A stretch of DNA of 56,802 bases from positions 1-56,802 of IMG/VR virus record IMGVR_UViG_3300042446_001034; one strand, given 5' to 3'. Source of the stretch: a virus (lineage: Duplodnaviria; Caudoviricetes). Of this stretch, positions 1 to 56,802 are shown in pieces (position 1 is the stretch's first letter; each line of letters opens with the position of its first letter). Position numbers and translations under genes: made by a program. The notes beneath the pieces were generated by a model. That model saw only the letters and a list, made by a program, of their open reading frames with translations. It ran no database searches and was not told where the DNA came from.

Positions 1-451
1 TTTTCTTTTCCATGTCATGATCATCCATGTCATGGTCACCGTCGTCATCTTGATCTAGAGTTTTGATCAAGGGTTTTTCATCTGCGTGATCTTTTTCGTG
101 TGCATCAAGATCTCCGCTGTTATCATAGTCGCTGTCCATGTCTGGCAGCATTTTCAATGGAGGTAGTCCGCCCATAGCGCCTCCCATAGGCTTGTCCATA
201 GGTTCGATGCTGATAGAATTCATCGGTGCTGGCTGATTAATCATGTCTGGATTAACTTTGGTCATCAGCTTCATTAGTTCTTCGATGTTGTCCATGCCTT
301 GTGCATTGAGATTTAAACTCATGCTTGGTGGCGGTGTGTCTGGTTTCTCTGGCATCGATGGCATGCTCATTGGCATAGGTGAGTCACCACAGGCTTCTGT
401 GGCGGGCCTGTCTAATTCCTGCATTTTTGCCATTAGTTCTTGAAAGTTCAT
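1..451 (-). CDS. Acidic, Met/Pro-rich hypothetical protein, probably head-associated (3' end runs off the window)
   Basis: ATG at 451 gives MNFQELMAKMQELDRP...DQDDDGDHDMDDHDMEKK, open to the window edge and directly behind the 454..1050 ORF; not in the ORF track because it is partial. Confidence 0.65.
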   Translation of the reverse strand, partial: MNFQELMAKMQELDRPATEACGDSPMPMSMPSMPEKPDTPPPSMSLNLNAQGMDNIEELMKLMTKVNPDMINQPAPMNSISIEPMDKPMGGAMGGLPPLKMLPDMDSDYDNSGDLDAHEKDHADEKPLIKTLDQDDDGDHDMDDHDMEKK

Positions 452-453
452 AG

Positions 454-1050
454 TTAATTTCCTTTGCGTGGATCTTGTTTGCCAGCGTTTGACATTGGAC
501 TCATAGATCCAGCTTTGTCTGTTTTTTGCTTGGGTATTTTATATTCAGCAGCAAATCCATCTTTGGTTCTCTGCTTGGCTGTTTTGCTTAAATCTTTAAG
601 AAACCCTTTGTTAAAATCATCACCAAAATAATCTTTGTGTTTGATTTTTCCTGTGCCTTTGTCTAAATCTTGTTCATCCAACATGGCTTCACCGCTGGGT
701 TCATCGTCCAGCAATACCTGATCTGCTTCTGTAGGCTCGCCACTGTTTCTAACACGGAAACAATCTTCATCAATGCCCATGGCTTTGACATGAGTAGCAA
801 TTTCAGGCGGTGTTGTAGGATATTCGCAGATCACTTCATATATAGTAACCTGCATGTTTTCTTTGCCTGGAAAATCTAAGGGCAATTTTTGTATAGGTGT
901 TGTTGACAGCTTTTCAAAGGTCATAACCTTGCAACTGTCCAGGCGTGACTTTAGTGCTTCTTGGAATTTTTCAGGAACATCGCCCGCAACTTTGATCTTA
1001 AAGCTGTAAATTTTTTTGTTTTCGACGAGATATTCTTTAAAAGTTTTCAT
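454..1050 (-). CDS. Hypothetical virion/internal head protein
   Basis: 198 aa ORF; N-terminus MKTFKEYLVE resembles the T4 internal-protein capsid-targeting sequence; TAAATA 5 nt upstream. Confidence 0.6.
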   Translation of the reverse strand: MKTFKEYLVENKKIYSFKIKVAGDVPEKFQEALKSRLDSCKVMTFEKLSTTPIQKLPLDFPGKENMQVTIYEVICEYPTTPPEIATHVKAMGIDEDCFRVRNSGEPTEADQVLLDDEPSGEAMLDEQDLDKGTGKIKHKDYFGDDFNKGFLKDLSKTAKQRTKDGFAAEYKIPKQKTDKAGSMSPMSNAGKQDPRKGN

Positions 1051-1058
1051 ATGAGTAT

Positions 1059-1529
1059 TTATGCTTTTCCGCTTAATTTTTTCAGCAGTTCGTTACGGTC
1101 TGTGATCACATAACCCTGCCCATTTATTACGTTGTTGGGATCTACCCCAGCATCGTTGTCTATTTTTAGTTTTTTCAGCTGCAGATCCACAGCTTTGAGT
1201 TTCTTTTCTATCTTGTTGCTTTTGGCAGTGATAGCGTTGCCCATCATTGAGCTAGCTACTTCAAATATCCTACCCGAATATCTCACTTCTACATTCATGC
1301 CTAGATCCATGAGATCGTCATAGGCCTGTTCTGCTTTTTTGGCAAGATTATCTAGTTCTTGCTCATCAAGATTTTCTAGTTCTTGTATATGTGGCAGTGT
1401 TTGCACGATCTTTTGCACTGCTTGATACTGATCATCGAGACTGTTGATTTCTTCATGCACAGGCGGTGGTGGTGCTGCCGGTTCAGCTTGAGATTCTAAA
1501 TCAAATAGTTCTTCTAATTTTTTCGTCAT
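1059..1529 (-). CDS. Probable terminase small subunit (gp16-like)
   Basis: 156 aa helical protein with YDDLMDLG..VE.R..GRIFEVASSM and C-terminal ITDRNELLK, a gp16-like pattern; located near gp4. Confidence 0.55.
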   Translation of the reverse strand: MTKKLEELFDLESQAEPAAPPPPVHEEINSLDDQYQAVQKIVQTLPHIQELENLDEQELDNLAKKAEQAYDDLMDLGMNVEVRYSGRIFEVASSMMGNAITAKSNKIEKKLKAVDLQLKKLKIDNDAGVDPNNVINGQGYVITDRNELLKKLSGKA

Positions 1530-2104
1530 ATCATACTTATCTGTGTTTTAACCCAGTCTCTATATTCTACAGTTTTAAATTCTATATCTTTATTCACATA
1601 CCAGGTTTCAAAATGACATTCACCTGTCCAAGATTTTCTTCTTCTAGTAGCAAATACGTTATTTACTGCAACTCTGTAGCCTTTACTATCTAAATATTCT
1701 TTTGCAGAATTACATGTTTCCAAAAATCCTTTTTCTTCTCGCCAATAATCGTCATGTTCAAAAGTAATACAGTCAAAAACAATACCCTGATCGATTACAT
1801 TTTTGAGCACCTGCAATGTTAATTCTGGAGGATTAATGTCACAACTCAAATATCCCATTCGATCTTTTAAATTATACTTATAATTAACTGCGTCTGTATA
1901 ATAGCAAGAATTACTTCTGATATTGTTCCAATCTTCTTTAAAATCTGTATTAAGTTCTAAACTAATACCAGTCCAACCCTGTTTTTCTAACAAAAAAGTA
2001 TTATTCATTTTTATAGGATCTGCTGCACCAATCTCTACATATGATTTGTGATTACATATTTGAAGCGCAAAGATATCTTGACCAACCTGTGAATAATGCA
2101 TCAT
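1526..2104 (-). CDS. FkbM-family (Methyltransf_21-like) SAM-dependent methyltransferase
   Basis: YSQVGQD, VEIGAADP, NNTFLLEKQGWTG, LSCDI and ITFEHD motifs; AT-rich DNA. Confidence 0.7.
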   Translation of the reverse strand: MMHYSQVGQDIFALQICNHKSYVEIGAADPIKMNNTFLLEKQGWTGISLELNTDFKEDWNNIRSNSCYYTDAVNYKYNLKDRMGYLSCDINPPELTLQVLKNVIDQGIVFDCITFEHDDYWREEKGFLETCNSAKEYLDSKGYRVAVNNVFATRRRKSWTGECHFETWYVNKDIEFKTVEYRDWVKTQISMI

Positions 2105-2541
2105 TTTCTTTTTGATCCTTGATGGAAAATATCACCTTCGTTGACTACCCTAAATCTTAGTCCCTGCTGCTTGCACCAAGCTGTAGCAGCCTCCCATTTG
2201 GCCATATTTTTGATATACTGTTCTTGATTGTATCTGCTTTTTCCTACCGATTCTCTTAGGGTTTGACTCTGCGGTTTCACCTCAACGACTTCTGCATGCT
2301 TCTTGCCAGTTTTGTCTTTGTAGACCACAAAGAAATCAGGCACATATATTGTGTATTTGCCAGTCAAGGGATCTCTATACGGTATCTGTATGCTTTCGCT
2401 GGCCCAATTTTCTACACCTTGATGCTCATCCAACATGCGCATGAACACAAATTCCCATGAACTACGAGCCAATGGTGTTTTCTTGCCAACATACTTGGCA
2501 GGGTTTTTCATTTCAAATCGTCCCTGTGCGAATTTAGACAT
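2101..2541 (-). CDS. gp4: Head completion nuclease (T4 gp4-like, TnsA-like fold)
   Basis: NPAKYVG, RSSWE, WASE..IPY, YVPDF, EVKP and AKWEAA motifs. Confidence 0.85.
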   Translation of the reverse strand: MSKFAQGRFEMKNPAKYVGKKTPLARSSWEFVFMRMLDEHQGVENWASESIQIPYRDPLTGKYTIYVPDFFVVYKDKTGKKHAEVVEVKPQSQTLRESVGKSRYNQEQYIKNMAKWEAATAWCKQQGLRFRVVNEGDIFHQGSKRK

Positions 2542-2906
2542 TAGGCAGCGATATTTCTAGTCTTATTGGTATTGACGTTTTGAGTTCTATATCCCAATAT
2601 AGATGTAGGCACGCGATTGTTGTTGAGTATTTCTGCAACTATCTGGCTCAGTGAAACTCCTGGAAAATTCTTTAGTGTATCTAAGATTTGAAAAATAGGT
2701 GTGTTGTCGAGCTTGGCCTGTCTTAGTACCACTGCTGCAGAAGTTGAGGCAGCATCGAGATCAAATCCAGCCTGTTGGAAAAAGCTCACAGCAGCGGCGA
2801 CATCGTTGGAGGGAAACTCTAGAGCAGATTCGCCATAGTTTTCAAAATATAGTTTGGTCGCTGCTGCGCTGTCTTCAATAGGTTGTGCTGGTAAATTAGT
2901 AGCCAT
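2541..2906 (-). CDS. Hypothetical structural-region protein
   Basis: 121 aa ORF coupled to both neighbours. Confidence 0.6.
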   Translation of the reverse strand: MATNLPAQPIEDSAAATKLYFENYGESALEFPSNDVAAAVSFFQQAGFDLDAASTSAAVVLRQAKLDNTPIFQILDTLKNFPGVSLSQIVAEILNNNRVPTSILGYRTQNVNTNKTRNIAA

Positions 2907-2908
2907 GA

Positions 2909-3997
2909 TTAATTACCTGTGATATTGCGTTGTCTAGCGTTGGTTGTGGATTCTGTAGTAGCACTTTTAGGAAACACTGTTCCGACAACTCCGCTGACTT
3001 TATCAATTGCTGTTGAAATATTTCCTGGGTTACTTAATATGTTAATGGCTTCGCTGGCTAATTGCTCTTTGCTGAGACTTTTGAAATTTTTGTAGGTGTT
3101 AAAAGTCTTGGCCAAGGTGCCTATAAAACCTCCGGGTGTATCAAACGCTGCTCCGTTACCAATACTGCCAAAAATCTGATCAAGGCCATCTAGTACACCA
3201 CCCTCTCCTGTGAGTGTAGAAACACCACCTCCTGCCACACTCAGTGGACTTGGAACAGTGTCATAGTGCAAGGTTGCAAATCCTTTAGGTGTTCCCACAG
3301 ATACATTGCCTGTGCTGTATCGCACAGCTTCGTATTCTAGAGTCATTTGACTTTCGTTGAATTCACCAGCTGAATAATCCATGCCGCCATGGCTCCATGA
3401 TTTAATTCGAGGATTTACTAATGTGTAACCAACAAATCTTCTACGACTCATGGTATAGATAGTTACAGATTTAAAAAAATCCACGCTCTTGTCATTGTCT
3501 AGGCCATATCGAAAATTGTCTTTGTTAGTACCAGTGGGTCTATAATGATTGGATTCGTAGGCAGCGTTGGGATTATGCCTATCGCCGATGTAGTAGCCAT
3601 AATACAAGGCCCACATGGCACTGATAACATTATTGCTGTCATCGTGCATGTTGATGTTTACTGGATCATAGTTTATCTGCTTGTATACGAGTTTTTTACG
3701 ATTGTATTGATTCATTACTACCGAATCAAAATTAAATTTAGGAAGATCAGCACTCTTGACTAATAGGCCTGCTTCGTTCTTGTGTTTGGCACTGAATGGT
3801 GACATGCCTCGCACTGAATTATCCATTTCAAAATACACGTAAAACAGAAATTTGGTCTTTGGACTGAGCCGTAGCCCGTTGTCAACGAACAATCTAGTGG
3901 CGTGACGATAATCACTCATCTGACCTTTAGGTTTGGTCACACCCTCAATCAAGCCAGAACCGAACTCTGATAGGTATCTTGTGAATTTATTTGCCAT
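2909..3997 (-). CDS. Tail tube-like protein (gp19 paralog / tube initiator-like)
   Basis: PKTKFLFYV, VKSADLPKF, NQYNRK, YDPVNINMHDD and MTLEYE fit a tube fold; directly downstream of gp19. Confidence 0.65.
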   Translation of the reverse strand: MANKFTRYLSEFGSGLIEGVTKPKGQMSDYRHATRLFVDNGLRLSPKTKFLFYVYFEMDNSVRGMSPFSAKHKNEAGLLVKSADLPKFNFDSVVMNQYNRKKLVYKQINYDPVNINMHDDSNNVISAMWALYYGYYIGDRHNPNAAYESNHYRPTGTNKDNFRYGLDNDKSVDFFKSVTIYTMSRRRFVGYTLVNPRIKSWSHGGMDYSAGEFNESQMTLEYEAVRYSTGNVSVGTPKGFATLHYDTVPSPLSVAGGGVSTLTGEGGVLDGLDQIFGSIGNGAAFDTPGGFIGTLAKTFNTYKNFKSLSKEQLASEAINILSNPGNISTAIDKVSGVVGTVFPKSATTESTTNARQRNITGN

Positions 3998-4014
3998 ACA
4001 AATATTTATGCCAC

Positions 4015-4041
4015 AAAAAAAGCCCGATTTTTAGTCGGGCT
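4015..4041 (-). terminator. Rho-independent terminator after tail tube gene
   Basis: agcccgat-tttta-gtcgggct hairpin followed on the minus strand by a T7 run. Confidence 0.8.
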
Positions 4042-4057
4042 ATTTTGAAGATTATGA

Positions 4058-4708
4058 TTAACCTTGTGCTGTAGAAGCGCCTGTAGTTGCTGCGCCAATA
4101 GTTCTGCCAACTGCTGCGCCAATGCCGCCTATTGGGCTCACTGCTGCTGCACCTGCTGCGAACTGTGATAGGTTGTCATAGACAATAGACAGAGCAACAG
4201 TCATATGCTCATTGGTGCTGTAGTTTGCATCACCATAGTCTGCATTTTGAATGAAGCATCCATATAGTTCAAATGTTTCTAAAGTGCTTGGTACTAGCAA
4301 TCCGTTACCGCCGTCAAGAACTTCTATACGTGTGGTAAATTTGTAGTCAATGCCTGAACGTGCTGACGCCTGTTCCATGAAATCGAACTGCTTCTGGATT
4401 TGTTGCCCTACCATTTTCTGAACTTGACCACTAGCATCATCACGCAGTGTTAGAGTCACTGGTTCTAGACTGTGTCGACCAGCAAGTTTGACCTTGCTGT
4501 TGTATACGTCCAGAGCCATTTCTTCAAATGATACTTTTGGTCTTGTAACGTCCTGCACCTGTTTAGTAAGTTCAGTGGCTGCGGTAACTCCAAATCCCAA
4601 CAGTGTAACTCTAAAGCGATATTTTAATTTTGGCATCAACAGCACTTGAGTGCTGCCAGCTGCGTTGGTAGTTGGAATACCAATGTTGTTAAGCGATGTA
4701 ATTGCCAT
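4058..4708 (-). CDS. gp19: Tail tube protein
   Basis: LMPKLKYRFRV, VTLTLRDD and FELYGCF motifs; immediately after the sheath gene. Confidence 0.85.
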   Translation of the reverse strand: MAITSLNNIGIPTTNAAGSTQVLLMPKLKYRFRVTLLGFGVTAATELTKQVQDVTRPKVSFEEMALDVYNSKVKLAGRHSLEPVTLTLRDDASGQVQKMVGQQIQKQFDFMEQASARSGIDYKFTTRIEVLDGGNGLLVPSTLETFELYGCFIQNADYGDANYSTNEHMTVALSIVYDNLSQFAAGAAAVSPIGGIGAAVGRTIGAATTGASTAQG

Positions 4709-4710
4709 TT

Positions 4711-7700
4711 TTAAATTTCTCCTGTGTTCTTGATACGCAATGGAATGTAAATGAACTCAATGGCTTTCACTGGCTCTATAGCGATATCAACATAAAGTTC
4801 GTTGCGATCGATACGAGACGGAGTGTTGTTGCTTTCATCACACACAACCGCAAAGTCGTAGATTGCTCTCAAGCCTACCAATTCCAACAATAGGCTTTCT
4901 GCCGCTTGTTTGATTTCATCTCTGGTAATCTTGTCGTTGGGTTCAAACAAATATGGACGAGCCAATTTGTTCAACTGGCTACGTAGATATACTACCAAAC
5001 GTGCTACGTTGATACGATCTAGTGCTGATGCATTTCTTGCACGAGTCTTTTGACCGTAGGCTACAAGTCCCACTCCGTTGAAGAATGGAATTGGATTAAC
5101 CTTTAGTTCATATAGTGTATCACGTTGACCTTCGTTGAGTGCTACAGTTTGGAACTCGCCTGTGGCTGCATCAATATAGCCCACTGCTGTGGCATTAGTA
5201 ATACCACCACGACGTGTGCCTGCTGGTGCAAACCATGGGAAACTGACATTATCGCTGAGTGCGATAGTTTTCAGCATCATATGACTTGCTGGAACCACTG
5301 CATTAGAACCACTTAGGTCAGTGGTAAATCCATTTGGATAGTATGTAGCCAAATATTCATCATAGGTCACAATACCGTCATCGCCGTTGTCTGTGACCAA
5401 TTCTGCATTAGTTCCCCAGTTGTTTAATGATGTAGCATCTGCAGGTAATCTCAATGGAGTATCACCTATGACAAATGCAGTGATACCTCTATCAATGTTG
5501 AGATTAACTAGATTGCTCATTGTTTCTGGATAACCTGGGCAAGCTATGATGTTGAAGTTTCTTCTTTCTTCATCACGGATTTCTTGGCTTGTATCAATCA
5601 CTGACTTCAAAGCCTGTGTAACTACCTTGCGTTGTGCTTTGCGACCAAAACTGCCTGACCCGTCTTCGTTGTTGCCTGAAGCGGTGACCCAACGATCTGG
5701 GAAGTATCCGTCCATGCTTAGACCTGCACCGCTGACAAATGCATTACCTGCCAGTGTAGCTGTGCTGGTTCTTGGGTTGTCGCCAGCTGTGTCAATGTAG
5801 TTGTTGCTGTATTTCTTGACATTACCACCACTGCGTCTTAGATTCCACAGCAGCATGCCTTTGGGATATAGTGCTGGATCTGGAGCATCTGGGTCCAAGA
5901 AATTATGTGTTACTAAATCTTCTATAGTTGCTTGTGCTGAGCTTGTACCGGTAGTGTTCCAACGAGCATCTGCAAACAACACACCTTCTTCTGTGGTTTG
6001 ATCTGTCTTGTCCACTAATTCCCAACGCAGAGTTACATCGCCGATGTCGCTTAAATTGCTGTTGTATCTATAAATTGTTGGGAAGTTTTCCAAATCTGCT
6101 GTGCTGATCCATAAGTCGCCTGATACAGTTACTCCAGCCACATATGGATTGCTGGCAGCTACTATTGGTAGGTAACCAGTTCTTAAAGTAGTGGTAGCAG
6201 CTTCATAGTAGGGTGATGTTGCGTGTCTGTAGCCCACAAAAGTATTACCGTTGTGAACCATGATGTCAACATCAGCAAAGTTTGGATTATACCACAGTTG
6301 TTGATCTCCAGGTTCGTTCAATGGAGCATCTGGGGTGGCTGCGAATCTTGGATCTGATGCAGCCAATGGTTGATAACCTGAAGCTAGATAGTCTTGTGCA
6401 GCACCTGCAGCAAGATCTTCTGCTCCCACTGCTCCACTTCCCAATGAGATATTGTAGAAGTTTTCTGTGCCTGATCTAGTCTTGAGATTGTAGGCTGTGA
6501 ACAGAGTTGACAAAGGAGTACCTGTGCCGTCGGTGAGTCTAAAATCACCGCCATCGTTGTGTGTAATAACCAGTCTGCTCTGTGTTGGTGTAACAGCTAC
6601 TACAGATGCTTCAATGTTTGTGAATCCAGCTGCATTAATAGCAGCGGCAAACTTGTCTGCATCGCTGTTGTCGCCTGTAGGCGCATTTGCTGGAACATTT
6701 GTTGATGCTAGAGAAATAGTCTTAGCAGTATCTAGAGCCAACTGACCTACTATGCTTTCGGCAAGTGTAAACTCTGTTGTAGCACCGGCAGTAAATGTAC
6801 CGCTCTTGATAATATTGCTGGTTACACTAGTGCCCTGACCGATACCAATGTGTCTATACCATACACGGAATTCAGCTGTGTTTGGTGTAGTGTCAAATCC
6901 ACTGTTTTCCTGTGCATTGCTCTGCACAAACAATGTGTCTGCTGAAATATTGGCGCCGCCGCCGCTGCGATCTAGATAAAATAGTGCTGCGTTTGTGGAA
7001 GCATAAATTGGTGCCTCTGATGCCACCCATGACTGTGTAGCAGAACTCCATTGCTTGGCTCTCCAACGAGCGCCACGATTTGGTTCTGTGGTTTTAATCC
7101 ACACAGATCCAGTAGCAACGCCTTCCACTGTAGTTACGTTGTCAGTGCGTTTGAAAGCAGGAATATCTGTGTGAGGTGTTTGTTGCAGTCTTGGACTGAT
7201 GTATTCACCTGTAGTAATACCGATAGCAGCCCATGATGCTGTGCCGTTGTCTAGCTTGATGTTACCATCTGGGCCAGTAGAATCGCCTGTTCCGCTGCCT
7301 ATTGATCTACCATCTGAATAAATGTAGAGTCTGTTAGATAATACTTTTGCAGTTACACCTGTGATAGCTGCCGAATTAATATTATCTCTAATTGTGTTTA
7401 ATGATCCTGCAGCAATTGAAGTGCTGTTTACAAACAAGGTTCCGCTGAGTGCAGCACCAGTGTATGTATTACTTACTGCTAATGGCCAGCTGGCTTTCCA
7501 CTCATTAGACCCTACCAATACCCATTCGCCAGCATCAACTGCTGTGCCACCACCTGCTACGCCACCGTTGCCTGATGACTTGTAATAGATTCTTGCTAGA
7601 TCTTCTGCTGTGCCGTAGGCACCGTCACCTTCTACTGTTTGAAATACCACTGCGTAGTCGCCGATTTGACCCACTGCAGCCTTAGGAGCATTGTTTTCAA

Positions 7701-8235
7701 TCTTGGCCGGAAAATCTGCATCTGTTAGCACCAACGGTACTTTGTTGGTAAATTTCTGTCCGCCTGCCGTTGATCCTGCGGCACTGTTCCACTCTTGGAT
7801 ACCCCAAGTTGTGGCCTGGGTGTCAATCCACCATTTGCCGTTTACAGGGTTCGCTCCCGGGGCATCTACTTCTGCTGCGAGTTGGTCTAGATCTACATCA
7901 GCTCGAACAATAAATGCCGCGTTGCTTACACCTAATAAACTGTAGGCTGCTAATAGTCCATATTCGTTGCGCTCTGAACCATGGATAGGAGTTGAACTCG
8001 CTGTCTGTTCAAAGAACGGAATTCCAAACAGATCTGTGAGATCTCGTTGACTCGTAATTTTAAATGCTTTGCCAGCATTTGCTTTGGTTGTTGCTGAAGC
8101 TGTGTTTGTACCAGCTCCGTTTGTTTTATCTTGGGCTGTAGCTACGACAATAAGAGGGACCGTACCAGGTTCTGCTGGTGTATAAAAACTCTCGTCGATT
8201 ACCGTAACTTGTACGCCTGGTGATGTTAGTGCCAT
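4711..8235 (-). CDS. gp18: Contractile tail sheath protein with large internal insertion
   Basis: SPGVQVTVIDES N-terminus; C-terminal PWFAPAGTRRG, LDRINVARL, FEPND and IEPVKAIEFIYIP; AGGAG SD upstream. Confidence 0.93.
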   Translation of the reverse strand: MALTSPGVQVTVIDESFYTPAEPGTVPLIVVATAQDKTNGAGTNTASATTKANAGKAFKITSQRDLTDLFGIPFFEQTASSTPIHGSERNEYGLLAAYSLLGVSNAAFIVRADVDLDQLAAEVDAPGANPVNGKWWIDTQATTWGIQEWNSAAGSTAGGQKFTNKVPLVLTDADFPAKIENNAPKAAVGQIGDYAVVFQTVEGDGAYGTAEDLARIYYKSSGNGGVAGGGTAVDAGEWVLVGSNEWKASWPLAVSNTYTGAALSGTLFVNSTSIAAGSLNTIRDNINSAAITGVTAKVLSNRLYIYSDGRSIGSGTGDSTGPDGNIKLDNGTASWAAIGITTGEYISPRLQQTPHTDIPAFKRTDNVTTVEGVATGSVWIKTTEPNRGARWRAKQWSSATQSWVASEAPIYASTNAALFYLDRSGGGANISADTLFVQSNAQENSGFDTTPNTAEFRVWYRHIGIGQGTSVTSNIIKSGTFTAGATTEFTLAESIVGQLALDTAKTISLASTNVPANAPTGDNSDADKFAAAINAAGFTNIEASVVAVTPTQSRLVITHNDGGDFRLTDGTGTPLSTLFTAYNLKTRSGTENFYNISLGSGAVGAEDLAAGAAQDYLASGYQPLAASDPRFAATPDAPLNEPGDQQLWYNPNFADVDIMVHNGNTFVGYRHATSPYYEAATTTLRTGYLPIVAASNPYVAGVTVSGDLWISTADLENFPTIYRYNSNLSDIGDVTLRWELVDKTDQTTEEGVLFADARWNTTGTSSAQATIEDLVTHNFLDPDAPDPALYPKGMLLWNLRRSGGNVKKYSNNYIDTAGDNPRTSTATLAGNAFVSGAGLSMDGYFPDRWVTASGNNEDGSGSFGRKAQRKVVTQALKSVIDTSQEIRDEERRNFNIIACPGYPETMSNLVNLNIDRGITAFVIGDTPLRLPADATSLNNWGTNAELVTDNGDDGIVTYDEYLATYYPNGFTTDLSGSNAVVPASHMMLKTIALSDNVSFPWFAPAGTRRGGITNATAVGYIDAATGEFQTVALNEGQRDTLYELKVNPIPFFNGVGLVAYGQKTRARNASALDRINVARLVVYLRSQLNKLARPYLFEPNDKITRDEIKQAAESLLLELVGLRAIYDFAVVCDESNNTPSRIDRNELYVDIAIEPVKAIEFIYIPLRIKNTGEI

Positions 8236-8268
8236 ATCGCCTATTCTCCTGGTAATAGTTGCTCATAA

Positions 8269-8335
8269 TATTTAGCATTCTATTCCAAAAACAGCAAGTT
8301 AGGCGCCGAACAAAAGGGGTCTAAAAGGGTAAATA
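8269..8335. promoter_or_regulatory. Divergent late-type promoters (TAAATA) for gp18 (-) and the HNH-like gene (+)
   Basis: tattta at 8269-8274 and taaata at 8330-8335. Confidence 0.5.
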
Positions 8336-8339
8336 TCAA

Positions 8340-8678
8340 ATGCGACCACTATGCAAGGCCTGCGCACAGCGACCTAGAGCCATTAATTACTACAAAGACA
8401 CTCGTGCCTATTACAGAACACTGTGTGAAATCTGTCTAGCACACGGTGCAGGTGAGCATGTTCCTCGTTGGCAACGTGCCGGATACAAACCCAAGTCCGT
8501 TTGTGAAAAATGTGGGTGTCGATCTCAACACCCCGAGGTATTTCGAGTGTTCCATGTAGATGAAAATCTCAACAACTGCAGACCCTCAAATCTCAAAACT
8601 GTGTGCTTGAACTGTGCTGCTATCTTAGGCAAAGAGGGTATAACTTGGAGGCAAGGCGATCTTATTGCTGACTACTAG
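8340..8678 (+). CDS. Zn-binding HNH-like protein
   Basis: Four CxxC pairs and FHVDENLNNCRPSNLKTVCLNC, an HNH-like motif. Confidence 0.7.
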   Translation: MRPLCKACAQRPRAINYYKDTRAYYRTLCEICLAHGAGEHVPRWQRAGYKPKSVCEKCGCRSQHPEVFRVFHVDENLNNCRPSNLKTVCLNCAAILGKEGITWRQGDLIADY

Positions 8679-9281
8679 GTTTGCACTCTGTTGATACAGG
8701 TCATCGATAGTGCCATTGTTGTCGATTATCTTGTCAAAATCGTTGCCCAACCATGCCCATTCTGATGCATGTATTTTACGCATCTTCATAGCGTTTAGAC
8801 CTACATTGTTGCCTTGATTGGCGCTGATAGCATCCTCATACCAGTCGGGCAACTCACCACGCTGCACCCAAACAATTTGGCCACCTGCATCTTTGATTGA
8901 TTTAATTTCATTGGGGAAACGACAGTCCGAAATTACAATGTGATCTTTGCTGAGACGCAGTTTATTTTCTAGGCTGGCAATCCAAATATCATCATGGAAT
9001 GCTTTACGGCATACTTCCGTGCCCCAGTATTGTAGAACCCATCTAGGAGTTAATGTAGGCATGTCTAAGCGTTCTGCCCACCAAGGATCTACTTGTTCCC
9101 GCCACTCGCGAGCCTGTGCTGTGCGACCTTCCAGCATGGTTCGATCCCATCCAAACACACTGGCCACAGCATCTTTGAGTGTCGACGCAAAACTTTCTCT
9201 GCGAAATTCGTGAAAATTAACTAGATAATCGGCTACCGTATCTTTGCCCGAGCCTATAAAACCGCATACACCTATAATCAT
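8625..9281 (-). CDS. Deoxynucleoside monophosphate kinase (T4 gp1-like)
   Basis: P-loop GFIGSGKDT; SFASTLKD, TPRWVLQYWGTE, ISDCRFPNE and HASE motifs. Confidence 0.88.
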   Translation of the reverse strand: MIIGVCGFIGSGKDTVADYLVNFHEFRRESFASTLKDAVASVFGWDRTMLEGRTAQAREWREQVDPWWAERLDMPTLTPRWVLQYWGTEVCRKAFHDDIWIASLENKLRLSKDHIVISDCRFPNEIKSIKDAGGQIVWVQRGELPDWYEDAISANQGNNVGLNAMKMRKIHASEWAWLGNDFDKIIDNNGTIDDLYQQSANLVVSNKIALPPSYTLFA

Positions 9282-9326
9282 AAATTGTCCCCTTTAGAAC
9301 AATTATAATATAGATTAGTTATAAGG

Positions 9327-10085
9327 TCAACCAGTTATCCAGGTATAGCCGCTGCCGCCGGGAACCAATTTCATCAAGTCGTCGGTGAGTTTTTCCATCT
9401 CGGCCTGTGCTTCGGTGATCAGTGCTGTGCCATTGAGCTGTGTGCCACCCTGTGGTCCAGCAATCTGTCCAAACTTTGATCGAGCCTGTCCAAGCATCAT
9501 TTTGCAGTTGGCCAATGAATAATCCTTGATCCACTGTCCGGAATACACATCATCGATGATTACAAAGTCGGGTCGGCTGTTGTATACCTGTAGCATCACA
9601 GATTCATCTCCGCGAGGACGTTGATGTATGATCAGCTTGTGACTCTGTGGATGCCATGTAAAGTTAATAAATGAACCAAACATCTTACCTACCAGCTCCT
9701 GGTACTGACTAAACAGTTCATAGGTTAACAAGCCACCCATGTTAGTGCTGCTTAATAAGTAGGTATTGGCATAGGCCAAGTTGAACGGCTCAAACACAGT
9801 TCCACCTGTGCCGTTGCCAGTTCTTGATCCCACTGATCTACGGAATATTTGACGTACCTGCTGTATTTCTTTAGGTAGTATATATTCGTTAGTGCTCTCA
9901 GTAAGGGTTAAAAACGCATAACTTTCTTCTACAGCGTTATCGCTTCGCTGACGGAAAACTGCTAGAGCACGATTAAGTGCTGTATCGTAGTGGATAGGGT
10001 CTAGTTCTACGTCTACCATACCATCGCCTAGCATGGCTTTGCAGTAGTTGTAAACAGAATTTTTGGCTTGGTCTGATGTGCTCAT
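9327..10085 (-). CDS. gp13: Neck protein gp13-like
   Basis: LG...VDVEL, WIKDYSLA.CK..LG.ARSKF and GPQGGTQLNG motifs. Confidence 0.8.
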   Translation of the reverse strand: MSTSDQAKNSVYNYCKAMLGDGMVDVELDPIHYDTALNRALAVFRQRSDNAVEESYAFLTLTESTNEYILPKEIQQVRQIFRRSVGSRTGNGTGGTVFEPFNLAYANTYLLSSTNMGGLLTYELFSQYQELVGKMFGSFINFTWHPQSHKLIIHQRPRGDESVMLQVYNSRPDFVIIDDVYSGQWIKDYSLANCKMMLGQARSKFGQIAGPQGGTQLNGTALITEAQAEMEKLTDDLMKLVPGGSGYTWITG

Positions 10086-10090
10086 ACGAG

Positions 10091-10111
10091 TATTTATCGT
10101 AGCGGTAAATA
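10091..10111. promoter_or_regulatory. Back-to-back late promoters forming an imperfect palindrome
   Basis: TATTTATCG-TAG-CGGTAAATA between divergent gp13 (-) and gp14-like (+) genes. Confidence 0.6.
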
Positions 10112-10118
10112 TATGACT

Positions 10119-11519
10119 ATGCCAAGACTCAGTTTATACCGACCCGAAAAGGGCAACGATTTCCGCTTTATAGATAGATCCGCCTGGGAAATGTTCCAAG
10201 TCGGCGGAACAGATGTGCTGGTACACAGATACATCGGGCCCGGTGCATCCATACAGGGCGATACTCCCAGCACTCCTACCTACGCCACTGATAACGTAGC
10301 AAACATACAAGATCTGTTATTTTTAGAAAACAGAGATCGCAAATATGATCCCGATGTTTACGTCATGCGCGGTGTATACAATATATCTGATATCGATTTT
10401 AACCTTAGTCAGTTTGGACTGTTCCTGCAGAATGACACTATTTTTATCACATTCCACATCACAGATACTGTAGAAAAACTAGGTCGTAAAATCATAGCAG
10501 GAGATGTGATAGAACTGCCGCATCTCAAAGACGAATATGCTTTGAATGATTTAACTTTTGCACTAAAACGTTTCTTTGTCATAGAAGAAGTTAGTAGAGC
10601 AGCGGAAGGATTTTCAGCCACATGGTATCCACATCTATATCGTGCCAAGTGCAAGCCGTTAGTGGATAGCCAAGAATTCAAACAGATACTAGATGATATT
10701 GCAGACAGAGAATTCTACAAAGGCACTTATAACTCAACCATAACTTATTATCCCGGCGATGTTGTATTAGCTGACAATGGCAAAAAATATCAAGTCATCC
10801 GAGAAGTCACCGGAATAGAACCGCCCGGACCGGTAAACAATCCTTACTATGCACTAGCAGACACCCTACGAGATGTAATCAGTACCTACGAAAAAGAAAT
10901 GCAGATCACTGCTGCGGTATTAGATCAAGCAGAAGCAGATGCACCACGCAGCGGCTACGACACCAGCAAGTATTATACACTACAGCGAACCGACGACGGT
11001 ACCGCAGAATTAGCCAGCGTGGATGCATCGTTGGTGACAGTGGATGCACAAACACAGGCCACTGATGAAAATGGAGTTCCCCAATTTGACTCGGCTGGTA
11101 ATGCAATATATGTTGGTCAGACTGCCAGCAGTGTAATTTTACCTGCTGACGGGGATGGCTATGAAGGTTATCTAACCAAAGACGGTTTACCTCCCAACGG
11201 TGCTCCATTTACCGCTGGTATTTCATTCCCCAACAATCCTGTTAATGGACAATTTGCACTGCGAACAGATTATCTTCCTAACAGACTGTTTAGATTTGAC
11301 GGAGTAAGATGGCGCAAGTTTGAAGACAATGTGAGAACGACTATGAGCAATCTCGGAGCCAGCGATGTAGCAGCTGATAAACCGTTTGCAGGCAAGGATA
11401 TGCGTCAGACACAAAAATCTACATTCATTAATAACCCCACTGTGAACACCATAGACGGACACACAGTCAAAGAAAAACAGAGTCTCAGCAAGGCTCTAAG
11501 ACCTGAGGCAGACCTATAA
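10119..11519 (+). CDS. Neck / head-closure protein gp14-like, extended
   Basis: IQDLLFLENRDRKY, LSQFGLFL and GDVIELPHL; divergent from gp13 and followed by gp15; start could be 10113 or 10119. Confidence 0.65.
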   Translation: MPRLSLYRPEKGNDFRFIDRSAWEMFQVGGTDVLVHRYIGPGASIQGDTPSTPTYATDNVANIQDLLFLENRDRKYDPDVYVMRGVYNISDIDFNLSQFGLFLQNDTIFITFHITDTVEKLGRKIIAGDVIELPHLKDEYALNDLTFALKRFFVIEEVSRAAEGFSATWYPHLYRAKCKPLVDSQEFKQILDDIADREFYKGTYNSTITYYPGDVVLADNGKKYQVIREVTGIEPPGPVNNPYYALADTLRDVISTYEKEMQITAAVLDQAEADAPRSGYDTSKYYTLQRTDDGTAELASVDASLVTVDAQTQATDENGVPQFDSAGNAIYVGQTASSVILPADGDGYEGYLTKDGLPPNGAPFTAGISFPNNPVNGQFALRTDYLPNRLFRFDGVRWRKFEDNVRTTMSNLGASDVAADKPFAGKDMRQTQKSTFINNPTVNTIDGHTVKEKQSLSKALRPEADL

Positions 11520-13096
11520 TGGATTTTTACTACGACGGACAGATACGACGATATGTCACACAGTTCATGCGTGTGTTCATTGGATTCAAGTATCAAGCAG
11601 GAGACGGTGAGCAAAAACAGATACCGGTGATGTATGGCGATTTGACCAGACAGGTAGCCAGCATCATCAAAGACAATTCTGAAAACAAAATGCCTACTGT
11701 GCCGAGAATAGCGTGTTATATCACAGGCATTGAGATGGATACCAACAGACTCAGTGATCCTACATTTGTGTCTAAGATACACGTGAGAGAACGCAGATTC
11801 ACAGACGCCAACGGCACAAGAGAATATTCGGGCGCACAAGGCGGCAGCTATACTGTTGAAAGACTCATGCCTACTCCATTCAAGCTGACCATGAAAGCTG
11901 ATATATGGACAACAAACACTGATCAAAAATTACAGTTGTTAGAACAGATACTGGTGCTGTTTAATCCCAGTTTGGAACTGCAAACCACAGACAACTACAT
12001 CGACTGGACCAGTCTCAGCGCCATGTATCTAACCGGCACTAATTTTTCCAGTAGGACAATACCGCAGGGCGCAGAATCAGACATAGACATATGCAGTCTT
12101 GATTTTGAAATGCCTGTGTTCATATCACCACCGGCCAAGGTCAAAAAGCTAGGCATAGTTCAAAGCATTGTGGCCAACGTGTTTACAGATCAAGGTGATG
12201 TGATAGATCTTTCAGATCTAATATACAATACTTCACAATCCAGTATGACCCTAGTTACCAAAACTTATGGTAATTACAGAGTGTTGCTGTTCAAATCCAA
12301 CACAGGCACAGTCAACGATAACCAATATGATCTCACACTAGTGAATCCATTAGATGCTGTGCAGTCGCTAGGGCTAAGTCAGAAAGAATTTAAAAATGGC
12401 GAACCAGTGGAATGGTCAAAGATTCTAGAGATACAAGGCGGCTATGTGCCGGGCAGTGAAATATGGTTTCAAAAGGCCAGTGGCTATGAGATAGTAGGCA
12501 CATTTGTGATCAATCCCTTGGACCAGACCGTGCTCACCGTGACCTTAGATGCAGACACATATCCTGCCAATGACGACATTGCCAGTGGCATTCCCGGCAT
12601 AGCTGCTAGAGGCACGGTAGATGCTATCATAGATCCTTACAAGTATAATCCTTTAGAGGTCTATGGATCACATGCACAGATACCACTGGGCTTGAGATTC
12701 TTGATGTTAGACGATGTCAACAACAGCGAGAACCGTGGAGGTTATATTAATCTTCCTTCTAATCCTGCAGACAGCACAAACATACCATATAGAGGTCCGC
12801 AGGCCTGGCGTGATCCTAGCAACAACGATTCATCATGGGAAAATCAAGATGGTACCGATCCTGTGATCACAGCCAATTCCATTGTAGAGTGGACTGGTCA
12901 GACCTGGGCCACAATTTGGGATCCTCAAGACCACACGCTGGAAGATGCAGCTATTGCAGGTGAAGATTTCTCACCTACCCATATTCAAAATATCCGCACA
13001 GGCATCAAATACAAATGGGATGGTAATCAATGGCTCAAAGCATTCGAAGGTGAGTATCTGCCAGGAGAGTGGAACTTCAAGACTATAGGCGGATAA
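11519..13096 (+). CDS. gp15: Tail sheath stabilizer / tail terminator gp15-like with C-terminal extension
   Basis: FYYDGQIRRY, IPVMYG, MPTPFKL and QKLQLLEQILVLFNP motifs. Confidence 0.78.
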   Translation: MDFYYDGQIRRYVTQFMRVFIGFKYQAGDGEQKQIPVMYGDLTRQVASIIKDNSENKMPTVPRIACYITGIEMDTNRLSDPTFVSKIHVRERRFTDANGTREYSGAQGGSYTVERLMPTPFKLTMKADIWTTNTDQKLQLLEQILVLFNPSLELQTTDNYIDWTSLSAMYLTGTNFSSRTIPQGAESDIDICSLDFEMPVFISPPAKVKKLGIVQSIVANVFTDQGDVIDLSDLIYNTSQSSMTLVTKTYGNYRVLLFKSNTGTVNDNQYDLTLVNPLDAVQSLGLSQKEFKNGEPVEWSKILEIQGGYVPGSEIWFQKASGYEIVGTFVINPLDQTVLTVTLDADTYPANDDIASGIPGIAARGTVDAIIDPYKYNPLEVYGSHAQIPLGLRFLMLDDVNNSENRGGYINLPSNPADSTNIPYRGPQAWRDPSNNDSSWENQDGTDPVITANSIVEWTGQTWATIWDPQDHTLEDAAIAGEDFSPTHIQNIRTGIKYKWDGNQWLKAFEGEYLPGEWNFKTIGG

Positions 13097-13104
13097 GTAT
13101 CTGC

Positions 13105-13500
13105 ATGCAACAGCGTGCCGGATTATTATTTTTAGCTAAAACCACAGGTCGCATCCTGCTGATCCTAGATGATGAGCGATGGACCGTGCCTACCTTTCAA
13201 CGTAATAACAGCCTTCTAGAAGATGCAGATGCATTGTTAACGCAATATGCTCAAGGCCGTATAGTTCCTATTGAACTGTATCTGTCTGAAGATCGTGGTT
13301 TTGAGTATGGCACATATGTGTGCGTGGTCGATCAAGAGTTTTTAACTCTGGCATCAAAAACCATATGCTGGGCTGATTTAGATTGCCTTCCCAAACAATT
13401 ACACTCGGGACTGCGAACCACATTAAATAATCAGGTAATACGTGTGAAAATAGAAACCATATTGGAGTTAGAAAATGTCAAATCTGTTACAAAAATCTAG
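13105..13500 (+). CDS. Nudix-fold-like protein with degenerate Nudix box
   Basis: RAGLLFLAKTTGRILL..W, FEYGTYVCVV and W..L..LP..LH frame a Nudix-like fold; ATG at 13105 follows TAAGTA. Confidence 0.5.
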   Translation: MQQRAGLLFLAKTTGRILLILDDERWTVPTFQRNNSLLEDADALLTQYAQGRIVPIELYLSEDRGFEYGTYVCVVDQEFLTLASKTICWADLDCLPKQLHSGLRTTLNNQVIRVKIETILELENVKSVTKI

Positions 13501-13753
13501 TAGATTCCAGGAAGATTATGAGCGATATAGCACAGCCATCGACACCATGCCTGATGGCGCAGTCAAACAGGAATCTCAACAACTGCTGAACAAACTTGTT
13601 GCAGAAATAAAAAAATTAGATAGCATGCACATGGAAATGATCTACAGTCGTCAGCTGCCTACCATGGGCAGTGAAATGAAGCAGGATATCACAGCTATAA
13701 GAAAAAAATTAGAAACTAGAATCAGAGACTGGGCACAGGCGCAGCAAAATTAA
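13475..13753 (+). CDS. Small helical hypothetical protein
   Basis: 92 aa ORF; GGAG upstream. Confidence 0.6.
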   Translation: MSNLLQKSSRFQEDYERYSTAIDTMPDGAVKQESQQLLNKLVAEIKKLDSMHMEMIYSRQLPTMGSEMKQDITAIRKKLETRIRDWAQAQQN

Positions 13754-15312
13754 ATACTAGAGAAGTTTTTAATTACAATTGTGCCTACCATAGCAGCATG
13801 GGCACTACACTGATATCTATAGTTTCCGCTGATACTATCTGGAATCTTCCAATACAACGTTCCCGAATCTTTGCCCTGTGCAGATGATCCTGTAGTCACT
13901 GTGCCTCCTGTGGTAACGTGAACCAGCCCAATGTCATAATTAACGCCCGCATTATTCTGTATCAAGAACGGGTGGCCGGTGGCCTGTAAATTAAATGCTA
14001 TAGTAGTTCCGTTTATGGCATATATTGTAGGATCGTCTGTGGTCCCATACTGATCAAATCTATATGCAGATGCGCCGTTATTAGTCACATTAAGTCTTGT
14101 TATAGCCTGTAGATAAAACTGATCTATAGTAAGATCTGCACGATCGCTTAGTCCGGTAAACGCTGTAGCACCTGCTGATACGGTACTAGTGATTGTCACA
14201 GTGTCTGTGCCAGCATTGGTGGCTAGTGAAATACCAGTGCCTGCTACCAATGTTATTGTATCTCCTGGAGATTCTGCTTCAACACTCGACTGCCCTGCTA
14301 CAGCCAATATACCAAAAGCATTTTGACTTGAGCCCGAGTTAGTAATAGTAATGGTGTCGGTGCTAGCATCGGTTGTAAGTGTTATACCTGTGCCAGCCGC
14401 CAATGTCAATGTATCTGTAGACGAATCCGCTACCACTGAACTCTGCCCCGCTACTGCAATTGTAGCAAAACTATCTGACGCTGTGCCACCGCCTCCAGCT
14501 ACTGTGGCCCACGAGTTATCGCCTCTCAAATAAGTACTGGCACTAGGTGTGCCTGCGGCTCCTATACGACCTATGGGCACTGTGCCTGTGGTCAACTGTG
14601 TGGCGTTGAGTGCAGTGAGATTTGAACCACTACTGATTGGCAGTATAGCAGGAAATCTTGCATCGGGTATAGTACCGGTGGTCAATTGCGTAGCATTCAA
14701 TGCGGTAATACTAGCCCCACCACCGCTGAAGTTGGTAGCAGTGAGTAGCCCAGCATCGCTAATGCTGGCTGAGCTGTTTTTAATAGTTGTGCCACTGGTG
14801 CCACTGTATCTAACTATGGCGTTATCGACATAGCTACCTAACACAGAATTGACATTACCTGAACCAGTACCACTTGAGCCAGGTGGACCTGCTGGCCCAG
14901 CAGGTCCTTGCACTGTGGCTGTGGTTTGAACAGTGTTATCTGGAAATCTCAAAGTTCCCCCTAACACCAGGTTAGGAGTTATGGTTATGGGGTTTGCATT
15001 AGTAACACTAAGGGTAGTATCTACAATTGTGATATTTCCAGTAGAGGCCACAGAAGTCAAAGTCACAGTGTCAGTAGATGCATTGGTTGTGATAGCAATA
15101 CCAGAACCTGCTACTAGTGTTAAGGTATCTGTGGCGGTATCTGCTACCACAGTTGACTGTCCTGCAACAACTAAATTAGTGAAACTAGGCGAAGTTGAAA
15201 GATCGTATCCGCTGCTGATCACATTCCAAGCAGTGCCGTTGTATCGCCACGATTTTTGATCAACAGTATAGACTTCGTTGAGTGCTGGGCTATTAGGAAA
15301 ATTTATAGGCAT
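13750..15312 (-). CDS. Tail fibre protein with repeats, short collagen-like stretch and C-terminal cupredoxin-like domain
   Basis: INFPNSP..N..Y..W.YNGTAW N-terminus; GPAGPAGPPG; TYLRGDNSW; GHPF...YQCSAHAAMVG. Confidence 0.75.
   Translation of the reverse strand: MPINFPNSPALNEVYTVDQKSWRYNGTAWNVISSGYDLSTSPSFTNLVVAGQSTVVADTATDTLTLVAGSGIAITTNASTDTVTLTSVASTGNITIVDTTLSVTNANPITITPNLVLGGTLRFPDNTVQTTATVQGPAGPAGPPGSSGTGSGNVNSVLGSYVDNAIVRYSGTSGTTIKNSSASISDAGLLTATNFSGGGASITALNATQLTTGTIPDARFPAILPISSGSNLTALNATQLTTGTVPIGRIGAAGTPSASTYLRGDNSWATVAGGGGTASDSFATIAVAGQSSVVADSSTDTLTLAAGTGITLTTDASTDTITITNSGSSQNAFGILAVAGQSSVEAESPGDTITLVAGTGISLATNAGTDTVTITSTVSAGATAFTGLSDRADLTIDQFYLQAITRLNVTNNGASAYRFDQYGTTDDPTIYAINGTTIAFNLQATGHPFLIQNNAGVNYDIGLVHVTTGGTVTTGSSAQGKDSGTLYWKIPDSISGNYRYQCSAHAAMVGTIVIKNFSSI
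14185..15185 (-). repeat. Three dispersed ~45-aa repeats plus two ALNATQLTTGT(I/V)P repeats in the fibre gene
   Basis: F..(L/I)(V/A)VAGQS(T/S)V.A....DT(L/I)TL.AG.GI...T.A.TDT.T(L/I)T occurs three times; coordinates approximate. Confidence 0.75.
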
Positions 15313-15336
15313 TTTTTAATCTCTATGGAATATTTA

Positions 15337-17367
15337 TCAACGATTCAGCCGCAATCGCAAACCGCTGTTGATTCTAAGATTGGACAAGATTTTTCTTGAA
15401 CCCGATCTAAATCTAGCATCAATCTGCCCTTGATAAATCACTCGAGCATCGCCTCCTTCGAGACTTTCATAATCCAGCCAATTGGCTGTGTTAGTAGTGG
15501 TTGATTCTGTGCCGAAGTAAAAATCGGCAGCGTCTTGTGTTTCTAGAGATTGCAGCCATGCTTTGACTTCCACCCAGGTCCAGTCTCTATTCCATTCCAA
15601 CACTGTGGCTATAAATCCTGTGGCCACAGGACAGGCAGCACTGGTTCCGCTAAAGGCAGCGTCGGTGGTATTTCCGGAATTGTAACTTAGAGCAGCATAG
15701 GTATCAGGTCTCGGCCAGTTTGTGCCATAGCCTCTATTAGCTGCCAAGGTGCCATCTGCTGGAGCATAAACATCTATGCTGTTCCCCCTATCGCTGTAAC
15801 CAACTTTGGCTTCTTTTGAGGTCTTATAATCGTCATCAAGTGCTCCGATATTGATCACCGGATAAATTACGGCACCAGTGGCATCGGTATATTTGCCGCC
15901 TTGTTGAGGGAATCCTCGGCGATTCGTTGTGCCATATACTGCAACTCCAAACTCACTGAACGTGGAGTTGGCTAAACTTCCGCCGTTGGTGGCGGTAATA
16001 AAATTGTTATAGTCCGGATGACTGCTGTTCACCTGTTTTTGATTGCTGTTACCGGAAGCCGCAACAAAAATCACTCCGGCAGCAATCAATTCATCTTGCG
16101 CTGTGGTCAGTGAATTTGTTTTCATTTCACTTTTCCAACGACCGCCATCTCCCTGTGTGCCCATGTGGCTTAGCCAGTTTATTCCTGTTTCGGTGGTATA
16201 AGCAGTGTTGCTGGTTGACCTATGAGTGTAATAATATGTTGATCCGCCGGGAGCTTTGTCGGATCGATAGCCCCAGCTATTGCTGGTTATTGTGGGATTT
16301 CTAGTGCCAAAGAGAGGATTCACTGGTTTCACGGTATGAAATATTTTCATTATATCAAAGCCCGTTTCTATGCCTGCACCGTAGATGCCGTAAAGATCTA
16401 ATACCCATTTATTGGCATTATAGGCCCAACCTTGTGTTCTTCCGTAGGTTAGTGCAGCACAACAGGTACCGTGATCACCTTCGGTAGATAATGCAGCGTT
16501 GGAGCCATTGCAGTTTGCTCTAGTATAAGCAATAGAAACACCCACTGTGCCTGCATTCGCAAACTGTGCGCTGCGCAGAGCGTTGTTTGACCACCATGAT
16601 CTTGCTACTGACTCTACAGGAACTACGGTGCCGTCCCACCTAGTGATTAATCTCGTGGCAGGATCAGCATTGAACCAATCAGGATCTAGATAATATGGTG
16701 AATCTAGCACCAGATCTAATAGATCACAGGTGCCGTTACCTGGTAGAACATTGCCTCCAACGTATCCACTGGGTTTTGGCACAGCTGCAAACGGACTGGA
16801 ATCAGACAGAGAATTGTTTTGAAATTCTGGATGGCCAATCCAGGTGCCGTCATCTGCAACTATGACATCTATGTGCTTGCCTGTGCCGTATTGTGGAATA
16901 TTGGTATTGACCACTGCATTGTCTGCCAGCGCAGCATCTACCCAAGGATCTAATTTCTGTGTGCATCTATAGAGCTGATACCCAGTTCTGTTGACGTCTG
17001 AGGTATCGGGTGTCACTGCTAGTGTGTTGGAAGCAGCAAATTCTCTATAATTTTTCACCGCAGCAGCATATCTGTTTACTAAATCTGGTCTTACTGAGTG
17101 CAATTCGTCAGGTGGTGGTGTGAATTCAGCATAGCGTTTGTAATCTATGTTGATGAATTTTATTCTTGGATCATTTTTTAACTGCTCTGCTTCGGTGTCA
17201 GTGAGTAGATACGTTCCTCGAGTAGGGCTATGTAATTGATCATCTACACATTCTATTTCTCGAATAGGAACAGATTGATTGACATGTCCTGCCGCAGTTA
17301 GTTCAGCATTTAATTCATCCCACTCTGCTTCAGTATGAGTCGCCAATTGATAATATTTTTTTTCCAT
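15337..17367 (-). CDS. Subtilisin-like serine protease (peptidase S8) with N-terminal prodomain
   Basis: Triad motifs VIVADDG (Asp), DHGTCCA (His) and FSGTSAACP (Ser); oxyanion-hole ASGNSN. Confidence 0.85.
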   Translation of the reverse strand: MEKKYYQLATHTEAEWDELNAELTAAGHVNQSVPIREIECVDDQLHSPTRGTYLLTDTEAEQLKNDPRIKFINIDYKRYAEFTPPPDELHSVRPDLVNRYAAAVKNYREFAASNTLAVTPDTSDVNRTGYQLYRCTQKLDPWVDAALADNAVVNTNIPQYGTGKHIDVIVADDGTWIGHPEFQNNSLSDSSPFAAVPKPSGYVGGNVLPGNGTCDLLDLVLDSPYYLDPDWFNADPATRLITRWDGTVVPVESVARSWWSNNALRSAQFANAGTVGVSIAYTRANCNGSNAALSTEGDHGTCCAALTYGRTQGWAYNANKWVLDLYGIYGAGIETGFDIMKIFHTVKPVNPLFGTRNPTITSNSWGYRSDKAPGGSTYYYTHRSTSNTAYTTETGINWLSHMGTQGDGGRWKSEMKTNSLTTAQDELIAAGVIFVAASGNSNQKQVNSSHPDYNNFITATNGGSLANSTFSEFGVAVYGTTNRRGFPQQGGKYTDATGAVIYPVINIGALDDDYKTSKEAKVGYSDRGNSIDVYAPADGTLAANRGYGTNWPRPDTYAALSYNSGNTTDAAFSGTSAACPVATGFIATVLEWNRDWTWVEVKAWLQSLETQDAADFYFGTESTTTNTANWLDYESLEGGDARVIYQGQIDARFRSGSRKILSNLRINSGLRLRLNR

Positions 17368-17370
17368 GGC

Positions 17371-18480
17371 TTAATGTAGATCTACCCAGGCGCCTCCGGC
17401 ACGTCCTTGAAACTTATTTGTTGTGGTGTTATAGATCATATCGCCGTTGACCGCTGTTAGCAGATCTCTTGCTGCACTTGTAAAAGATGCCATTTTCAAA
17501 GGACTTGCTGTTATCTCTACACGAGTACCAGCCGTTAGTTGTATTTCACTATCTGACAACAGTTCAGGTATTCCTGATCCTTGACTTGAAAAATTGCCAG
17601 TTAACACAATGTCTTTCACTGTCAATTGATTGTTCACTGACAAATTCAATGCAACTTCGACACTGTTATCTATCACAAGATTATTTTGAACTGTGACATC
17701 GGAATCAAAAATTACTGCGGGTGTAAATCTTATTGCAGAAGAATCCGATGAGTCTATAGTGGTCACAGCAAAGGTAATGTTACCTGTGGTGCCGCCGCCC
17801 GTGATCGTGATGTTACCTGAGCTATCAGAGGCTGTGGTGATACCGCCGGCTCCAGTGAATCGAATTGGGCTTCCCGATGTAACTGATCGTAATGTGGAAT
17901 CGTCTGCTTCTACATTTAATACAAATGTCGCGGCCGATACAGCTGAATTGACAAATGCTGTAGAGGCTAATCCAGCCACTGCTGAATTGACAAACCCTGT
18001 AGTGGCGTATCCTGCCACTGCTGTGTTTACATAGGATGTAGAGGCTAATCCAGTCACTGCTGAATTAACATATGATACTGTGGCTAAATTTGTAGTATCG
18101 GGATACGGAGCCACTGGTTGAATCCATTGACTGCTTGACCCGTCGTTGAAATAAACATACAGTATACCGGTATTGGTATCTAACCACAAGTTTCCACTAG
18201 ATGGGGCCACAGGTACACTACTACTTACTGAAACTGTGGTATTTCCGCCACCCCCGCTCACTCCTGCTAAATTAGCCTTGGAAAGAAAGTCTGAGTTGGA
18301 AACGTTGGTTAAATCTGCTTTTGCTAAACTTACACCGCCGACTGTTGATCCGTTGTAAATTCTAAGAGTATTAGCTGTTTGATCGTAAAAAACTTCGCCC
18401 CTTGATCCTGAATTTCTATTTAAAAATCCAGAATCTCTAGGAATTATTCTTACTGCATCGAATACGGGTATTTTGGCCAT
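17371..18480 (-). CDS. Tail fibre-like structural protein
   Basis: GEVFYD....LRIYNG, P..GNLWLDTNTGILYVY and GDMIYNTTTNKFQG fibre motifs. Confidence 0.72.
   Translation of the reverse strand: MAKIPVFDAVRIIPRDSGFLNRNSGSRGEVFYDQTANTLRIYNGSTVGGVSLAKADLTNVSNSDFLSKANLAGVSGGGGNTTVSVSSSVPVAPSSGNLWLDTNTGILYVYFNDGSSSQWIQPVAPYPDTTNLATVSYVNSAVTGLASTSYVNTAVAGYATTGFVNSAVAGLASTAFVNSAVSAATFVLNVEADDSTLRSVTSGSPIRFTGAGGITTASDSSGNITITGGGTTGNITFAVTTIDSSDSSAIRFTPAVIFDSDVTVQNNLVIDNSVEVALNLSVNNQLTVKDIVLTGNFSSQGSGIPELLSDSEIQLTAGTRVEITASPLKMASFTSAARDLLTAVNGDMIYNTTTNKFQGRAGGAWVDLH
17935..18085 (-). repeat. 13-aa (39 nt) tandem repeat, about 4 copies
   Basis: YVNSAVTGLASTS/YVNTAVAGYATTG/FVNSAVAGLASTA/FVNSAVSA; DNA gctgaattgacaaa recurs. 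Confidence 0.8.
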
Positions 18481-18492
18481 ACTATTATTTAT

Positions 18493-19362
18493 TTAAATAT
18501 AACGAATGTTTGATAGATAATTTATGTATTTTTCAACGCCCGTGTTGATTTGAATAAAATTCTCAACGGTTACTCCCGAACTGATCAGCGATTTGGTATC
18601 AGCAAGGGTGTTAATTTGATATTGATTTTTAAGATCAGTTGGCATATCTATGAATTTTTTTGTTCCTGCGCCTGTATGATCTATGATTGTATCCGCAATA
18701 GTTTCAAAATCTACTCTATTACCAGTGCCTAGATCGTAAATTCCGGGTTGATAATTTTTATACATAAAATGGTATATGGTTTTTGCCACGTCTTCTACCC
18801 ATATAAAATCTCTGAAATAATTCTTACTGTTTTCAAATATTTTTATTTCTCCAGTCTTGCTGAGTTGATCAACCCAGTGCAGAATTGAAGAGGCCATTCT
18901 GCCCTTGTGATATTCATTGGGTCCATAAACATTAAACAGTCGAAGAATAACTCCGTCTATTTCATTCTCGCTGAGTAGTTTGCTAAACGCATATTGATTC
19001 ATTGGGCCTTGACCATTGCCGTATACTGCTGCACTTGAAGTAAAAATAAAAGGTATACTGCGTTCTTTACAAAATGTATTCCACTTTCTTGTTGATTGGA
19101 TATTTGAAGCATAAATCGAACTCCAATTTTTTTCTAGAGTATTTGAATTAGCACCGATATGTATCACTCCAGTGATATTTTCATTAGTTAAGTCAACATC
19201 ATCTATTGATAATAGTCTTTTATACTGTTTACCGATCAAGTTTTTATATTGATTTTCATAGGGCAAATCGTCAACTATGAGAATATCAGTTATTTGTTGA
19301 GAATTTAAATACCCTAATACCACACTGCCAATAAATCCACCAGCACCTGTTAATACTATCAT
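18493..19362 (-). CDS. hldD: ADP-L-glycero-D-manno-heptose 6-epimerase
   Basis: TGAGGFIGS, SSAAVYG, YAFSK (YxxxK), FNVYGPNEYHKGRMAS, RDFIWVEDV and L...YQ..T.AD motifs. Confidence 0.88.
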   Translation of the reverse strand: MIVLTGAGGFIGSVVLGYLNSQQITDILIVDDLPYENQYKNLIGKQYKRLLSIDDVDLTNENITGVIHIGANSNTLEKNWSSIYASNIQSTRKWNTFCKERSIPFIFTSSAAVYGNGQGPMNQYAFSKLLSENEIDGVILRLFNVYGPNEYHKGRMASSILHWVDQLSKTGEIKIFENSKNYFRDFIWVEDVAKTIYHFMYKNYQPGIYDLGTGNRVDFETIADTIIDHTGAGTKKFIDMPTDLKNQYQINTLADTKSLISSGVTVENFIQINTGVEKYINYLSNIRYI

Positions 19363-20114
19363 AAAATTTCTTCCAATGACGGAGCATAAACTCCTAGACG
19401 CTGTACGGTCACTGCACTAGCCCGGACCGCAAACTTAATAGCTTGTTCCATGTCTCGAGAATGGATATACCAATAGGCCAGTGCTGCTAAGAATGTATCA
19501 CCGGCACCGCAGACATCGCTGACCTCAACTACAGGTGCTGGAAATATTTTGTTATTCCAGTCTGCACCCTCTGGGCCTAGTGTCACTATCAGGTTACTGC
19601 ATCTGGTTTTAATTTGACTAAATTCAAAACTGTTTATTTTAACTATACATCCTTCTAGTCTGGCTAGGTCTGTTTTCTTTGTATCAACAAAGATAGGTCC
19701 ATCGAATGTGTTACGTAGGTTTTCAATTAGCTCGTAGGTAACAGTGCCTTTGTTATAGTCACTGATCACCACGGCATTATATCCAGTAAGACTGTAAGGA
19801 ATACTAGGAGGTGTTGATACCACATCGTTGTCGATGCGAACAATCTGTTGTTTACTTCTGATATCAATTAATCTAGTCTTTGTGCTATTTTCTCCGTAGA
19901 CAGAATAAACATTACATCCTAATGCTGCTAGATTATTACAGACATTGCCAGCCATGCCGGGTCTGCTTTCTTCGTGACTGAATTTAAATACAGGAACTGG
20001 GGCTTCGGGACTAATGCGATCAACAGTACCGTATTGATATACGTCTGTGCAATTATCCCCTATGAGTAATATCTTGTATTGCTTTGGTTGTTGAGTATGG
20101 TTCAACTCTGTCAT
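19359..20114 (-). CDS. rfaE1: Heptose-7-phosphate kinase (HldA / RfaE domain I, PfkB family)
   Basis: IGD..TDVY.YG.VDRISPEAPVPV, GMAGNV..NL, TKTR, SDYNKG and DVCGAGDTF motifs. Confidence 0.88.
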   Translation of the reverse strand: MTELNHTQQPKQYKILLIGDNCTDVYQYGTVDRISPEAPVPVFKFSHEESRPGMAGNVCNNLAALGCNVYSVYGENSTKTRLIDIRSKQQIVRIDNDVVSTPPSIPYSLTGYNAVVISDYNKGTVTYELIENLRNTFDGPIFVDTKKTDLARLEGCIVKINSFEFSQIKTRCSNLIVTLGPEGADWNNKIFPAPVVEVSDVCGAGDTFLAALAYWYIHSRDMEQAIKFAVRASAVTVQRLGVYAPSLEEIL

Positions 20115-20457
20115 AAAATTTTATCTCTTTACAGTATTCTGCACCTATTATAGGTCTGTCCCGATAGTCACTGCCTTTGACCATTACATCAGGTTTAAAA
20201 CCTTTGATCAGGTCTATGAGTTCTTGATCCGTGTCAAATGTTTCCACTCGATCAACATACTTTAGAGCAAACAACATACTGCATCGTTCGTATTCGGTAT
20301 TAACAGGACGAGCTGGACCCTTTAACTCACGTATTCTGCGATCACTGTCAGTTAACACCAATACATAACTGTCGGGGAAACTTCTTGCATACTGCAATAA
20401 TTTTAAATGCCCTAGATGTATAATGTCAAACGTTCCATTGATCACCACTCGTGTCAT
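20053..20457 (-). CDS. rfaE2: Heptose-1-phosphate nucleotidyltransferase (HldC / RfaE domain II)
   Basis: NGTFDIIHLGH, SDRRIRELKGPARPVN, KPDVMVKGSDY and YSTT motifs. Confidence 0.88.
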   Translation of the reverse strand: MTRVVINGTFDIIHLGHLKLLQYARSFPDSYVLVLTDSDRRIRELKGPARPVNTEYERCSMLFALKYVDRVETFDTDQELIDLIKGFKPDVMVKGSDYRDRPIIGAEYCKEIKFYDRVEPYSTTKAIQDITHRG

Positions 20458-20816
20458 GCTTGACTATTTCCTGGGAAGATTCTAAAATTATCTTCTACCG
20501 AATCAGCTGTGCTTACTTCTACAATGATAGAATTATCCTCTAAGGCTTCAAGCTGATGCGGTAACCCGGGAGGATTGTGCCAGTTATCACCTACATTTAA
20601 TATTTTTTCTTGAAGTTTAGCAGTTGCAGTATCTATATACCTCAAAATAAAACTTCCTTGATTAACGTTCCAACTTTCATCCTTGACTAGATGATAATGC
20701 ATGGAGCATTTTGCTTTGGCTTTTTCAAATACCAAGTATTTTCCGCAGTATTTTTCTGTTGTTGAAAAGATAATTTCATATCCCCACCCCTTTTGTACTC
20801 TTCCATCTAGTCTCAT
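20454..20816 (-). CDS. Cupin protein, mannose-6-phosphate isomerase (type II)-like
   Basis: KGWGYE, YCGK, SMHYH..KDESW, PP..PHQL and EVST.....D.FR motifs. Confidence 0.75.
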   Translation of the reverse strand: MRLDGRVQKGWGYEIIFSTTEKYCGKYLVFEKAKAKCSMHYHLVKDESWNVNQGSFILRYIDTATAKLQEKILNVGDNWHNPPGLPHQLEALEDNSIIVEVSTADSVEDNFRIFPGNSQA

Positions 20817-20902
20817 TTTATTTTATCCCAACATATTTGCATCGTGATTACCAACTCTTAAATAAATGTACACTGTTTTTTACCGGTTATCAATAGAATT
20901 TT

Positions 20903-21529
20903 TTACGCTAATGTGCTGGCAAATTCTGCCAAATTATTGTATATCAGTGTTTTTCTTTTGATCTCTCTATAGGTATACTTTTTTAATTCTTTTTCAGTTT
21001 CTGCACCATAGCCTGTTCTTACTAAAATTGGCCTAGCTCCGATTTTAATTGCTGCTTTGAGATCTTTGATTTTATCACCAACATAATATCCACCTTTGAA
21101 TTTTATAGTCGGATGTTCAGTTTCGCATCTTGTAAACATCCCTGTATTGGGTTTGGCATAGTAGTCTTCTTTGCGACTAGAAGTAGAATAATATATTGCA
21201 TCAATGCTAGGACAGCCTGCTTTGCCCAACAGTTGCAACATATGTTTGTGTGTGGTGTCTACATCATCACTGGTGTATATGCCTTTTTCTATACCACCTT
21301 GATCTGTAATGATCACAATCTTGTATCCTTTGTTTCTCAAAAAAGCCACAGCTTCTAGACTTCCTCCAATTGGATCAAAATCTTCTGGGCGAAAACAATA
21401 TGTTCCAAGGTCTTGATTTATTACACCGTCTCGATCTAATCCAATCACACAACGGTTGGATTCTAACGAAGAGTTAAATGTATTTGCACCAGGATTGATT
21501 GATGCATAATCGATTAAGGATTTACTCAT
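20903..21529 (-). CDS. gmhB: D,D-heptose-1,7-bisphosphate phosphatase (HAD IIIA)
   Basis: LDRDGVIN, ITDQGGI, KPNTGMF, VGDKIKDL and LVRTGYG motifs; ATG at 21529 preferred over the 21571 track start. Confidence 0.82.
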   Translation of the reverse strand: MSKSLIDYASINPGANTFNSSLESNRCVIGLDRDGVINQDLGTYCFRPEDFDPIGGSLEAVAFLRNKGYKIVIITDQGGIEKGIYTSDDVDTTHKHMLQLLGKAGCPSIDAIYYSTSSRKEDYYAKPNTGMFTRCETEHPTIKFKGGYYVGDKIKDLKAAIKIGARPILVRTGYGAETEKELKKYTYREIKRKTLIYNNLAEFASTLA

Positions 21530-21620
21530 TTTTTGTGATCTATAAAAATTTATTACGAAATTTAAACACAATAAATAGTGTCATATTACTTATATCTAGA
21601 ACAACATTTAAAAAAAACTT

Positions 21621-22322
21621 ATGAAAAATTTATGGGTATTTGGAGACAGTTATGCTATTCCTTATCAAAATGATTTAGAATCTCGTGTACATTGGCAATT
21701 TTCATTAATGAAAAATCTAAATTGTGATGGTGTAAAAACTTTTGCGCAGTTTGGGGCACCCAACGAATGGATCTATAATCAATTTACAGAACAATTGCAT
21801 GAAATCACACCAAATGATTTTGTGATTTTTGTTTCCACACAGATAAACAGGAGATGGTTTTTTCCAGATAACGTTGGCTCCTCTAACTTTGCCGTCAGTC
21901 ACAGTGATCTGGCTGATTTATCTAGTGAGCAAAAAACTGCACTGAAATACTACATGACCTATCTTGATAATCCTATCATGTCATTTATAAATTTTGAATG
22001 TCTTTGTAATTCTATACACCGTGTTTCAGAAAAAAATAAAATAAATTTATTAATTCTACCAGGATTTGAACAAAAAGGCTATCCAATCAGCGGGAGATAT
22101 CAAGTCAGCGGATCATTGTTTGACATCTGTGTTAATGAAGTCAAAGGAAAAGATCTAGATTCGTGGTCAAATTTTATTTCTAACATCCACAAGGGGCGTG
22201 ATCCTAGAGTAGGACATCTAAGTCAGGATAACCACGAAATACTAGCAGACAAGTTATCTGCTACTTTTTTAAAAAACAAAATTTTAAATTTAGAGCAAGG
22301 GTTTCGAGAAGAATTTCTCTAG
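21621..22322 (+). CDS. SGNH/GDSL-like protein
   Basis: VFGDSY block I, G.PNEW and C-terminal D.RVGHLS..NH; ATAAATA at 21571-21577. Confidence 0.55.
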   Translation: MKNLWVFGDSYAIPYQNDLESRVHWQFSLMKNLNCDGVKTFAQFGAPNEWIYNQFTEQLHEITPNDFVIFVSTQINRRWFFPDNVGSSNFAVSHSDLADLSSEQKTALKYYMTYLDNPIMSFINFECLCNSIHRVSEKNKINLLILPGFEQKGYPISGRYQVSGSLFDICVNEVKGKDLDSWSNFISNIHKGRDPRVGHLSQDNHEILADKLSATFLKNKILNLEQGFREEFL

Positions 22323-22335
22323 ACCCTTGCATATA

Positions 22336-24162
22336 TTAGTTAATAATCGAAATTAACTTTTGGTATTCTGGAAGATACAAGTATTCTATCTTACTTTGTT
22401 GCAAAGTCCAGAATGCATCTTCCAAGGTTTCAACTAGTGGTTCGCCACCTAGATTAAAACTGGTATTGAAAACTATTGGAAATCCTGTTTCTTCTTTGAA
22501 CTTTTTTATAAGTCTGTAATACAATGGATTTTGTTCTTCATTGACTGTTTGAATACGGCAAGATCCATCAACATGGATAATGCTTGGAATTTTGTCAGCT
22601 ACACCAGGCTTGCAAGAAACTGCATACATCATATGTGGTGAATCATCCATGCCTCGCAGATCAAACCATTCATGTGTATCTTCTTCTAAGATCGAACCTG
22701 CAAATGGACGGAAATATTCTCTACGCTTGACACCGTTGACAAAATCTTTGCCGTCTTTAAATCTAGGATCAAATAACAAACTTCTATTGCCCAGTGCTCT
22801 CGGACCGCTTTCCGATCTACCCTGAAATATAGCAACAATATTTTTTGATGTCAACAGATCAACAATTTCTGCATCATCACATTGTTTAATTTCTGCACCA
22901 TATTTTTCAGCCAACGAACTGATTTGATCTTCAGTGTATGTGTATTTTGGACCGAGATATAGATCGCTGTTGTGTTTTTTATTAGATTCTTCTTGGGTAT
23001 GATAATGCAACAGGGCAACTCCGATAGCAGTGCCACCGTCGTTGGATATTGGTTCAACATACAGTTCAATGTCAAGCTCACGCAGAGTATTTAGGTAGTG
23101 ATAATTTGCCACACAGTTTAACCCGTATCCTCCGCTGAGCACTACATTTTTTTTACCTGTTGCTGTTGCCGCTTTAATAATTAGGTTCAACACCTGTTCT
23201 TGTGTTTCAGTCTGCACCGCATATGCGAGATCTCTGCGATTTTGAAGATAGGTTAGATCGCCATCTGCAAATTCTGAAAGTTCTGTCACAGCTACAACAT
23301 TTACAAACGCTGAGTTTGGATAAGTTGGTATTATGACGTTTCTGTCTGCTAGGTTAAATTCACTAGTATTGTTTAGATTAGTAAACAGTGGTGGAATTTT
23401 TTCATTCTTTTTACCATAGGGAAATAATCCCATGGTCTTTCCTGCTTCGATTGCAGGAAATCCACAATATTCAGTTACAGCTTCGTAGGTTTTTACAATA
23501 CCTGCCCTATCCGACAGCACTGCGGAAAATGTACCTTCTTCTTGTAGAACTTCCCCAGCCTGTTCTACCATATTTACAGGTATGCCATCACGACATCCTA
23601 GATGTTTATAAATTGTTTTAAACTTTGCAGGATATGCGCAATCTATAACCGATTCAACTTCCCACAACAATATTGGTTCACCTCTGAGATTGGCAGGAGT
23701 TGACGAGCCAGCACCATCTACAATAACTGCAACAGCTTCGTCAAATCCGCTGCGATAAAAAGCGCAGGCTGCATGAATTTTATGATGTTGGTGGCTGTAA
23801 TCTATTACCTGCGGGTGATTGTAAATATCCGCTTTTCTATCAATCAATCCAATTTTTCTAGCCAGACCCACATAAATATTATCCCCTGTAAAATCCACTT
23901 TTTGTCCGGTGTGTTCTAGACTCTGTGTATGAGAAATGACCATGTAATCTATTTTATCAGTGTATTCTTTGACTTTTATGATACCTGCATAAGGACCACC
24001 ATCGTATTTGTGCCTGCTTAATCTTTCTTCTTCTAAAGCAAACACTATTTCGCCATCTTTAAGCAAACATACGCCAGCATTATGTCCGCGACTTATGCCA
24101 AGAATATATCCAGTTTTTTCAAGTGTGTTATTTTTTTCGTTCATATTAGTTTGTTTTTTCAA
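22336..24162 (-). CDS. Carbamoyltransferase (NodU/CmcH/TobZ family)
   Basis: EEERLSRHK, HHKIHAACAF, VDGAG, GKTMGL, SGGYGLNCVAN, GPRALGNRS, KRREYFRPFA, HVDGSCRIQTV and NTSFNLGGEP motifs; start may be 24144. Confidence 0.92.
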   Translation of the reverse strand: MKKQTNMNEKNNTLEKTGYILGISRGHNAGVCLLKDGEIVFALEEERLSRHKYDGGPYAGIIKVKEYTDKIDYMVISHTQSLEHTGQKVDFTGDNIYVGLARKIGLIDRKADIYNHPQVIDYSHQHHKIHAACAFYRSGFDEAVAVIVDGAGSSTPANLRGEPILLWEVESVIDCAYPAKFKTIYKHLGCRDGIPVNMVEQAGEVLQEEGTFSAVLSDRAGIVKTYEAVTEYCGFPAIEAGKTMGLFPYGKKNEKIPPLFTNLNNTSEFNLADRNVIIPTYPNSAFVNVVAVTELSEFADGDLTYLQNRRDLAYAVQTETQEQVLNLIIKAATATGKKNVVLSGGYGLNCVANYHYLNTLRELDIELYVEPISNDGGTAIGVALLHYHTQEESNKKHNSDLYLGPKYTYTEDQISSLAEKYGAEIKQCDDAEIVDLLTSKNIVAIFQGRSESGPRALGNRSLLFDPRFKDGKDFVNGVKRREYFRPFAGSILEEDTHEWFDLRGMDDSPHMMYAVSCKPGVADKIPSIIHVDGSCRIQTVNEEQNPLYYRLIKKFKEETGFPIVFNTSFNLGGEPLVETLEDAFWTLQQSKIEYLYLPEYQKLISIIN

Positions 24163-25198
24163 AAATATTTTTTAAAGTTGCATCTAATGGTGTCTTTGGC
24201 AATTCAACTTGAGGAATTCCGCACGTTGTCTGATTTGACAACATAGGTGTACTAGCAGATTCGTTGAATTTTTTTGTCGACTTGCCTAATTTTTTTACTA
24301 TGCCGTCTACTATTTTGTCGAATTCAGAATCTTCAAGGATCATCAAATCTTCATTGTTTCGATCCACTGTGAAATCAGTGGTTATCCTTAGAGGTGAGTA
24401 GGTACGCTTGTCTTTGCCGTTGTCGATGATGGTAAAATCTTTGTTGTTAGGATAACTGATGTTTTGAGGAAAGGTAGAGCCAATGACCACTGTGGCTGGC
24501 TTTTTCAGTGCATGAGCAAAATGCTGTCCAACACTGTCGCAGCCAAGAAAATAGTCTGCTGCATTAATAACGCCCATCCATTGAAGCAGATTAAATTTTT
24601 CTGGAACTATGGCAGGCATGGGCCGCACAGACGGTATGTTAAATGTAGACATCATGACAATACCGTAGTTTTTGCTCAGTTCATCTACAAGTCTGTAGAT
24701 ATCTTTTAGTTCAAAACTTCTACCAGATTCGTCTATGATAAAATTACCTTCTTGTCTAGCACCTGATCCAAACGGTTGAAATACTATGACTTTTTCTTTC
24801 TTGAATTGTTCACGAACATTGTTGATTAAATTATAACCCAGCGCCTGATCAGCTTTGCCTATGGACAAATTGATGTTTTTGGTGTCTGGAACTTCTGATA
24901 AATCGTTTATCAGCATGTCGAATGCTTGAATTAAATTGGCTTTTTGATTGAAATAAGCGTTTAATCGATATGGTTCAGGAGTGACGATTTCTTTGTCTTT
25001 TAATTTATCTCTAAACAGATCTTTCTGCATAATGGAATATACGTTGTTTCTTAGTATATCGCTGGACAAAAACAACTCTAACCATGCTTCGGCTACTATT
25101 ACCACATCACTATCAACTGTTTTCAAATAGTGTTCGAGTGCTGGAATTGCACACAGTACACGTCCGGCTCCTCCATTTACAAAAAATGCTTTTTTCAT
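24146..25198 (-). CDS. Glycosyltransferase family 9-like (heptosyltransferase-like, GT-B fold)
   Basis: N-terminal NGGAGRVLCAIPAL; VFQPFG; FLGCDSVGQHFAHALKKPATVVIG matches the GT9 DS..xH.A.A...P motif. Confidence 0.72.
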   Translation of the reverse strand: MKKAFFVNGGAGRVLCAIPALEHYLKTVDSDVVIVAEAWLELFLSSDILRNNVYSIMQKDLFRDKLKDKEIVTPEPYRLNAYFNQKANLIQAFDMLINDLSEVPDTKNINLSIGKADQALGYNLINNVREQFKKEKVIVFQPFGSGARQEGNFIIDESGRSFELKDIYRLVDELSKNYGIVMMSTFNIPSVRPMPAIVPEKFNLLQWMGVINAADYFLGCDSVGQHFAHALKKPATVVIGSTFPQNISYPNNKDFTIIDNGKDKRTYSPLRITTDFTVDRNNEDLMILEDSEFDKIVDGIVKKLGKSTKKFNESASTPMLSNQTTCGIPQVELPKTPLDATLKNIFEKTN

Positions 25199-25298
25199 CG
25201 ATTACTCCACTGTTATTTTTTAGATACTGAAATATATCTAATATTATATATCAGAGTATCACGGAAGTGAGGGGTAATCTTGGATCGCCGGACGACTG

Positions 25299-25673
25299 TT
25301 AATTTTTAGGAAATTGATCTTTGACTGCTTTTACAGAAGCTATATAGGCATCCCCTTCTGCACCAAGAGAAATCCCTGCTGTTTTTAATGCCAATAAACT
25401 TTTAAAGATGCCGTCTAATTGTTCGTTCGGATCGGGATATACTCGTGCCCGAGTATGTGGCATCACATATTCCACTCCCATTATTGCAGCGGCGTCTGGG
25501 CTCAATCGAACAAATTCATCTAGTTCAATTTCAGTTTCTAAAAACTCCAGCCATTGTTCTTCAGTGGTAATGTATTTGGCTTTGAATTGAACGTTGGGAT
25601 ATCCATCTTCTAGCAGACACTGTCCTGGTAGTCGAGTGCTATACCAAATTTTATAAAATTCAGATTTTGTCAT
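25299..25673 (-). CDS. Tail fibre assembly chaperone-like protein
   Basis: C-terminal R...YP...EQLD...VKAVKDQFPK motif; follows the fibre genes. Confidence 0.6.
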   Translation of the reverse strand: MTKSEFYKIWYSTRLPGQCLLEDGYPNVQFKAKYITTEEQWLEFLETEIELDEFVRLSPDAAAIMGVEYVMPHTRARVYPDPNEQLDGIFKSLLALKTAGISLGAEGDAYIASVKAVKDQFPKN

Positions 25674-25684
25674 GTTTTTTCCTT

Positions 25685-26401
25685 TTATGGAGTAATCCTA
25701 CCGTGTCCTAATATCATCACACTGGTTACGCAGGCAAACGGCTGAGTGCCGCTGGGGGTAGTAAAACACACCGATTTCAAACAAGCAGGGTGACCGCCAC
25801 AGCAGCTATAGCCTTGTCCAGAATTTCTATTACCAATACAGCACCAACCGTCACCGTTATTAGACATTGTGAAACAATAATGAAAACCTCTTTGACTGCC
25901 GTTGCAGACATTGTCTGGCACCATACTCACATGAAAGTTGAAGCCTTGAATAGTGCAGGCTGTGTCACAGCCCGAACTACAGCCAAACGGCCAAGCAATT
26001 GCCCCGGCGCATTGCCAGTTTTCTGAACCGTTCATACACTTTCTGTCTCCGACCCAACCGCAGGCACAATGAGCGCAGCAGTATTGATCAAAATTATCAC
26101 TGCAGGCTCCACCGCAGGCTCCGGCAAATCCAAACGTGGCCTGAGAACAGTAATACTGCCAGTAGCTGGTATGCCCTACAATTTCATATCTGCTAAAAAC
26201 TCCTCGAGAAGAAGATGGTATCACAGCCGACCCATTCCAACATCCATTGCAATTATACAATATGGTTGGGGTGTTAGCGGCCGTAGGGCCGCTAGCACCT
26301 CCACTTGGAAATTGCACATCAAACAATTTGGTGTCAATATACTCTTTTAAAATCCGTTGATTTTCAACGATTGCATTGTAGACTAAAATATCATTACTCA
26401 T
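25685..26401 (-). CDS. Cysteine-rich protein (23 Cys in 238 aa), putative fibre-tip component
   Basis: ORF in the fibre operon; many CC pairs; N-terminus DILVYNAI shared with its neighbour. Confidence 0.7.
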   Translation of the reverse strand: MSNDILVYNAIVENQRILKEYIDTKLFDVQFPSGGASGPTAANTPTILYNCNGCWNGSAVIPSSSRGVFSRYEIVGHTSYWQYYCSQATFGFAGACGGACSDNFDQYCCAHCACGWVGDRKCMNGSENWQCAGAIAWPFGCSSGCDTACTIQGFNFHVSMVPDNVCNGSQRGFHYCFTMSNNGDGWCCIGNRNSGQGYSCCGGHPACLKSVCFTTPSGTQPFACVTSVMILGHGRITP

Positions 26402-26420
26402 ATTATTTCCCTAGAAAAAA

Positions 26421-27428
26421 TTAACACCAACTGACCTTGACCATGCCTGTGCGTCCCCAGTCGCCGTAGCCAATGTTGCCGCCCATCACGTGATTATAGT
26501 TTCCGCCTTGGCCTGGTTGACATCTGTTTCCAGTGCAGGCGCCACCAAAAGCTGCGCCGCAGCAGGTGCCCGAAGTGTATGAGACACAGCATATGGTCGA
26601 TACAGTGTTTGCACAGTTGCCTGGCAACATGGTAGGCTGTGAGCACATGCATCCGTAAAAATTGGTGTCAAACCAATCTGCAGCATACATGCTGGGGATT
26701 ATGATCGGAGTACCCCAGATTGAATTGCCGCAGCCGCCTGTAAAGTAACTGAACTGTCTTGTGATACAAGGATATGCTGAACAGCAACTGATCGAGCAGG
26801 AATTTGAGAAGCAAAAATATGTAGCAGTGCTTGTACAACAGATACAAGCACCTGCTGATTGAGAACATCTAGCCATATATCTACAACAGTTCCAGGCTGG
26901 ATCTCGCTGAGTGGCACGAATCATTTCGTGTAAATTACTGCAGCCGCCATTGGCGCAGAAGTTGCTGAGGCCAGCACCAGTGACAAAACTTTGACATCCC
27001 GAAACATCTCTATCGCAGTGGCAATACGATTGATTGGAATTAGCGGCGCCTGCACACAGCGTGTATACACAGCCTATTTTGGCACTGACAATCAATGAAG
27101 CATATGCTCCTGTGGCACCAAAAGGACTGCCGCTGCAACACATGCCTGGCGAGGTTCCTGCACCAGCACCCCACAGTTCAAATCTCACCTGACTGGCGCC
27201 AGCGGGCACAGTCCAGGCACAACAGGCTCCGTCTCTAAAATATCCACTACCTGAATCATATATGCACAAGGCGTTGGTTGTCTGTAATGATGGTATACAG
27301 CTGGGCCAGTTTGCATACTGTGTAGGGTCTGTCGAAACACTGCCTTGACTGGCAACACCGGATGCCAAGGCAGTTCTTAAATTGTAACTGCCTACTGCTA
27401 TTGCGTTGTGAACTAAAATATCTGCCAT
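26421..27428 (-). CDS. Cys/Gly-rich adhesin-like fibre-tip protein (35 Cys in 335 aa)
   Basis: WTVPAG...VRFELWGAGAG...GAYA...GMVKVSW glycine-rich-domain scaffold; N-terminus DILVHNAI. Confidence 0.72.
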   Translation of the reverse strand: MADILVHNAIAVGSYNLRTALASGVASQGSVSTDPTQYANWPSCIPSLQTTNALCIYDSGSGYFRDGACCAWTVPAGASQVRFELWGAGAGTSPGMCCSGSPFGATGAYASLIVSAKIGCVYTLCAGAANSNQSYCHCDRDVSGCQSFVTGAGLSNFCANGGCSNLHEMIRATQRDPAWNCCRYMARCSQSAGACICCTSTATYFCFSNSCSISCCSAYPCITRQFSYFTGGCGNSIWGTPIIIPSMYAADWFDTNFYGCMCSQPTMLPGNCANTVSTICCVSYTSGTCCGAAFGGACTGNRCQPGQGGNYNHVMGGNIGYGDWGRTGMVKVSWC

Positions 27429-27437
27429 TTTTTTTCC

Positions 27438-28040
27438 TTAAGTAACGGTGAATGCATTTATTGAGCCGTTGGCCAAATAAGTGATTGCAACCGAACGTGC
27501 CGCGATGCCGCTTCCAGAAGTAGTGGCTGTGAATCCAGTGAGTTTCTGTTCGCCTCCAACTGATGTATATGTAATACTACTGTAGGTTGTGTTTCCTTCT
27601 GTGAATGCTGTGATAGTTTGGCCGGTTTGTGTAACACTGGTAGGCGCAACTAAATCAATTACACCACCTGAAACTAACAATGCCCCTGGTACAACAAGAT
27701 TGCCCACGATGGTTCCGTTGTTTACCCAAGCCAATGTGCCCGAGCTGTTGGTTGAAAGCACTTGGCCGGTGGTGCCATCTGCAGCAGGCAATGTCCAAGT
27801 TACATTTGATGAAACTGTGGCCGGCGCTTGGAATGCCACCCAATTAGAGGAGTCTGCATCTGCCCATCTTAGATCTCCTTGAGCCTGTATCTGCGCATCA
27901 CCGGCAATTAAAAATCTACCAGTTCCACTAGGATCTATGGTAATATCTAGATTGTCTGCAGCAGTTATTGTGGTGTTATCAAAGTTAACTCCACCAACTC
28001 CTGAACCACCTGCAACCCCTGCTGTTTGTCTTCTACCCAT
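27438..28040 (-). CDS. Tail fibre protein
   Basis: LRWADADSSNWVAFQAPATVSSNVTWTLPAADGTTGQVLSTNSSGTLAW, a common T4-like fibre motif. Confidence 0.75.
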   Translation of the reverse strand: MGRRQTAGVAGGSGVGGVNFDNTTITAADNLDITIDPSGTGRFLIAGDAQIQAQGDLRWADADSSNWVAFQAPATVSSNVTWTLPAADGTTGQVLSTNSSGTLAWVNNGTIVGNLVVPGALLVSGGVIDLVAPTSVTQTGQTITAFTEGNTTYSSITYTSVGGEQKLTGFTATTSGSGIAARSVAITYLANGSINAFTVT

Positions 28041-28053
28041 GATGTTCTCCTAG

Positions 28054-28374
28054 TTACGCTGTTGCGGTTTCGATGCCATAGACCACAACATTTACACCAA
28101 CAGCACTGGAACGCACTACTAGTAATTTTCCTGCGTCCATGACAATTCCTGTACGTTCTAGCACACCTTTAGCAGATAGACTCACGTCATACTCCAGCCA
28201 TTCTGCGTCAGTGGGGGTTGCAGAACTTGCTAATGCTATTCGTATCGTGGCAGCTGTAGCACCACGATTTACCACGTTGACAGTTGCCACTGTGAATGTT
28301 GTAGCAGGCACAGTATACACTGTTGCCAGTGTTGCTGCTGATAGATCTGCTGTTCCTAATCTTCCTGTTGCCAT
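28054..28374 (-). CDS. Small beta-rich virion/fibre adaptor protein
   Basis: VYTVPA..VNVVNR..LERTGIV; TAAATA and GGAG upstream. Confidence 0.65.
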   Translation of the reverse strand: MATGRLGTADLSAATLATVYTVPATTFTVATVNVVNRGATAATIRIALASSATPTDAEWLEYDVSLSAKGVLERTGIVMDAGKLLVVRSSAVGVNVVVYGIETATA

Positions 28375-28394
28375 AATTTATTTCTCCGTTATAT

Positions 28395-31300
28395 TTAGTT
28401 CAAAAAGTAATTGAATGCCAAAGGTATCCCTGTGACTCCGCCTCTGAATTCAAAGTTGGCATTCATTTTAATTGGTGCTAGTGTAGTAGTAGTTATAATG
28501 TTAGAGCTAATAAAAATACTACCTGCTGTGATTGAGTTGACATTCAAACTTGCACCTCCACCACCAATTTGTCCCGCAATATAAGCCTTGATGGCTCGCT
28601 GTGTAGGCACTATGTTGTCTGAATCTGCTGTAAAGAATGGATCTGTGGAGAATTCAGTGATTGTTGCTGATCCACCGCCCAATGTCACGTTGCCCAAATT
28701 AAGTTCTTGCAGTCCTGAAATATTAAATGCATCTGCATTCAGAGTAGCAATACCTGTGCTTTGCTCAATGGCAAACAGATCTCCCACTCGGAAGTTGCCG
28801 TCTTGGTCCGTTGATGTAAAGAACACCCTACCGCCTCCACTATCCACTGCTTCGTTGGCAGCAATAACGGGCTGGGTGCTTAGTCCTGGATAATTGGTTT
28901 CTGCAAAATTGCCTGTGCCTATGTCCAAGAAATCGTGTCCAGTCAATCTAACCTGACTGTATCTAATTCTAGTTTCAACGCTGACTCCGTCTGTCGGAGC
29001 TTCTGATCTAGTCAACTGTGGACTGAGTTGGAAGAATGCTGTGTAAGCACCGTCATTGGTGCCCAAGAATGTGACCACGTTGACCAACTTGAAAGTTCTA
29101 TCAGGTAAATGACTGAACACCACGTTGGCTCCTGGCACTGGTTGAGCACTAATTCTTCTCATGGCCACAAACGAACCTGGTTGGAATAGATTGGAATAAC
29201 CGTCACCGATATCTACCTCACCACTTCCTGTAACATAACCCGATCCCCTGTTAACAAAACTAGGATTGGCCAACACACCACTGCCAGTTCTCACAGTTAC
29301 GGGAGATTCAAATGTGTTGTTGGGATCAGTGAATGTAATAGTTGGTGCTGTGGCATAGCCCGATCCAGGTTCTGTGATATTAACTTGGAACAGTTTTTCA
29401 GCAGCCACTTTGGCACGACCTCTAGCGGTGGCTCCAGTTCTAATATAAGTGGCTACTTGTCCTGTACCATCACCAACTCCTACGAACTGGCCATATCTGT
29501 TTCTATTACCAAATGTGATAGCTGAGAACCCAAGAGCTGCTGCACTGGTGGCTCTTAGAGTCCAGGTAACGCCATCTGGCGATGTTGCTGCTGCTGTGGT
29601 TGTGCTCACAGCAAGAAACACGCCCTGACCGTAAGTCACGCTAGTCCATGATGCTGTGGCTGGTAGTGTGCTGGCTGTCCATGTAATACCATCCAAGCTG
29701 TAAGCAGCTATGGTTCCGCTAGTGTTGGATACAGCAACAAATCTGTTGTTACCGTAGGCAATGCTTCTCCAGTTTGAGCTAGAAGGCAATGTACCTGCAG
29801 TCCATGTGCCTGTGACTGTAGTCGATGTGGCATAATTAGTTACATTAGTGCCGCTCTTAATTGCAACAAATCTATTTTTACCGTAGGCAATAGCTGTGAA
29901 TCCAGTGGTAGTTAGTGTACCAGTTTGATCCCAATTTTCGCCGTCATTGCTGATTCTCACTGTGGTTACATCGCTGCTGACTGCTACAAATTTTTGTGCA
30001 CCAAACGCTACGTCAACCCATGTAGCAGAAGTTCCCATGCTGGTTGCTGTCCAAGTAATACCATCTGAGCTGTATGCACCTGTGGTGTTGGCACTGGTGC
30101 CTGCCACTGCCACAAATTTGCTGACCTTGCCTACAGAAGAGTTATCGTCAAATAGACCCGCAGCCATTGCATCCCAGTTTGCAGCACTAGGCATCAAGCT
30201 GGCTCTTGTATCCCAAGCGATTCCATCTTCTGAAGTTGCACCTACTGTGCTTCCGCTTCTTAGAGCCACATATCTGCCACCTATGCCGTAACCGCTGTGG
30301 TCAAAATCTAAAATAGCACCTGTAGTGGAATTCACTGCGGTGATTGTGATCACTAGATCATTGGCAGTTGTGGTGCCGCCTAGGCTGGTACCTAGTATGG
30401 TTATGGTTTGTAATCTAGCATAACCTGTTCCGGCACCCTGAATAGATGGTATATATTTCCATCCATTACGTATCACTGTAAATGTGGCACCTATTCCTGA
30501 TCCAGCATAAGTGCCTGTAACTGTGGTGTATACCGCAGCAGTTTCACCATATTTTACAGCTCTCCAATCGCCGTTAGTTGGCAGCGTAGCGGCTGTGCTA
30601 GTGTATCCAGGTGCTGCAAATGTTACTCTTGGTTCAATAACATATGTTGAAGAAGCATCTGGTGCTATAATTGCAGTGCCTGCTATCAAATGATCAAATC
30701 CTGCTGTTCCGTCTGATTCTTTAACCAGTCCAGCTACTTTTGTGCCTGAATTATAAGTGGTAATTATTCCAAATTGTCCTACTCCAGCGCCACCTGTAAG
30801 CACAATTTTCATGCCTATGTAGGCAGTGCTGGATTCGCCGTCTGTGGCAGCTATGGTTATACTAGTCAATGTTCCGCCCTGAGCAGTGCTGGCAGCAGTC
30901 TTATAACCAAATCCACCAAGATTTCCTTCGGCCTCAGGAGCATTGGTGCTGTCTTCTATAAGGTCCAACATGCGAACTTCAAACACAGCATCATCACGGA
31001 ATTCATCGGTTTGAACTATAGCTCCTGTGCCGCCGCCAGTGAGCGTATAAGTGACTTCTGTATAGTCAATACCTGCGTTGGTGAATTCCAATTGTATCAG
31101 TGCTGATCCGTCGGTGATAACACGATCAATTTGTGCGTCAAATTGCAGGCGGTTGTCAACTACGGCTGTGCCGGCAGTTTCAGTTGCGTCGAAACCTTCT
31201 GCCACAGAACCAAAATCTCCGTATGAGTTGTTGCCGTTTGTGGCTCGTATTCTTCCACCGTTTTCCGCTAGATATGCAATGTGTGCGTAATAGCTAAACA

Positions 31301-34300
31301 CAGACACTAATTCAGCACGACCGTTGTTGGTGATCCATGCACCAATACCGTCTGATATTACTTGTGTAAAATCGTTGGAAACAATTGAATCATTACCACC
31401 ATTGTGCAGTGCGCCATCGATTTTTTGACCTATAGCCGCTGTTCCCAATGTGGTCAAGCCTTGCACATATGGTGAACGTGTTATAATCCAAGTGCGATAA
31501 TCTTCTGGACCCCAACCTGGATCCAAGGATGCATATGCTCCTGCACTTACTCTAGAAGTACCGTATTCATTTTCTGCTAGTAGATCACCGGTGAGTCCTT
31601 CAAGGGTTTGATCTCTTAGACCTGTGGCATCTCTGAGATAATACATGTCCTCTTCTAAACTGCCTGTTACACTATTTGCATAGTATCTGGCTGCGTATCT
31701 AGACTTGTAGTTGCCTGGATATTTCAAATCATACTTGAGTGCATTGATGTATGTATTGACATCTCTGAGGCAGGCTGTGCTGCTGTAGAATAGACTCACA
31801 GTCATTGAACCACTGCCGCTGCTGGCAATATTAAATGCAGTATTTGAATCTCTTGTAGTAGCAATCTTAAATCTGGTTGCACTAATCACATTCTGCACAT
31901 AGTAGGTAGTAGTAGTATTCACTCCGCCAAACACAGTACCTGTGAATCTTATAGCTGCGTTTCTTGTCATCCATGCTGTAGATGTGCAATCGAATTCATT
32001 TATGCCTGCAAAAGTGTTTGTGACTGCGGTAACATAAGTTGAATCAATGTAGGCATCGATTTCTGCTACAATATAGTCTCTGTTGCGCTCTAATTGTAGC
32101 ACAGCATAATCAACCATTCTGTTGCTTGAAGCACAGCGACTACCTTCGTTGGTAGCACCGTAGACTATATCATCTAGTGTAGTCATCAATGTTTCAATAC
32201 GAGCCTGTGCTGTGGCATTGCCACCCACGTTGGCTTTGGCTTGATCTTTTACATAGGTAAATGCTGCACGAGTAGCTGCTTTCTGATTCAGTGAATACAC
32301 ATCGCTGGCGCTGGCTCGTAGATATGAATAAGCAGCTTCTCTAGTCTTGAAGTTGCTGTTGAACATGAAGTCAAACATCACTGCTTCAAGAATCAATCTC
32401 ACATCACGTTCGCACTTAGCTGAGTTATAAACTAATGCAGGAAAGTTAGCAGTAATATAAGCGGTAGACGCAGTTACTATGGTTTCTTGTGCAGCATCTA
32501 AGGTCACAGCCGCAGCTATCAATGCTGTGGTTGATGTTACACCATTGGTTGCCGTAGGGTAATCGATGGTCTCTAAATCAATGTCGAGTCCAGCGCCGTT
32601 GGTGAATGATGCTAATACTGCTCCGCCATATGTGGCTGCAAGTTGGAATGTGTTAGTGTTTACTGTGCCTACTACCCAATATTTTGTACCGTTAACTAAC
32701 CCGTTAGCAGTGATTCTTGGAACTACAGCATCACCAACTGATAGCCCGTGATTGTTAGATGTAAATGTATTAAGAGTTGCAATCTGTGTAACATTGATCT
32801 GCGGAGTGTTTCCTTCTGTGCTATCACCTTGTATAATATTGGTAATAATGTCTACTAAAGCACCTACAGTGACATTAGCAGCTGCGCCGCCTACCAAGTT
32901 TGTGGAATCTGTCCATTGGGTGGCGGTATTGCCTGTGGATTTTGTTACTGTGGTGTTGGCAATTATCTGTTGTACTACTGTTTTCAATCTGCCATAGGCA
33001 GCTACCGTGGCAGCAATTTCTGTGCTATCAATCTGTAGTTGTGTGCTGTTATCGCCATCAAAATATGCTGTGCCAGCCACTAGTGTAGCCCAGGTTCCGC
33101 CATAGGTCAAATCATAGCTCATAGCATCAACAATAAATGCCACATCACGTTTGCATTTGGTTCTACTGAATTTTAATGTGCTGTAATTTGTATTTAAGAA
33201 AGCTGTAATTTCTTCTTTGATAAATTCTTTGTTTTCAATCAGTAGTTTTCTTGCGTCGCCAAATCCTGTTAAGAATGATGTGTTATAGCCTGTAGGGTTT
33301 GCAGAACTTTCCATGAACGTAGAACTGATCTTAAAATCAATCTGATGCTGCATGACTCTGACCAACTGTGCAGCATCAGCTGCTTCGTCTGTACTAGCAT
33401 ATGGGAATGCTATGCTCTGAACAGTAGTGTTGCCAGAGCTTTCTGTAACGTTTGCACCTCTTACGATCTGATCGACTACTGTTTGCAATCTAGTTAATGC
33501 ACCTATGCTGTAACCGGCATCTGATCGATTAGTTAAACTGCCTGCAGGTCCTGCGTTGGTTGAGCGTAATTCGTCGCCTTGTATACAGGTCTGTTCTGGC
33601 ACAATAATAGGTAATGTTTCTCTATACTGACCTGTGGCCACTTGGATCAAATTACTAGGACTACGTCTTGCCGGCACACTAGCTATGGCGGCTGCTATCT
33701 GAGGTGCTGTAACCGCTGCTGCTCTAGCTGTGATAGCATTTGTGATCAGTGTAACACTTGCTGTCACATTAGCCAATGCTCCAGATTCTGCTGTGAGATC
33801 GCTGTTGAAATATTGAGCTACTGTGGCAGTAGAGTTGTCGCCGTTCAGTGTCTGATAATTTATTGTTGGAGCTGTCTGTGCTAAAACATTTCCAACAACT
33901 GTGAGCATGTAGTTGTAGGCAGCAACGGATTCGTCTGATTCAATTGCTAAGCCTGGATATGCTTCTGTTTCGCCTTCGCTGAGTCCGCCGATTAGAGAAT
34001 TAGCAACTCCGCGTGATTTAATATTACCACCATGGCATAGATCATAGGTTACCGCATCTAGTGTAAATCCTACATCTCGTTCGCATTTGAAATCATCGTA
34101 GACAAATCCGGAAGTAAATGGTGCAATGTTGTTAGTAATTTGATTCTGAATAAATTCTGTGACTTCGCGTTGAATGAACACACGATTTAATTCCAACAAA
34201 TATCGTGCATCGGGATTGCGAGGACCACGTTCTACCTGTTCGCAAGCATAGCGAATAGTTTTCCAAGGTTTGTCCCAGGTTCTACCGTGTATTGGTGATG

Positions 34301-35924
34301 GTAGATCAGTGCCTGTTGGCGCTACAAAATAAGTATGATCAACTTCGCCGAGAGCAATCCATTCTGGATCTACGCCGTTTGATCTTAATACTGTGCCTTC
34401 GCGACCGATCGGTAATCTCTGGGGTCCAGCGCCACCATAATAAACTAGGTCGCCTCGCACTGATAACACGCCGGTTTCTGTACCAACATTCAGTAGATTC
34501 CAATATGTTCCTGTGCTATCCTGATCAGGTTTGCTGTTGGCTTGTCCACCACCTGCTACTCCTACAGTAGAACCGTCGTCACCTTCTGATCTATGGGCCA
34601 ATACGCAGATAAATGCATTGGCGCCAAATCTTACTGCGTCGCCTAATAGATATTCTCTGTCATCTGTCCACTCACCTTGCCAGTTGATACCGGCATTGAG
34701 TCTCGACCAATATGCGGTGTTTGGCGGTTCGGCTGACACAGTGGCAGTCATAGAACCTGATTCATTTGCACTGACATTAAATGTTGTGCCACCGGGCGTT
34801 GTTGATATAGTAATATTGCCTGCGGATACAGTTTTTACATAGTATCTAGCTGTGGTAAACACTCCGCCAAATGTTGTACCGGTAAATCTCACTGCCATTC
34901 CCACCACTATGCCTGCTGTTGATGCTATAGTAAATTCATCAGTAGATGCTACCGCAGCAGTAACAGTGTATGTAGTTGAAGGCGAATCCTGGGCAGCCAA
35001 ATAGGTATAGCCGCCTATGGATACTACTTCACCTATTTTGTATGATGTGGTGTTAGCCCAAGCAGATTGAAATTTAAATCCTTCTGTATATAGATCCCAT
35101 CTTGATGCCTGAGTAGGTGGTGTTTCTGTAATAGCTACGGCGGTATGCACAGTTTTGGCTATGTATTGATTTCCACCATATCTCACAATGTCGCCAGATT
35201 GATACAGGGTTAGGTAGTTCCAATTATCTTCAAATTCTGTGCCTTCGGTAAATTGGCTCCAATTGCCCGCGGAAAAATCAGTGTTAAATAGAGCAGCTGC
35301 GGTGTGGTCGTCTGCACAGATCCAAAGTCCTGCACCATATTTTACCACATCATTTAACTTATATCGTGTGCCAGTAACCCAGGTATTTTTGTATTCTATA
35401 CCAGGATTAAATGTATCCCACTTGGACTGGTCTGCTTCTAATCCAAGTGCTGTATTAGCAGCTGACGTATGATATGTGTTACACACATAGGTATAACCAC
35501 CATACTTGACTAGATCATTTACCTTGTAACGAGTTAGTGCTAACCAATCGCCTTTCCAATCAAGTCCCTCTGCATATAAAGTCCATTTGGCTTGATCAGC
35601 TTCTAGCCCTAACAGCGTAGTTGCTGCCGAAGTGTGACTATCGTTACAAATGTAGAGAAGACCACCGTACTTGACTACATCATTAAGTTTGTAGAAAGTG
35701 CCGATATTCCAGTCGCCGGTCCAACTTTGACCGTCGCTCATTTGATTCCATCTTGTTGGATAATTTTCTAAATCTGTGTTGAAATCAGAGGCAGAAGTGT
35801 GTCCCGCCGCACAGATATAAGTGCGGGCGCCGTACCTAACCACATCGTCTATATAGTAGACGGTGGAAGGAGTCCACGTGTTTTTCCAAACAAATCTAAT
35901 TCTACCTAGTTTAAATTCTGCCAT
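28395..35924 (-). CDS. Giant virion structural / fibre protein (2509 aa)
   Basis: N-terminal W....Y...D.V.YGG..Y.C...HTS repeats (carbohydrate-binding-like), central beta-helix-like block, S.DG..W propeller-type repeats, TGHDFLDIGTGNF. Confidence 0.8.
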   Translation of the reverse strand: MAEFKLGRIRFVWKNTWTPSTVYYIDDVVRYGARTYICAAGHTSASDFNTDLENYPTRWNQMSDGQSWTGDWNIGTFYKLNDVVKYGGLLYICNDSHTSAATTLLGLEADQAKWTLYAEGLDWKGDWLALTRYKVNDLVKYGGYTYVCNTYHTSAANTALGLEADQSKWDTFNPGIEYKNTWVTGTRYKLNDVVKYGAGLWICADDHTAAALFNTDFSAGNWSQFTEGTEFEDNWNYLTLYQSGDIVRYGGNQYIAKTVHTAVAITETPPTQASRWDLYTEGFKFQSAWANTTSYKIGEVVSIGGYTYLAAQDSPSTTYTVTAAVASTDEFTIASTAGIVVGMAVRFTGTTFGGVFTTARYYVKTVSAGNITISTTPGGTTFNVSANESGSMTATVSAEPPNTAYWSRLNAGINWQGEWTDDREYLLGDAVRFGANAFICVLAHRSEGDDGSTVGVAGGGQANSKPDQDSTGTYWNLLNVGTETGVLSVRGDLVYYGGAGPQRLPIGREGTVLRSNGVDPEWIALGEVDHTYFVAPTGTDLPSPIHGRTWDKPWKTIRYACEQVERGPRNPDARYLLELNRVFIQREVTEFIQNQITNNIAPFTSGFVYDDFKCERDVGFTLDAVTYDLCHGGNIKSRGVANSLIGGLSEGETEAYPGLAIESDESVAAYNYMLTVVGNVLAQTAPTINYQTLNGDNSTATVAQYFNSDLTAESGALANVTASVTLITNAITARAAAVTAPQIAAAIASVPARRSPSNLIQVATGQYRETLPIIVPEQTCIQGDELRSTNAGPAGSLTNRSDAGYSIGALTRLQTVVDQIVRGANVTESSGNTTVQSIAFPYASTDEAADAAQLVRVMQHQIDFKISSTFMESSANPTGYNTSFLTGFGDARKLLIENKEFIKEEITAFLNTNYSTLKFSRTKCKRDVAFIVDAMSYDLTYGGTWATLVAGTAYFDGDNSTQLQIDSTEIAATVAAYGRLKTVVQQIIANTTVTKSTGNTATQWTDSTNLVGGAAANVTVGALVDIITNIIQGDSTEGNTPQINVTQIATLNTFTSNNHGLSVGDAVVPRITANGLVNGTKYWVVGTVNTNTFQLAATYGGAVLASFTNGAGLDIDLETIDYPTATNGVTSTTALIAAAVTLDAAQETIVTASTAYITANFPALVYNSAKCERDVRLILEAVMFDFMFNSNFKTREAAYSYLRASASDVYSLNQKAATRAAFTYVKDQAKANVGGNATAQARIETLMTTLDDIVYGATNEGSRCASSNRMVDYAVLQLERNRDYIVAEIDAYIDSTYVTAVTNTFAGINEFDCTSTAWMTRNAAIRFTGTVFGGVNTTTTYYVQNVISATRFKIATTRDSNTAFNIASSGSGSMTVSLFYSSTACLRDVNTYINALKYDLKYPGNYKSRYAARYYANSVTGSLEEDMYYLRDATGLRDQTLEGLTGDLLAENEYGTSRVSAGAYASLDPGWGPEDYRTWIITRSPYVQGLTTLGTAAIGQKIDGALHNGGNDSIVSNDFTQVISDGIGAWITNNGRAELVSVFSYYAHIAYLAENGGRIRATNGNNSYGDFGSVAEGFDATETAGTAVVDNRLQFDAQIDRVITDGSALIQLEFTNAGIDYTEVTYTLTGGGTGAIVQTDEFRDDAVFEVRMLDLIEDSTNAPEAEGNLGGFGYKTAASTAQGGTLTSITIAATDGESSTAYIGMKIVLTGGAGVGQFGIITTYNSGTKVAGLVKESDGTAGFDHLIAGTAIIAPDASSTYVIEPRVTFAAPGYTSTAATLPTNGDWRAVKYGETAAVYTTVTGTYAGSGIGATFTVIRNGWKYIPSIQGAGTGYARLQTITILGTSLGGTTTANDLVITITAVNSTTGAILDFDHSGYGIGGRYVALRSGSTVGATSEDGIAWDTRASLMPSAANWDAMAAGLFDDNSSVGKVSKFVAVAGTSANTTGAYSSDGITWTATSMGTSATWVDVAFGAQKFVAVSSDVTTVRISNDGENWDQTGTLTTTGFTAIAYGKNRFVAIKSGTNVTNYATSTTVTGTWTAGTLPSSSNWRSIAYGNNRFVAVSNTSGTIAAYSLDGITWTASTLPATASWTSVTYGQGVFLAVSTTTAAATSPDGVTWTLRATSAAALGFSAITFGNRNRYGQFVGVGDGTGQVATYIRTGATARGRAKVAAEKLFQVNITEPGSGYATAPTITFTDPNNTFESPVTVRTGSGVLANPSFVNRGSGYVTGSGEVDIGDGYSNLFQPGSFVAMRRISAQPVPGANVVFSHLPDRTFKLVNVVTFLGTNDGAYTAFFQLSPQLTRSEAPTDGVSVETRIRYSQVRLTGHDFLDIGTGNFAETNYPGLSTQPVIAANEAVDSGGGRVFFTSTDQDGNFRVGDLFAIEQSTGIATLNADAFNISGLQELNLGNVTLGGGSATITEFSTDPFFTADSDNIVPTQRAIKAYIAGQIGGGGASLNVNSITAGSIFISSNIITTTTLAPIKMNANFEFRGGVTGIPLAFNYFLN

Positions 35925-35954
35925 TTTCTACTCCGTATTCTATATTTAGTCTGA

Positions 35955-38900
35955 TCATTGTTTGAACGATCTGTAAAACATTGTCTGGGCTAACATGCTA
36001 CCGCTTACTCCAGAATTTGCCATATCAAATTCTGCTCTCAGCGGTATAATTATTGTTAAACCGGCTGTGTTGTTAATCCTATCTGGACCAACTAGTATAG
36101 TTCCTGCTATAAAACTGCCTACTGCAATTTCTGATCCACCTACACTAAGTCTGTTTGCCAAGTAAGCAGCTATAGCTCGTTGGGTCGGAACAATGTTATT
36201 AGAATCTGCTATAAACAACGGATCTGTTGAAAATTCTCTAACAACTGCTCCAGTGCCTCCAATTCTAATACCGCCAAGTCGTAGTTCAGTAAGTCCAGAA
36301 AGATCAAAAAAGTCTGAACTAATTGTTACAGTTCCAGTGGCTTGCTCGACCGCAAACAATTCGCCTGCTCTAAAGTTACCGCTTTGATCTGTTGAAGTAT
36401 AAAATACACGGCCTCTATTTTCTTCTACAATTTCATTAAAGGGTTGTGGATCATAAAAACCGCTGTATAGTTCAGGATAATTAGTTTCTTCAAAGTTTCC
36501 TGTGCCTACATCTAAGAAATCATGACCTGTGATTCTACATTGAGCAAACTTTGTTCTTATAGCTATTTCGGTGAGATGCTGAAGATTATCACGAACTTTA
36601 ATTTCTGGACTGATACGTATTCTTGCTGCTAGCCCTCTGTCTGTGAGACCTAATTCTTCAATGGTAACCAAGGTATAATCACCAGGCAAACTTCCTATGG
36701 TTAGATTAGAACCAACTTTGGGATATATTGCAAGATCGTTGATAACAATAAATTTACCGCTGGGAATTACATCTGCATATCCGTCACCAGATATCGTTAC
36801 TCTGGTAGATATTGTTCTGTATCCTAGACCTCGATTTAACCAAGTTGGCTGTGCTAATACTCTGTCACCGGTACGGCATTCGATTCTTGCATCTCTGTTA
36901 TTGTTAGGGTCAACAAATGTGCAGGTAGGGCCTTCAGTATAACCAGATCCTGGATCCCATAATTTCACACTGCTAATAACCCCACTGGTTATTGTTACTC
37001 TGCCTAGCGCTCTTGCACCAGTCTGTATCTTGTTGAATTTATTTGTAGTATCGATGGCGATCCATGTAGGTGTGTTGTCTCCCACAGTGGAATCTCTAGC
37101 ATCTACATATGGAGTACCAAATGCCACCGACTGCCAATTAACTATGCTGGCCAACGTTCTTGTGGTCCATACAACCCCGTCAAAACTGGTTGCTGCAAAA
37201 TTAGTTGCTCCGACGGAAATATCTCCTCCTACAAGTCGACTTCCTGTGTCTCCTACAGCAAAGAATACACCTTGTGCATATTTAATTTTCTTCCAATTGT
37301 GAGCAGTACTGCCGTCCTGTGATGGCATAACAGCAGGCAACCAATCTAGGCCATCGAAACTGTAGGCCACATCACCTGTGCTGGATATGGCAACAAATCT
37401 ACCGTTGCCATAGGCTATGCTGACCCAATCTTTGGCGCTGGAGTCTGCAACCACGTCCATGATATGACCAGCCCATGACCATGTGTTTAAGGTAGCATTG
37501 TATGTACCTGTTGCTACAGTGTTTCCACTGTTGGCCAGTACCACGTATGTTTGTCTGCCATAGGCAATGTCTACCCATTGGTTTAAAGTAGAGTCCCCAA
37601 ATGAAGGCAAAGCCAACGAACTCCAAGTAGTGCCATTGAGACTGTAGGCTGCTGTGTTAGAGTTTGTGGCCACAGCAATGAATAAACCTCCACCGTAAAT
37701 ACAGGAATTCCATTGCAGAGAAACTGGCATGCTTCTTGCAATCCAATTTATACCATCTGTAGAACTAGCTGCCGCAGCACTTCCTTGGCGTATGGCCACA
37801 AACATGTGATTGCCTAGTGAGGGATATGTAACTCTGCCTGCTGCTAGGCATTTCCAATCACCCGATGTGGGCATATTAAAGGTAGTCCAATCGCTGCCAT
37901 TAGCACTATACATAGCAGCACTACCGGCGGTTGATACCACTACAAACCTGCCACTAGCAGCTAGATTGTCTTCACCTGTACCGTAGGTCTTTTGTTGTGC
38001 AGCTAAAATAGAATTTGTGCTGTCATCGCTGACATCAGTAACTAAAATTAACAAATCGTTGATTGGAGTGGCTCCGCCTATAAGATCTCCGTCTATGGTC
38101 AACAGCTGTCCAACCTCATATCCTGCTCCACCGTTGTTGATAGTCAATGTATAATTTCTACCTTGTTTCACTATGTTAAATGTAGCCAACGCAGCAACAA
38201 CGTCTATAGTAGTACCTGTGCCTGATTCGTTAACTGGCACATCGGTGTAAGTTTCAGTGGTATCACCAAAAACAATTTCTGACCAAGTGGTAATAGTAGG
38301 GGTTGTAATTTCTGTCGCTGAATATACAGGCTCAGAGAATATCACTCTGGGTTCAATTCTATATGTAGTATTAGTCAACAACGGCACAGTGGGCGGTTTG
38401 CCTGGAACTACGTGATCCCAACCAGGTTGGTCATCAGATTCTCTATATACAGTAACTACCTTGGTCACATTGTCGTAGGCAGTGATATACCCATACTGTC
38501 CTGTGCCAGCGCCACTGGTAATGATTATTCGCATGCCAAGATATTGAGTAATAGAATTTGCATCATTGGTAGCTATGGTTATAGTCAACGCATCGCCGCC
38601 TTGTGCATTGTTCTGCACCACCACATAACCACTGCCGCCTATTTCTTGTGCTATTTGAACAGTGCCTGCATTAGCATCAAGTCTTCTTGCTTCAAACACA
38701 GCATCATCTCTAAACTCTTCAAAAATCACACTGGCGTTAACACCGGCACCAGCAAACGTTGCGTTAGCCGAGGTATAATCCTGACCCATATTTGCCCATT
38801 CTAAAATCTGTATTTCGTCAACAAAATCTCCAGCAAAAGCTGCTGCCACAATGGCCTGTTGAGCTCTGGTATAGTTCCTTGCTATAACCGGAGTTTCTGA

Positions 38901-41483
38901 AGCATTGACACCATCCGCTATGGCGCCGTAGGTACCGTAGGAGCAGTTTCCGTTTGTGGCTCGTATGATACCGCCATCTTCGGCAAAATACCCAATATGA
39001 CAATAGTATGTGAATACTGAAACCAATTCTGCTCGACCATTGTTACGCACCCAAGCTCCAATTCCATCACTGAGAACTTGTGTAAAGTCATTTGATACTA
39101 TGGATCTATTTCCACCGTTGTGTAAAGCACCGTCAATCTTTTGCCCGACACATCCTGTGCCAATGGTTGTAACACCTTGAATGTAAGGTGATCGTGTAGT
39201 GATCCAAGTGGTAGAGTCTGCGGGGCCCCATCCTGGATCTAGTGACACATAGGCTCCGCCCACTGGCAGTTGATATAGATCAAACGCTACGGGAGGACTC
39301 AGCACAGAGTCCAATCCTTTCAAAGTACAATTACGTATTCCGGTAGCGTTTCTCACATAGAACATGTCTTCACTGGCAGTGCAGCCTAGTATTTGATTTC
39401 TATAGTATCTTGCTCTCAGCAATGATTTGTAATTGCCTGTGTAGATTATATCATATTTCCAAGCATCTACATATCCAAACATACTAGATCTCAATAAATC
39501 CTCATTAAAAACATATGAGGGATACGTGGCTTGCAAGAAGGCCACAGCTTCAGCAATGATAAAATTCTTATTGGCTTCTAGCTGCAACACAGTATTGGTA
39601 TATTCAGCGGACGTTATCGCTGTGTTAGTTCCTGTAACTATAGGATTTGACCCAGAACTGTTGATGTAAAAATTAATGTAAGAAATTATATTTGCAATCT
39701 TGCTTTGTATTGCTGTGGCAGCATCTTCGCTGGTAGGTATACCTAAAAACACTTGGCTAACAGAATTTCCCACAGATCTAGCTGCCACGTTGCCAGCTAC
39801 TACTGCTTGAATAATTCCAGAAATTCTAGTTAATGCAGCTATATGATATAGACGATCGGCAGCAAGAATAACAGAACCTTGAGCTATTACTGAAGTGCTT
39901 CTTAGTTCAGCTCCTAGCACCACTGTTCTAGGTGGCACAATGATTGGAGTTAATTCTACATATTCTCCTACTGCTACTTTAATAGTTGTATGTCCGCTGA
40001 ATCCATCATTGACCTGTTCGCAGGCAAATCTAATAGTTCTCCAAGGCAAAAATTGACTAGTGCCTCTCTCTGGATTCGTGTAGTCATCAACTCCATTAAT
40101 ATCCACAAATCTTACTCTTGTTAGATCGCCCCAATAGGCATAATCAACACTGCCTTCTTGATTTGCAATAACAATTTGGCTTTCTTCTCCTACTGGAACA
40201 CTGGTTGCTCCAAAAGTACTGCCGTCACCTACGTTTGTTCTTGAAGGACCAAATGTAAGTAGATCTCCGCGTTGCGACATTCCTACTTCTGAGCCTGCCT
40301 GCAATATTAGATCCCAATAAACAAATCCAGACCCATTATCTCCTGGAAAATTATCATCAGAAGCAACGTGTTCAAAATTAGCTTTATAGGTATTACCTAA
40401 AAATACTATTACATCATTAAGGCTGTATGATTGGCCTGCTGTCCAATTACCTCGCCATGACTGACTTGTATTAATTAATTCCCAATTGCTGGTGTCAAGA
40501 TAATCTAATGAACTGCCATCATTGCCTGTATCAGATACAGCTAGATATAGATTGCCGCCGCGGCGAACTACGTCTCCTACTTTGTAATCTACAGTTGCAT
40601 TCCATGTACCTGTGAAATTCACAGCCTTGGATATTATTTTCCAATTTGTAATATCTTCTGTTGGATTGCCAGTGGCATAGTTGTTGGCTAATGCTACGTA
40701 TAGATATCCGCCATGTCTAACAATATCACCAATTGCATAGTAGACAGTGTTATCCCATGTCTGATAAAATTGTTGTCCAGGAAATTCTGTAACAAAATTC
40801 TCATTGGTAATGTTTGCCAATGCAACATGACCTGTTACACAGCGTAAAATGCTGCCACCGTATTTTACAAGATCGTTGAGTCTGTATCTTGTAGTAGCAG
40901 TCCATGTTCCTTTGTATTCAATACCTTCGTAGTATACTTGCCATAATTCACCTACACTGTCGTCTTGGGTATCGTTGTTTCCTATTTCTAAACCCAAGGC
41001 GGTGGTAGATGAAGTGTGTCCCACAATACATCTGTATACAATACCGTTGTATCTAACAAGATCACCAATACCGTATCTTGTAGCAGGAGTCCATTCTTGC
41101 TGCCATTTGTCTGCTGATAGATACACAGCCCAATTGTCTAGACTGGCATCAAATGTTGACTGAGATGTATGACTGGTTACGCATAGATATATTACGCCAC
41201 CGTATAGTGCAATATCACCAGGATTATATAAAGTTGAAGAGGTCCATGCAGCTTTCCACTCATACCCGTCGGTCATTTTCAACCAGGCTGGAGTTGGCTG
41301 TGTGTCATTTTGGTTAGCAATATAGGTTTGGTCGGCTTCAAAAGTTGATGCAGTATGTTGTCGTAGGCATATCCAAGTACTGCCTCCGTATCTTACTACG
41401 TCATCTTTATTATAGGTGGTTGAATCGGGTGCCCATTCGTCCTTCCATGTATATCTAATTCTACTGATTCTAAATTCTGCCAT
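35955..41483 (-). CDS. Giant virion structural / fibre protein (1842 aa), paralog of the 2509 aa protein
   Basis: Same architecture; shares GQKIDGALHNGGN.SIVSNDFTQV.SDGIGAW and TGHDFLD.GTGNF.ETNYP. Confidence 0.8.
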   Translation of the reverse strand: MAEFRISRIRYTWKDEWAPDSTTYNKDDVVRYGGSTWICLRQHTASTFEADQTYIANQNDTQPTPAWLKMTDGYEWKAAWTSSTLYNPGDIALYGGVIYLCVTSHTSQSTFDASLDNWAVYLSADKWQQEWTPATRYGIGDLVRYNGIVYRCIVGHTSSTTALGLEIGNNDTQDDSVGELWQVYYEGIEYKGTWTATTRYRLNDLVKYGGSILRCVTGHVALANITNENFVTEFPGQQFYQTWDNTVYYAIGDIVRHGGYLYVALANNYATGNPTEDITNWKIISKAVNFTGTWNATVDYKVGDVVRRGGNLYLAVSDTGNDGSSLDYLDTSNWELINTSQSWRGNWTAGQSYSLNDVIVFLGNTYKANFEHVASDDNFPGDNGSGFVYWDLILQAGSEVGMSQRGDLLTFGPSRTNVGDGSTFGATSVPVGEESQIVIANQEGSVDYAYWGDLTRVRFVDINGVDDYTNPERGTSQFLPWRTIRFACEQVNDGFSGHTTIKVAVGEYVELTPIIVPPRTVVLGAELRSTSVIAQGSVILAADRLYHIAALTRISGIIQAVVAGNVAARSVGNSVSQVFLGIPTSEDAATAIQSKIANIISYINFYINSSGSNPIVTGTNTAITSAEYTNTVLQLEANKNFIIAEAVAFLQATYPSYVFNEDLLRSSMFGYVDAWKYDIIYTGNYKSLLRARYYRNQILGCTASEDMFYVRNATGIRNCTLKGLDSVLSPPVAFDLYQLPVGGAYVSLDPGWGPADSTTWITTRSPYIQGVTTIGTGCVGQKIDGALHNGGNRSIVSNDFTQVLSDGIGAWVRNNGRAELVSVFTYYCHIGYFAEDGGIIRATNGNCSYGTYGAIADGVNASETPVIARNYTRAQQAIVAAAFAGDFVDEIQILEWANMGQDYTSANATFAGAGVNASVIFEEFRDDAVFEARRLDANAGTVQIAQEIGGSGYVVVQNNAQGGDALTITIATNDANSITQYLGMRIIITSGAGTGQYGYITAYDNVTKVVTVYRESDDQPGWDHVVPGKPPTVPLLTNTTYRIEPRVIFSEPVYSATEITTPTITTWSEIVFGDTTETYTDVPVNESGTGTTIDVVAALATFNIVKQGRNYTLTINNGGAGYEVGQLLTIDGDLIGGATPINDLLILVTDVSDDSTNSILAAQQKTYGTGEDNLAASGRFVVVSTAGSAAMYSANGSDWTTFNMPTSGDWKCLAAGRVTYPSLGNHMFVAIRQGSAAAASSTDGINWIARSMPVSLQWNSCIYGGGLFIAVATNSNTAAYSLNGTTWSSLALPSFGDSTLNQWVDIAYGRQTYVVLANSGNTVATGTYNATLNTWSWAGHIMDVVADSSAKDWVSIAYGNGRFVAISSTGDVAYSFDGLDWLPAVMPSQDGSTAHNWKKIKYAQGVFFAVGDTGSRLVGGDISVGATNFAATSFDGVVWTTRTLASIVNWQSVAFGTPYVDARDSTVGDNTPTWIAIDTTNKFNKIQTGARALGRVTITSGVISSVKLWDPGSGYTEGPTCTFVDPNNNRDARIECRTGDRVLAQPTWLNRGLGYRTISTRVTISGDGYADVIPSGKFIVINDLAIYPKVGSNLTIGSLPGDYTLVTIEELGLTDRGLAARIRISPEIKVRDNLQHLTEIAIRTKFAQCRITGHDFLDVGTGNFEETNYPELYSGFYDPQPFNEIVEENRGRVFYTSTDQSGNFRAGELFAVEQATGTVTISSDFFDLSGLTELRLGGIRIGGTGAVVREFSTDPLFIADSNNIVPTQRAIAAYLANRLSVGGSEIAVGSFIAGTILVGPDRINNTAGLTIIIPLRAEFDMANSGVSGSMLAQTMFYRSFKQ

Positions 41484-41496
41484 GATTTATTCCGTG

Positions 41497-41862
41497 TTAA
41501 CTTGAATGACCTGTAGGATAAGTGTATCCCTGATTTATTCTTTGTGTTAATCTTCCCTGATTATCAACATAGTACAACATATTCCTGTTGTCCCAACGAT
41601 ATTGTGTCCATACTAAATTGTCATATTCTACTTCGTGATCTTGTGCGATGCCATCAAAATAGTCTATACCTGGTTCGAAGTCTTCAAAATTTTCTTCAGG
41701 TGATCCGGGTAAATTTAATTCAATACTATCTTTGTCTTTGAGTTGATCACTCCTATACAAAAATAGTTCGCCATCAGAGTTTCTACGCAGAGCATACCAA
41801 TAGCGAGGACTATCTCCTAGTGCCTCATCTGGGCTTTGACCTAAATAATAATTACTTGGCAT
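41497..41862 (-). CDS. Hypothetical structural-operon protein
   Basis: 121 aa ORF; AAGGA SD. Confidence 0.65.
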   Translation of the reverse strand: MPSNYYLGQSPDEALGDSPRYWYALRRNSDGELFLYRSDQLKDKDSIELNLPGSPEENFEDFEPGIDYFDGIAQDHEVEYDNLVWTQYRWDNRNMLYYVDNQGRLTQRINQGYTYPTGHSS

Positions 41863-41871
41863 GATTTTTCC

Positions 41872-42204
41872 TTAAGAGATTTCTACATAACTAATGACAG
41901 AATCTATGCTGTCTTCGGTGTCGCTGACTATTCTTATGCCTGCAGTTTCTGGCAATATCAGTTTTTCACCTTGGGTGATAATCTTAGCTGTGCTGTTGGG
42001 AGATATTGATAAGCCACGCACATAATGTGCCTGAGTAGAGTTTTCATCTATAACATATATGTTAACTACCACTGTGTCATAGTCTGTGACATTGGCGATA
42101 TTCATGCCAATAACTGTGGCTCGCACCCCCGGTGGTATCTGTAATACATCAACAGGAGTAGTTCCTATATCAGTATTAACAGAATGTCTAAATAAGGTTG
42201 GCAT
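41872..42204 (-). CDS. Small beta-rich virion adaptor protein
   Basis: ATVIGMNIAN, GEKLIL and SVISYVEI motifs. Confidence 0.65.
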   Translation of the reverse strand: MPTLFRHSVNTDIGTTPVDVLQIPPGVRATVIGMNIANVTDYDTVVVNIYVIDENSTQAHYVRGLSISPNSTAKIITQGEKLILPETAGIRIVSDTEDSIDSVISYVEIS

Positions 42205-42207
42205 ATT

Positions 42208-43260
42208 TTATCCTAGTGTGAGTGCTATCTGCACTGCAATATCGTTGGCTTGGGTAATACTCACAGCTCCTGATGATCCAGCTGGTGATGCCCACGCGGC
42301 ACCGTCCCATATTTCTAATGCTTTAGCATTGGTGTTAAATCTAGTCATTCCCAAAACTGCATAAGCTGTAGGTCGTTCACCGTCATCTCCCCTAGGAGGA
42401 ACAAATCCATTGGTGCCCTGTATCTTAAAATATCCTGTGCCAGACTGTGCTATTTGTGTAATTGCATTTGTAGACACGTTTGTGATAACGTTGTCAACAA
42501 TTCTAAAATTACCTAATCGAACACCACCTGCACCATTACCATCAATGTATAGATCTTGTCCAGTTGTAGTGGTAATTTCATTGTCACGGAACATCAAGTT
42601 TCCAACGTCTAGAGCTGGAACATTTATAGCATCGGTATAAAAATCATTAACATAGATAGCCCTCCAGCGAAATGTGGGAGATCCTAGATCATAAAGATTA
42701 TCAGTTTGTGGCACAAGGTCACTTTTGATACTGGCATTGATTACAATGTTATCTGTGAGTGCATCACCAATGGTTATATTACCACCAATAACTATGTTTC
42801 CAGTGGCATTGACATCGCCGGTGACCGCAAGATTACCTGTGATGTTGGTATTGGCTATGATGTTAACTGTGCCAGAGCCGTTGGGATTTATTTCTATTGC
42901 GCTGTCGCTGACAGTGGTTGATATGATGTTGCCCTGCAGTTGCAGATCATCTATCTGCAGTCTTGCGTGATAAACAGTGGCTTCACCTACAGCCGCTGCA
43001 AAATTTATGGTGTTGGAATCACTGGTTATGGTATTACCAGTAAAGTGTAGATTTCCGATGTTTAATTGATTGTCTACTGTGACATTCGTAGAACGGGTGT
43101 GTCCGTTGACATCAAGGTCAACAGTTGGAGTTGCTGTGCGTATCCCGATTCGAGAGTTCACAACATCTAGATAGAGTAGGTCTGTCTCGAATGCCAAATT
43201 TTCGCCTGCGCGAAGAAGATTTGACTTCAAGAGCTGACCGGAAATGCGACCGATAGCCAT
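42208..43260 (-). CDS. Tail fibre-like structural protein
   Basis: RIGIRTATPTVDLDVNG, YDLGSPTFRW and P.G....RP...GMTRFNT...LEIWDG..W motifs. Confidence 0.72.
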   Translation of the reverse strand: MAIGRISGQLLKSNLLRAGENLAFETDLLYLDVVNSRIGIRTATPTVDLDVNGHTRSTNVTVDNQLNIGNLHFTGNTITSDSNTINFAAAVGEATVYHARLQIDDLQLQGNIISTTVSDSAIEINPNGSGTVNIIANTNITGNLAVTGDVNATGNIVIGGNITIGDALTDNIVINASIKSDLVPQTDNLYDLGSPTFRWRAIYVNDFYTDAINVPALDVGNLMFRDNEITTTTGQDLYIDGNGAGGVRLGNFRIVDNVITNVSTNAITQIAQSGTGYFKIQGTNGFVPPRGDDGERPTAYAVLGMTRFNTNAKALEIWDGAAWASPAGSSGAVSITQANDIAVQIALTLG

Positions 43261-43267
43261 TAGCTCT

Positions 43268-43366
43268 CCAATTTACCCGGTGTTACACCGTTAACCAGAT
43301 TCTCAGCTCACGCTCTTTGCCGGTTTACCGCAGTCGAATCCTGCAAAAATGGTCGTTTCTGCAATT
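43268..43366 (-). ncRNA. Candidate structured cis-regulatory 5' leader RNA
   Basis: Five stems and a possible pseudoknot between TAAATA (43372-43377) and the GGAG SD. Confidence 0.45.
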
Positions 43367-43391
43367 AAAAGTATTTATCAATTTTGAAAAA

Positions 43392-44567
43392 TTACCCCAA
43401 CATCAGGGTATAGACATGGCCGAGATCTTCCATGATTGGCACATCAACTTCAATACCGCCACCTGTGCTCACTGACCACACCGTGCCGTCGTAGCATTCT
43501 AGATATCCTTCATCGGTGTTCCAGCGAGTTTCACCTACTTCTGGACTGACTCTTCTTTGAGAATTATCTCCTGAGGGAATCACAAACCCATTAGTATCCA
43601 TGAATCTCAAATACCCAATGCCTGCTGTGCTAGAAAAAGTCAAGGGTGTATTTAAAAGGTTGGTTATGTCATTGTTCTGCCACTGTATAGATTCTATACG
43701 TGTGATGCCTGTGAACGGTAGTAATCGCACATCGTCATTGCTCTGCGTGGCTGATATTTTATTAATAGTTCCGTCTAATCTAAGTTGTTCACTGACTATC
43801 ACTGACTGCGATCTTAATCCACTGCCAGGCCATGCTCCAGTCGTTATATTAGTCCAGTCCGGTGCGTGTATTTGGCTCCAACGTCTTACACTGCTGTCAC
43901 CTGCGTCTGCTCCCATGGCATAGATCAAGTCATCTCCGGGAATGATACTTTGTGTGAAATCAGTGTTTATGATCACAGTGTCAAATGTTTGATTATCACC
44001 AAAGGTCAGGGTGCCTTGACTTGAAAGATTGCCGCTGATACCGATATTGCCGCTGACTGCAAGATTTCCTGTGATATTGGTATTGGCTATTAACTCCACT
44101 GTTCCTGAGCCGTTAGGGTCTAGGACTATGTTACTGTTAGATACACTGGATATAAGATTGCCATCTAGGATAAGATTGTCTGTGCCAAGTCTATCATGAA
44201 ATATTTCACCACCACCGTTGATATAAACATCAATACCACCCACGCTGGTAGAAATAGTGTTGGGTGCATTAAAACGCAAGTTGCCCGGAGCAAGTTGTGT
44301 AACCACTGTGAAATCATTGGTGTAGATGTTGTTGTTAACATCAAAATCGTAGATAGGCACATCGGTATTAATACCTATAGCAGTAAACGGTGTAGATGTG
44401 CTACCAGCTTTTCCAAAATTAGGATCAGAATCTTCGTTTAGGGAAACTCCTGTTGTTACAGGTGATACTTTAAGGTATAATAGATCAGTTTCAAACGCAA
44501 GGTCAACACCGGCACGTAACAGGTTGTCTGTTAATACTTGACCACCTATGCGCCCCAATTGACTCAT
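43392..44567 (-). CDS. Tail fibre-like structural protein, paralog of 42208..43260
   Basis: Shared GRI.GQ.L..NLLRAG..LAFETDLLYL N-terminus and similar C-terminus. Confidence 0.72.
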   Translation of the reverse strand: MSQLGRIGGQVLTDNLLRAGVDLAFETDLLYLKVSPVTTGVSLNEDSDPNFGKAGSTSTPFTAIGINTDVPIYDFDVNNNIYTNDFTVVTQLAPGNLRFNAPNTISTSVGGIDVYINGGGEIFHDRLGTDNLILDGNLISSVSNSNIVLDPNGSGTVELIANTNITGNLAVSGNIGISGNLSSQGTLTFGDNQTFDTVIINTDFTQSIIPGDDLIYAMGADAGDSSVRRWSQIHAPDWTNITTGAWPGSGLRSQSVIVSEQLRLDGTINKISATQSNDDVRLLPFTGITRIESIQWQNNDITNLLNTPLTFSSTAGIGYLRFMDTNGFVIPSGDNSQRRVSPEVGETRWNTDEGYLECYDGTVWSVSTGGGIEVDVPIMEDLGHVYTLMLG

Positions 44568-44569
44568 GC

Positions 44570-45295
44570 TTAGTTGGCGTATCCGTAGTATACAGTTACG
44601 TAGACTGGATTGCCGCCTCCTCCTGTGTTTGGTATTGCTGATGTAAATCCGAGATAATATCCAGCAACTCGCACTTTACCTGTGCCTGTGGGGGTTCCGC
44701 CAGATTTGGTGAATACTGTACCTACTGTGTTTGCTGCGGCACCAAATGATGTAAATGTTGTAGATCCCACTGAAGTAATTATATAACTAGTACCGTTATT
44801 ACCACTGTTCAATGCTGTAGCATTAATTTCTGCACCTGTTCCTGTGCTTGTGGGATTTTGATTTATTGTAAAGTTGGTAGAAGAAATCTGCATGACGTTT
44901 TCTACCAACACTATTACATTGTCTGCACTGGCAGCGTATGATGGCGCAAAAATGCTGTTCAACGGTCCAAAAATAGTAGAAACACCGTCTCCTGGACCTA
45001 GTGTTTGTTTAGTAATAGCAGCAGCAAATGGACTAGCCACTATGACCCAGGCACCACCTACATAAGCTTCTAGTGCTGGAATCGTTGTGTTGTAACGAAT
45101 AGTGCCGTTGGCATCTGTAGGTTGACGCACACTACTTAGTTGCGGGCGTTGTGCCGTTGTGCCTTTAGGTAACATCATGCCTCCATTAGCATTGACCACT
45201 ACTCTGTTACCAGGCCCGTTGCCGGCAGGATAATAAATCAACGCACGATCGTTGATGCTAAACTGCGAAATATTTTTGGTCTTTAAGAATTTCAT
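44570..45295 (-). CDS. Tail fibre-like structural protein
   Basis: LPKGTTAQRP..GTIRYNT...LEAY motif; likely start MKFLK overlapping the upstream stop. Confidence 0.68.
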   Translation of the reverse strand: MKFLKTKNISQFSINDRALIYYPAGNGPGNRVVVNANGGMMLPKGTTAQRPQLSSVRQPTDANGTIRYNTTIPALEAYVGGAWVIVASPFAAAITKQTLGPGDGVSTIFGPLNSIFAPSYAASADNVIVLVENVMQISSTNFTINQNPTSTGTGAEINATALNSGNNGTSYIITSVGSTTFTSFGAAANTVGTVFTKSGGTPTGTGKVRVAGYYLGFTSAIPNTGGGGNPVYVTVYYGYAN

Positions 45296-45693
45296 ACAGC
45301 TAATACACTCACGGTTACAGATAGTCTTGCAGCCGCTGAGGTGCCGATCCATATTTGATCACCGCTGGCCAACACTATACGTTCTTCAGAAAAGAACACA
45401 GTCTCGCCAGCTGGCACAACAAGATTGCTGACTACGAGATTTCCAGCTGCATAACTTAGTCCGCTTCGAACTACATGAATATTTACTGTGACGTTGTTAG
45501 TAGTTTCGTCTGCAGGATCGGGCGCTGCTGTGTTGCACAATGCTATAGTAGTAACTGCATTTTCTCTACCAATTACTCCTCCTGCGATAGGGCCGCCTGT
45601 GGTTGAGCTGGTAAACACTTTGACTGGTATTGTAACGTTGGTGGAATCTATCAGTGATAGTGTACCTTCTGGATTTTCATAGTTTCTTATCAT
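45292..45693 (-). CDS. Small beta-rich virion adaptor protein
   Basis: VTTIALCN, VPAGETV and ERIVLASGD motifs. Confidence 0.65.
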   Translation of the reverse strand: MIRNYENPEGTLSLIDSTNVTIPVKVFTSSTTGGPIAGGVIGRENAVTTIALCNTAAPDPADETTNNVTVNIHVVRSGLSYAAGNLVVSNLVVPAGETVFFSEERIVLASGDQIWIGTSAAARLSVTVSVLAV

Positions 45694-45702
45694 ATGTGTC
45701 TC

Positions 45703-46755
45703 TTAAAATAGCATGCTGAATACCAGTGCTTTGTTTTTACTTATTAACTCACCGTTTTGTTTTGCAGTTTCTGCGCTGTCGTTGACAAAATATACTCCTG
45801 TAGTGCCTGTGCCAGGCACAGCTGCATACAACAACACGTTGTCGGACACATAACTAGGAACAGTGTTAATTTTCTCAAACTGCATGGCATAGTTGGTTTG
45901 AAGTTTGCCTGTGCCTTGTGTCCGAACATAGATGTTTTCATTGGTTATACCGGCACGACTTGAAATTTCATTGCGATCCAAGCCGCCACCGATTTCTAAA
46001 TCTCCAACTTCAAATCTATTTGTATAAAACTGTCCGACTAGAGCACCGTCTACTATTATCGAAACTGCACTTTCACCGAAGGTATTATAACTAGTGGTAG
46101 CTGTAAAATAGGCCAGCGATCCAGCTGTGCCTGCGATATCAGGAGAGATATTTTTGTCAGCAATAATAACTCTAGTATCTTGAAGTTGAGGAGCAACAAT
46201 TTGAAAAGTAGGATTGTTAAGAATTGAATCATCAACATATTTTTTATTAGGAAGATCGTCGTCATGTGTGACTTGATCTTCATAATTTATAGTACCTATA
46301 ACTTTAGCTACTCCGGTGCCTGTGCCTATCAGTGTGAGGTCACCTGAATCAGTAGTGCTGTTTGTTAGTATCTGTTTGAGTCTTAGACTACTGGCATCAA
46401 AGTTAAACGGTCCTGGCGCAGAACCATGTGCTAGTATCCATGAGTCAGTGCTTTCGTCGTAGAGGAAGCTGGCATTGTTCTGTGGGGTCACTGAGGTAGT
46501 GTTACCACGTTCGATTTCAATACCTGAATATATCAAAGATACGCCTGGTCCAACTTCTCCAGTGTTCAAAGATATAATGTTATCTTCAATGGTTAAATTA
46601 GTGGTGCTGATATTAAACGTATCACCTTCGACTACTAGATTACCAGTAACTCTTACCGAACCACCACTCACAGCAGGGCCAGTGTCAAGTGTTATCTTGG
46701 CACCATCGCCTGCTCGAATGTTGTAGTCACCGTTGACTCTGAGAAACTGTCCCAT
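45703..46755 (-). CDS. Tail fibre / baseplate-associated structural protein
   Basis: VTGNLVVEG..TTNLTIEDNIISLN..SGIEIERG; C-terminal ELISKNKALVFSMLF. Confidence 0.68.
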   Translation of the reverse strand: MGQFLRVNGDYNIRAGDGAKITLDTGPAVSGGSVRVTGNLVVEGDTFNISTTNLTIEDNIISLNTGEVGPGVSLIYSGIEIERGNTTSVTPQNNASFLYDESTDSWILAHGSAPGPFNFDASSLRLKQILTNSTTDSGDLTLIGTGTGVAKVIGTINYEDQVTHDDDLPNKKYVDDSILNNPTFQIVAPQLQDTRVIIADKNISPDIAGTAGSLAYFTATTSYNTFGESAVSIIVDGALVGQFYTNRFEVGDLEIGGGLDRNEISSRAGITNENIYVRTQGTGKLQTNYAMQFEKINTVPSYVSDNVLLYAAVPGTGTTGVYFVNDSAETAKQNGELISKNKALVFSMLF

Positions 46756-46768
46756 TTACAATCCTAGA

Positions 46769-47161
46769 TTATAGTGCAACTAATAAGATATCGTCAGATC
46801 CAGAATCGTCTGCCATATACCATTTATAGCGAACACCGCTAAAATCAGTAGCAATACGCTTGGTTAACTTTCTAATTCTACGACCGTTGGTAGCTTGATT
46901 ATTATCAGCAGCTACACGACCTGTCATTAACATTTCGCCTGTTGATAGTTTGTCGCTGTCTTTGTCGGCCAATCTACATAGTCCTGTTGCACTGTCTGAT
47001 ACATCAAATACAGTATAGGCTCTTGTACCTTTTTGTTTAAGAATATACACATCATCTCTGATTGTACCGCCGATATTAGCAACGACTCTAATACCTGTAT
47101 TGCTTGCATATGTGCCAAAAACTTCAACACCGTTTACATCTCTTTTTACTGGACGTCCCAT
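46769..47161 (-). CDS. Hypothetical virion protein, possibly head decoration
   Basis: MGRPVK..YILKQKG; strong TAAGGAG SD and late promoter. Confidence 0.65.
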   Translation of the reverse strand: MGRPVKRDVNGVEVFGTYASNTGIRVVANIGGTIRDDVYILKQKGTRAYTVFDVSDSATGLCRLADKDSDKLSTGEMLMTGRVAADNNQATNGRRIRKLTKRIATDFSGVRYKWYMADDSGSDDILLVAL

Positions 47162-47179
47162 TTGATTCTCCTTATGTTT

Positions 47180-47224
47180 GACGTTCTAGGTCTACGCGGC
47201 GGGTACCGCATAATAAATTCTAGA
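47180..47224 (-). promoter_or_regulatory. Candidate structured 5' leader (hairpin plus possible pseudoknot)
   Basis: UAUGCGG/CCGCGUA stem, GAC/GUC mini-stem, UCUAG/CUAGA complementarity. Confidence 0.35.
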
Positions 47225-47232
47225 TACTTTAT

Positions 47233-47502
47233 TTATCCGCGGCTTAGTAGACTCATCAGTTCCATTTTTTCTACAGTGTTTAATATTGTATTGATGGCAT
47301 CAATTTCTTGTTGTGCTTTTTCTAAATATCCGCGATGTTTGGTTTGCCTATACAAGACCATTATTTTACTGTGCGCAGTAATGTGTTGATTTATTATTTT
47401 TTCAATGCGTTGCACATCATGTGTAAACATAGGAAAGCGATGTCGCCATGCCGTAAACTGTTCACGTAGTTGTTTGAAGTCTTGTTCCGATTCCACTTTC
47501 AT
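47233..47502 (-). CDS. Hypothetical protein
   Basis: ATG at 47502 lies 5 nt after TAAATA; the track start 47523 falls inside the terminator. Confidence 0.6.
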   Translation of the reverse strand: MKVESEQDFKQLREQFTAWRHRFPMFTHDVQRIEKIINQHITAHSKIMVLYRQTKHRGYLEKAQQEIDAINTILNTVEKMELMSLLSRG

Positions 47503-47521
47503 CCCAATATTTAAGTCAAAC

Positions 47522-47545
47522 AAAAAGCACCCGAAGGTGCTTTTT
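47522..47545 (-). terminator. Rho-independent terminator of the capsid operon (cUUCGg tetraloop, bidirectional)
   Basis: Minus strand reads AAAAAGCACC-TTCG-GGTGCTTTTT. Confidence 0.9.
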
Positions 47546-47570
47546 GAAGTTGCGTTATACGTGTTACAGA

Positions 47571-48740
47571 TTAAGCAAAACGTAGGTTAGCGGATGTTAC
47601 AGCAACAGTCGCCAAGTAATCAGCTGCATTACCTAGAGAAGAAGCTGTGTTTGTCAACTCAACATAACCATAACGTGTCATGAATGACACGACTGGTTCG
47701 AAAGTTGCTGGGTCAAGAACAACACCACTGCTCATCAATGGAATGTATGGGCAATAGAATGCTGCTGCGTCAGATTCGCTAGAACCTTTGTAACCAACTA
47801 GAACGTTGTCGTTCTCTGCATATGTGTTAACATACACTTTCATTGCTGAATTCAATGTGCCAACAAACTTGGTGTTTGTAGGAGCTTCGAATGTGCCTTC
47901 TGTTGTGCGAGCAAAAGCAGAAGTAGTAGCACTTTGCAACAATGTTAATGTTGTTGGTGATACAACTGCCCAGTTACCTGCACCACGACGTGTACGCTGA
48001 GCGATCAAGTTAGCAGCACGGTTGATTTGAACTGCCAATGCGGCATGCTCGTCACCAACGAATGTTGCTGTACCAGATACAGCAGCTTGGTCATATGTTA
48101 ATACTGTTGAAGACAATGTAGCCAAGCTACGTAGAACTTCTTGATCGATCTCAGCTGTGATCTCTTGTGCAAGAGCAGCCATGATTTCTGCTTCGATGTC
48201 AATGCCTTGTTGGGCTTGTGCATCTTGAGCAGCTTCAAAAGTCCAGCGAGCTGACAACTTACGTGTCTTAGCTTCAACTGTTTGTTTCAAGATTTGAATA
48301 CTTAGCTTGTTACCAGCTACACCTTCTAGTGCTGCTGTTGACGCTGGTTTACCAGTTGTGGCTCCAGAATAACCTTCAGCAATCTTGAATGGGCTTAGTG
48401 CCTCTTCGCCAGGTGTTGTAGAACCACCAGCACTCGCACTAAATGTATCGCTGTAGCGAACACGTAGAGTGTGGATTTGTCCAACTGGACCTGTCATTGG
48501 TTGTACACCAACTAGTTCATTAGCAATGACTGTTGGCATTACACGTCTGATCACTGGAAGGATCACACGATTTAGTGTTGCTACGTTACCGGCGGATGTT
48601 GCTCCAGCGGTGGCACTCTCTGCCAAATACTTGCGGGTATTTTCTAGAGTTGTTGCCATTACTGAACGCTTGTTACCTTGAAGACCTTCTAAAAGGGCGT
48701 CTTTGGTTTCCGACCAGCGTGACTCGAGTAATTGTGACAT
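47571..48740 (-). CDS. gp23: Major capsid protein
   Basis: VGVQPMTGPVGQI, VEAKTRKLSARWTFEAAQD, EITAEID, IAQRTRRGAGN, FYCPYIPL and FMTRYG motifs. Confidence 0.96.
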   Translation of the reverse strand: MSQLLESRWSETKDALLEGLQGNKRSVMATTLENTRKYLAESATAGATSAGNVATLNRVILPVIRRVMPTVIANELVGVQPMTGPVGQIHTLRVRYSDTFSASAGGSTTPGEEALSPFKIAEGYSGATTGKPASTAALEGVAGNKLSIQILKQTVEAKTRKLSARWTFEAAQDAQAQQGIDIEAEIMAALAQEITAEIDQEVLRSLATLSSTVLTYDQAAVSGTATFVGDEHAALAVQINRAANLIAQRTRRGAGNWAVVSPTTLTLLQSATTSAFARTTEGTFEAPTNTKFVGTLNSAMKVYVNTYAENDNVLVGYKGSSESDAAAFYCPYIPLMSSGVVLDPATFEPVVSFMTRYGYVELTNTASSLGNAADYLATVAVTSANLRFA

Positions 48741-48751
48741 TATAGTTCTCC

Positions 48752-49846
48752 TTAAACTTTTAGTCCCGCAAGCCTGCGGATGTCAAATATCTCAGCGGTT
48801 TTTTCTTCTTTACCGCTGGATTGAGGTGCCTGTTTATCGCCTGTAATTTCTTTGCCTTCTGATAGTACTTTCTTCGCCGGTGCTCCACCATTCATTACTG
48901 CTGGTAGGTATTTGTCGAAAGCTGTACGTAGCTTTTCTGTTTGTGTTGATTCAAGCAGACTTTTCATGACTTCACGTTTGTCACCAGCCAAAGGATTTAG
49001 CAATTCGCTCATAACTTCCTTGCGTTGATTACTTTCTTTGATGACATGTAGTTCACGTTCTTTCTGTGCTACTTGTTGCTGTGCTTCTGCAACCATTTTT
49101 GCTGCTTGTTCCAATTCAGATTCTCTTGTCATCATAACTTTGAGAAGTTTTGCTGTTTCAGATTTCTCATTTAGATGACTTGCAGCATATTCGCTGGCAA
49201 ATGATTCAAAAATTCTGCGACCAAAGTCATTTCTTCTAGCTGATTCAATGTCTTCCTTGAGCTGAGTCATTTCAGAACGTAGACCGTTCTGCACTGTTTC
49301 TGCTACTTTTACGGAAGCTGCTGTGATAAATTCTTTCTTGAGATTGTCAAACTTGGCTCTGCTTTCGCGTACTAATTTTACTTTAGTTTCGGCCAAATCT
49401 TTCTTATCTGTGTGGAATTCTGCGATTTCTTTCGCCAGGGCATCCACGATAAAAGATTCTAATTTTGCAACATTGTTTGCAACTGTCTTGCGATCTTCGT
49501 GTAGTTCTGCCAATTCTTTGTTAAGATTATTAAAGATAAATGATTCCATTGCTTTGGAATCGTCTTTCATTTTCTTAGTATACTTGGCGCGGGCTTCGAT
49601 AAGTCCTTGGCGATCTTCTGCCAATTCACCTAACTCTGCCTGCAAGCGATCTGTTAGCATAGCTTCTACAGCTTCTACCATTGCGCCTTTGTCATGCTCA
49701 TACTTCTGAGCAAATTCTTCACGTAGTTCAGCGGTTACTTGATCACGGCTTTCTTGAATTCTGCTTTCCCAAGCTGATTCAATTTCCGATTTGATTTCTT
49801 CGGAAATCACATTGTTTTCAAACAATTGTTTTACGATGTCTAGCAT
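48752..49846 (-). CDS. Prohead core scaffolding protein (gp22-like)
   Basis: Coiled-coil, Glu/Lys-rich 364 aa protein between the protease and capsid genes. Confidence 0.78.
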   Translation of the reverse strand: MLDIVKQLFENNVISEEIKSEIESAWESRIQESRDQVTAELREEFAQKYEHDKGAMVEAVEAMLTDRLQAELGELAEDRQGLIEARAKYTKKMKDDSKAMESFIFNNLNKELAELHEDRKTVANNVAKLESFIVDALAKEIAEFHTDKKDLAETKVKLVRESRAKFDNLKKEFITAASVKVAETVQNGLRSEMTQLKEDIESARRNDFGRRIFESFASEYAASHLNEKSETAKLLKVMMTRESELEQAAKMVAEAQQQVAQKERELHVIKESNQRKEVMSELLNPLAGDKREVMKSLLESTQTEKLRTAFDKYLPAVMNGGAPAKKVLSEGKEITGDKQAPQSSGKEEKTAEIFDIRRLAGLKV

Positions 49847-49861
49847 GTGATTCTCCTACTG

Positions 49862-50500
49862 TTATTTGAGTCCAGAGATTATTCTCTTGAGACTTTCTGC
49901 TAAGTATTTTTGAGCCTTGGGGTCGCCTTGAACTTCTTGTGCTATTTGATATGCCTTGTAACCGCCTGTGTTATTGATTAAATGTTCGTATACTGGTGTG
50001 GGATAAGCTCCCGGGGCGCTGGGCTGTGCTACCACATCTACTGTGATTATTTCAAAACCCTGCACTTTGCCACTACTGTCTACTTCGCCGGATCCTCTGG
50101 AACTAACACCCAGTTTAACTCCTGCTTCCAACATGGACTGAATCAACTGCCCCATTGGAGTTGGGAGTATTTTTAGTTTTCCGTAGCCGTTAGGACCATC
50201 CATCCACATCTTGGTAATCATATGACTAACACGATCTAGATTAATTTTTAAATCCTGAGGATGATCAACTTCTCCAAGAACGGAGTAGCCACCAGCGATC
50301 TGTTCATTGAGCGTTTTGACAGCCCTGCCAATTTCTTCAGAAGAGTAAACACGCTGATTTGCATTCCGGATGTCTCCTTGAATGCAAATGCCGTTTAGAT
50401 GCAGCGACTTTTTACCGTCGCTGCCTTCGTCGCGCTCCAAGACAATCTTAGCCTGGTCAAAACTCAAATGTTCTGATAGAGTAGTTTTCACCTTTGTCAA
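49862..50500 (-). CDS. gp21: Prohead protease
   Basis: NANQRVY, GEVDHP, RVSH, LGVSSRGSG and DVVAQPSAPGA motifs; start may be the GTG at 50491. Confidence 0.93.
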   Translation of the reverse strand: MTKVKTTLSEHLSFDQAKIVLERDEGSDGKKSLHLNGICIQGDIRNANQRVYSSEEIGRAVKTLNEQIAGGYSVLGEVDHPQDLKINLDRVSHMITKMWMDGPNGYGKLKILPTPMGQLIQSMLEAGVKLGVSSRGSGEVDSSGKVQGFEIITVDVVAQPSAPGAYPTPVYEHLINNTGGYKAYQIAQEVQGDPKAQKYLAESLKRIISGLK

Positions 50501-50506
50501 GTCCTA

Positions 50507-51343
50507 TTATCTACGACCACGGAAAAGGCTTTGCTTGTTGTCTGGTGATTCTTTTGCACCAGCTTTTTCAGCACCATGTCCGGGCTCTTTCTTAGAAAAC
50601 GCATTACCGTTCTTAGCACCTGGGACATTGATGTTGCCAGCATTATCTTCGGTCGGCTTGCCTTTCAGCAATCCTGAACCTTTTAATTCACCTGTTTCTG
50701 AACCAGGGGCACCGTTCTTGCCGCTTAGAATGTTGGCAGTTGTACCGCCCATGTCATTCTTGCCAGCTACGATAGACTTGTTGTTAACACCGTTATCGCC
50801 CATTTTAGCTGGTGCAACTTTCTCAACGTATTCACGAACAGTGGCTAGATCAAAATTGTCTTTCATTTTTTCATCGCCCATGTCGCCCATGTCATCATCG
50901 CCCATGTCGCCCATGTCGTCACCGCCTTTGAGTTCATCAAATTTGGCCTGTAATTCATCTACAATACTGTCAAGATCTTGGAACAACTCTTCTTCAGACT
51001 TGTCACCCATGTCTTCGTCATCCATTTCTGCATCGATGTCGCCTTCTAGATCGTCAGTTGGATCTCCGCCCATTGGGCTCATATCGTCATCGCCTTCAAT
51101 GGCAATGTCTTCAAATTCTTCGTCGACTTTGTCTTCTTCTGCATCATCATCTTTAGCAGCTTCGTCCATGTCTTCGTCGTCTTCATCTTTTTCTTCTTCT
51201 TCAGCAATTTCGCTGTCGATCAAAGATTCATAGATTTCACGAGATTTTGTTACCACATATTCGTGGAACAATTCTTCTGCTTTAGCTTGGTCATCGTTTA
51301 CTAGATTCTCAAGCATCTGTTGTAATAATTTATTGTCGGCCAT
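50507..51343 (-). CDS. Acidic prohead core / internal protein
   Basis: AEELFHEYVV.KSREIYE followed by a D/E-rich tract; GAGGAG SD before the ATG at 51343. Confidence 0.65.
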   Translation of the reverse strand: MADNKLLQQMLENLVNDDQAKAEELFHEYVVTKSREIYESLIDSEIAEEEEKDEDDEDMDEAAKDDDAEEDKVDEEFEDIAIEGDDDMSPMGGDPTDDLEGDIDAEMDDEDMGDKSEEELFQDLDSIVDELQAKFDELKGGDDMGDMGDDDMGDMGDEKMKDNFDLATVREYVEKVAPAKMGDNGVNNKSIVAGKNDMGGTTANILSGKNGAPGSETGELKGSGLLKGKPTEDNAGNINVPGAKNGNAFSKKEPGHGAEKAGAKESPDNKQSLFRGRR

Positions 51344-51403
51344 GGTATTCTCCTCAAATGGTATGGGCTGTTGTTTATTTAACACGAAGATTACAAACAG
51401 GTG

Positions 51404-52060
51404 TTAAATGGTAGTTTTTTGATTGATTTGATCTGAATATATAGTATCAGGAAAACTTCTACTAAATTCATCGTAGGTGATATGACTGAGATTAGTCAGG
51501 GCAGGTCCTAGTTTGTCCGGGATAAATGCTCCAGGTTCTATGACTCTAAAAAAATGTGTGTGACGGAATTCTTTAATTACTTTTTCAGTTTGACTTAACC
51601 AGTTTCCGTGATAAGTGGCAGCATCTGTTGATTTTTTATAGTTAAATGTATCTGCGTATATGTTATTAAATTTGCCGTTCAATCCTTGATAGTCAAAGCC
51701 AAAAATATAGATACTTTTATGTTCTTGAGTAGCTGCAAACCATAGTGCTGTGGGCCCTGAACTCCATCCCTTGTGCGGGCTAAAGAAGTTTATACTATGT
51801 TTGGTTTGTATGCCTTTGTTGGGATTTGTCCAGACTTGATGCTTTTTGTTATAGCCAGACTCAATGATTTCGTTGACCATTTTCACATCTACAGCTATTA
51901 GATAGTGGGGTTCAAACTCACGATACTGTGCATTACAGCCGTAGGTTACACCGTTAGTCATTAGAGATCGTAGATTCAAGCACTGTCGACTAGTGCCGTT
52001 GCCTATAACAAACGCGGGGTTATTATGCAGGTGCTGCTTCTTCGCCAACTGGAGTTCCAT
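51404..52060 (-). CDS. MAF/DUF115-like, sialyltransferase-fold putative glycosyltransferase
   Basis: AFVIGNGTSR, YGCNA.YR..P.YLIAVD, SSGPTA and IYIFGFD motifs. Confidence 0.55.
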   Translation of the reverse strand: MELQLAKKQHLHNNPAFVIGNGTSRQCLNLRSLMTNGVTYGCNAQYREFEPHYLIAVDVKMVNEIIESGYNKKHQVWTNPNKGIQTKHSINFFSPHKGWSSGPTALWFAATQEHKSIYIFGFDYQGLNGKFNNIYADTFNYKKSTDAATYHGNWLSQTEKVIKEFRHTHFFRVIEPGAFIPDKLGPALTNLSHITYDEFSRSFPDTIYSDQINQKTTI

Positions 52061-52271
52061 ACATTTGTCTTATAAAATCCAGTTCAGATTGAGATTCTAA
52101 TTGATGTGCTTCGCTTTGAAGCCTCAGTTGATTGATTTGTCGCAGCGTAAGACGTATCTTTCTTGTGTCTTTTTTGCCAATGATGCTGCGATCTCTGCTG
52201 GATTCATATCTACGATCTTGAGCAAAGTCGTTGTTTTTTTCGTTGAAGTAAAAGAATTCGTTAAGAAGCAT
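52023..52271 (-). CDS. Small prohead-associated protein
   Basis: MLLNEF..DTRK.RLTLRQIN.LR..QMYG; TAAATA 4 nt before the ATG at 52271. Confidence 0.6.
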   Translation of the reverse strand: MLLNEFFYFNEKNNDFAQDRRYESSRDRSIIGKKDTRKIRLTLRQINQLRLQSEAHQLESQSELDFIRQMYGTPVGEEAAPA

Positions 52272-52281
52272 AATGTATTTA

Positions 52282-53991
52282 TTATTGAACTGGTGCTTCT
52301 GGTGCTGCTTCTGCTCCGGCATCTGCTCCAGGTTCTGCAGCAGCAGCCATGTCTAAAGGTGCTTCTGCTTCTTGAGCGCCAGCATCTGCAGCCATGCCTC
52401 CTGGTGTTACACCTATGCCTCTCAACTGACTCTGCGCATCGGCAGGTGCTTTAATATTAGCACCGTTTTCCTCACGCCATAATCTTTCGTTTTCTTTGAT
52501 CTCATCTTCGGTCATGCCTAAGAATCGTTTCATAGCAAAACGCTTGCTGAGATGCGGAATCTGTACCACCTGTGAAAACGTTGCTGCTCTAGCTGTGTCT
52601 AATTCACTTTGACGATAAGCAGCAAAATTCTGCGGCTGATTAAATTTAAGTTCAAACAAGCCATTGTCAATGTTTACACCTTGGTCATTAAGCCACAGCT
52701 TGAATTCAAGATCAAATGTTTCTACTATGATGCTCTGTAGACGTTTGCAGTATTCGTTAAAGCGCAGTTCTTGTATGTAAGCAGTGCCTACTTTGCCATC
52801 AGACACAGTGTTGGCTTGTTCATCAATAGATGTAGGTAGGTATGAAGCAGGTATGCGCAAAGCACGGAACAGTTTGTTAGTAAAATAACGTAGGTCTGTG
52901 ATTTCACCTAGGTTAGTACCGCCTGGCAGTGTTTCAACTTTTGATCCACGACCTTCTGCAGTCTGTGGAAAGAAATAGTCTTCGTTTACACTTAGAGGAT
53001 TATAACTGGCGTCTATGACGTTGGCTCCACCACCTGTTGAGCTAGGAATACGTCTTTGTTGGATTTCGTTTTTAACACGTTCAACAAAGCTCATGGCCAT
53101 GTGTGCCGGCATATTTCCAACGTCCACATAGAAAATACGTCTTTCTGGAGCACGTTGTATACGATAGATAATGATAGCATCTTCAAGCAATTCTTTCTGC
53201 TTGTAGACTTTGAATACTGATTCTAGTAGACTGTTGCCAAAAGGATAGTTGTTGTCCAGGCCTTCTGACAATGAAAGATGGATAACATGCTTGGCATCTA
53301 CCGTGATTTCGTTGGTCTGATTACTGAATCTTGTTCCTACTGAACGTGCTGCATCACCTGCAAATCCTCTACCACCTCCACCACCTCCAGTTGTATATGA
53401 ACTAGTACCGCTAGGGGCTGTGTTTGTAGTATTATGTGGTGTTGTAGCTATGAATTCTTTGAAGTTGAAGTTAAGATCACGGATCACATACTGTTCAGGA
53501 ATCTTGCCTTCTGATTCATTGACGATGATCTTTGTGACTTTAGAAGCATCTACAAACAACCATTTTTTGGTTTCTGGATCGCGAATAAAAAAGCAGTCAC
53601 CGTATTTGAATGCGTTGCGTAGTATGCGAAAGATTCTAGTTTCAAAACTATTCTGCTTGCACCATTTCTGTAGGCTGTCTTTGAGTATTTTAACTTCAGT
53701 AGCCGTGGGCTCACCGCGGAAAAATGTGTGGAATGGTGTGGCGTTTTCTTTGTCTTTTTGAGTGCAGAATTCTGTGAGTATGTCCAAAGCAGCATTGACT
53801 TCTGAGTCCATGTCCATGGTATCATACTGCATGTATCGTTCAATGCGATTCGGTGAACCTGCGTAAACATCTGGTAGATAGCTGGAGTAATTGGCGCGAG
53901 CAGGACCCGGACGACCGCGACCACTTATTGGGCTCATGCTGCCGCCGGTGTTGTCTATGTTAACAGGGGTGAAGTATTTTTTCCAGCTCAT
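52282..53991 (-). CDS. gp20: Portal protein
   Basis: LLEDAIIIYRIQRAPERRIFYVDVGNMP, EDYFFP, LPGG.NLGEI.D and ELRF motifs. Confidence 0.95.
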   Translation of the reverse strand: MSWKKYFTPVNIDNTGGSMSPISGRGRPGPARANYSSYLPDVYAGSPNRIERYMQYDTMDMDSEVNAALDILTEFCTQKDKENATPFHTFFRGEPTATEVKILKDSLQKWCKQNSFETRIFRILRNAFKYGDCFFIRDPETKKWLFVDASKVTKIIVNESEGKIPEQYVIRDLNFNFKEFIATTPHNTTNTAPSGTSSYTTGGGGGGRGFAGDAARSVGTRFSNQTNEITVDAKHVIHLSLSEGLDNNYPFGNSLLESVFKVYKQKELLEDAIIIYRIQRAPERRIFYVDVGNMPAHMAMSFVERVKNEIQQRRIPSSTGGGANVIDASYNPLSVNEDYFFPQTAEGRGSKVETLPGGTNLGEITDLRYFTNKLFRALRIPASYLPTSIDEQANTVSDGKVGTAYIQELRFNEYCKRLQSIIVETFDLEFKLWLNDQGVNIDNGLFELKFNQPQNFAAYRQSELDTARAATFSQVVQIPHLSKRFAMKRFLGMTEDEIKENERLWREENGANIKAPADAQSQLRGIGVTPGGMAADAGAQEAEAPLDMAAAAEPGADAGAEAAPEAPVQ

Positions 53992-56802
53992 GCTTTGTAT
54001 AGATTCTTATTAAGACCTTTGGTTGCCAGAACACCTTCATAGGTATTTGTAGTGGTCTGCGCCTGCAGTTTTATCATTTGTGCCATCTTAGTATTTAACT
54101 CCGCAAGCAATACTGATGGAGATTCTTGAGACTTTTTATCTTGTTCTTGTTTTTCTTTGGCTACTGCATCTTCTTTGGCTTTGGCTTCTGCATCTGCTTT
54201 GGCTTTGGCTTCTGCTTCCTGTTTTTTCTTTTCTGCATCTGCTTCAAGAGCTTTTTTGCCTGCGTCAGTTTGTGTGGTAGGTTGAGGTTTAGCTGATGCT
54301 GGGACCGCTGGTTTATCTGTAGGAGCTGTGGTAGGTTGAGGTTTAGCTGGTGCTGGGACTGCCGCTTTTTCTTTAGCTTCTGCATCGGCTTTTTCGTTGC
54401 CAGACTTTTCAAAATCTTTAATTATTTGTTGTTTTTCTGCTTCTTTTTGAGCCTTTTCTGCTTTAGTAAGTGCTTCTAATTTCTTTTCGGCTGCTTCAAC
54501 TTTTTCAATAGCTGCTTTCTTTTCAGCTGTGGTTTTGGCTTCTGTTAGTTCTTTGTTAGCAGCATCTTTTTCTTTGCCAATTTCCTGTTTTTTAATTCCA
54601 ATTTCTACAGAGCCGCCTTGCTTACCGCTGAACTGTTTCAACAGTTCTTCTGGTCCTGCACTGTAGTCTAATAATTTTTCTTGAGCCTTTACCGCAGCTT
54701 CTTTGGCTTCTGCTTCTTTTTTTGCTCCAGTTGTGAGTCTATCATGGGTAAGTTTCTTTTCTTTAAATTGAGCTTCGTCTTTTTTCAAACCGGTTATCTG
54801 TGCTTTAGTCAGTTCGTCATTGTTGGTTTTACGCAATGCTCTTTCTTCAGCTCGATCTTTTTTACGCTGATCGGATTGTTCTTTACGTTCGGCATATTCT
54901 TTTTCACTGATACCTGCTAGGCCTTTAGTTAATTTTCCTATAGCAAATAAAATTTGATCCATTAAATCATCAAAGAATGATCCCACATCTTGAATAATAT
55001 CCATAAATTTTGCCAAGCCATTAATCACGTCCTTGACAACCGTCCACATACCACCAAGTATAGCTACCACTGCTTTGATAATTGGAGTGAACATAAAATC
55101 GAACACTTTAATTAGCACTCCTACAGCCGTACCTAGCACTTGGAACGCTTCTCCTACAAATGCACCTACTTTAATTAATATCTCACCGAACCCTCCTGCG
55201 CTTTCTGAAACTCCAAATATGTTGCTCATTAATTCTTTCAAAGGTTGAATGATCTGCATCACGCCATTATACAACCCGTCAAAGGCCAATATAGCTCCTC
55301 TAACCAAGCCACCTAGAACCGGAAACACAGCATTCATAATACCGTCAATGAATTCGACTGTACCGCCTAACCCCGAAGCACCAAATTTTTCACTGAGGTA
55401 ATCTATCACAGGAGCCAACAATAGACTCATGCCTTCCCATATCTTCATGGCCACCGACACTACAAGGTTAAAAGCAGGTACCAAATATTTTTCTGCGAGA
55501 TTGGCCACTGTGCCAAACGCACTGATTAGGTAGTCTAATATGCCACTGTTAGCCAACAGCATCTTGAATTTGTTACCTACTTCTGCGATTGCAGCTTGGA
55601 ACTGCTGCATCTTTTGATTCATCTTGTCTGTTTCAGCAGCTGCTTTTTTCTGTTCTTCTGTGGCTTCTTTTATACCATTAGTGTTTATCTGTTGAGTAGC
55701 TGCTAATGCGTTAACAGTGCCACCTAGCTCGGCACTGGCAGCTCCTGCGTATTTTATGTTTTGTAATTGTTTACCACCTTCCTGTTTCATTAAATTGTTT
55801 AAAGCGTTGCGTTCTTCTAAAGTTACCGCTTCGCCTCGTTGCATTTTTTGATTCATTCTCTGCAGCATGGCCGCGCTCTGAGGCATCATTGCCATGAGCT
55901 TTTGATTTTCTTCTGTTGTGGCGGTTCCAGTAGACATAATGTCTTTGGCAAATGTTTCAAGACCTTTAGGAAGACCACCGGTCACTGCCAAGAAACTGTT
56001 TCTTACTCCTTCACCTAGCCCTGACATGGATGCTTGGAACTGTGCATCTTTGGCCATTGCTGCCATTGATTCTTCTACTTGTGATCTTGATTGACCTGTG
56101 GCTTTTGCCAACGCATCCATTTCTTTTAAATAGGACTTGGCACCCTGTGCTAATTCTGCATTGGATTTTTTACCTTGCAGTCCTTGAGACTTCATCAATG
56201 CACCGTAACTGGCTAATCCTTGATTGATATCTTGTGTGCTAAATCCTAATGCATATAATTCACTGCTGGTACTACGCAGTTGTTTTGATACTCGAGCAAA
56301 ATTACTTGCACCACCTTCTGTGGTGGTTCCAAACGCAGTCATAGCATTGCCGTTCTTCTGAATCATAGATCCAAACTCTGCCATAGACATGCCTGCTTGA
56401 GAAGCAGCTGTGGCAAAATTACTGATACTACCTCCAAATGTGGCACCGGTCTGTGACACAGCAACAAACGATTTAGTAACGTCATCGGCTGCACCTGCCA
56501 CTGCTGTAAACAACTTACCAAATATAGGAATACCGCTAAACATTTGGGCAGCACCGGTAGCACTTCCATCCAATCTCGACAATGATTCAACTGCGCCTGT
56601 CACTGTATCGCTAAACTTTACATATGCTCCAGCTGCCTGTATAGCTGTATCTTTAAGTTTGCCGATGCCGGCTACAGCTATGCCGGCCATGAATCCTACA
56701 CCTTTAAAAGATTTACTAACCGCAGCAGAAGCAAGTCCTAACGCACCACCGCCTCCTGCTCCGCCACCACCTCCGCCACCACCGCCACCAGGACCACCAC
56801 CG
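53988..56802 (-). CDS. Tape-measure-like protein (5' end beyond the window)
   Basis: Over 900 aa of Ala/Gly-rich helical sequence with amphipathic repeats and a charged C-terminus; the frame stays open upstream of 56690 through a poly-Gly tract. Confidence 0.65.
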   Translation of the reverse strand, partial: GGGPGGGGGGGGGGAGGGGALGLASAAVSKSFKGVGFMAGIAVAGIGKLKDTAIQAAGAYVKFSDTVTGAVESLSRLDGSATGAAQMFSGIPIFGKLFTAVAGAADDVTKSFVAVSQTGATFGGSISNFATAASQAGMSMAEFGSMIQKNGNAMTAFGTTTEGGASNFARVSKQLRSTSSELYALGFSTQDINQGLASYGALMKSQGLQGKKSNAELAQGAKSYLKEMDALAKATGQSRSQVEESMAAMAKDAQFQASMSGLGEGVRNSFLAVTGGLPKGLETFAKDIMSTGTATTEENQKLMAMMPQSAAMLQRMNQKMQRGEAVTLEERNALNNLMKQEGGKQLQNIKYAGAASAELGGTVNALAATQQINTNGIKEATEEQKKAAAETDKMNQKMQQFQAAIAEVGNKFKMLLANSGILDYLISAFGTVANLAEKYLVPAFNLVVSVAMKIWEGMSLLLAPVIDYLSEKFGASGLGGTVEFIDGIMNAVFPVLGGLVRGAILAFDGLYNGVMQIIQPLKELMSNIFGVSESAGGFGEILIKVGAFVGEAFQVLGTAVGVLIKVFDFMFTPIIKAVVAILGGMWTVVKDVINGLAKFMDIIQDVGSFFDDLMDQILFAIGKLTKGLAGISEKEYAERKEQSDQRKKDRAEERALRKTNNDELTKAQITGLKKDEAQFKEKKLTHDRLTTGAKKEAEAKEAAVKAQEKLLDYSAGPEELLKQFSGKQGGSVEIGIKKQEIGKEKDAANKELTEAKTTAEKKAAIEKVEAAEKKLEALTKAEKAQKEAEKQQIIKDFEKSGNEKADAEAKEKAAVPAPAKPQPTTAPTDKPAVPASAKPQPTTQTDAGKKALEADAEKKKQEAEAKAKADAEAKAKEDAVAKEKQEQDKKSQESPSVLLAELNTKMAQMIKLQAQTTTNTYEGVLATKGLNKNLYKA
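54273..54362. repeat. Two ~36 nt direct repeats, 54 nt apart, encoding AVPA.AKPQPTT
   Basis: tgtggtaggttgaggtttagctg(a/g)tgctgggac at 54273 and 54327. Confidence 0.8.

Follow-up and report, generated by a model that had tools for sequence, protein, structure and literature searches.

A candidate fibre-tip O-carbamoyl-heptosylation module in the tail region of a T4-like marine cyanomyophage

Why would a phage carry heptose genes between its tail-fibre genes? The question is raised by a 56.8-kb stretch of DNA (56,802 nucleotides; referred to here as the window), which covers part of the tail module of a T4-like marine cyanomyophage. Directly after two Cys-rich proteins, and with a fibre block on either side, it carries HldD-, HldE-kinase-, HldE-adenylyltransferase- and GmhB-like genes. 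They are accompanied by a gene for a metal-binding cupin and by those for two transferases, a TobZ/NodU-type O-carbamoyltransferase (CT) and a glycosyltransferase of GT9 fold (GT). In the reading preferred here, to which we give about even chances, the cassette is a fibre-tip O-carbamoyl-heptosylation module in the late structural region of the phage.

The cassette is not a new system, since papers of 2005 and 2010 already described it as 'LPS genes' whose role was not known. Its counterpart is the P-SSM2 cluster near phoH (PSSM2_304-313; T4-GC 302-308), which is also found in S-SSM7, S-CAM1, S-CAM3, Sf-FS3 and P-SSM5. In clusters of this type a fibre gene is followed by genes for a small protein, two to three Cys-rich proteins, GT, CT, adenylyltransferase, kinase, phosphatase, cupin and epimerase. 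Gene order in the window is the same, with a GT identity of 40-58%. The window differs from these clusters in a 222-aa GmhB-type phosphatase in place of the small T4-GC 306 protein, of which no homologue was found in the window, in an additional SGNH-like ORF on the opposite strand, and in having the epimerase gene on the same strand. Published interpretations (PMC1079782 and PMC3037559) are alteration of host LPS or 'stuffer DNA'; the cyanophage virion proteomes cited in the latter paper are those of S-SM1, S-PM2 and Syn9, all three of them phages without the cassette. New in this work are the conserved core of Cys-rich, GT and CT genes, the glycine-rich-domain fold of the Cys-rich proteins, distant GT relatives in tail modules, the cupin as a possible stand-in for GmhA, and the absence of genes for carbamoylation of 5-hydroxymethylcytosine (5hmC).

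Gene content of the cassette

All genes named in the original prediction were recovered between the fibre blocks, each in its predicted place and on the minus strand (Table 1). The predicted blocks are present on both sides, upstream by phrog tail-fibre matches and downstream as a 369-aa fibre-like protein, a 676-aa protein with an S8-subtilase domain and a 520-aa baseplate-wedge fibre connector. The flanking fibre genes, unlike the GT gene, are preceded by a late-promoter-like ATAAATA sequence, a point against the module proposed here.

Table 1. Positions of the cassette genes and of neighbouring fibre-module genes in the window
Feature	Position	Strand	Remarks
Downstream fibre/baseplate block	13750..18480	-	three proteins: 369-aa, 676-aa, 520-aa
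HldD-like ADP-heptose 6-epimerase (SDR)	18493..19362	-	T4-GC 308; TIGR02197 2.8e-67, 227 bits vs cut-off 274.6
HldE-domain-I-like heptose-7-P kinase (PfkB)	19359..20114	-	T4-GC 305; TIGR02198 1.3e-42, 146 bits vs 345
HldE-domain-II-like heptose-1-P adenylyltransferase	20053..20457	-	T4-GC 304; TIGR02199 2.4e-30, 105 bits vs 181.5
Metal-binding cupin	20454..20816	-	T4-GC 307; 'cysteine dioxygenase' in GenBank
GmhB-like HAD-IIIA phosphatase, heptose 1,7-bisphosphate 7-phosphatase candidate	20903..21571	-	PRK08942 9.7e-38, 129.5 bits vs 178
233-aa ORF, candidate SGNH-type esterase (DUF6071-like)	21621..22322	+	N-terminal GDS, C-terminal DNH
TobZ/NodU/NovN-type O-carbamoyltransferase (CT)	22336..24162	-	T4-GC 303; PF16861 + PF02543
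GT9-fold GT-B glycosyltransferase (GT), candidate heptosyltransferase	24146..25198	-	T4-GC 302, phrog_8954
124-aa fibre-module accessory protein	25299..25673	-	phrog_2504, unknown function, 1.2e-12
Second Cys-rich protein, 238 aa (9.7% Cys)	25685..26401	-	shorter paralogue, common N-terminal 'DILVxNA' helix
Cys-rich fibre-tip protein, 335 aa (10.4% Cys, 12.5% Gly)	26421..27428	-	N-terminal helix + glycine-rich-domain beta fold
200-aa Gly-rich protein (13.5% Gly)	27438..28040	-	without family assignment
106-aa small fibre-module protein (p106)	28054..28374	-	phrog_11338 tail fibre 1.2e-9
Giant tail-fibre protein, 2509 aa	28395..35924	-	phrog_9851 tail fibre E 3.7e-165; starts upstream fibre block
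1842-aa paralogue of giant fibre protein	35955-41483		phrog tail fibre E 9e-154

The heptose-pathway assignments are best NCBIfam matches, all four of which lie under the equivalog cut-offs, and the genes are therefore divergent members of their families. In the cupin, residues H40, H42, E47 and H87 are invariant, and ten family members gave matches to MannoseP_isomer in eight cases and to Lyx_isomer in nine. PDB sugar isomerases were matched with E values of 9e-5 to 3.5e-3, while generic cupins scored higher. The cupin gene was a constant companion of the kinase and adenylyltransferase genes in the loci compared.

As no GmhA (SIS) gene was found in the window, the cupin, a candidate sedoheptulose-7-P isomerase, may replace this enzyme. 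The donor would then be made as follows: (i) sedoheptulose-7-P from the host Calvin or pentose-phosphate pool would be isomerised to D-glycero-D-manno-heptose-7-P, probably by the cupin; (ii) the HldE-I-like kinase would phosphorylate the product at C1; (iii) the GmhB-like HAD would remove the 7-phosphate; (iv) the HldE-II-like transferase would adenylylate heptose-1-P; (v) the HldD-like epimerase would yield ADP-L-glycero-D-manno-heptose. In the cytoplasm, the GT would move the heptose onto freshly synthesised fibre-tip proteins, namely the Cys-rich ones with a glycine-rich domain whose genes lie directly upstream, and the TobZ-type CT would subsequently O-carbamoylate the sugar with carbamoyl phosphate and ATP.

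The predicted carbamoyltransferase is an O-carbamoyltransferase as judged by its Pfam domains (Carbam_trans_C, PF16861, 1.9e-58; Carbam_trans_N, PF02543, 5.5e-27; both over the cut-offs) and its PDB relatives (7xb6 at 7.6e-56, NovN, TobZ, GdmN). Its start lies at most 20 nt from the GT stop. The plus-strand ORF inside the cassette had been passed over in the original prediction; in a feature search its 233-aa product matched viral clusters of the 'SGNH hydrolase-type esterase' and DUF6071 kind with scores of 0.96-0.97, Pfam gave zero matches, and blastp (E≤1e-4) detected no homologue in loci L001-L034. The 124-aa protein had been called a fibre chaperone; its sole match was phrog_2504, whose function is unknown, and its S-RIM8 homologue is encoded by the last gene of a fibre module without GT.

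Glycosyltransferase and Cys-rich proteins

The predicted GT9-like nature of the transferase was borne out by structure comparison of an AF2 model (pLDDT 92.7): the best 11 PDB chains listed are all GT9 (WaaF, WaaC, 3tov, TibC), with E values of 2e-9 to 3e-8. At the sequence level, the window GT matched Pfam Glyco_transf_9 with an E value of 1.3e-4 and 21.8 bits, just under the cut-off of 22, and PF01075 was matched in 38 of the 71 members of its family. A phmmer search of PDB with the single sequence gave zero matches. Sequence-profile matches in PDB were confined to WaaC and WaaF (CAZy GT9), which are also the best fold matches, and covered the D-(S/T)-G-x-x-H donor motif. The corresponding D221-S-x-G-Q-H226, whose D221 and H226 align with WaaF and WaaC, does not vary among 71 homologues, some as little as 26% identical, and this conservation suggests that catalysis has been kept. 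The window GT differs from WaaC/WaaF in that it is only 12-14% identical and, like nearly all its family, has an Arg at the position aligned to the catalytic Asp of HepI. Because of the sub-threshold Pfam score and the lack of the canonical Asp, a nucleotide sugar other than ADP-heptose could be the donor.

In tibC-tibA and aah-aidA, the gene for a GT9-type protein heptosyltransferase lies beside that for its own substrate. These bacterial autotransporter heptosyltransferases share with the window GT the GT-B/GT9 fold (TibC, E 1.8e-8, TMq 0.57), a gene next to that of a surface-adhesion protein, and ADP-heptose as presumed donor. They differ in that phmmer detected no sequence similarity between them and the window GT. 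None of the three Cys residues of the window GT falls in a conserved family column, so that an iron-finger, as in TibC/AAH, is lacking. The candidate acceptor would be a glycine-rich-domain fibre tip instead of a beta-helical autotransporter.

What links the Cys-rich proteins to the GT as proposed acceptors is gene neighbourhood. Their predicted Cys content of about 10% was confirmed by counting (23 of 238 and 35 of 335 residues); values for the remaining 18 ORFs that were examined lay at 0-2.8%. Pfam searches with these window proteins gave zero matches. With the model of the 335-aa protein (AF2 pLDDT 77.8), Foldseek matched the Bxb1 tail tip (9d93_Qa, 1.4e-5), a fibre of cyanophage Pam3 (7ypx_A, 5.6e-5) and also the ALK/LTK glycine-rich domain. 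By its modelled fold it is thus a fibre protein with the glycine-rich domain of phage fibres, sharing a 'WTVPAGV...GxGG...G.V.V.W' pattern with Pam3 and Bxb1. Unlike these fibres, it has about 10% Cys, which takes the place of much Gly, and TM-scores were modest (0.33-0.47).

Gene linkage among related phages

The check for linkage in relatives suggested with the original prediction placed GT and CT beside Cys-rich fibre-tip genes in five of five GenBank cyanophages (four named genera and the unclassified Sf-FS3), all with the same gene order, and in 30 of 35 IMG/VR loci. In three further loci the flank was cut by the contig end, and in L039 and L044 no Cys-rich gene was found in the GT flank. 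A lack of conserved linkage to fibre genes would have spoken against the original prediction, and the outcome clearly does not refute it. CT adjoins GT in 33 of the 35 loci. When GTs were collapsed at 70% identity, the trio was present in 19 of 22 lineages; two of the trio loci (L021 and L033) have non-T4 gene content. A homologue of the 238-aa protein adjoins GT in locus L028, p106 homologues lie just upstream of Cys-rich genes in many related loci, and Cys-rich homologues in GenBank all stem from phages with this GT (21/21 records).

The conserved core thus consists of Cys-rich fibre-tip genes, GT and CT, with heptose genes being loosely linked. The latter occurred in the GT flank in 13 of 24 closer loci and lie about 30 kb from GT in the near-complete genome G001. 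In L014, L015, L021, L027 and L033, flanks of 5 kb or more contained none of them. At genome level, a heptose kinase accompanies GT in all seven named cyanophages and in both near-complete IMG/VR genomes. Conversely, S-SM2, S-T4, P-TIM68, Sf-CH5 and Sf-CH8 have heptose genes without this GT. In the first three these lie near hli, with annotated glycosyltransferases, in clusters resembling polysaccharide loci, and heptose must therefore have at least one other fate.

Distant GT relatives were found in tail modules of Vibrio D505-type phages and Aeromonas HJ05, without CT and heptose genes. In a further such case, L039, GT follows fibre-like genes and precedes, instead of CT, genes for a cupin, a sulfotransferase, an APS-kinase-like protein, an O-methyltransferase of TylF type and a 2OG oxygenase, which are sugar-tailoring enzymes exchanged in at the same position. 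As GT and CT are nearly always beside Cys-rich fibre-tip genes, these 'LPS genes', known for many years, may serve to decorate fibres of the phage itself. The original prediction of fibre heptosylation is partly supported, by the linkage, the GT9 fold and the O-carbamoyltransferase; the system is not new, and the heptose genes are not tightly tied to GT.

Possible targets of the sugar

According to the published reading, phage ADP-heptose would be used by GT and CT during infection to modify host LPS, or a different glycan of the envelope, with carbamoyl-heptose. This could block superinfection, keep progeny from binding to debris or change how grazers recognise the cell. Sullivan et al. name these genes LPS genes in their 2005 (PMC1079782) and 2010 (PMC3037559) papers, GT9 enzymes are classically LPS-core heptosyltransferases with WaaF and WaaC as top fold matches here, and the heptose genes of S-SM2, S-T4 and P-TIM68 lie in large polysaccharide-like clusters away from fibres. 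However, LPS of marine Synechococcus WH8102 and CC9311 contains neither heptose nor Kdo and offers no such acceptor, as described in a review (PMC4515613). WH8102 is the host of Sf-FS3, and at least one cassette phage therefore infects a host without the classical GT9 acceptor. The Arg at the HepI Asp position, the attachment of GT and CT to Cys-rich genes instead of other 'LPS' genes in several phage types, and the Vibrio and Aeromonas relatives in tail modules devoid of other envelope genes also speak against envelope remodelling. This alternative is weakened and appears rather unlikely, though still plausible.

GT and CT might also act on something other than virion proteins and the host envelope and yield, for instance, free or lipid-linked carbamoylated heptosides, or the GT might be a non-catalytic assembly factor for Cys-rich tips. 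NovN, TobZ and GdmN, the closest solved CT relatives, tailor small molecules, the GT lacks the canonical base, and the 124-aa accessory gene also ends fibre modules without GT. Against this stand the invariance of D221 and H226, the absence of other natural-product genes from the window and the co-occurrence of the donor pathway in nine of nine complete or near-complete GT-bearing genomes, which make such targets improbable. Modification of DNA, with GT glycosylating bases and CT carbamoylating 5hmC, has a precedent in T4, which glucosylates its own DNA. A phage-encoded enzyme of the TobZ/NodU family, like the window CT, makes 5-carbamoyloxymethylcytosine (Yang et al. 2021, eLife, PMC8670742). 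In that paper, however, the CTs that modify DNA are accompanied by deaminases and thymidylate-synthase-like hydroxymethylases, which are absent around the window CT. On contigs without modification, CT genes were found beside others, for example glycosyltransferase genes. PF00303 was found neither in the window nor in any of five complete GT+CT cyanophage genomes, Tet_JBP exceeded its cut-off in none of these five (one weak match, 15 bits), and the modules that contain GT and CT are those of the tail and not of nucleotide metabolism. With the genes needed for 5hmC carbamoylation lacking, DNA modification is disfavoured and scarcely credible.

Fibre-tip glycosylation would have a parallel in mycobacteriophages, whose own glycosyltransferases reportedly modify structural proteins of the phage (Freeman et al. 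2023). Neither a phage-encoded donor pathway nor carbamoylation is known from that system. Virion glycosylation there has the phage's own structural proteins as target, as proposed here, and differs in glycosyltransferase families, hosts and sugars.

Cassette genes and their conservation in related phages

The window record, a linear IMG/VR sequence of 56.8 kb with a CheckV completeness of 16%, consists almost entirely of a T4-like tail/baseplate module that encodes a tail sheath, a gp15-like sheath stabiliser, a baseplate-wedge fibre connector and giant fibres of 2509 and 1842 aa. Its nearest named relatives at the protein level are marine cyanomyophages of the Kyanoviridae. The glycosyltransferase (GT) shares 58% identity with its homologues in P-SSM2 and P-SSM5, and 40-45% with those in S-SSM7, Sf-FS3, S-CAM3 and S-CAM1. 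A megablast search of GenBank phages with the cassette gave no nucleotide match; relatives are seen only at the protein level.

All cassette genes named in the original prediction were present at their predicted positions on the minus strand. The best NCBIfam matches of the epimerase, kinase, nucleotidyltransferase and HAD phosphatase were HldD, HldE domain I, HldE domain II and GmhB, respectively (E = 1e-30 to 3e-67); since all four proteins score below the equivalog cut-offs, they are considered divergent. The carbamoyltransferase (CT) comprises a Kae1-like N-terminal and a YrdC-like C-terminal domain, both over Pfam thresholds (PF16861, 197 bits; PF02543, 95.5 bits), and its closest solved structures are O-carbamoyltransferases, namely 7xb6 (7.6e-56) followed by NovN, TobZ and GdmN (range of the four, E = 8e-56 to 1e-45). 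A Cys content of about 10% had been claimed for the two proteins encoded upstream of GT; the values are 9.7% and 10.4%, as compared to 0-2.8% in 18 neighbouring ORFs. The designation of a 124-aa protein as fibre chaperone lacks support, as it matches only a PHROG of unknown function.

Positions of features in the window and in related loci
Feature	Sequence	Position	Strand
Subtilase-domain protein, 676 aa	window	15337-17367	-
HldD-, HldE-kinase-, HldE-adenylyltransferase- and GmhB-like genes, cupin gene	window	18493-21571	-
ORF of 233 aa	window	21621-22322	+
CT, TobZ/NodU type	window	22336-24162	-
GT, GT9 fold	window	24146-25198	-
Cys-rich protein, 238 aa	window	25685-26401	
Cys-rich protein, 335 aa	window	26421-27428	
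PSSM2_311 (T4-GC 306)	L001	16030-16374	
GT region of a non-T4 marine phage	L039	9286-14633	
Methyltransferase gene in the heptose module of G001	L037	8708-9262	

Related loci from IMG/VR (n = 35) comprised 24 with close GT relatives and 11 with relatives approximately 33-38% identical to the window GT; the latter originated from two distant GT representatives, and three others yielded no loci. The loci were annotated by BLAST and jackhmmer seeded with the window proteins, and proteins were classified as Cys-rich if they contained at least 7% Cys or were homologous. CT adjoins GT in 33 of the 35 IMG/VR loci. One to three Cys-rich proteins are encoded in the GT flank of 30 of them and of all five GenBank loci; three of the remaining five loci end at a contig edge (L019, L029 and L046), and two lack Cys-rich genes (L039 and L044). 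As many loci were near-duplicates, GTs were collapsed at 70% identity to 22 lineages, including seven GenBank loci. The combination of Cys-rich genes, GT and CT was found in 19 of these lineages, and two loci that carry it (L021 and L033) have a non-T4 gene content. Homologues of the Cys-rich proteins in GenBank were confined to 21 phage records, all from phages with GT. The predicted linkage to fibre genes is thus conserved in relatives. The predicted co-occurrence with Cys-rich fibre genes applies to GT and CT and less so to the heptose genes, which are loosely associated (among the 24 close loci, 13 have them in the flank). As the trio is kept across lineages while the heptose genes are less tightly linked, the comparison points to Cys-rich genes, GT and CT as the conserved functional unit.

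Two to three tandem CT paralogues, some of them short (~360 aa), follow GT in loci L002, L005, L023, L024, L025-L027, L030 and L046-L049. The cassettes of S-SSM7 and Sf-FS3 are interleaved with genes for 2OG oxygenases of the prolyl-4-hydroxylase type, which are protein-modifying enzymes.

The cassette as such is already known from published genomes: its genes and their order also occur in P-SSM2, S-SSM7, S-CAM1, S-CAM3 and Sf-FS3. The published order is a fibre gene, a gene for a 106-aa protein, two to three Cys-rich genes, GT (T4-GC 302), CT (303), adenylyltransferase (304), kinase (305), '306', cupin (307) and epimerase (308), followed by fibre/neck genes. Sullivan et al. (2010; PMC3037559) noted that three phages share T4-GCs 304, 305, 307 and 308, and raised the question of whether these have a function or are 'stuffer DNA'. 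In the open-access literature searched, fibre glycosylation or heptosylation had not been put forward for the cyanophage 'LPS genes'.

More distant GT homologues are found in other surroundings. In 31 Vibrio-phage records and in Aeromonas phage HJ05, a shorter homologue is encoded in the tail module, and both CT and the heptose genes are absent; in D505, inspected as representative of the 31 records, it is located between giant structural genes. The LPS cores of Vibrio and Aeromonas contain heptose, and the absence of heptose genes from these phages fits the idea that a phage can do without donor genes where its host makes heptose. In L039, GT follows fibre-like genes, one of which encodes a 220-aa protein containing 14% Gly and 5% Cys; downstream of GT are genes for a cupin, a sulfotransferase, an APS-kinase-like protein, a TylF-type O-methyltransferase and a 2OG oxygenase, and then the next structural gene. 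The arrangement in L044 is presumably the same. The presence of differing sugar-tailoring enzymes at the same position beside fibre genes is consistent with a tail apparatus that bears a decorated glycan.

Glycosyltransferase, Cys-rich proteins and heptose supply

The AF2 model of GT (pLDDT 92.7) has a GT-B fold with two Rossmann domains, and its nearest structures are GT9 enzymes. The 11 top-ranked PDB chains listed were all GT9 (WaaF, WaaC, a Veillonella GT9 and TibC, a protein heptosyltransferase; E = 2e-9 to 3e-8), whereas non-GT9 GT-B folds scored 2e-6 or worse. A viral structure library agreed with a GT9-like GT, with phage proteins named RfaF and Aah/TibC among its matches. Among 1.8 billion representatives 383 relatives were detected, and 70 full-length ones were aligned with the window protein. 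PF01075 matched the window GT with 21.8 bits (gathering threshold, 22) and 38 of the 71 aligned sequences with E ≤ 0.01 (best, 1.1e-9). In the C-terminal donor-binding motif D221-S-x-G-Q-H226 neither D221 nor H226 varies among these sequences, and S222 is near-invariant; in the family profile the motif, D-(S/T)-G-x-x-H, aligns to residues 248-292 of WaaF and 239-287 of WaaC. The N-terminal catalytic aspartate of E. coli HepI, Asp13, was not found at the aligned position of GT. Instead, the HMM alignment places 'GR' opposite the 'GD' of WaaC in a weakly aligned N-terminal stretch (-2.3 bits), R13 being near-invariant in the phage family. GT is therefore classified as GT9-like and of the GT9 fold, short of a proven GT9 member; the fold by itself does not discriminate between lipid-glycan and protein acceptors.

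TibC possesses an iron-finger Cys cluster and assembles into dodecamers. In the 71 sequences of the phage family none of the invariant or near-invariant columns is a Cys (the window GT contains three), and therefore GT differs from the TibC/AAH (BAHT) enzymes in lacking a TibC-type iron finger. TibC/AAH genes lie beside the gene for their protein substrate; GT adjoins the Cys-rich fibre genes, whose products are by position candidate substrates.

An alignment of 31 Cys-rich homologues revealed a common N-terminal helix followed by C.WTVPAGV...F.LWGAGG...CCG...G.GAY...PG..YT.C and a terminal G..G.V.V.W. With the AF2 model, which was of moderate quality (pLDDT 77.8), the only Foldseek matches below 1e-3 were the tail tip of mycobacteriophage Bxb1 (1.4e-5) and a fibre of cyanophage Pam3 (5.6e-5), followed by the glycine-rich domain of ALK/LTK. 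Given this glycine-rich-domain fold and the location of the genes in the fibre module, the Cys-rich proteins are predicted to be fibre-tip proteins. They would be of the same type as the glycine-rich-domain tips of other phages, except that Cys has taken over many of the Gly positions. The three cyanomyophage virion proteomes cited in PMC3037559 are all from phages without the cassette.

HypF acts on the C-terminal Cys of HypE. An analogous S-carbamoylation of the Cys-rich proteins by CT was considered and dropped because the 31 sequences vary in their C-terminal residue (C, N, K, A, G or S, among others).

The heptose genes were missing from a flank of at least 5 kb in five close loci. In G001, a near-complete IMG/VR genome (98%), they belong to the replication region, at a distance of approximately 30 kb; this unlinked module contains a class-I methyltransferase gene (Methyltransf_24, 2.5e-7) between cupin and epimerase genes, and no recognisable phosphatase gene. 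Conversely, S-SM2, S-T4, P-TIM68, Sf-CH5 and Sf-CH8 have heptose genes without this GT; in the three inspected (S-SM2, S-T4 and P-TIM68) these belong to large clusters near hli that include annotated glycosyltransferases. The heptose module thus appears to be a portable source of donor with further uses outside this cassette. The kinase was present in all nine complete or near-complete GT-bearing genomes; by this genome-level co-occurrence with heptose genes, ADP-heptose is the putative GT donor.

GmhA (SIS, PF13580) was detected neither in the window nor in five complete cassette-bearing phage genomes. T4-GC 306, annotated in GenBank as 'phosphoheptose isomerase', is exemplified by PSSM2_311 and has homologues in S-CAM1, S-CAM3, S-SM2, S-T4, P-TIM68 and Sf-FS3. 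This name looks wrong, as the proteins (~110 aa) start with DxDGT and give weak HAD-phosphatase Pfam matches and no SIS match. The annotation of the cupin T4-GC 307 as 'cysteine dioxygenase' is likewise unsupported. The cupin accompanies kinase and adenylyltransferase in every context seen, and its metal site His-His-Glu-His is invariant. The Pfam models for mannose-6-P isomerase and lyxose isomerase matched eight and nine of ten family members, respectively. In the PDB the family profile matched solved isomerases of lyxose, ribose and mannose (9e-5 to 3.5e-3), but generic cupins, oxalate decarboxylase among them, gave better scores. Chemically, the conversion of sedoheptulose-7-P to D-glycero-D-manno-heptose-7-P equals that of fructose-6-P to mannose-6-P. 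For these reasons, including the lack of an SIS enzyme, the cupin is a candidate for a sedoheptulose-7-P isomerase replacing GmhA, with chances for and against about balanced.

Possible functions of the cassette

Since 2005 it has been a question what the 'LPS genes', which enlarge the genomes of P-SSM2-type cyanophages, are for. Sullivan et al. (2005; PMC1079782) proposed that those of P-SSM2 alter the host surface. Such remodelling is rather unlikely. Classical LPS-core heptosylation is disfavoured by a review (PMC4515613) according to which the LPS of the marine Synechococcus strains WH8102 and CC9311 is devoid of heptose and Kdo; WH8102 is the host of the cassette phage Sf-FS3. The Arg at the position of the catalytic Asp and the linkage to fibre genes also argue against it. 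DNA modification, the other alternative named originally, is very improbable. The 5hmC carbamoyltransferase of Yang et al. (PMC8670742) co-occurs with thymidylate-synthase-like hydroxymethylases, whereas a ThyA-like hydroxymethylase (PF00303) was detected neither in the window nor in any of five complete genomes, and TET-family PF12851 was over the cut-off in none of the five. Another product, or a non-catalytic role of GT, has a small probability. O-Carbamoyl-heptosylation of fibre tips stands an even chance. In many lineages GT and CT stay tied to the genes for Cys-rich fibre tips, and the classical acceptor is absent in at least one host; against it count that gene neighbourhood is the sole link between enzyme and acceptor, that the heptose module clearly has other uses and that the donor is deduced. 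Virion self-heptosylation, the original hypothesis, survives the linkage test and gains comparative support. Under this hypothesis the cassette is best placed with two known kinds of system, phage virion glycosylation and GT9-type protein heptosylation.

A broader scheme that joins these elements is tentative, and as a whole it is somewhat less likely to hold than to fail. GTs of the GT9-fold family phrog_8954 would glycosylate glycine-rich-domain fibre tips in a wide range of phages. Tailoring would be interchangeable, with O-carbamoyltransferases in cyanophage lineages and a sulfotransferase and an O-methyltransferase in L039-type phages. Cyanophages of hosts without heptose would bring a self-sufficient ADP-heptose pathway, in which the small metal cupin would replace GmhA without shared ancestry. 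The 20-year-old 'LPS genes' near fibres would then serve self-decoration of the virion, placing O-carbamoyl-heptose on disulfide-rich receptor-binding tips. Glycosylation of the fibre tips, if confirmed, would provide the first case of a glycosylated receptor-binding protein in marine phages, and of a phage supplying its own nucleotide-heptose for that modification. Some auxiliary metabolic genes regarded as host-directed would have to be reclassified, and a new isomerase for heptose biosynthesis would be indicated. The role of GT and CT is now directly testable on phages already in culture.

Additional features of the window

Between positions 18000 and 26000 the enzyme genes have a GC content of 0.33-0.41, as compared to 0.44-0.50 in the flanking fibre and Cys-rich genes, which suggests that the AT-richer genes were acquired as a separate block. 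Absent from the original prediction was a 233-aa ORF within the cassette on the opposite strand, with an N-terminal GDS and a C-terminal DNH. No Pfam match and no homologue in loci L001-L034 was found; a language-model (atlas) search places it beside viral SGNH-esterase/DUF6071 clusters, and it may provide an additional sugar O-acyl tailoring or esterase function. The 676-aa protein, whose gene separates that of the fibre-like 369-aa protein from the baseplate-wedge fibre connector, contains a subtilase domain (Peptidase_S8, E = 3e-20), and its C-terminus has phrog_9158 in common with the neighbouring 520-aa protein; it may be a tail protein that cleaves itself or degrades the envelope.

The T4 late-promoter core TATAAATA does not occur in the window (3.7 expected), and scans of the window for sigma-70 promoters and terminators remained at background level. 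ATAAATA is not enriched (10 occurrences, 13.6 expected) and does not precede GT. It is located directly upstream of three gene starts, at 15312, 18480 and 21621, in the last case 44 nt before the 233-aa ORF.
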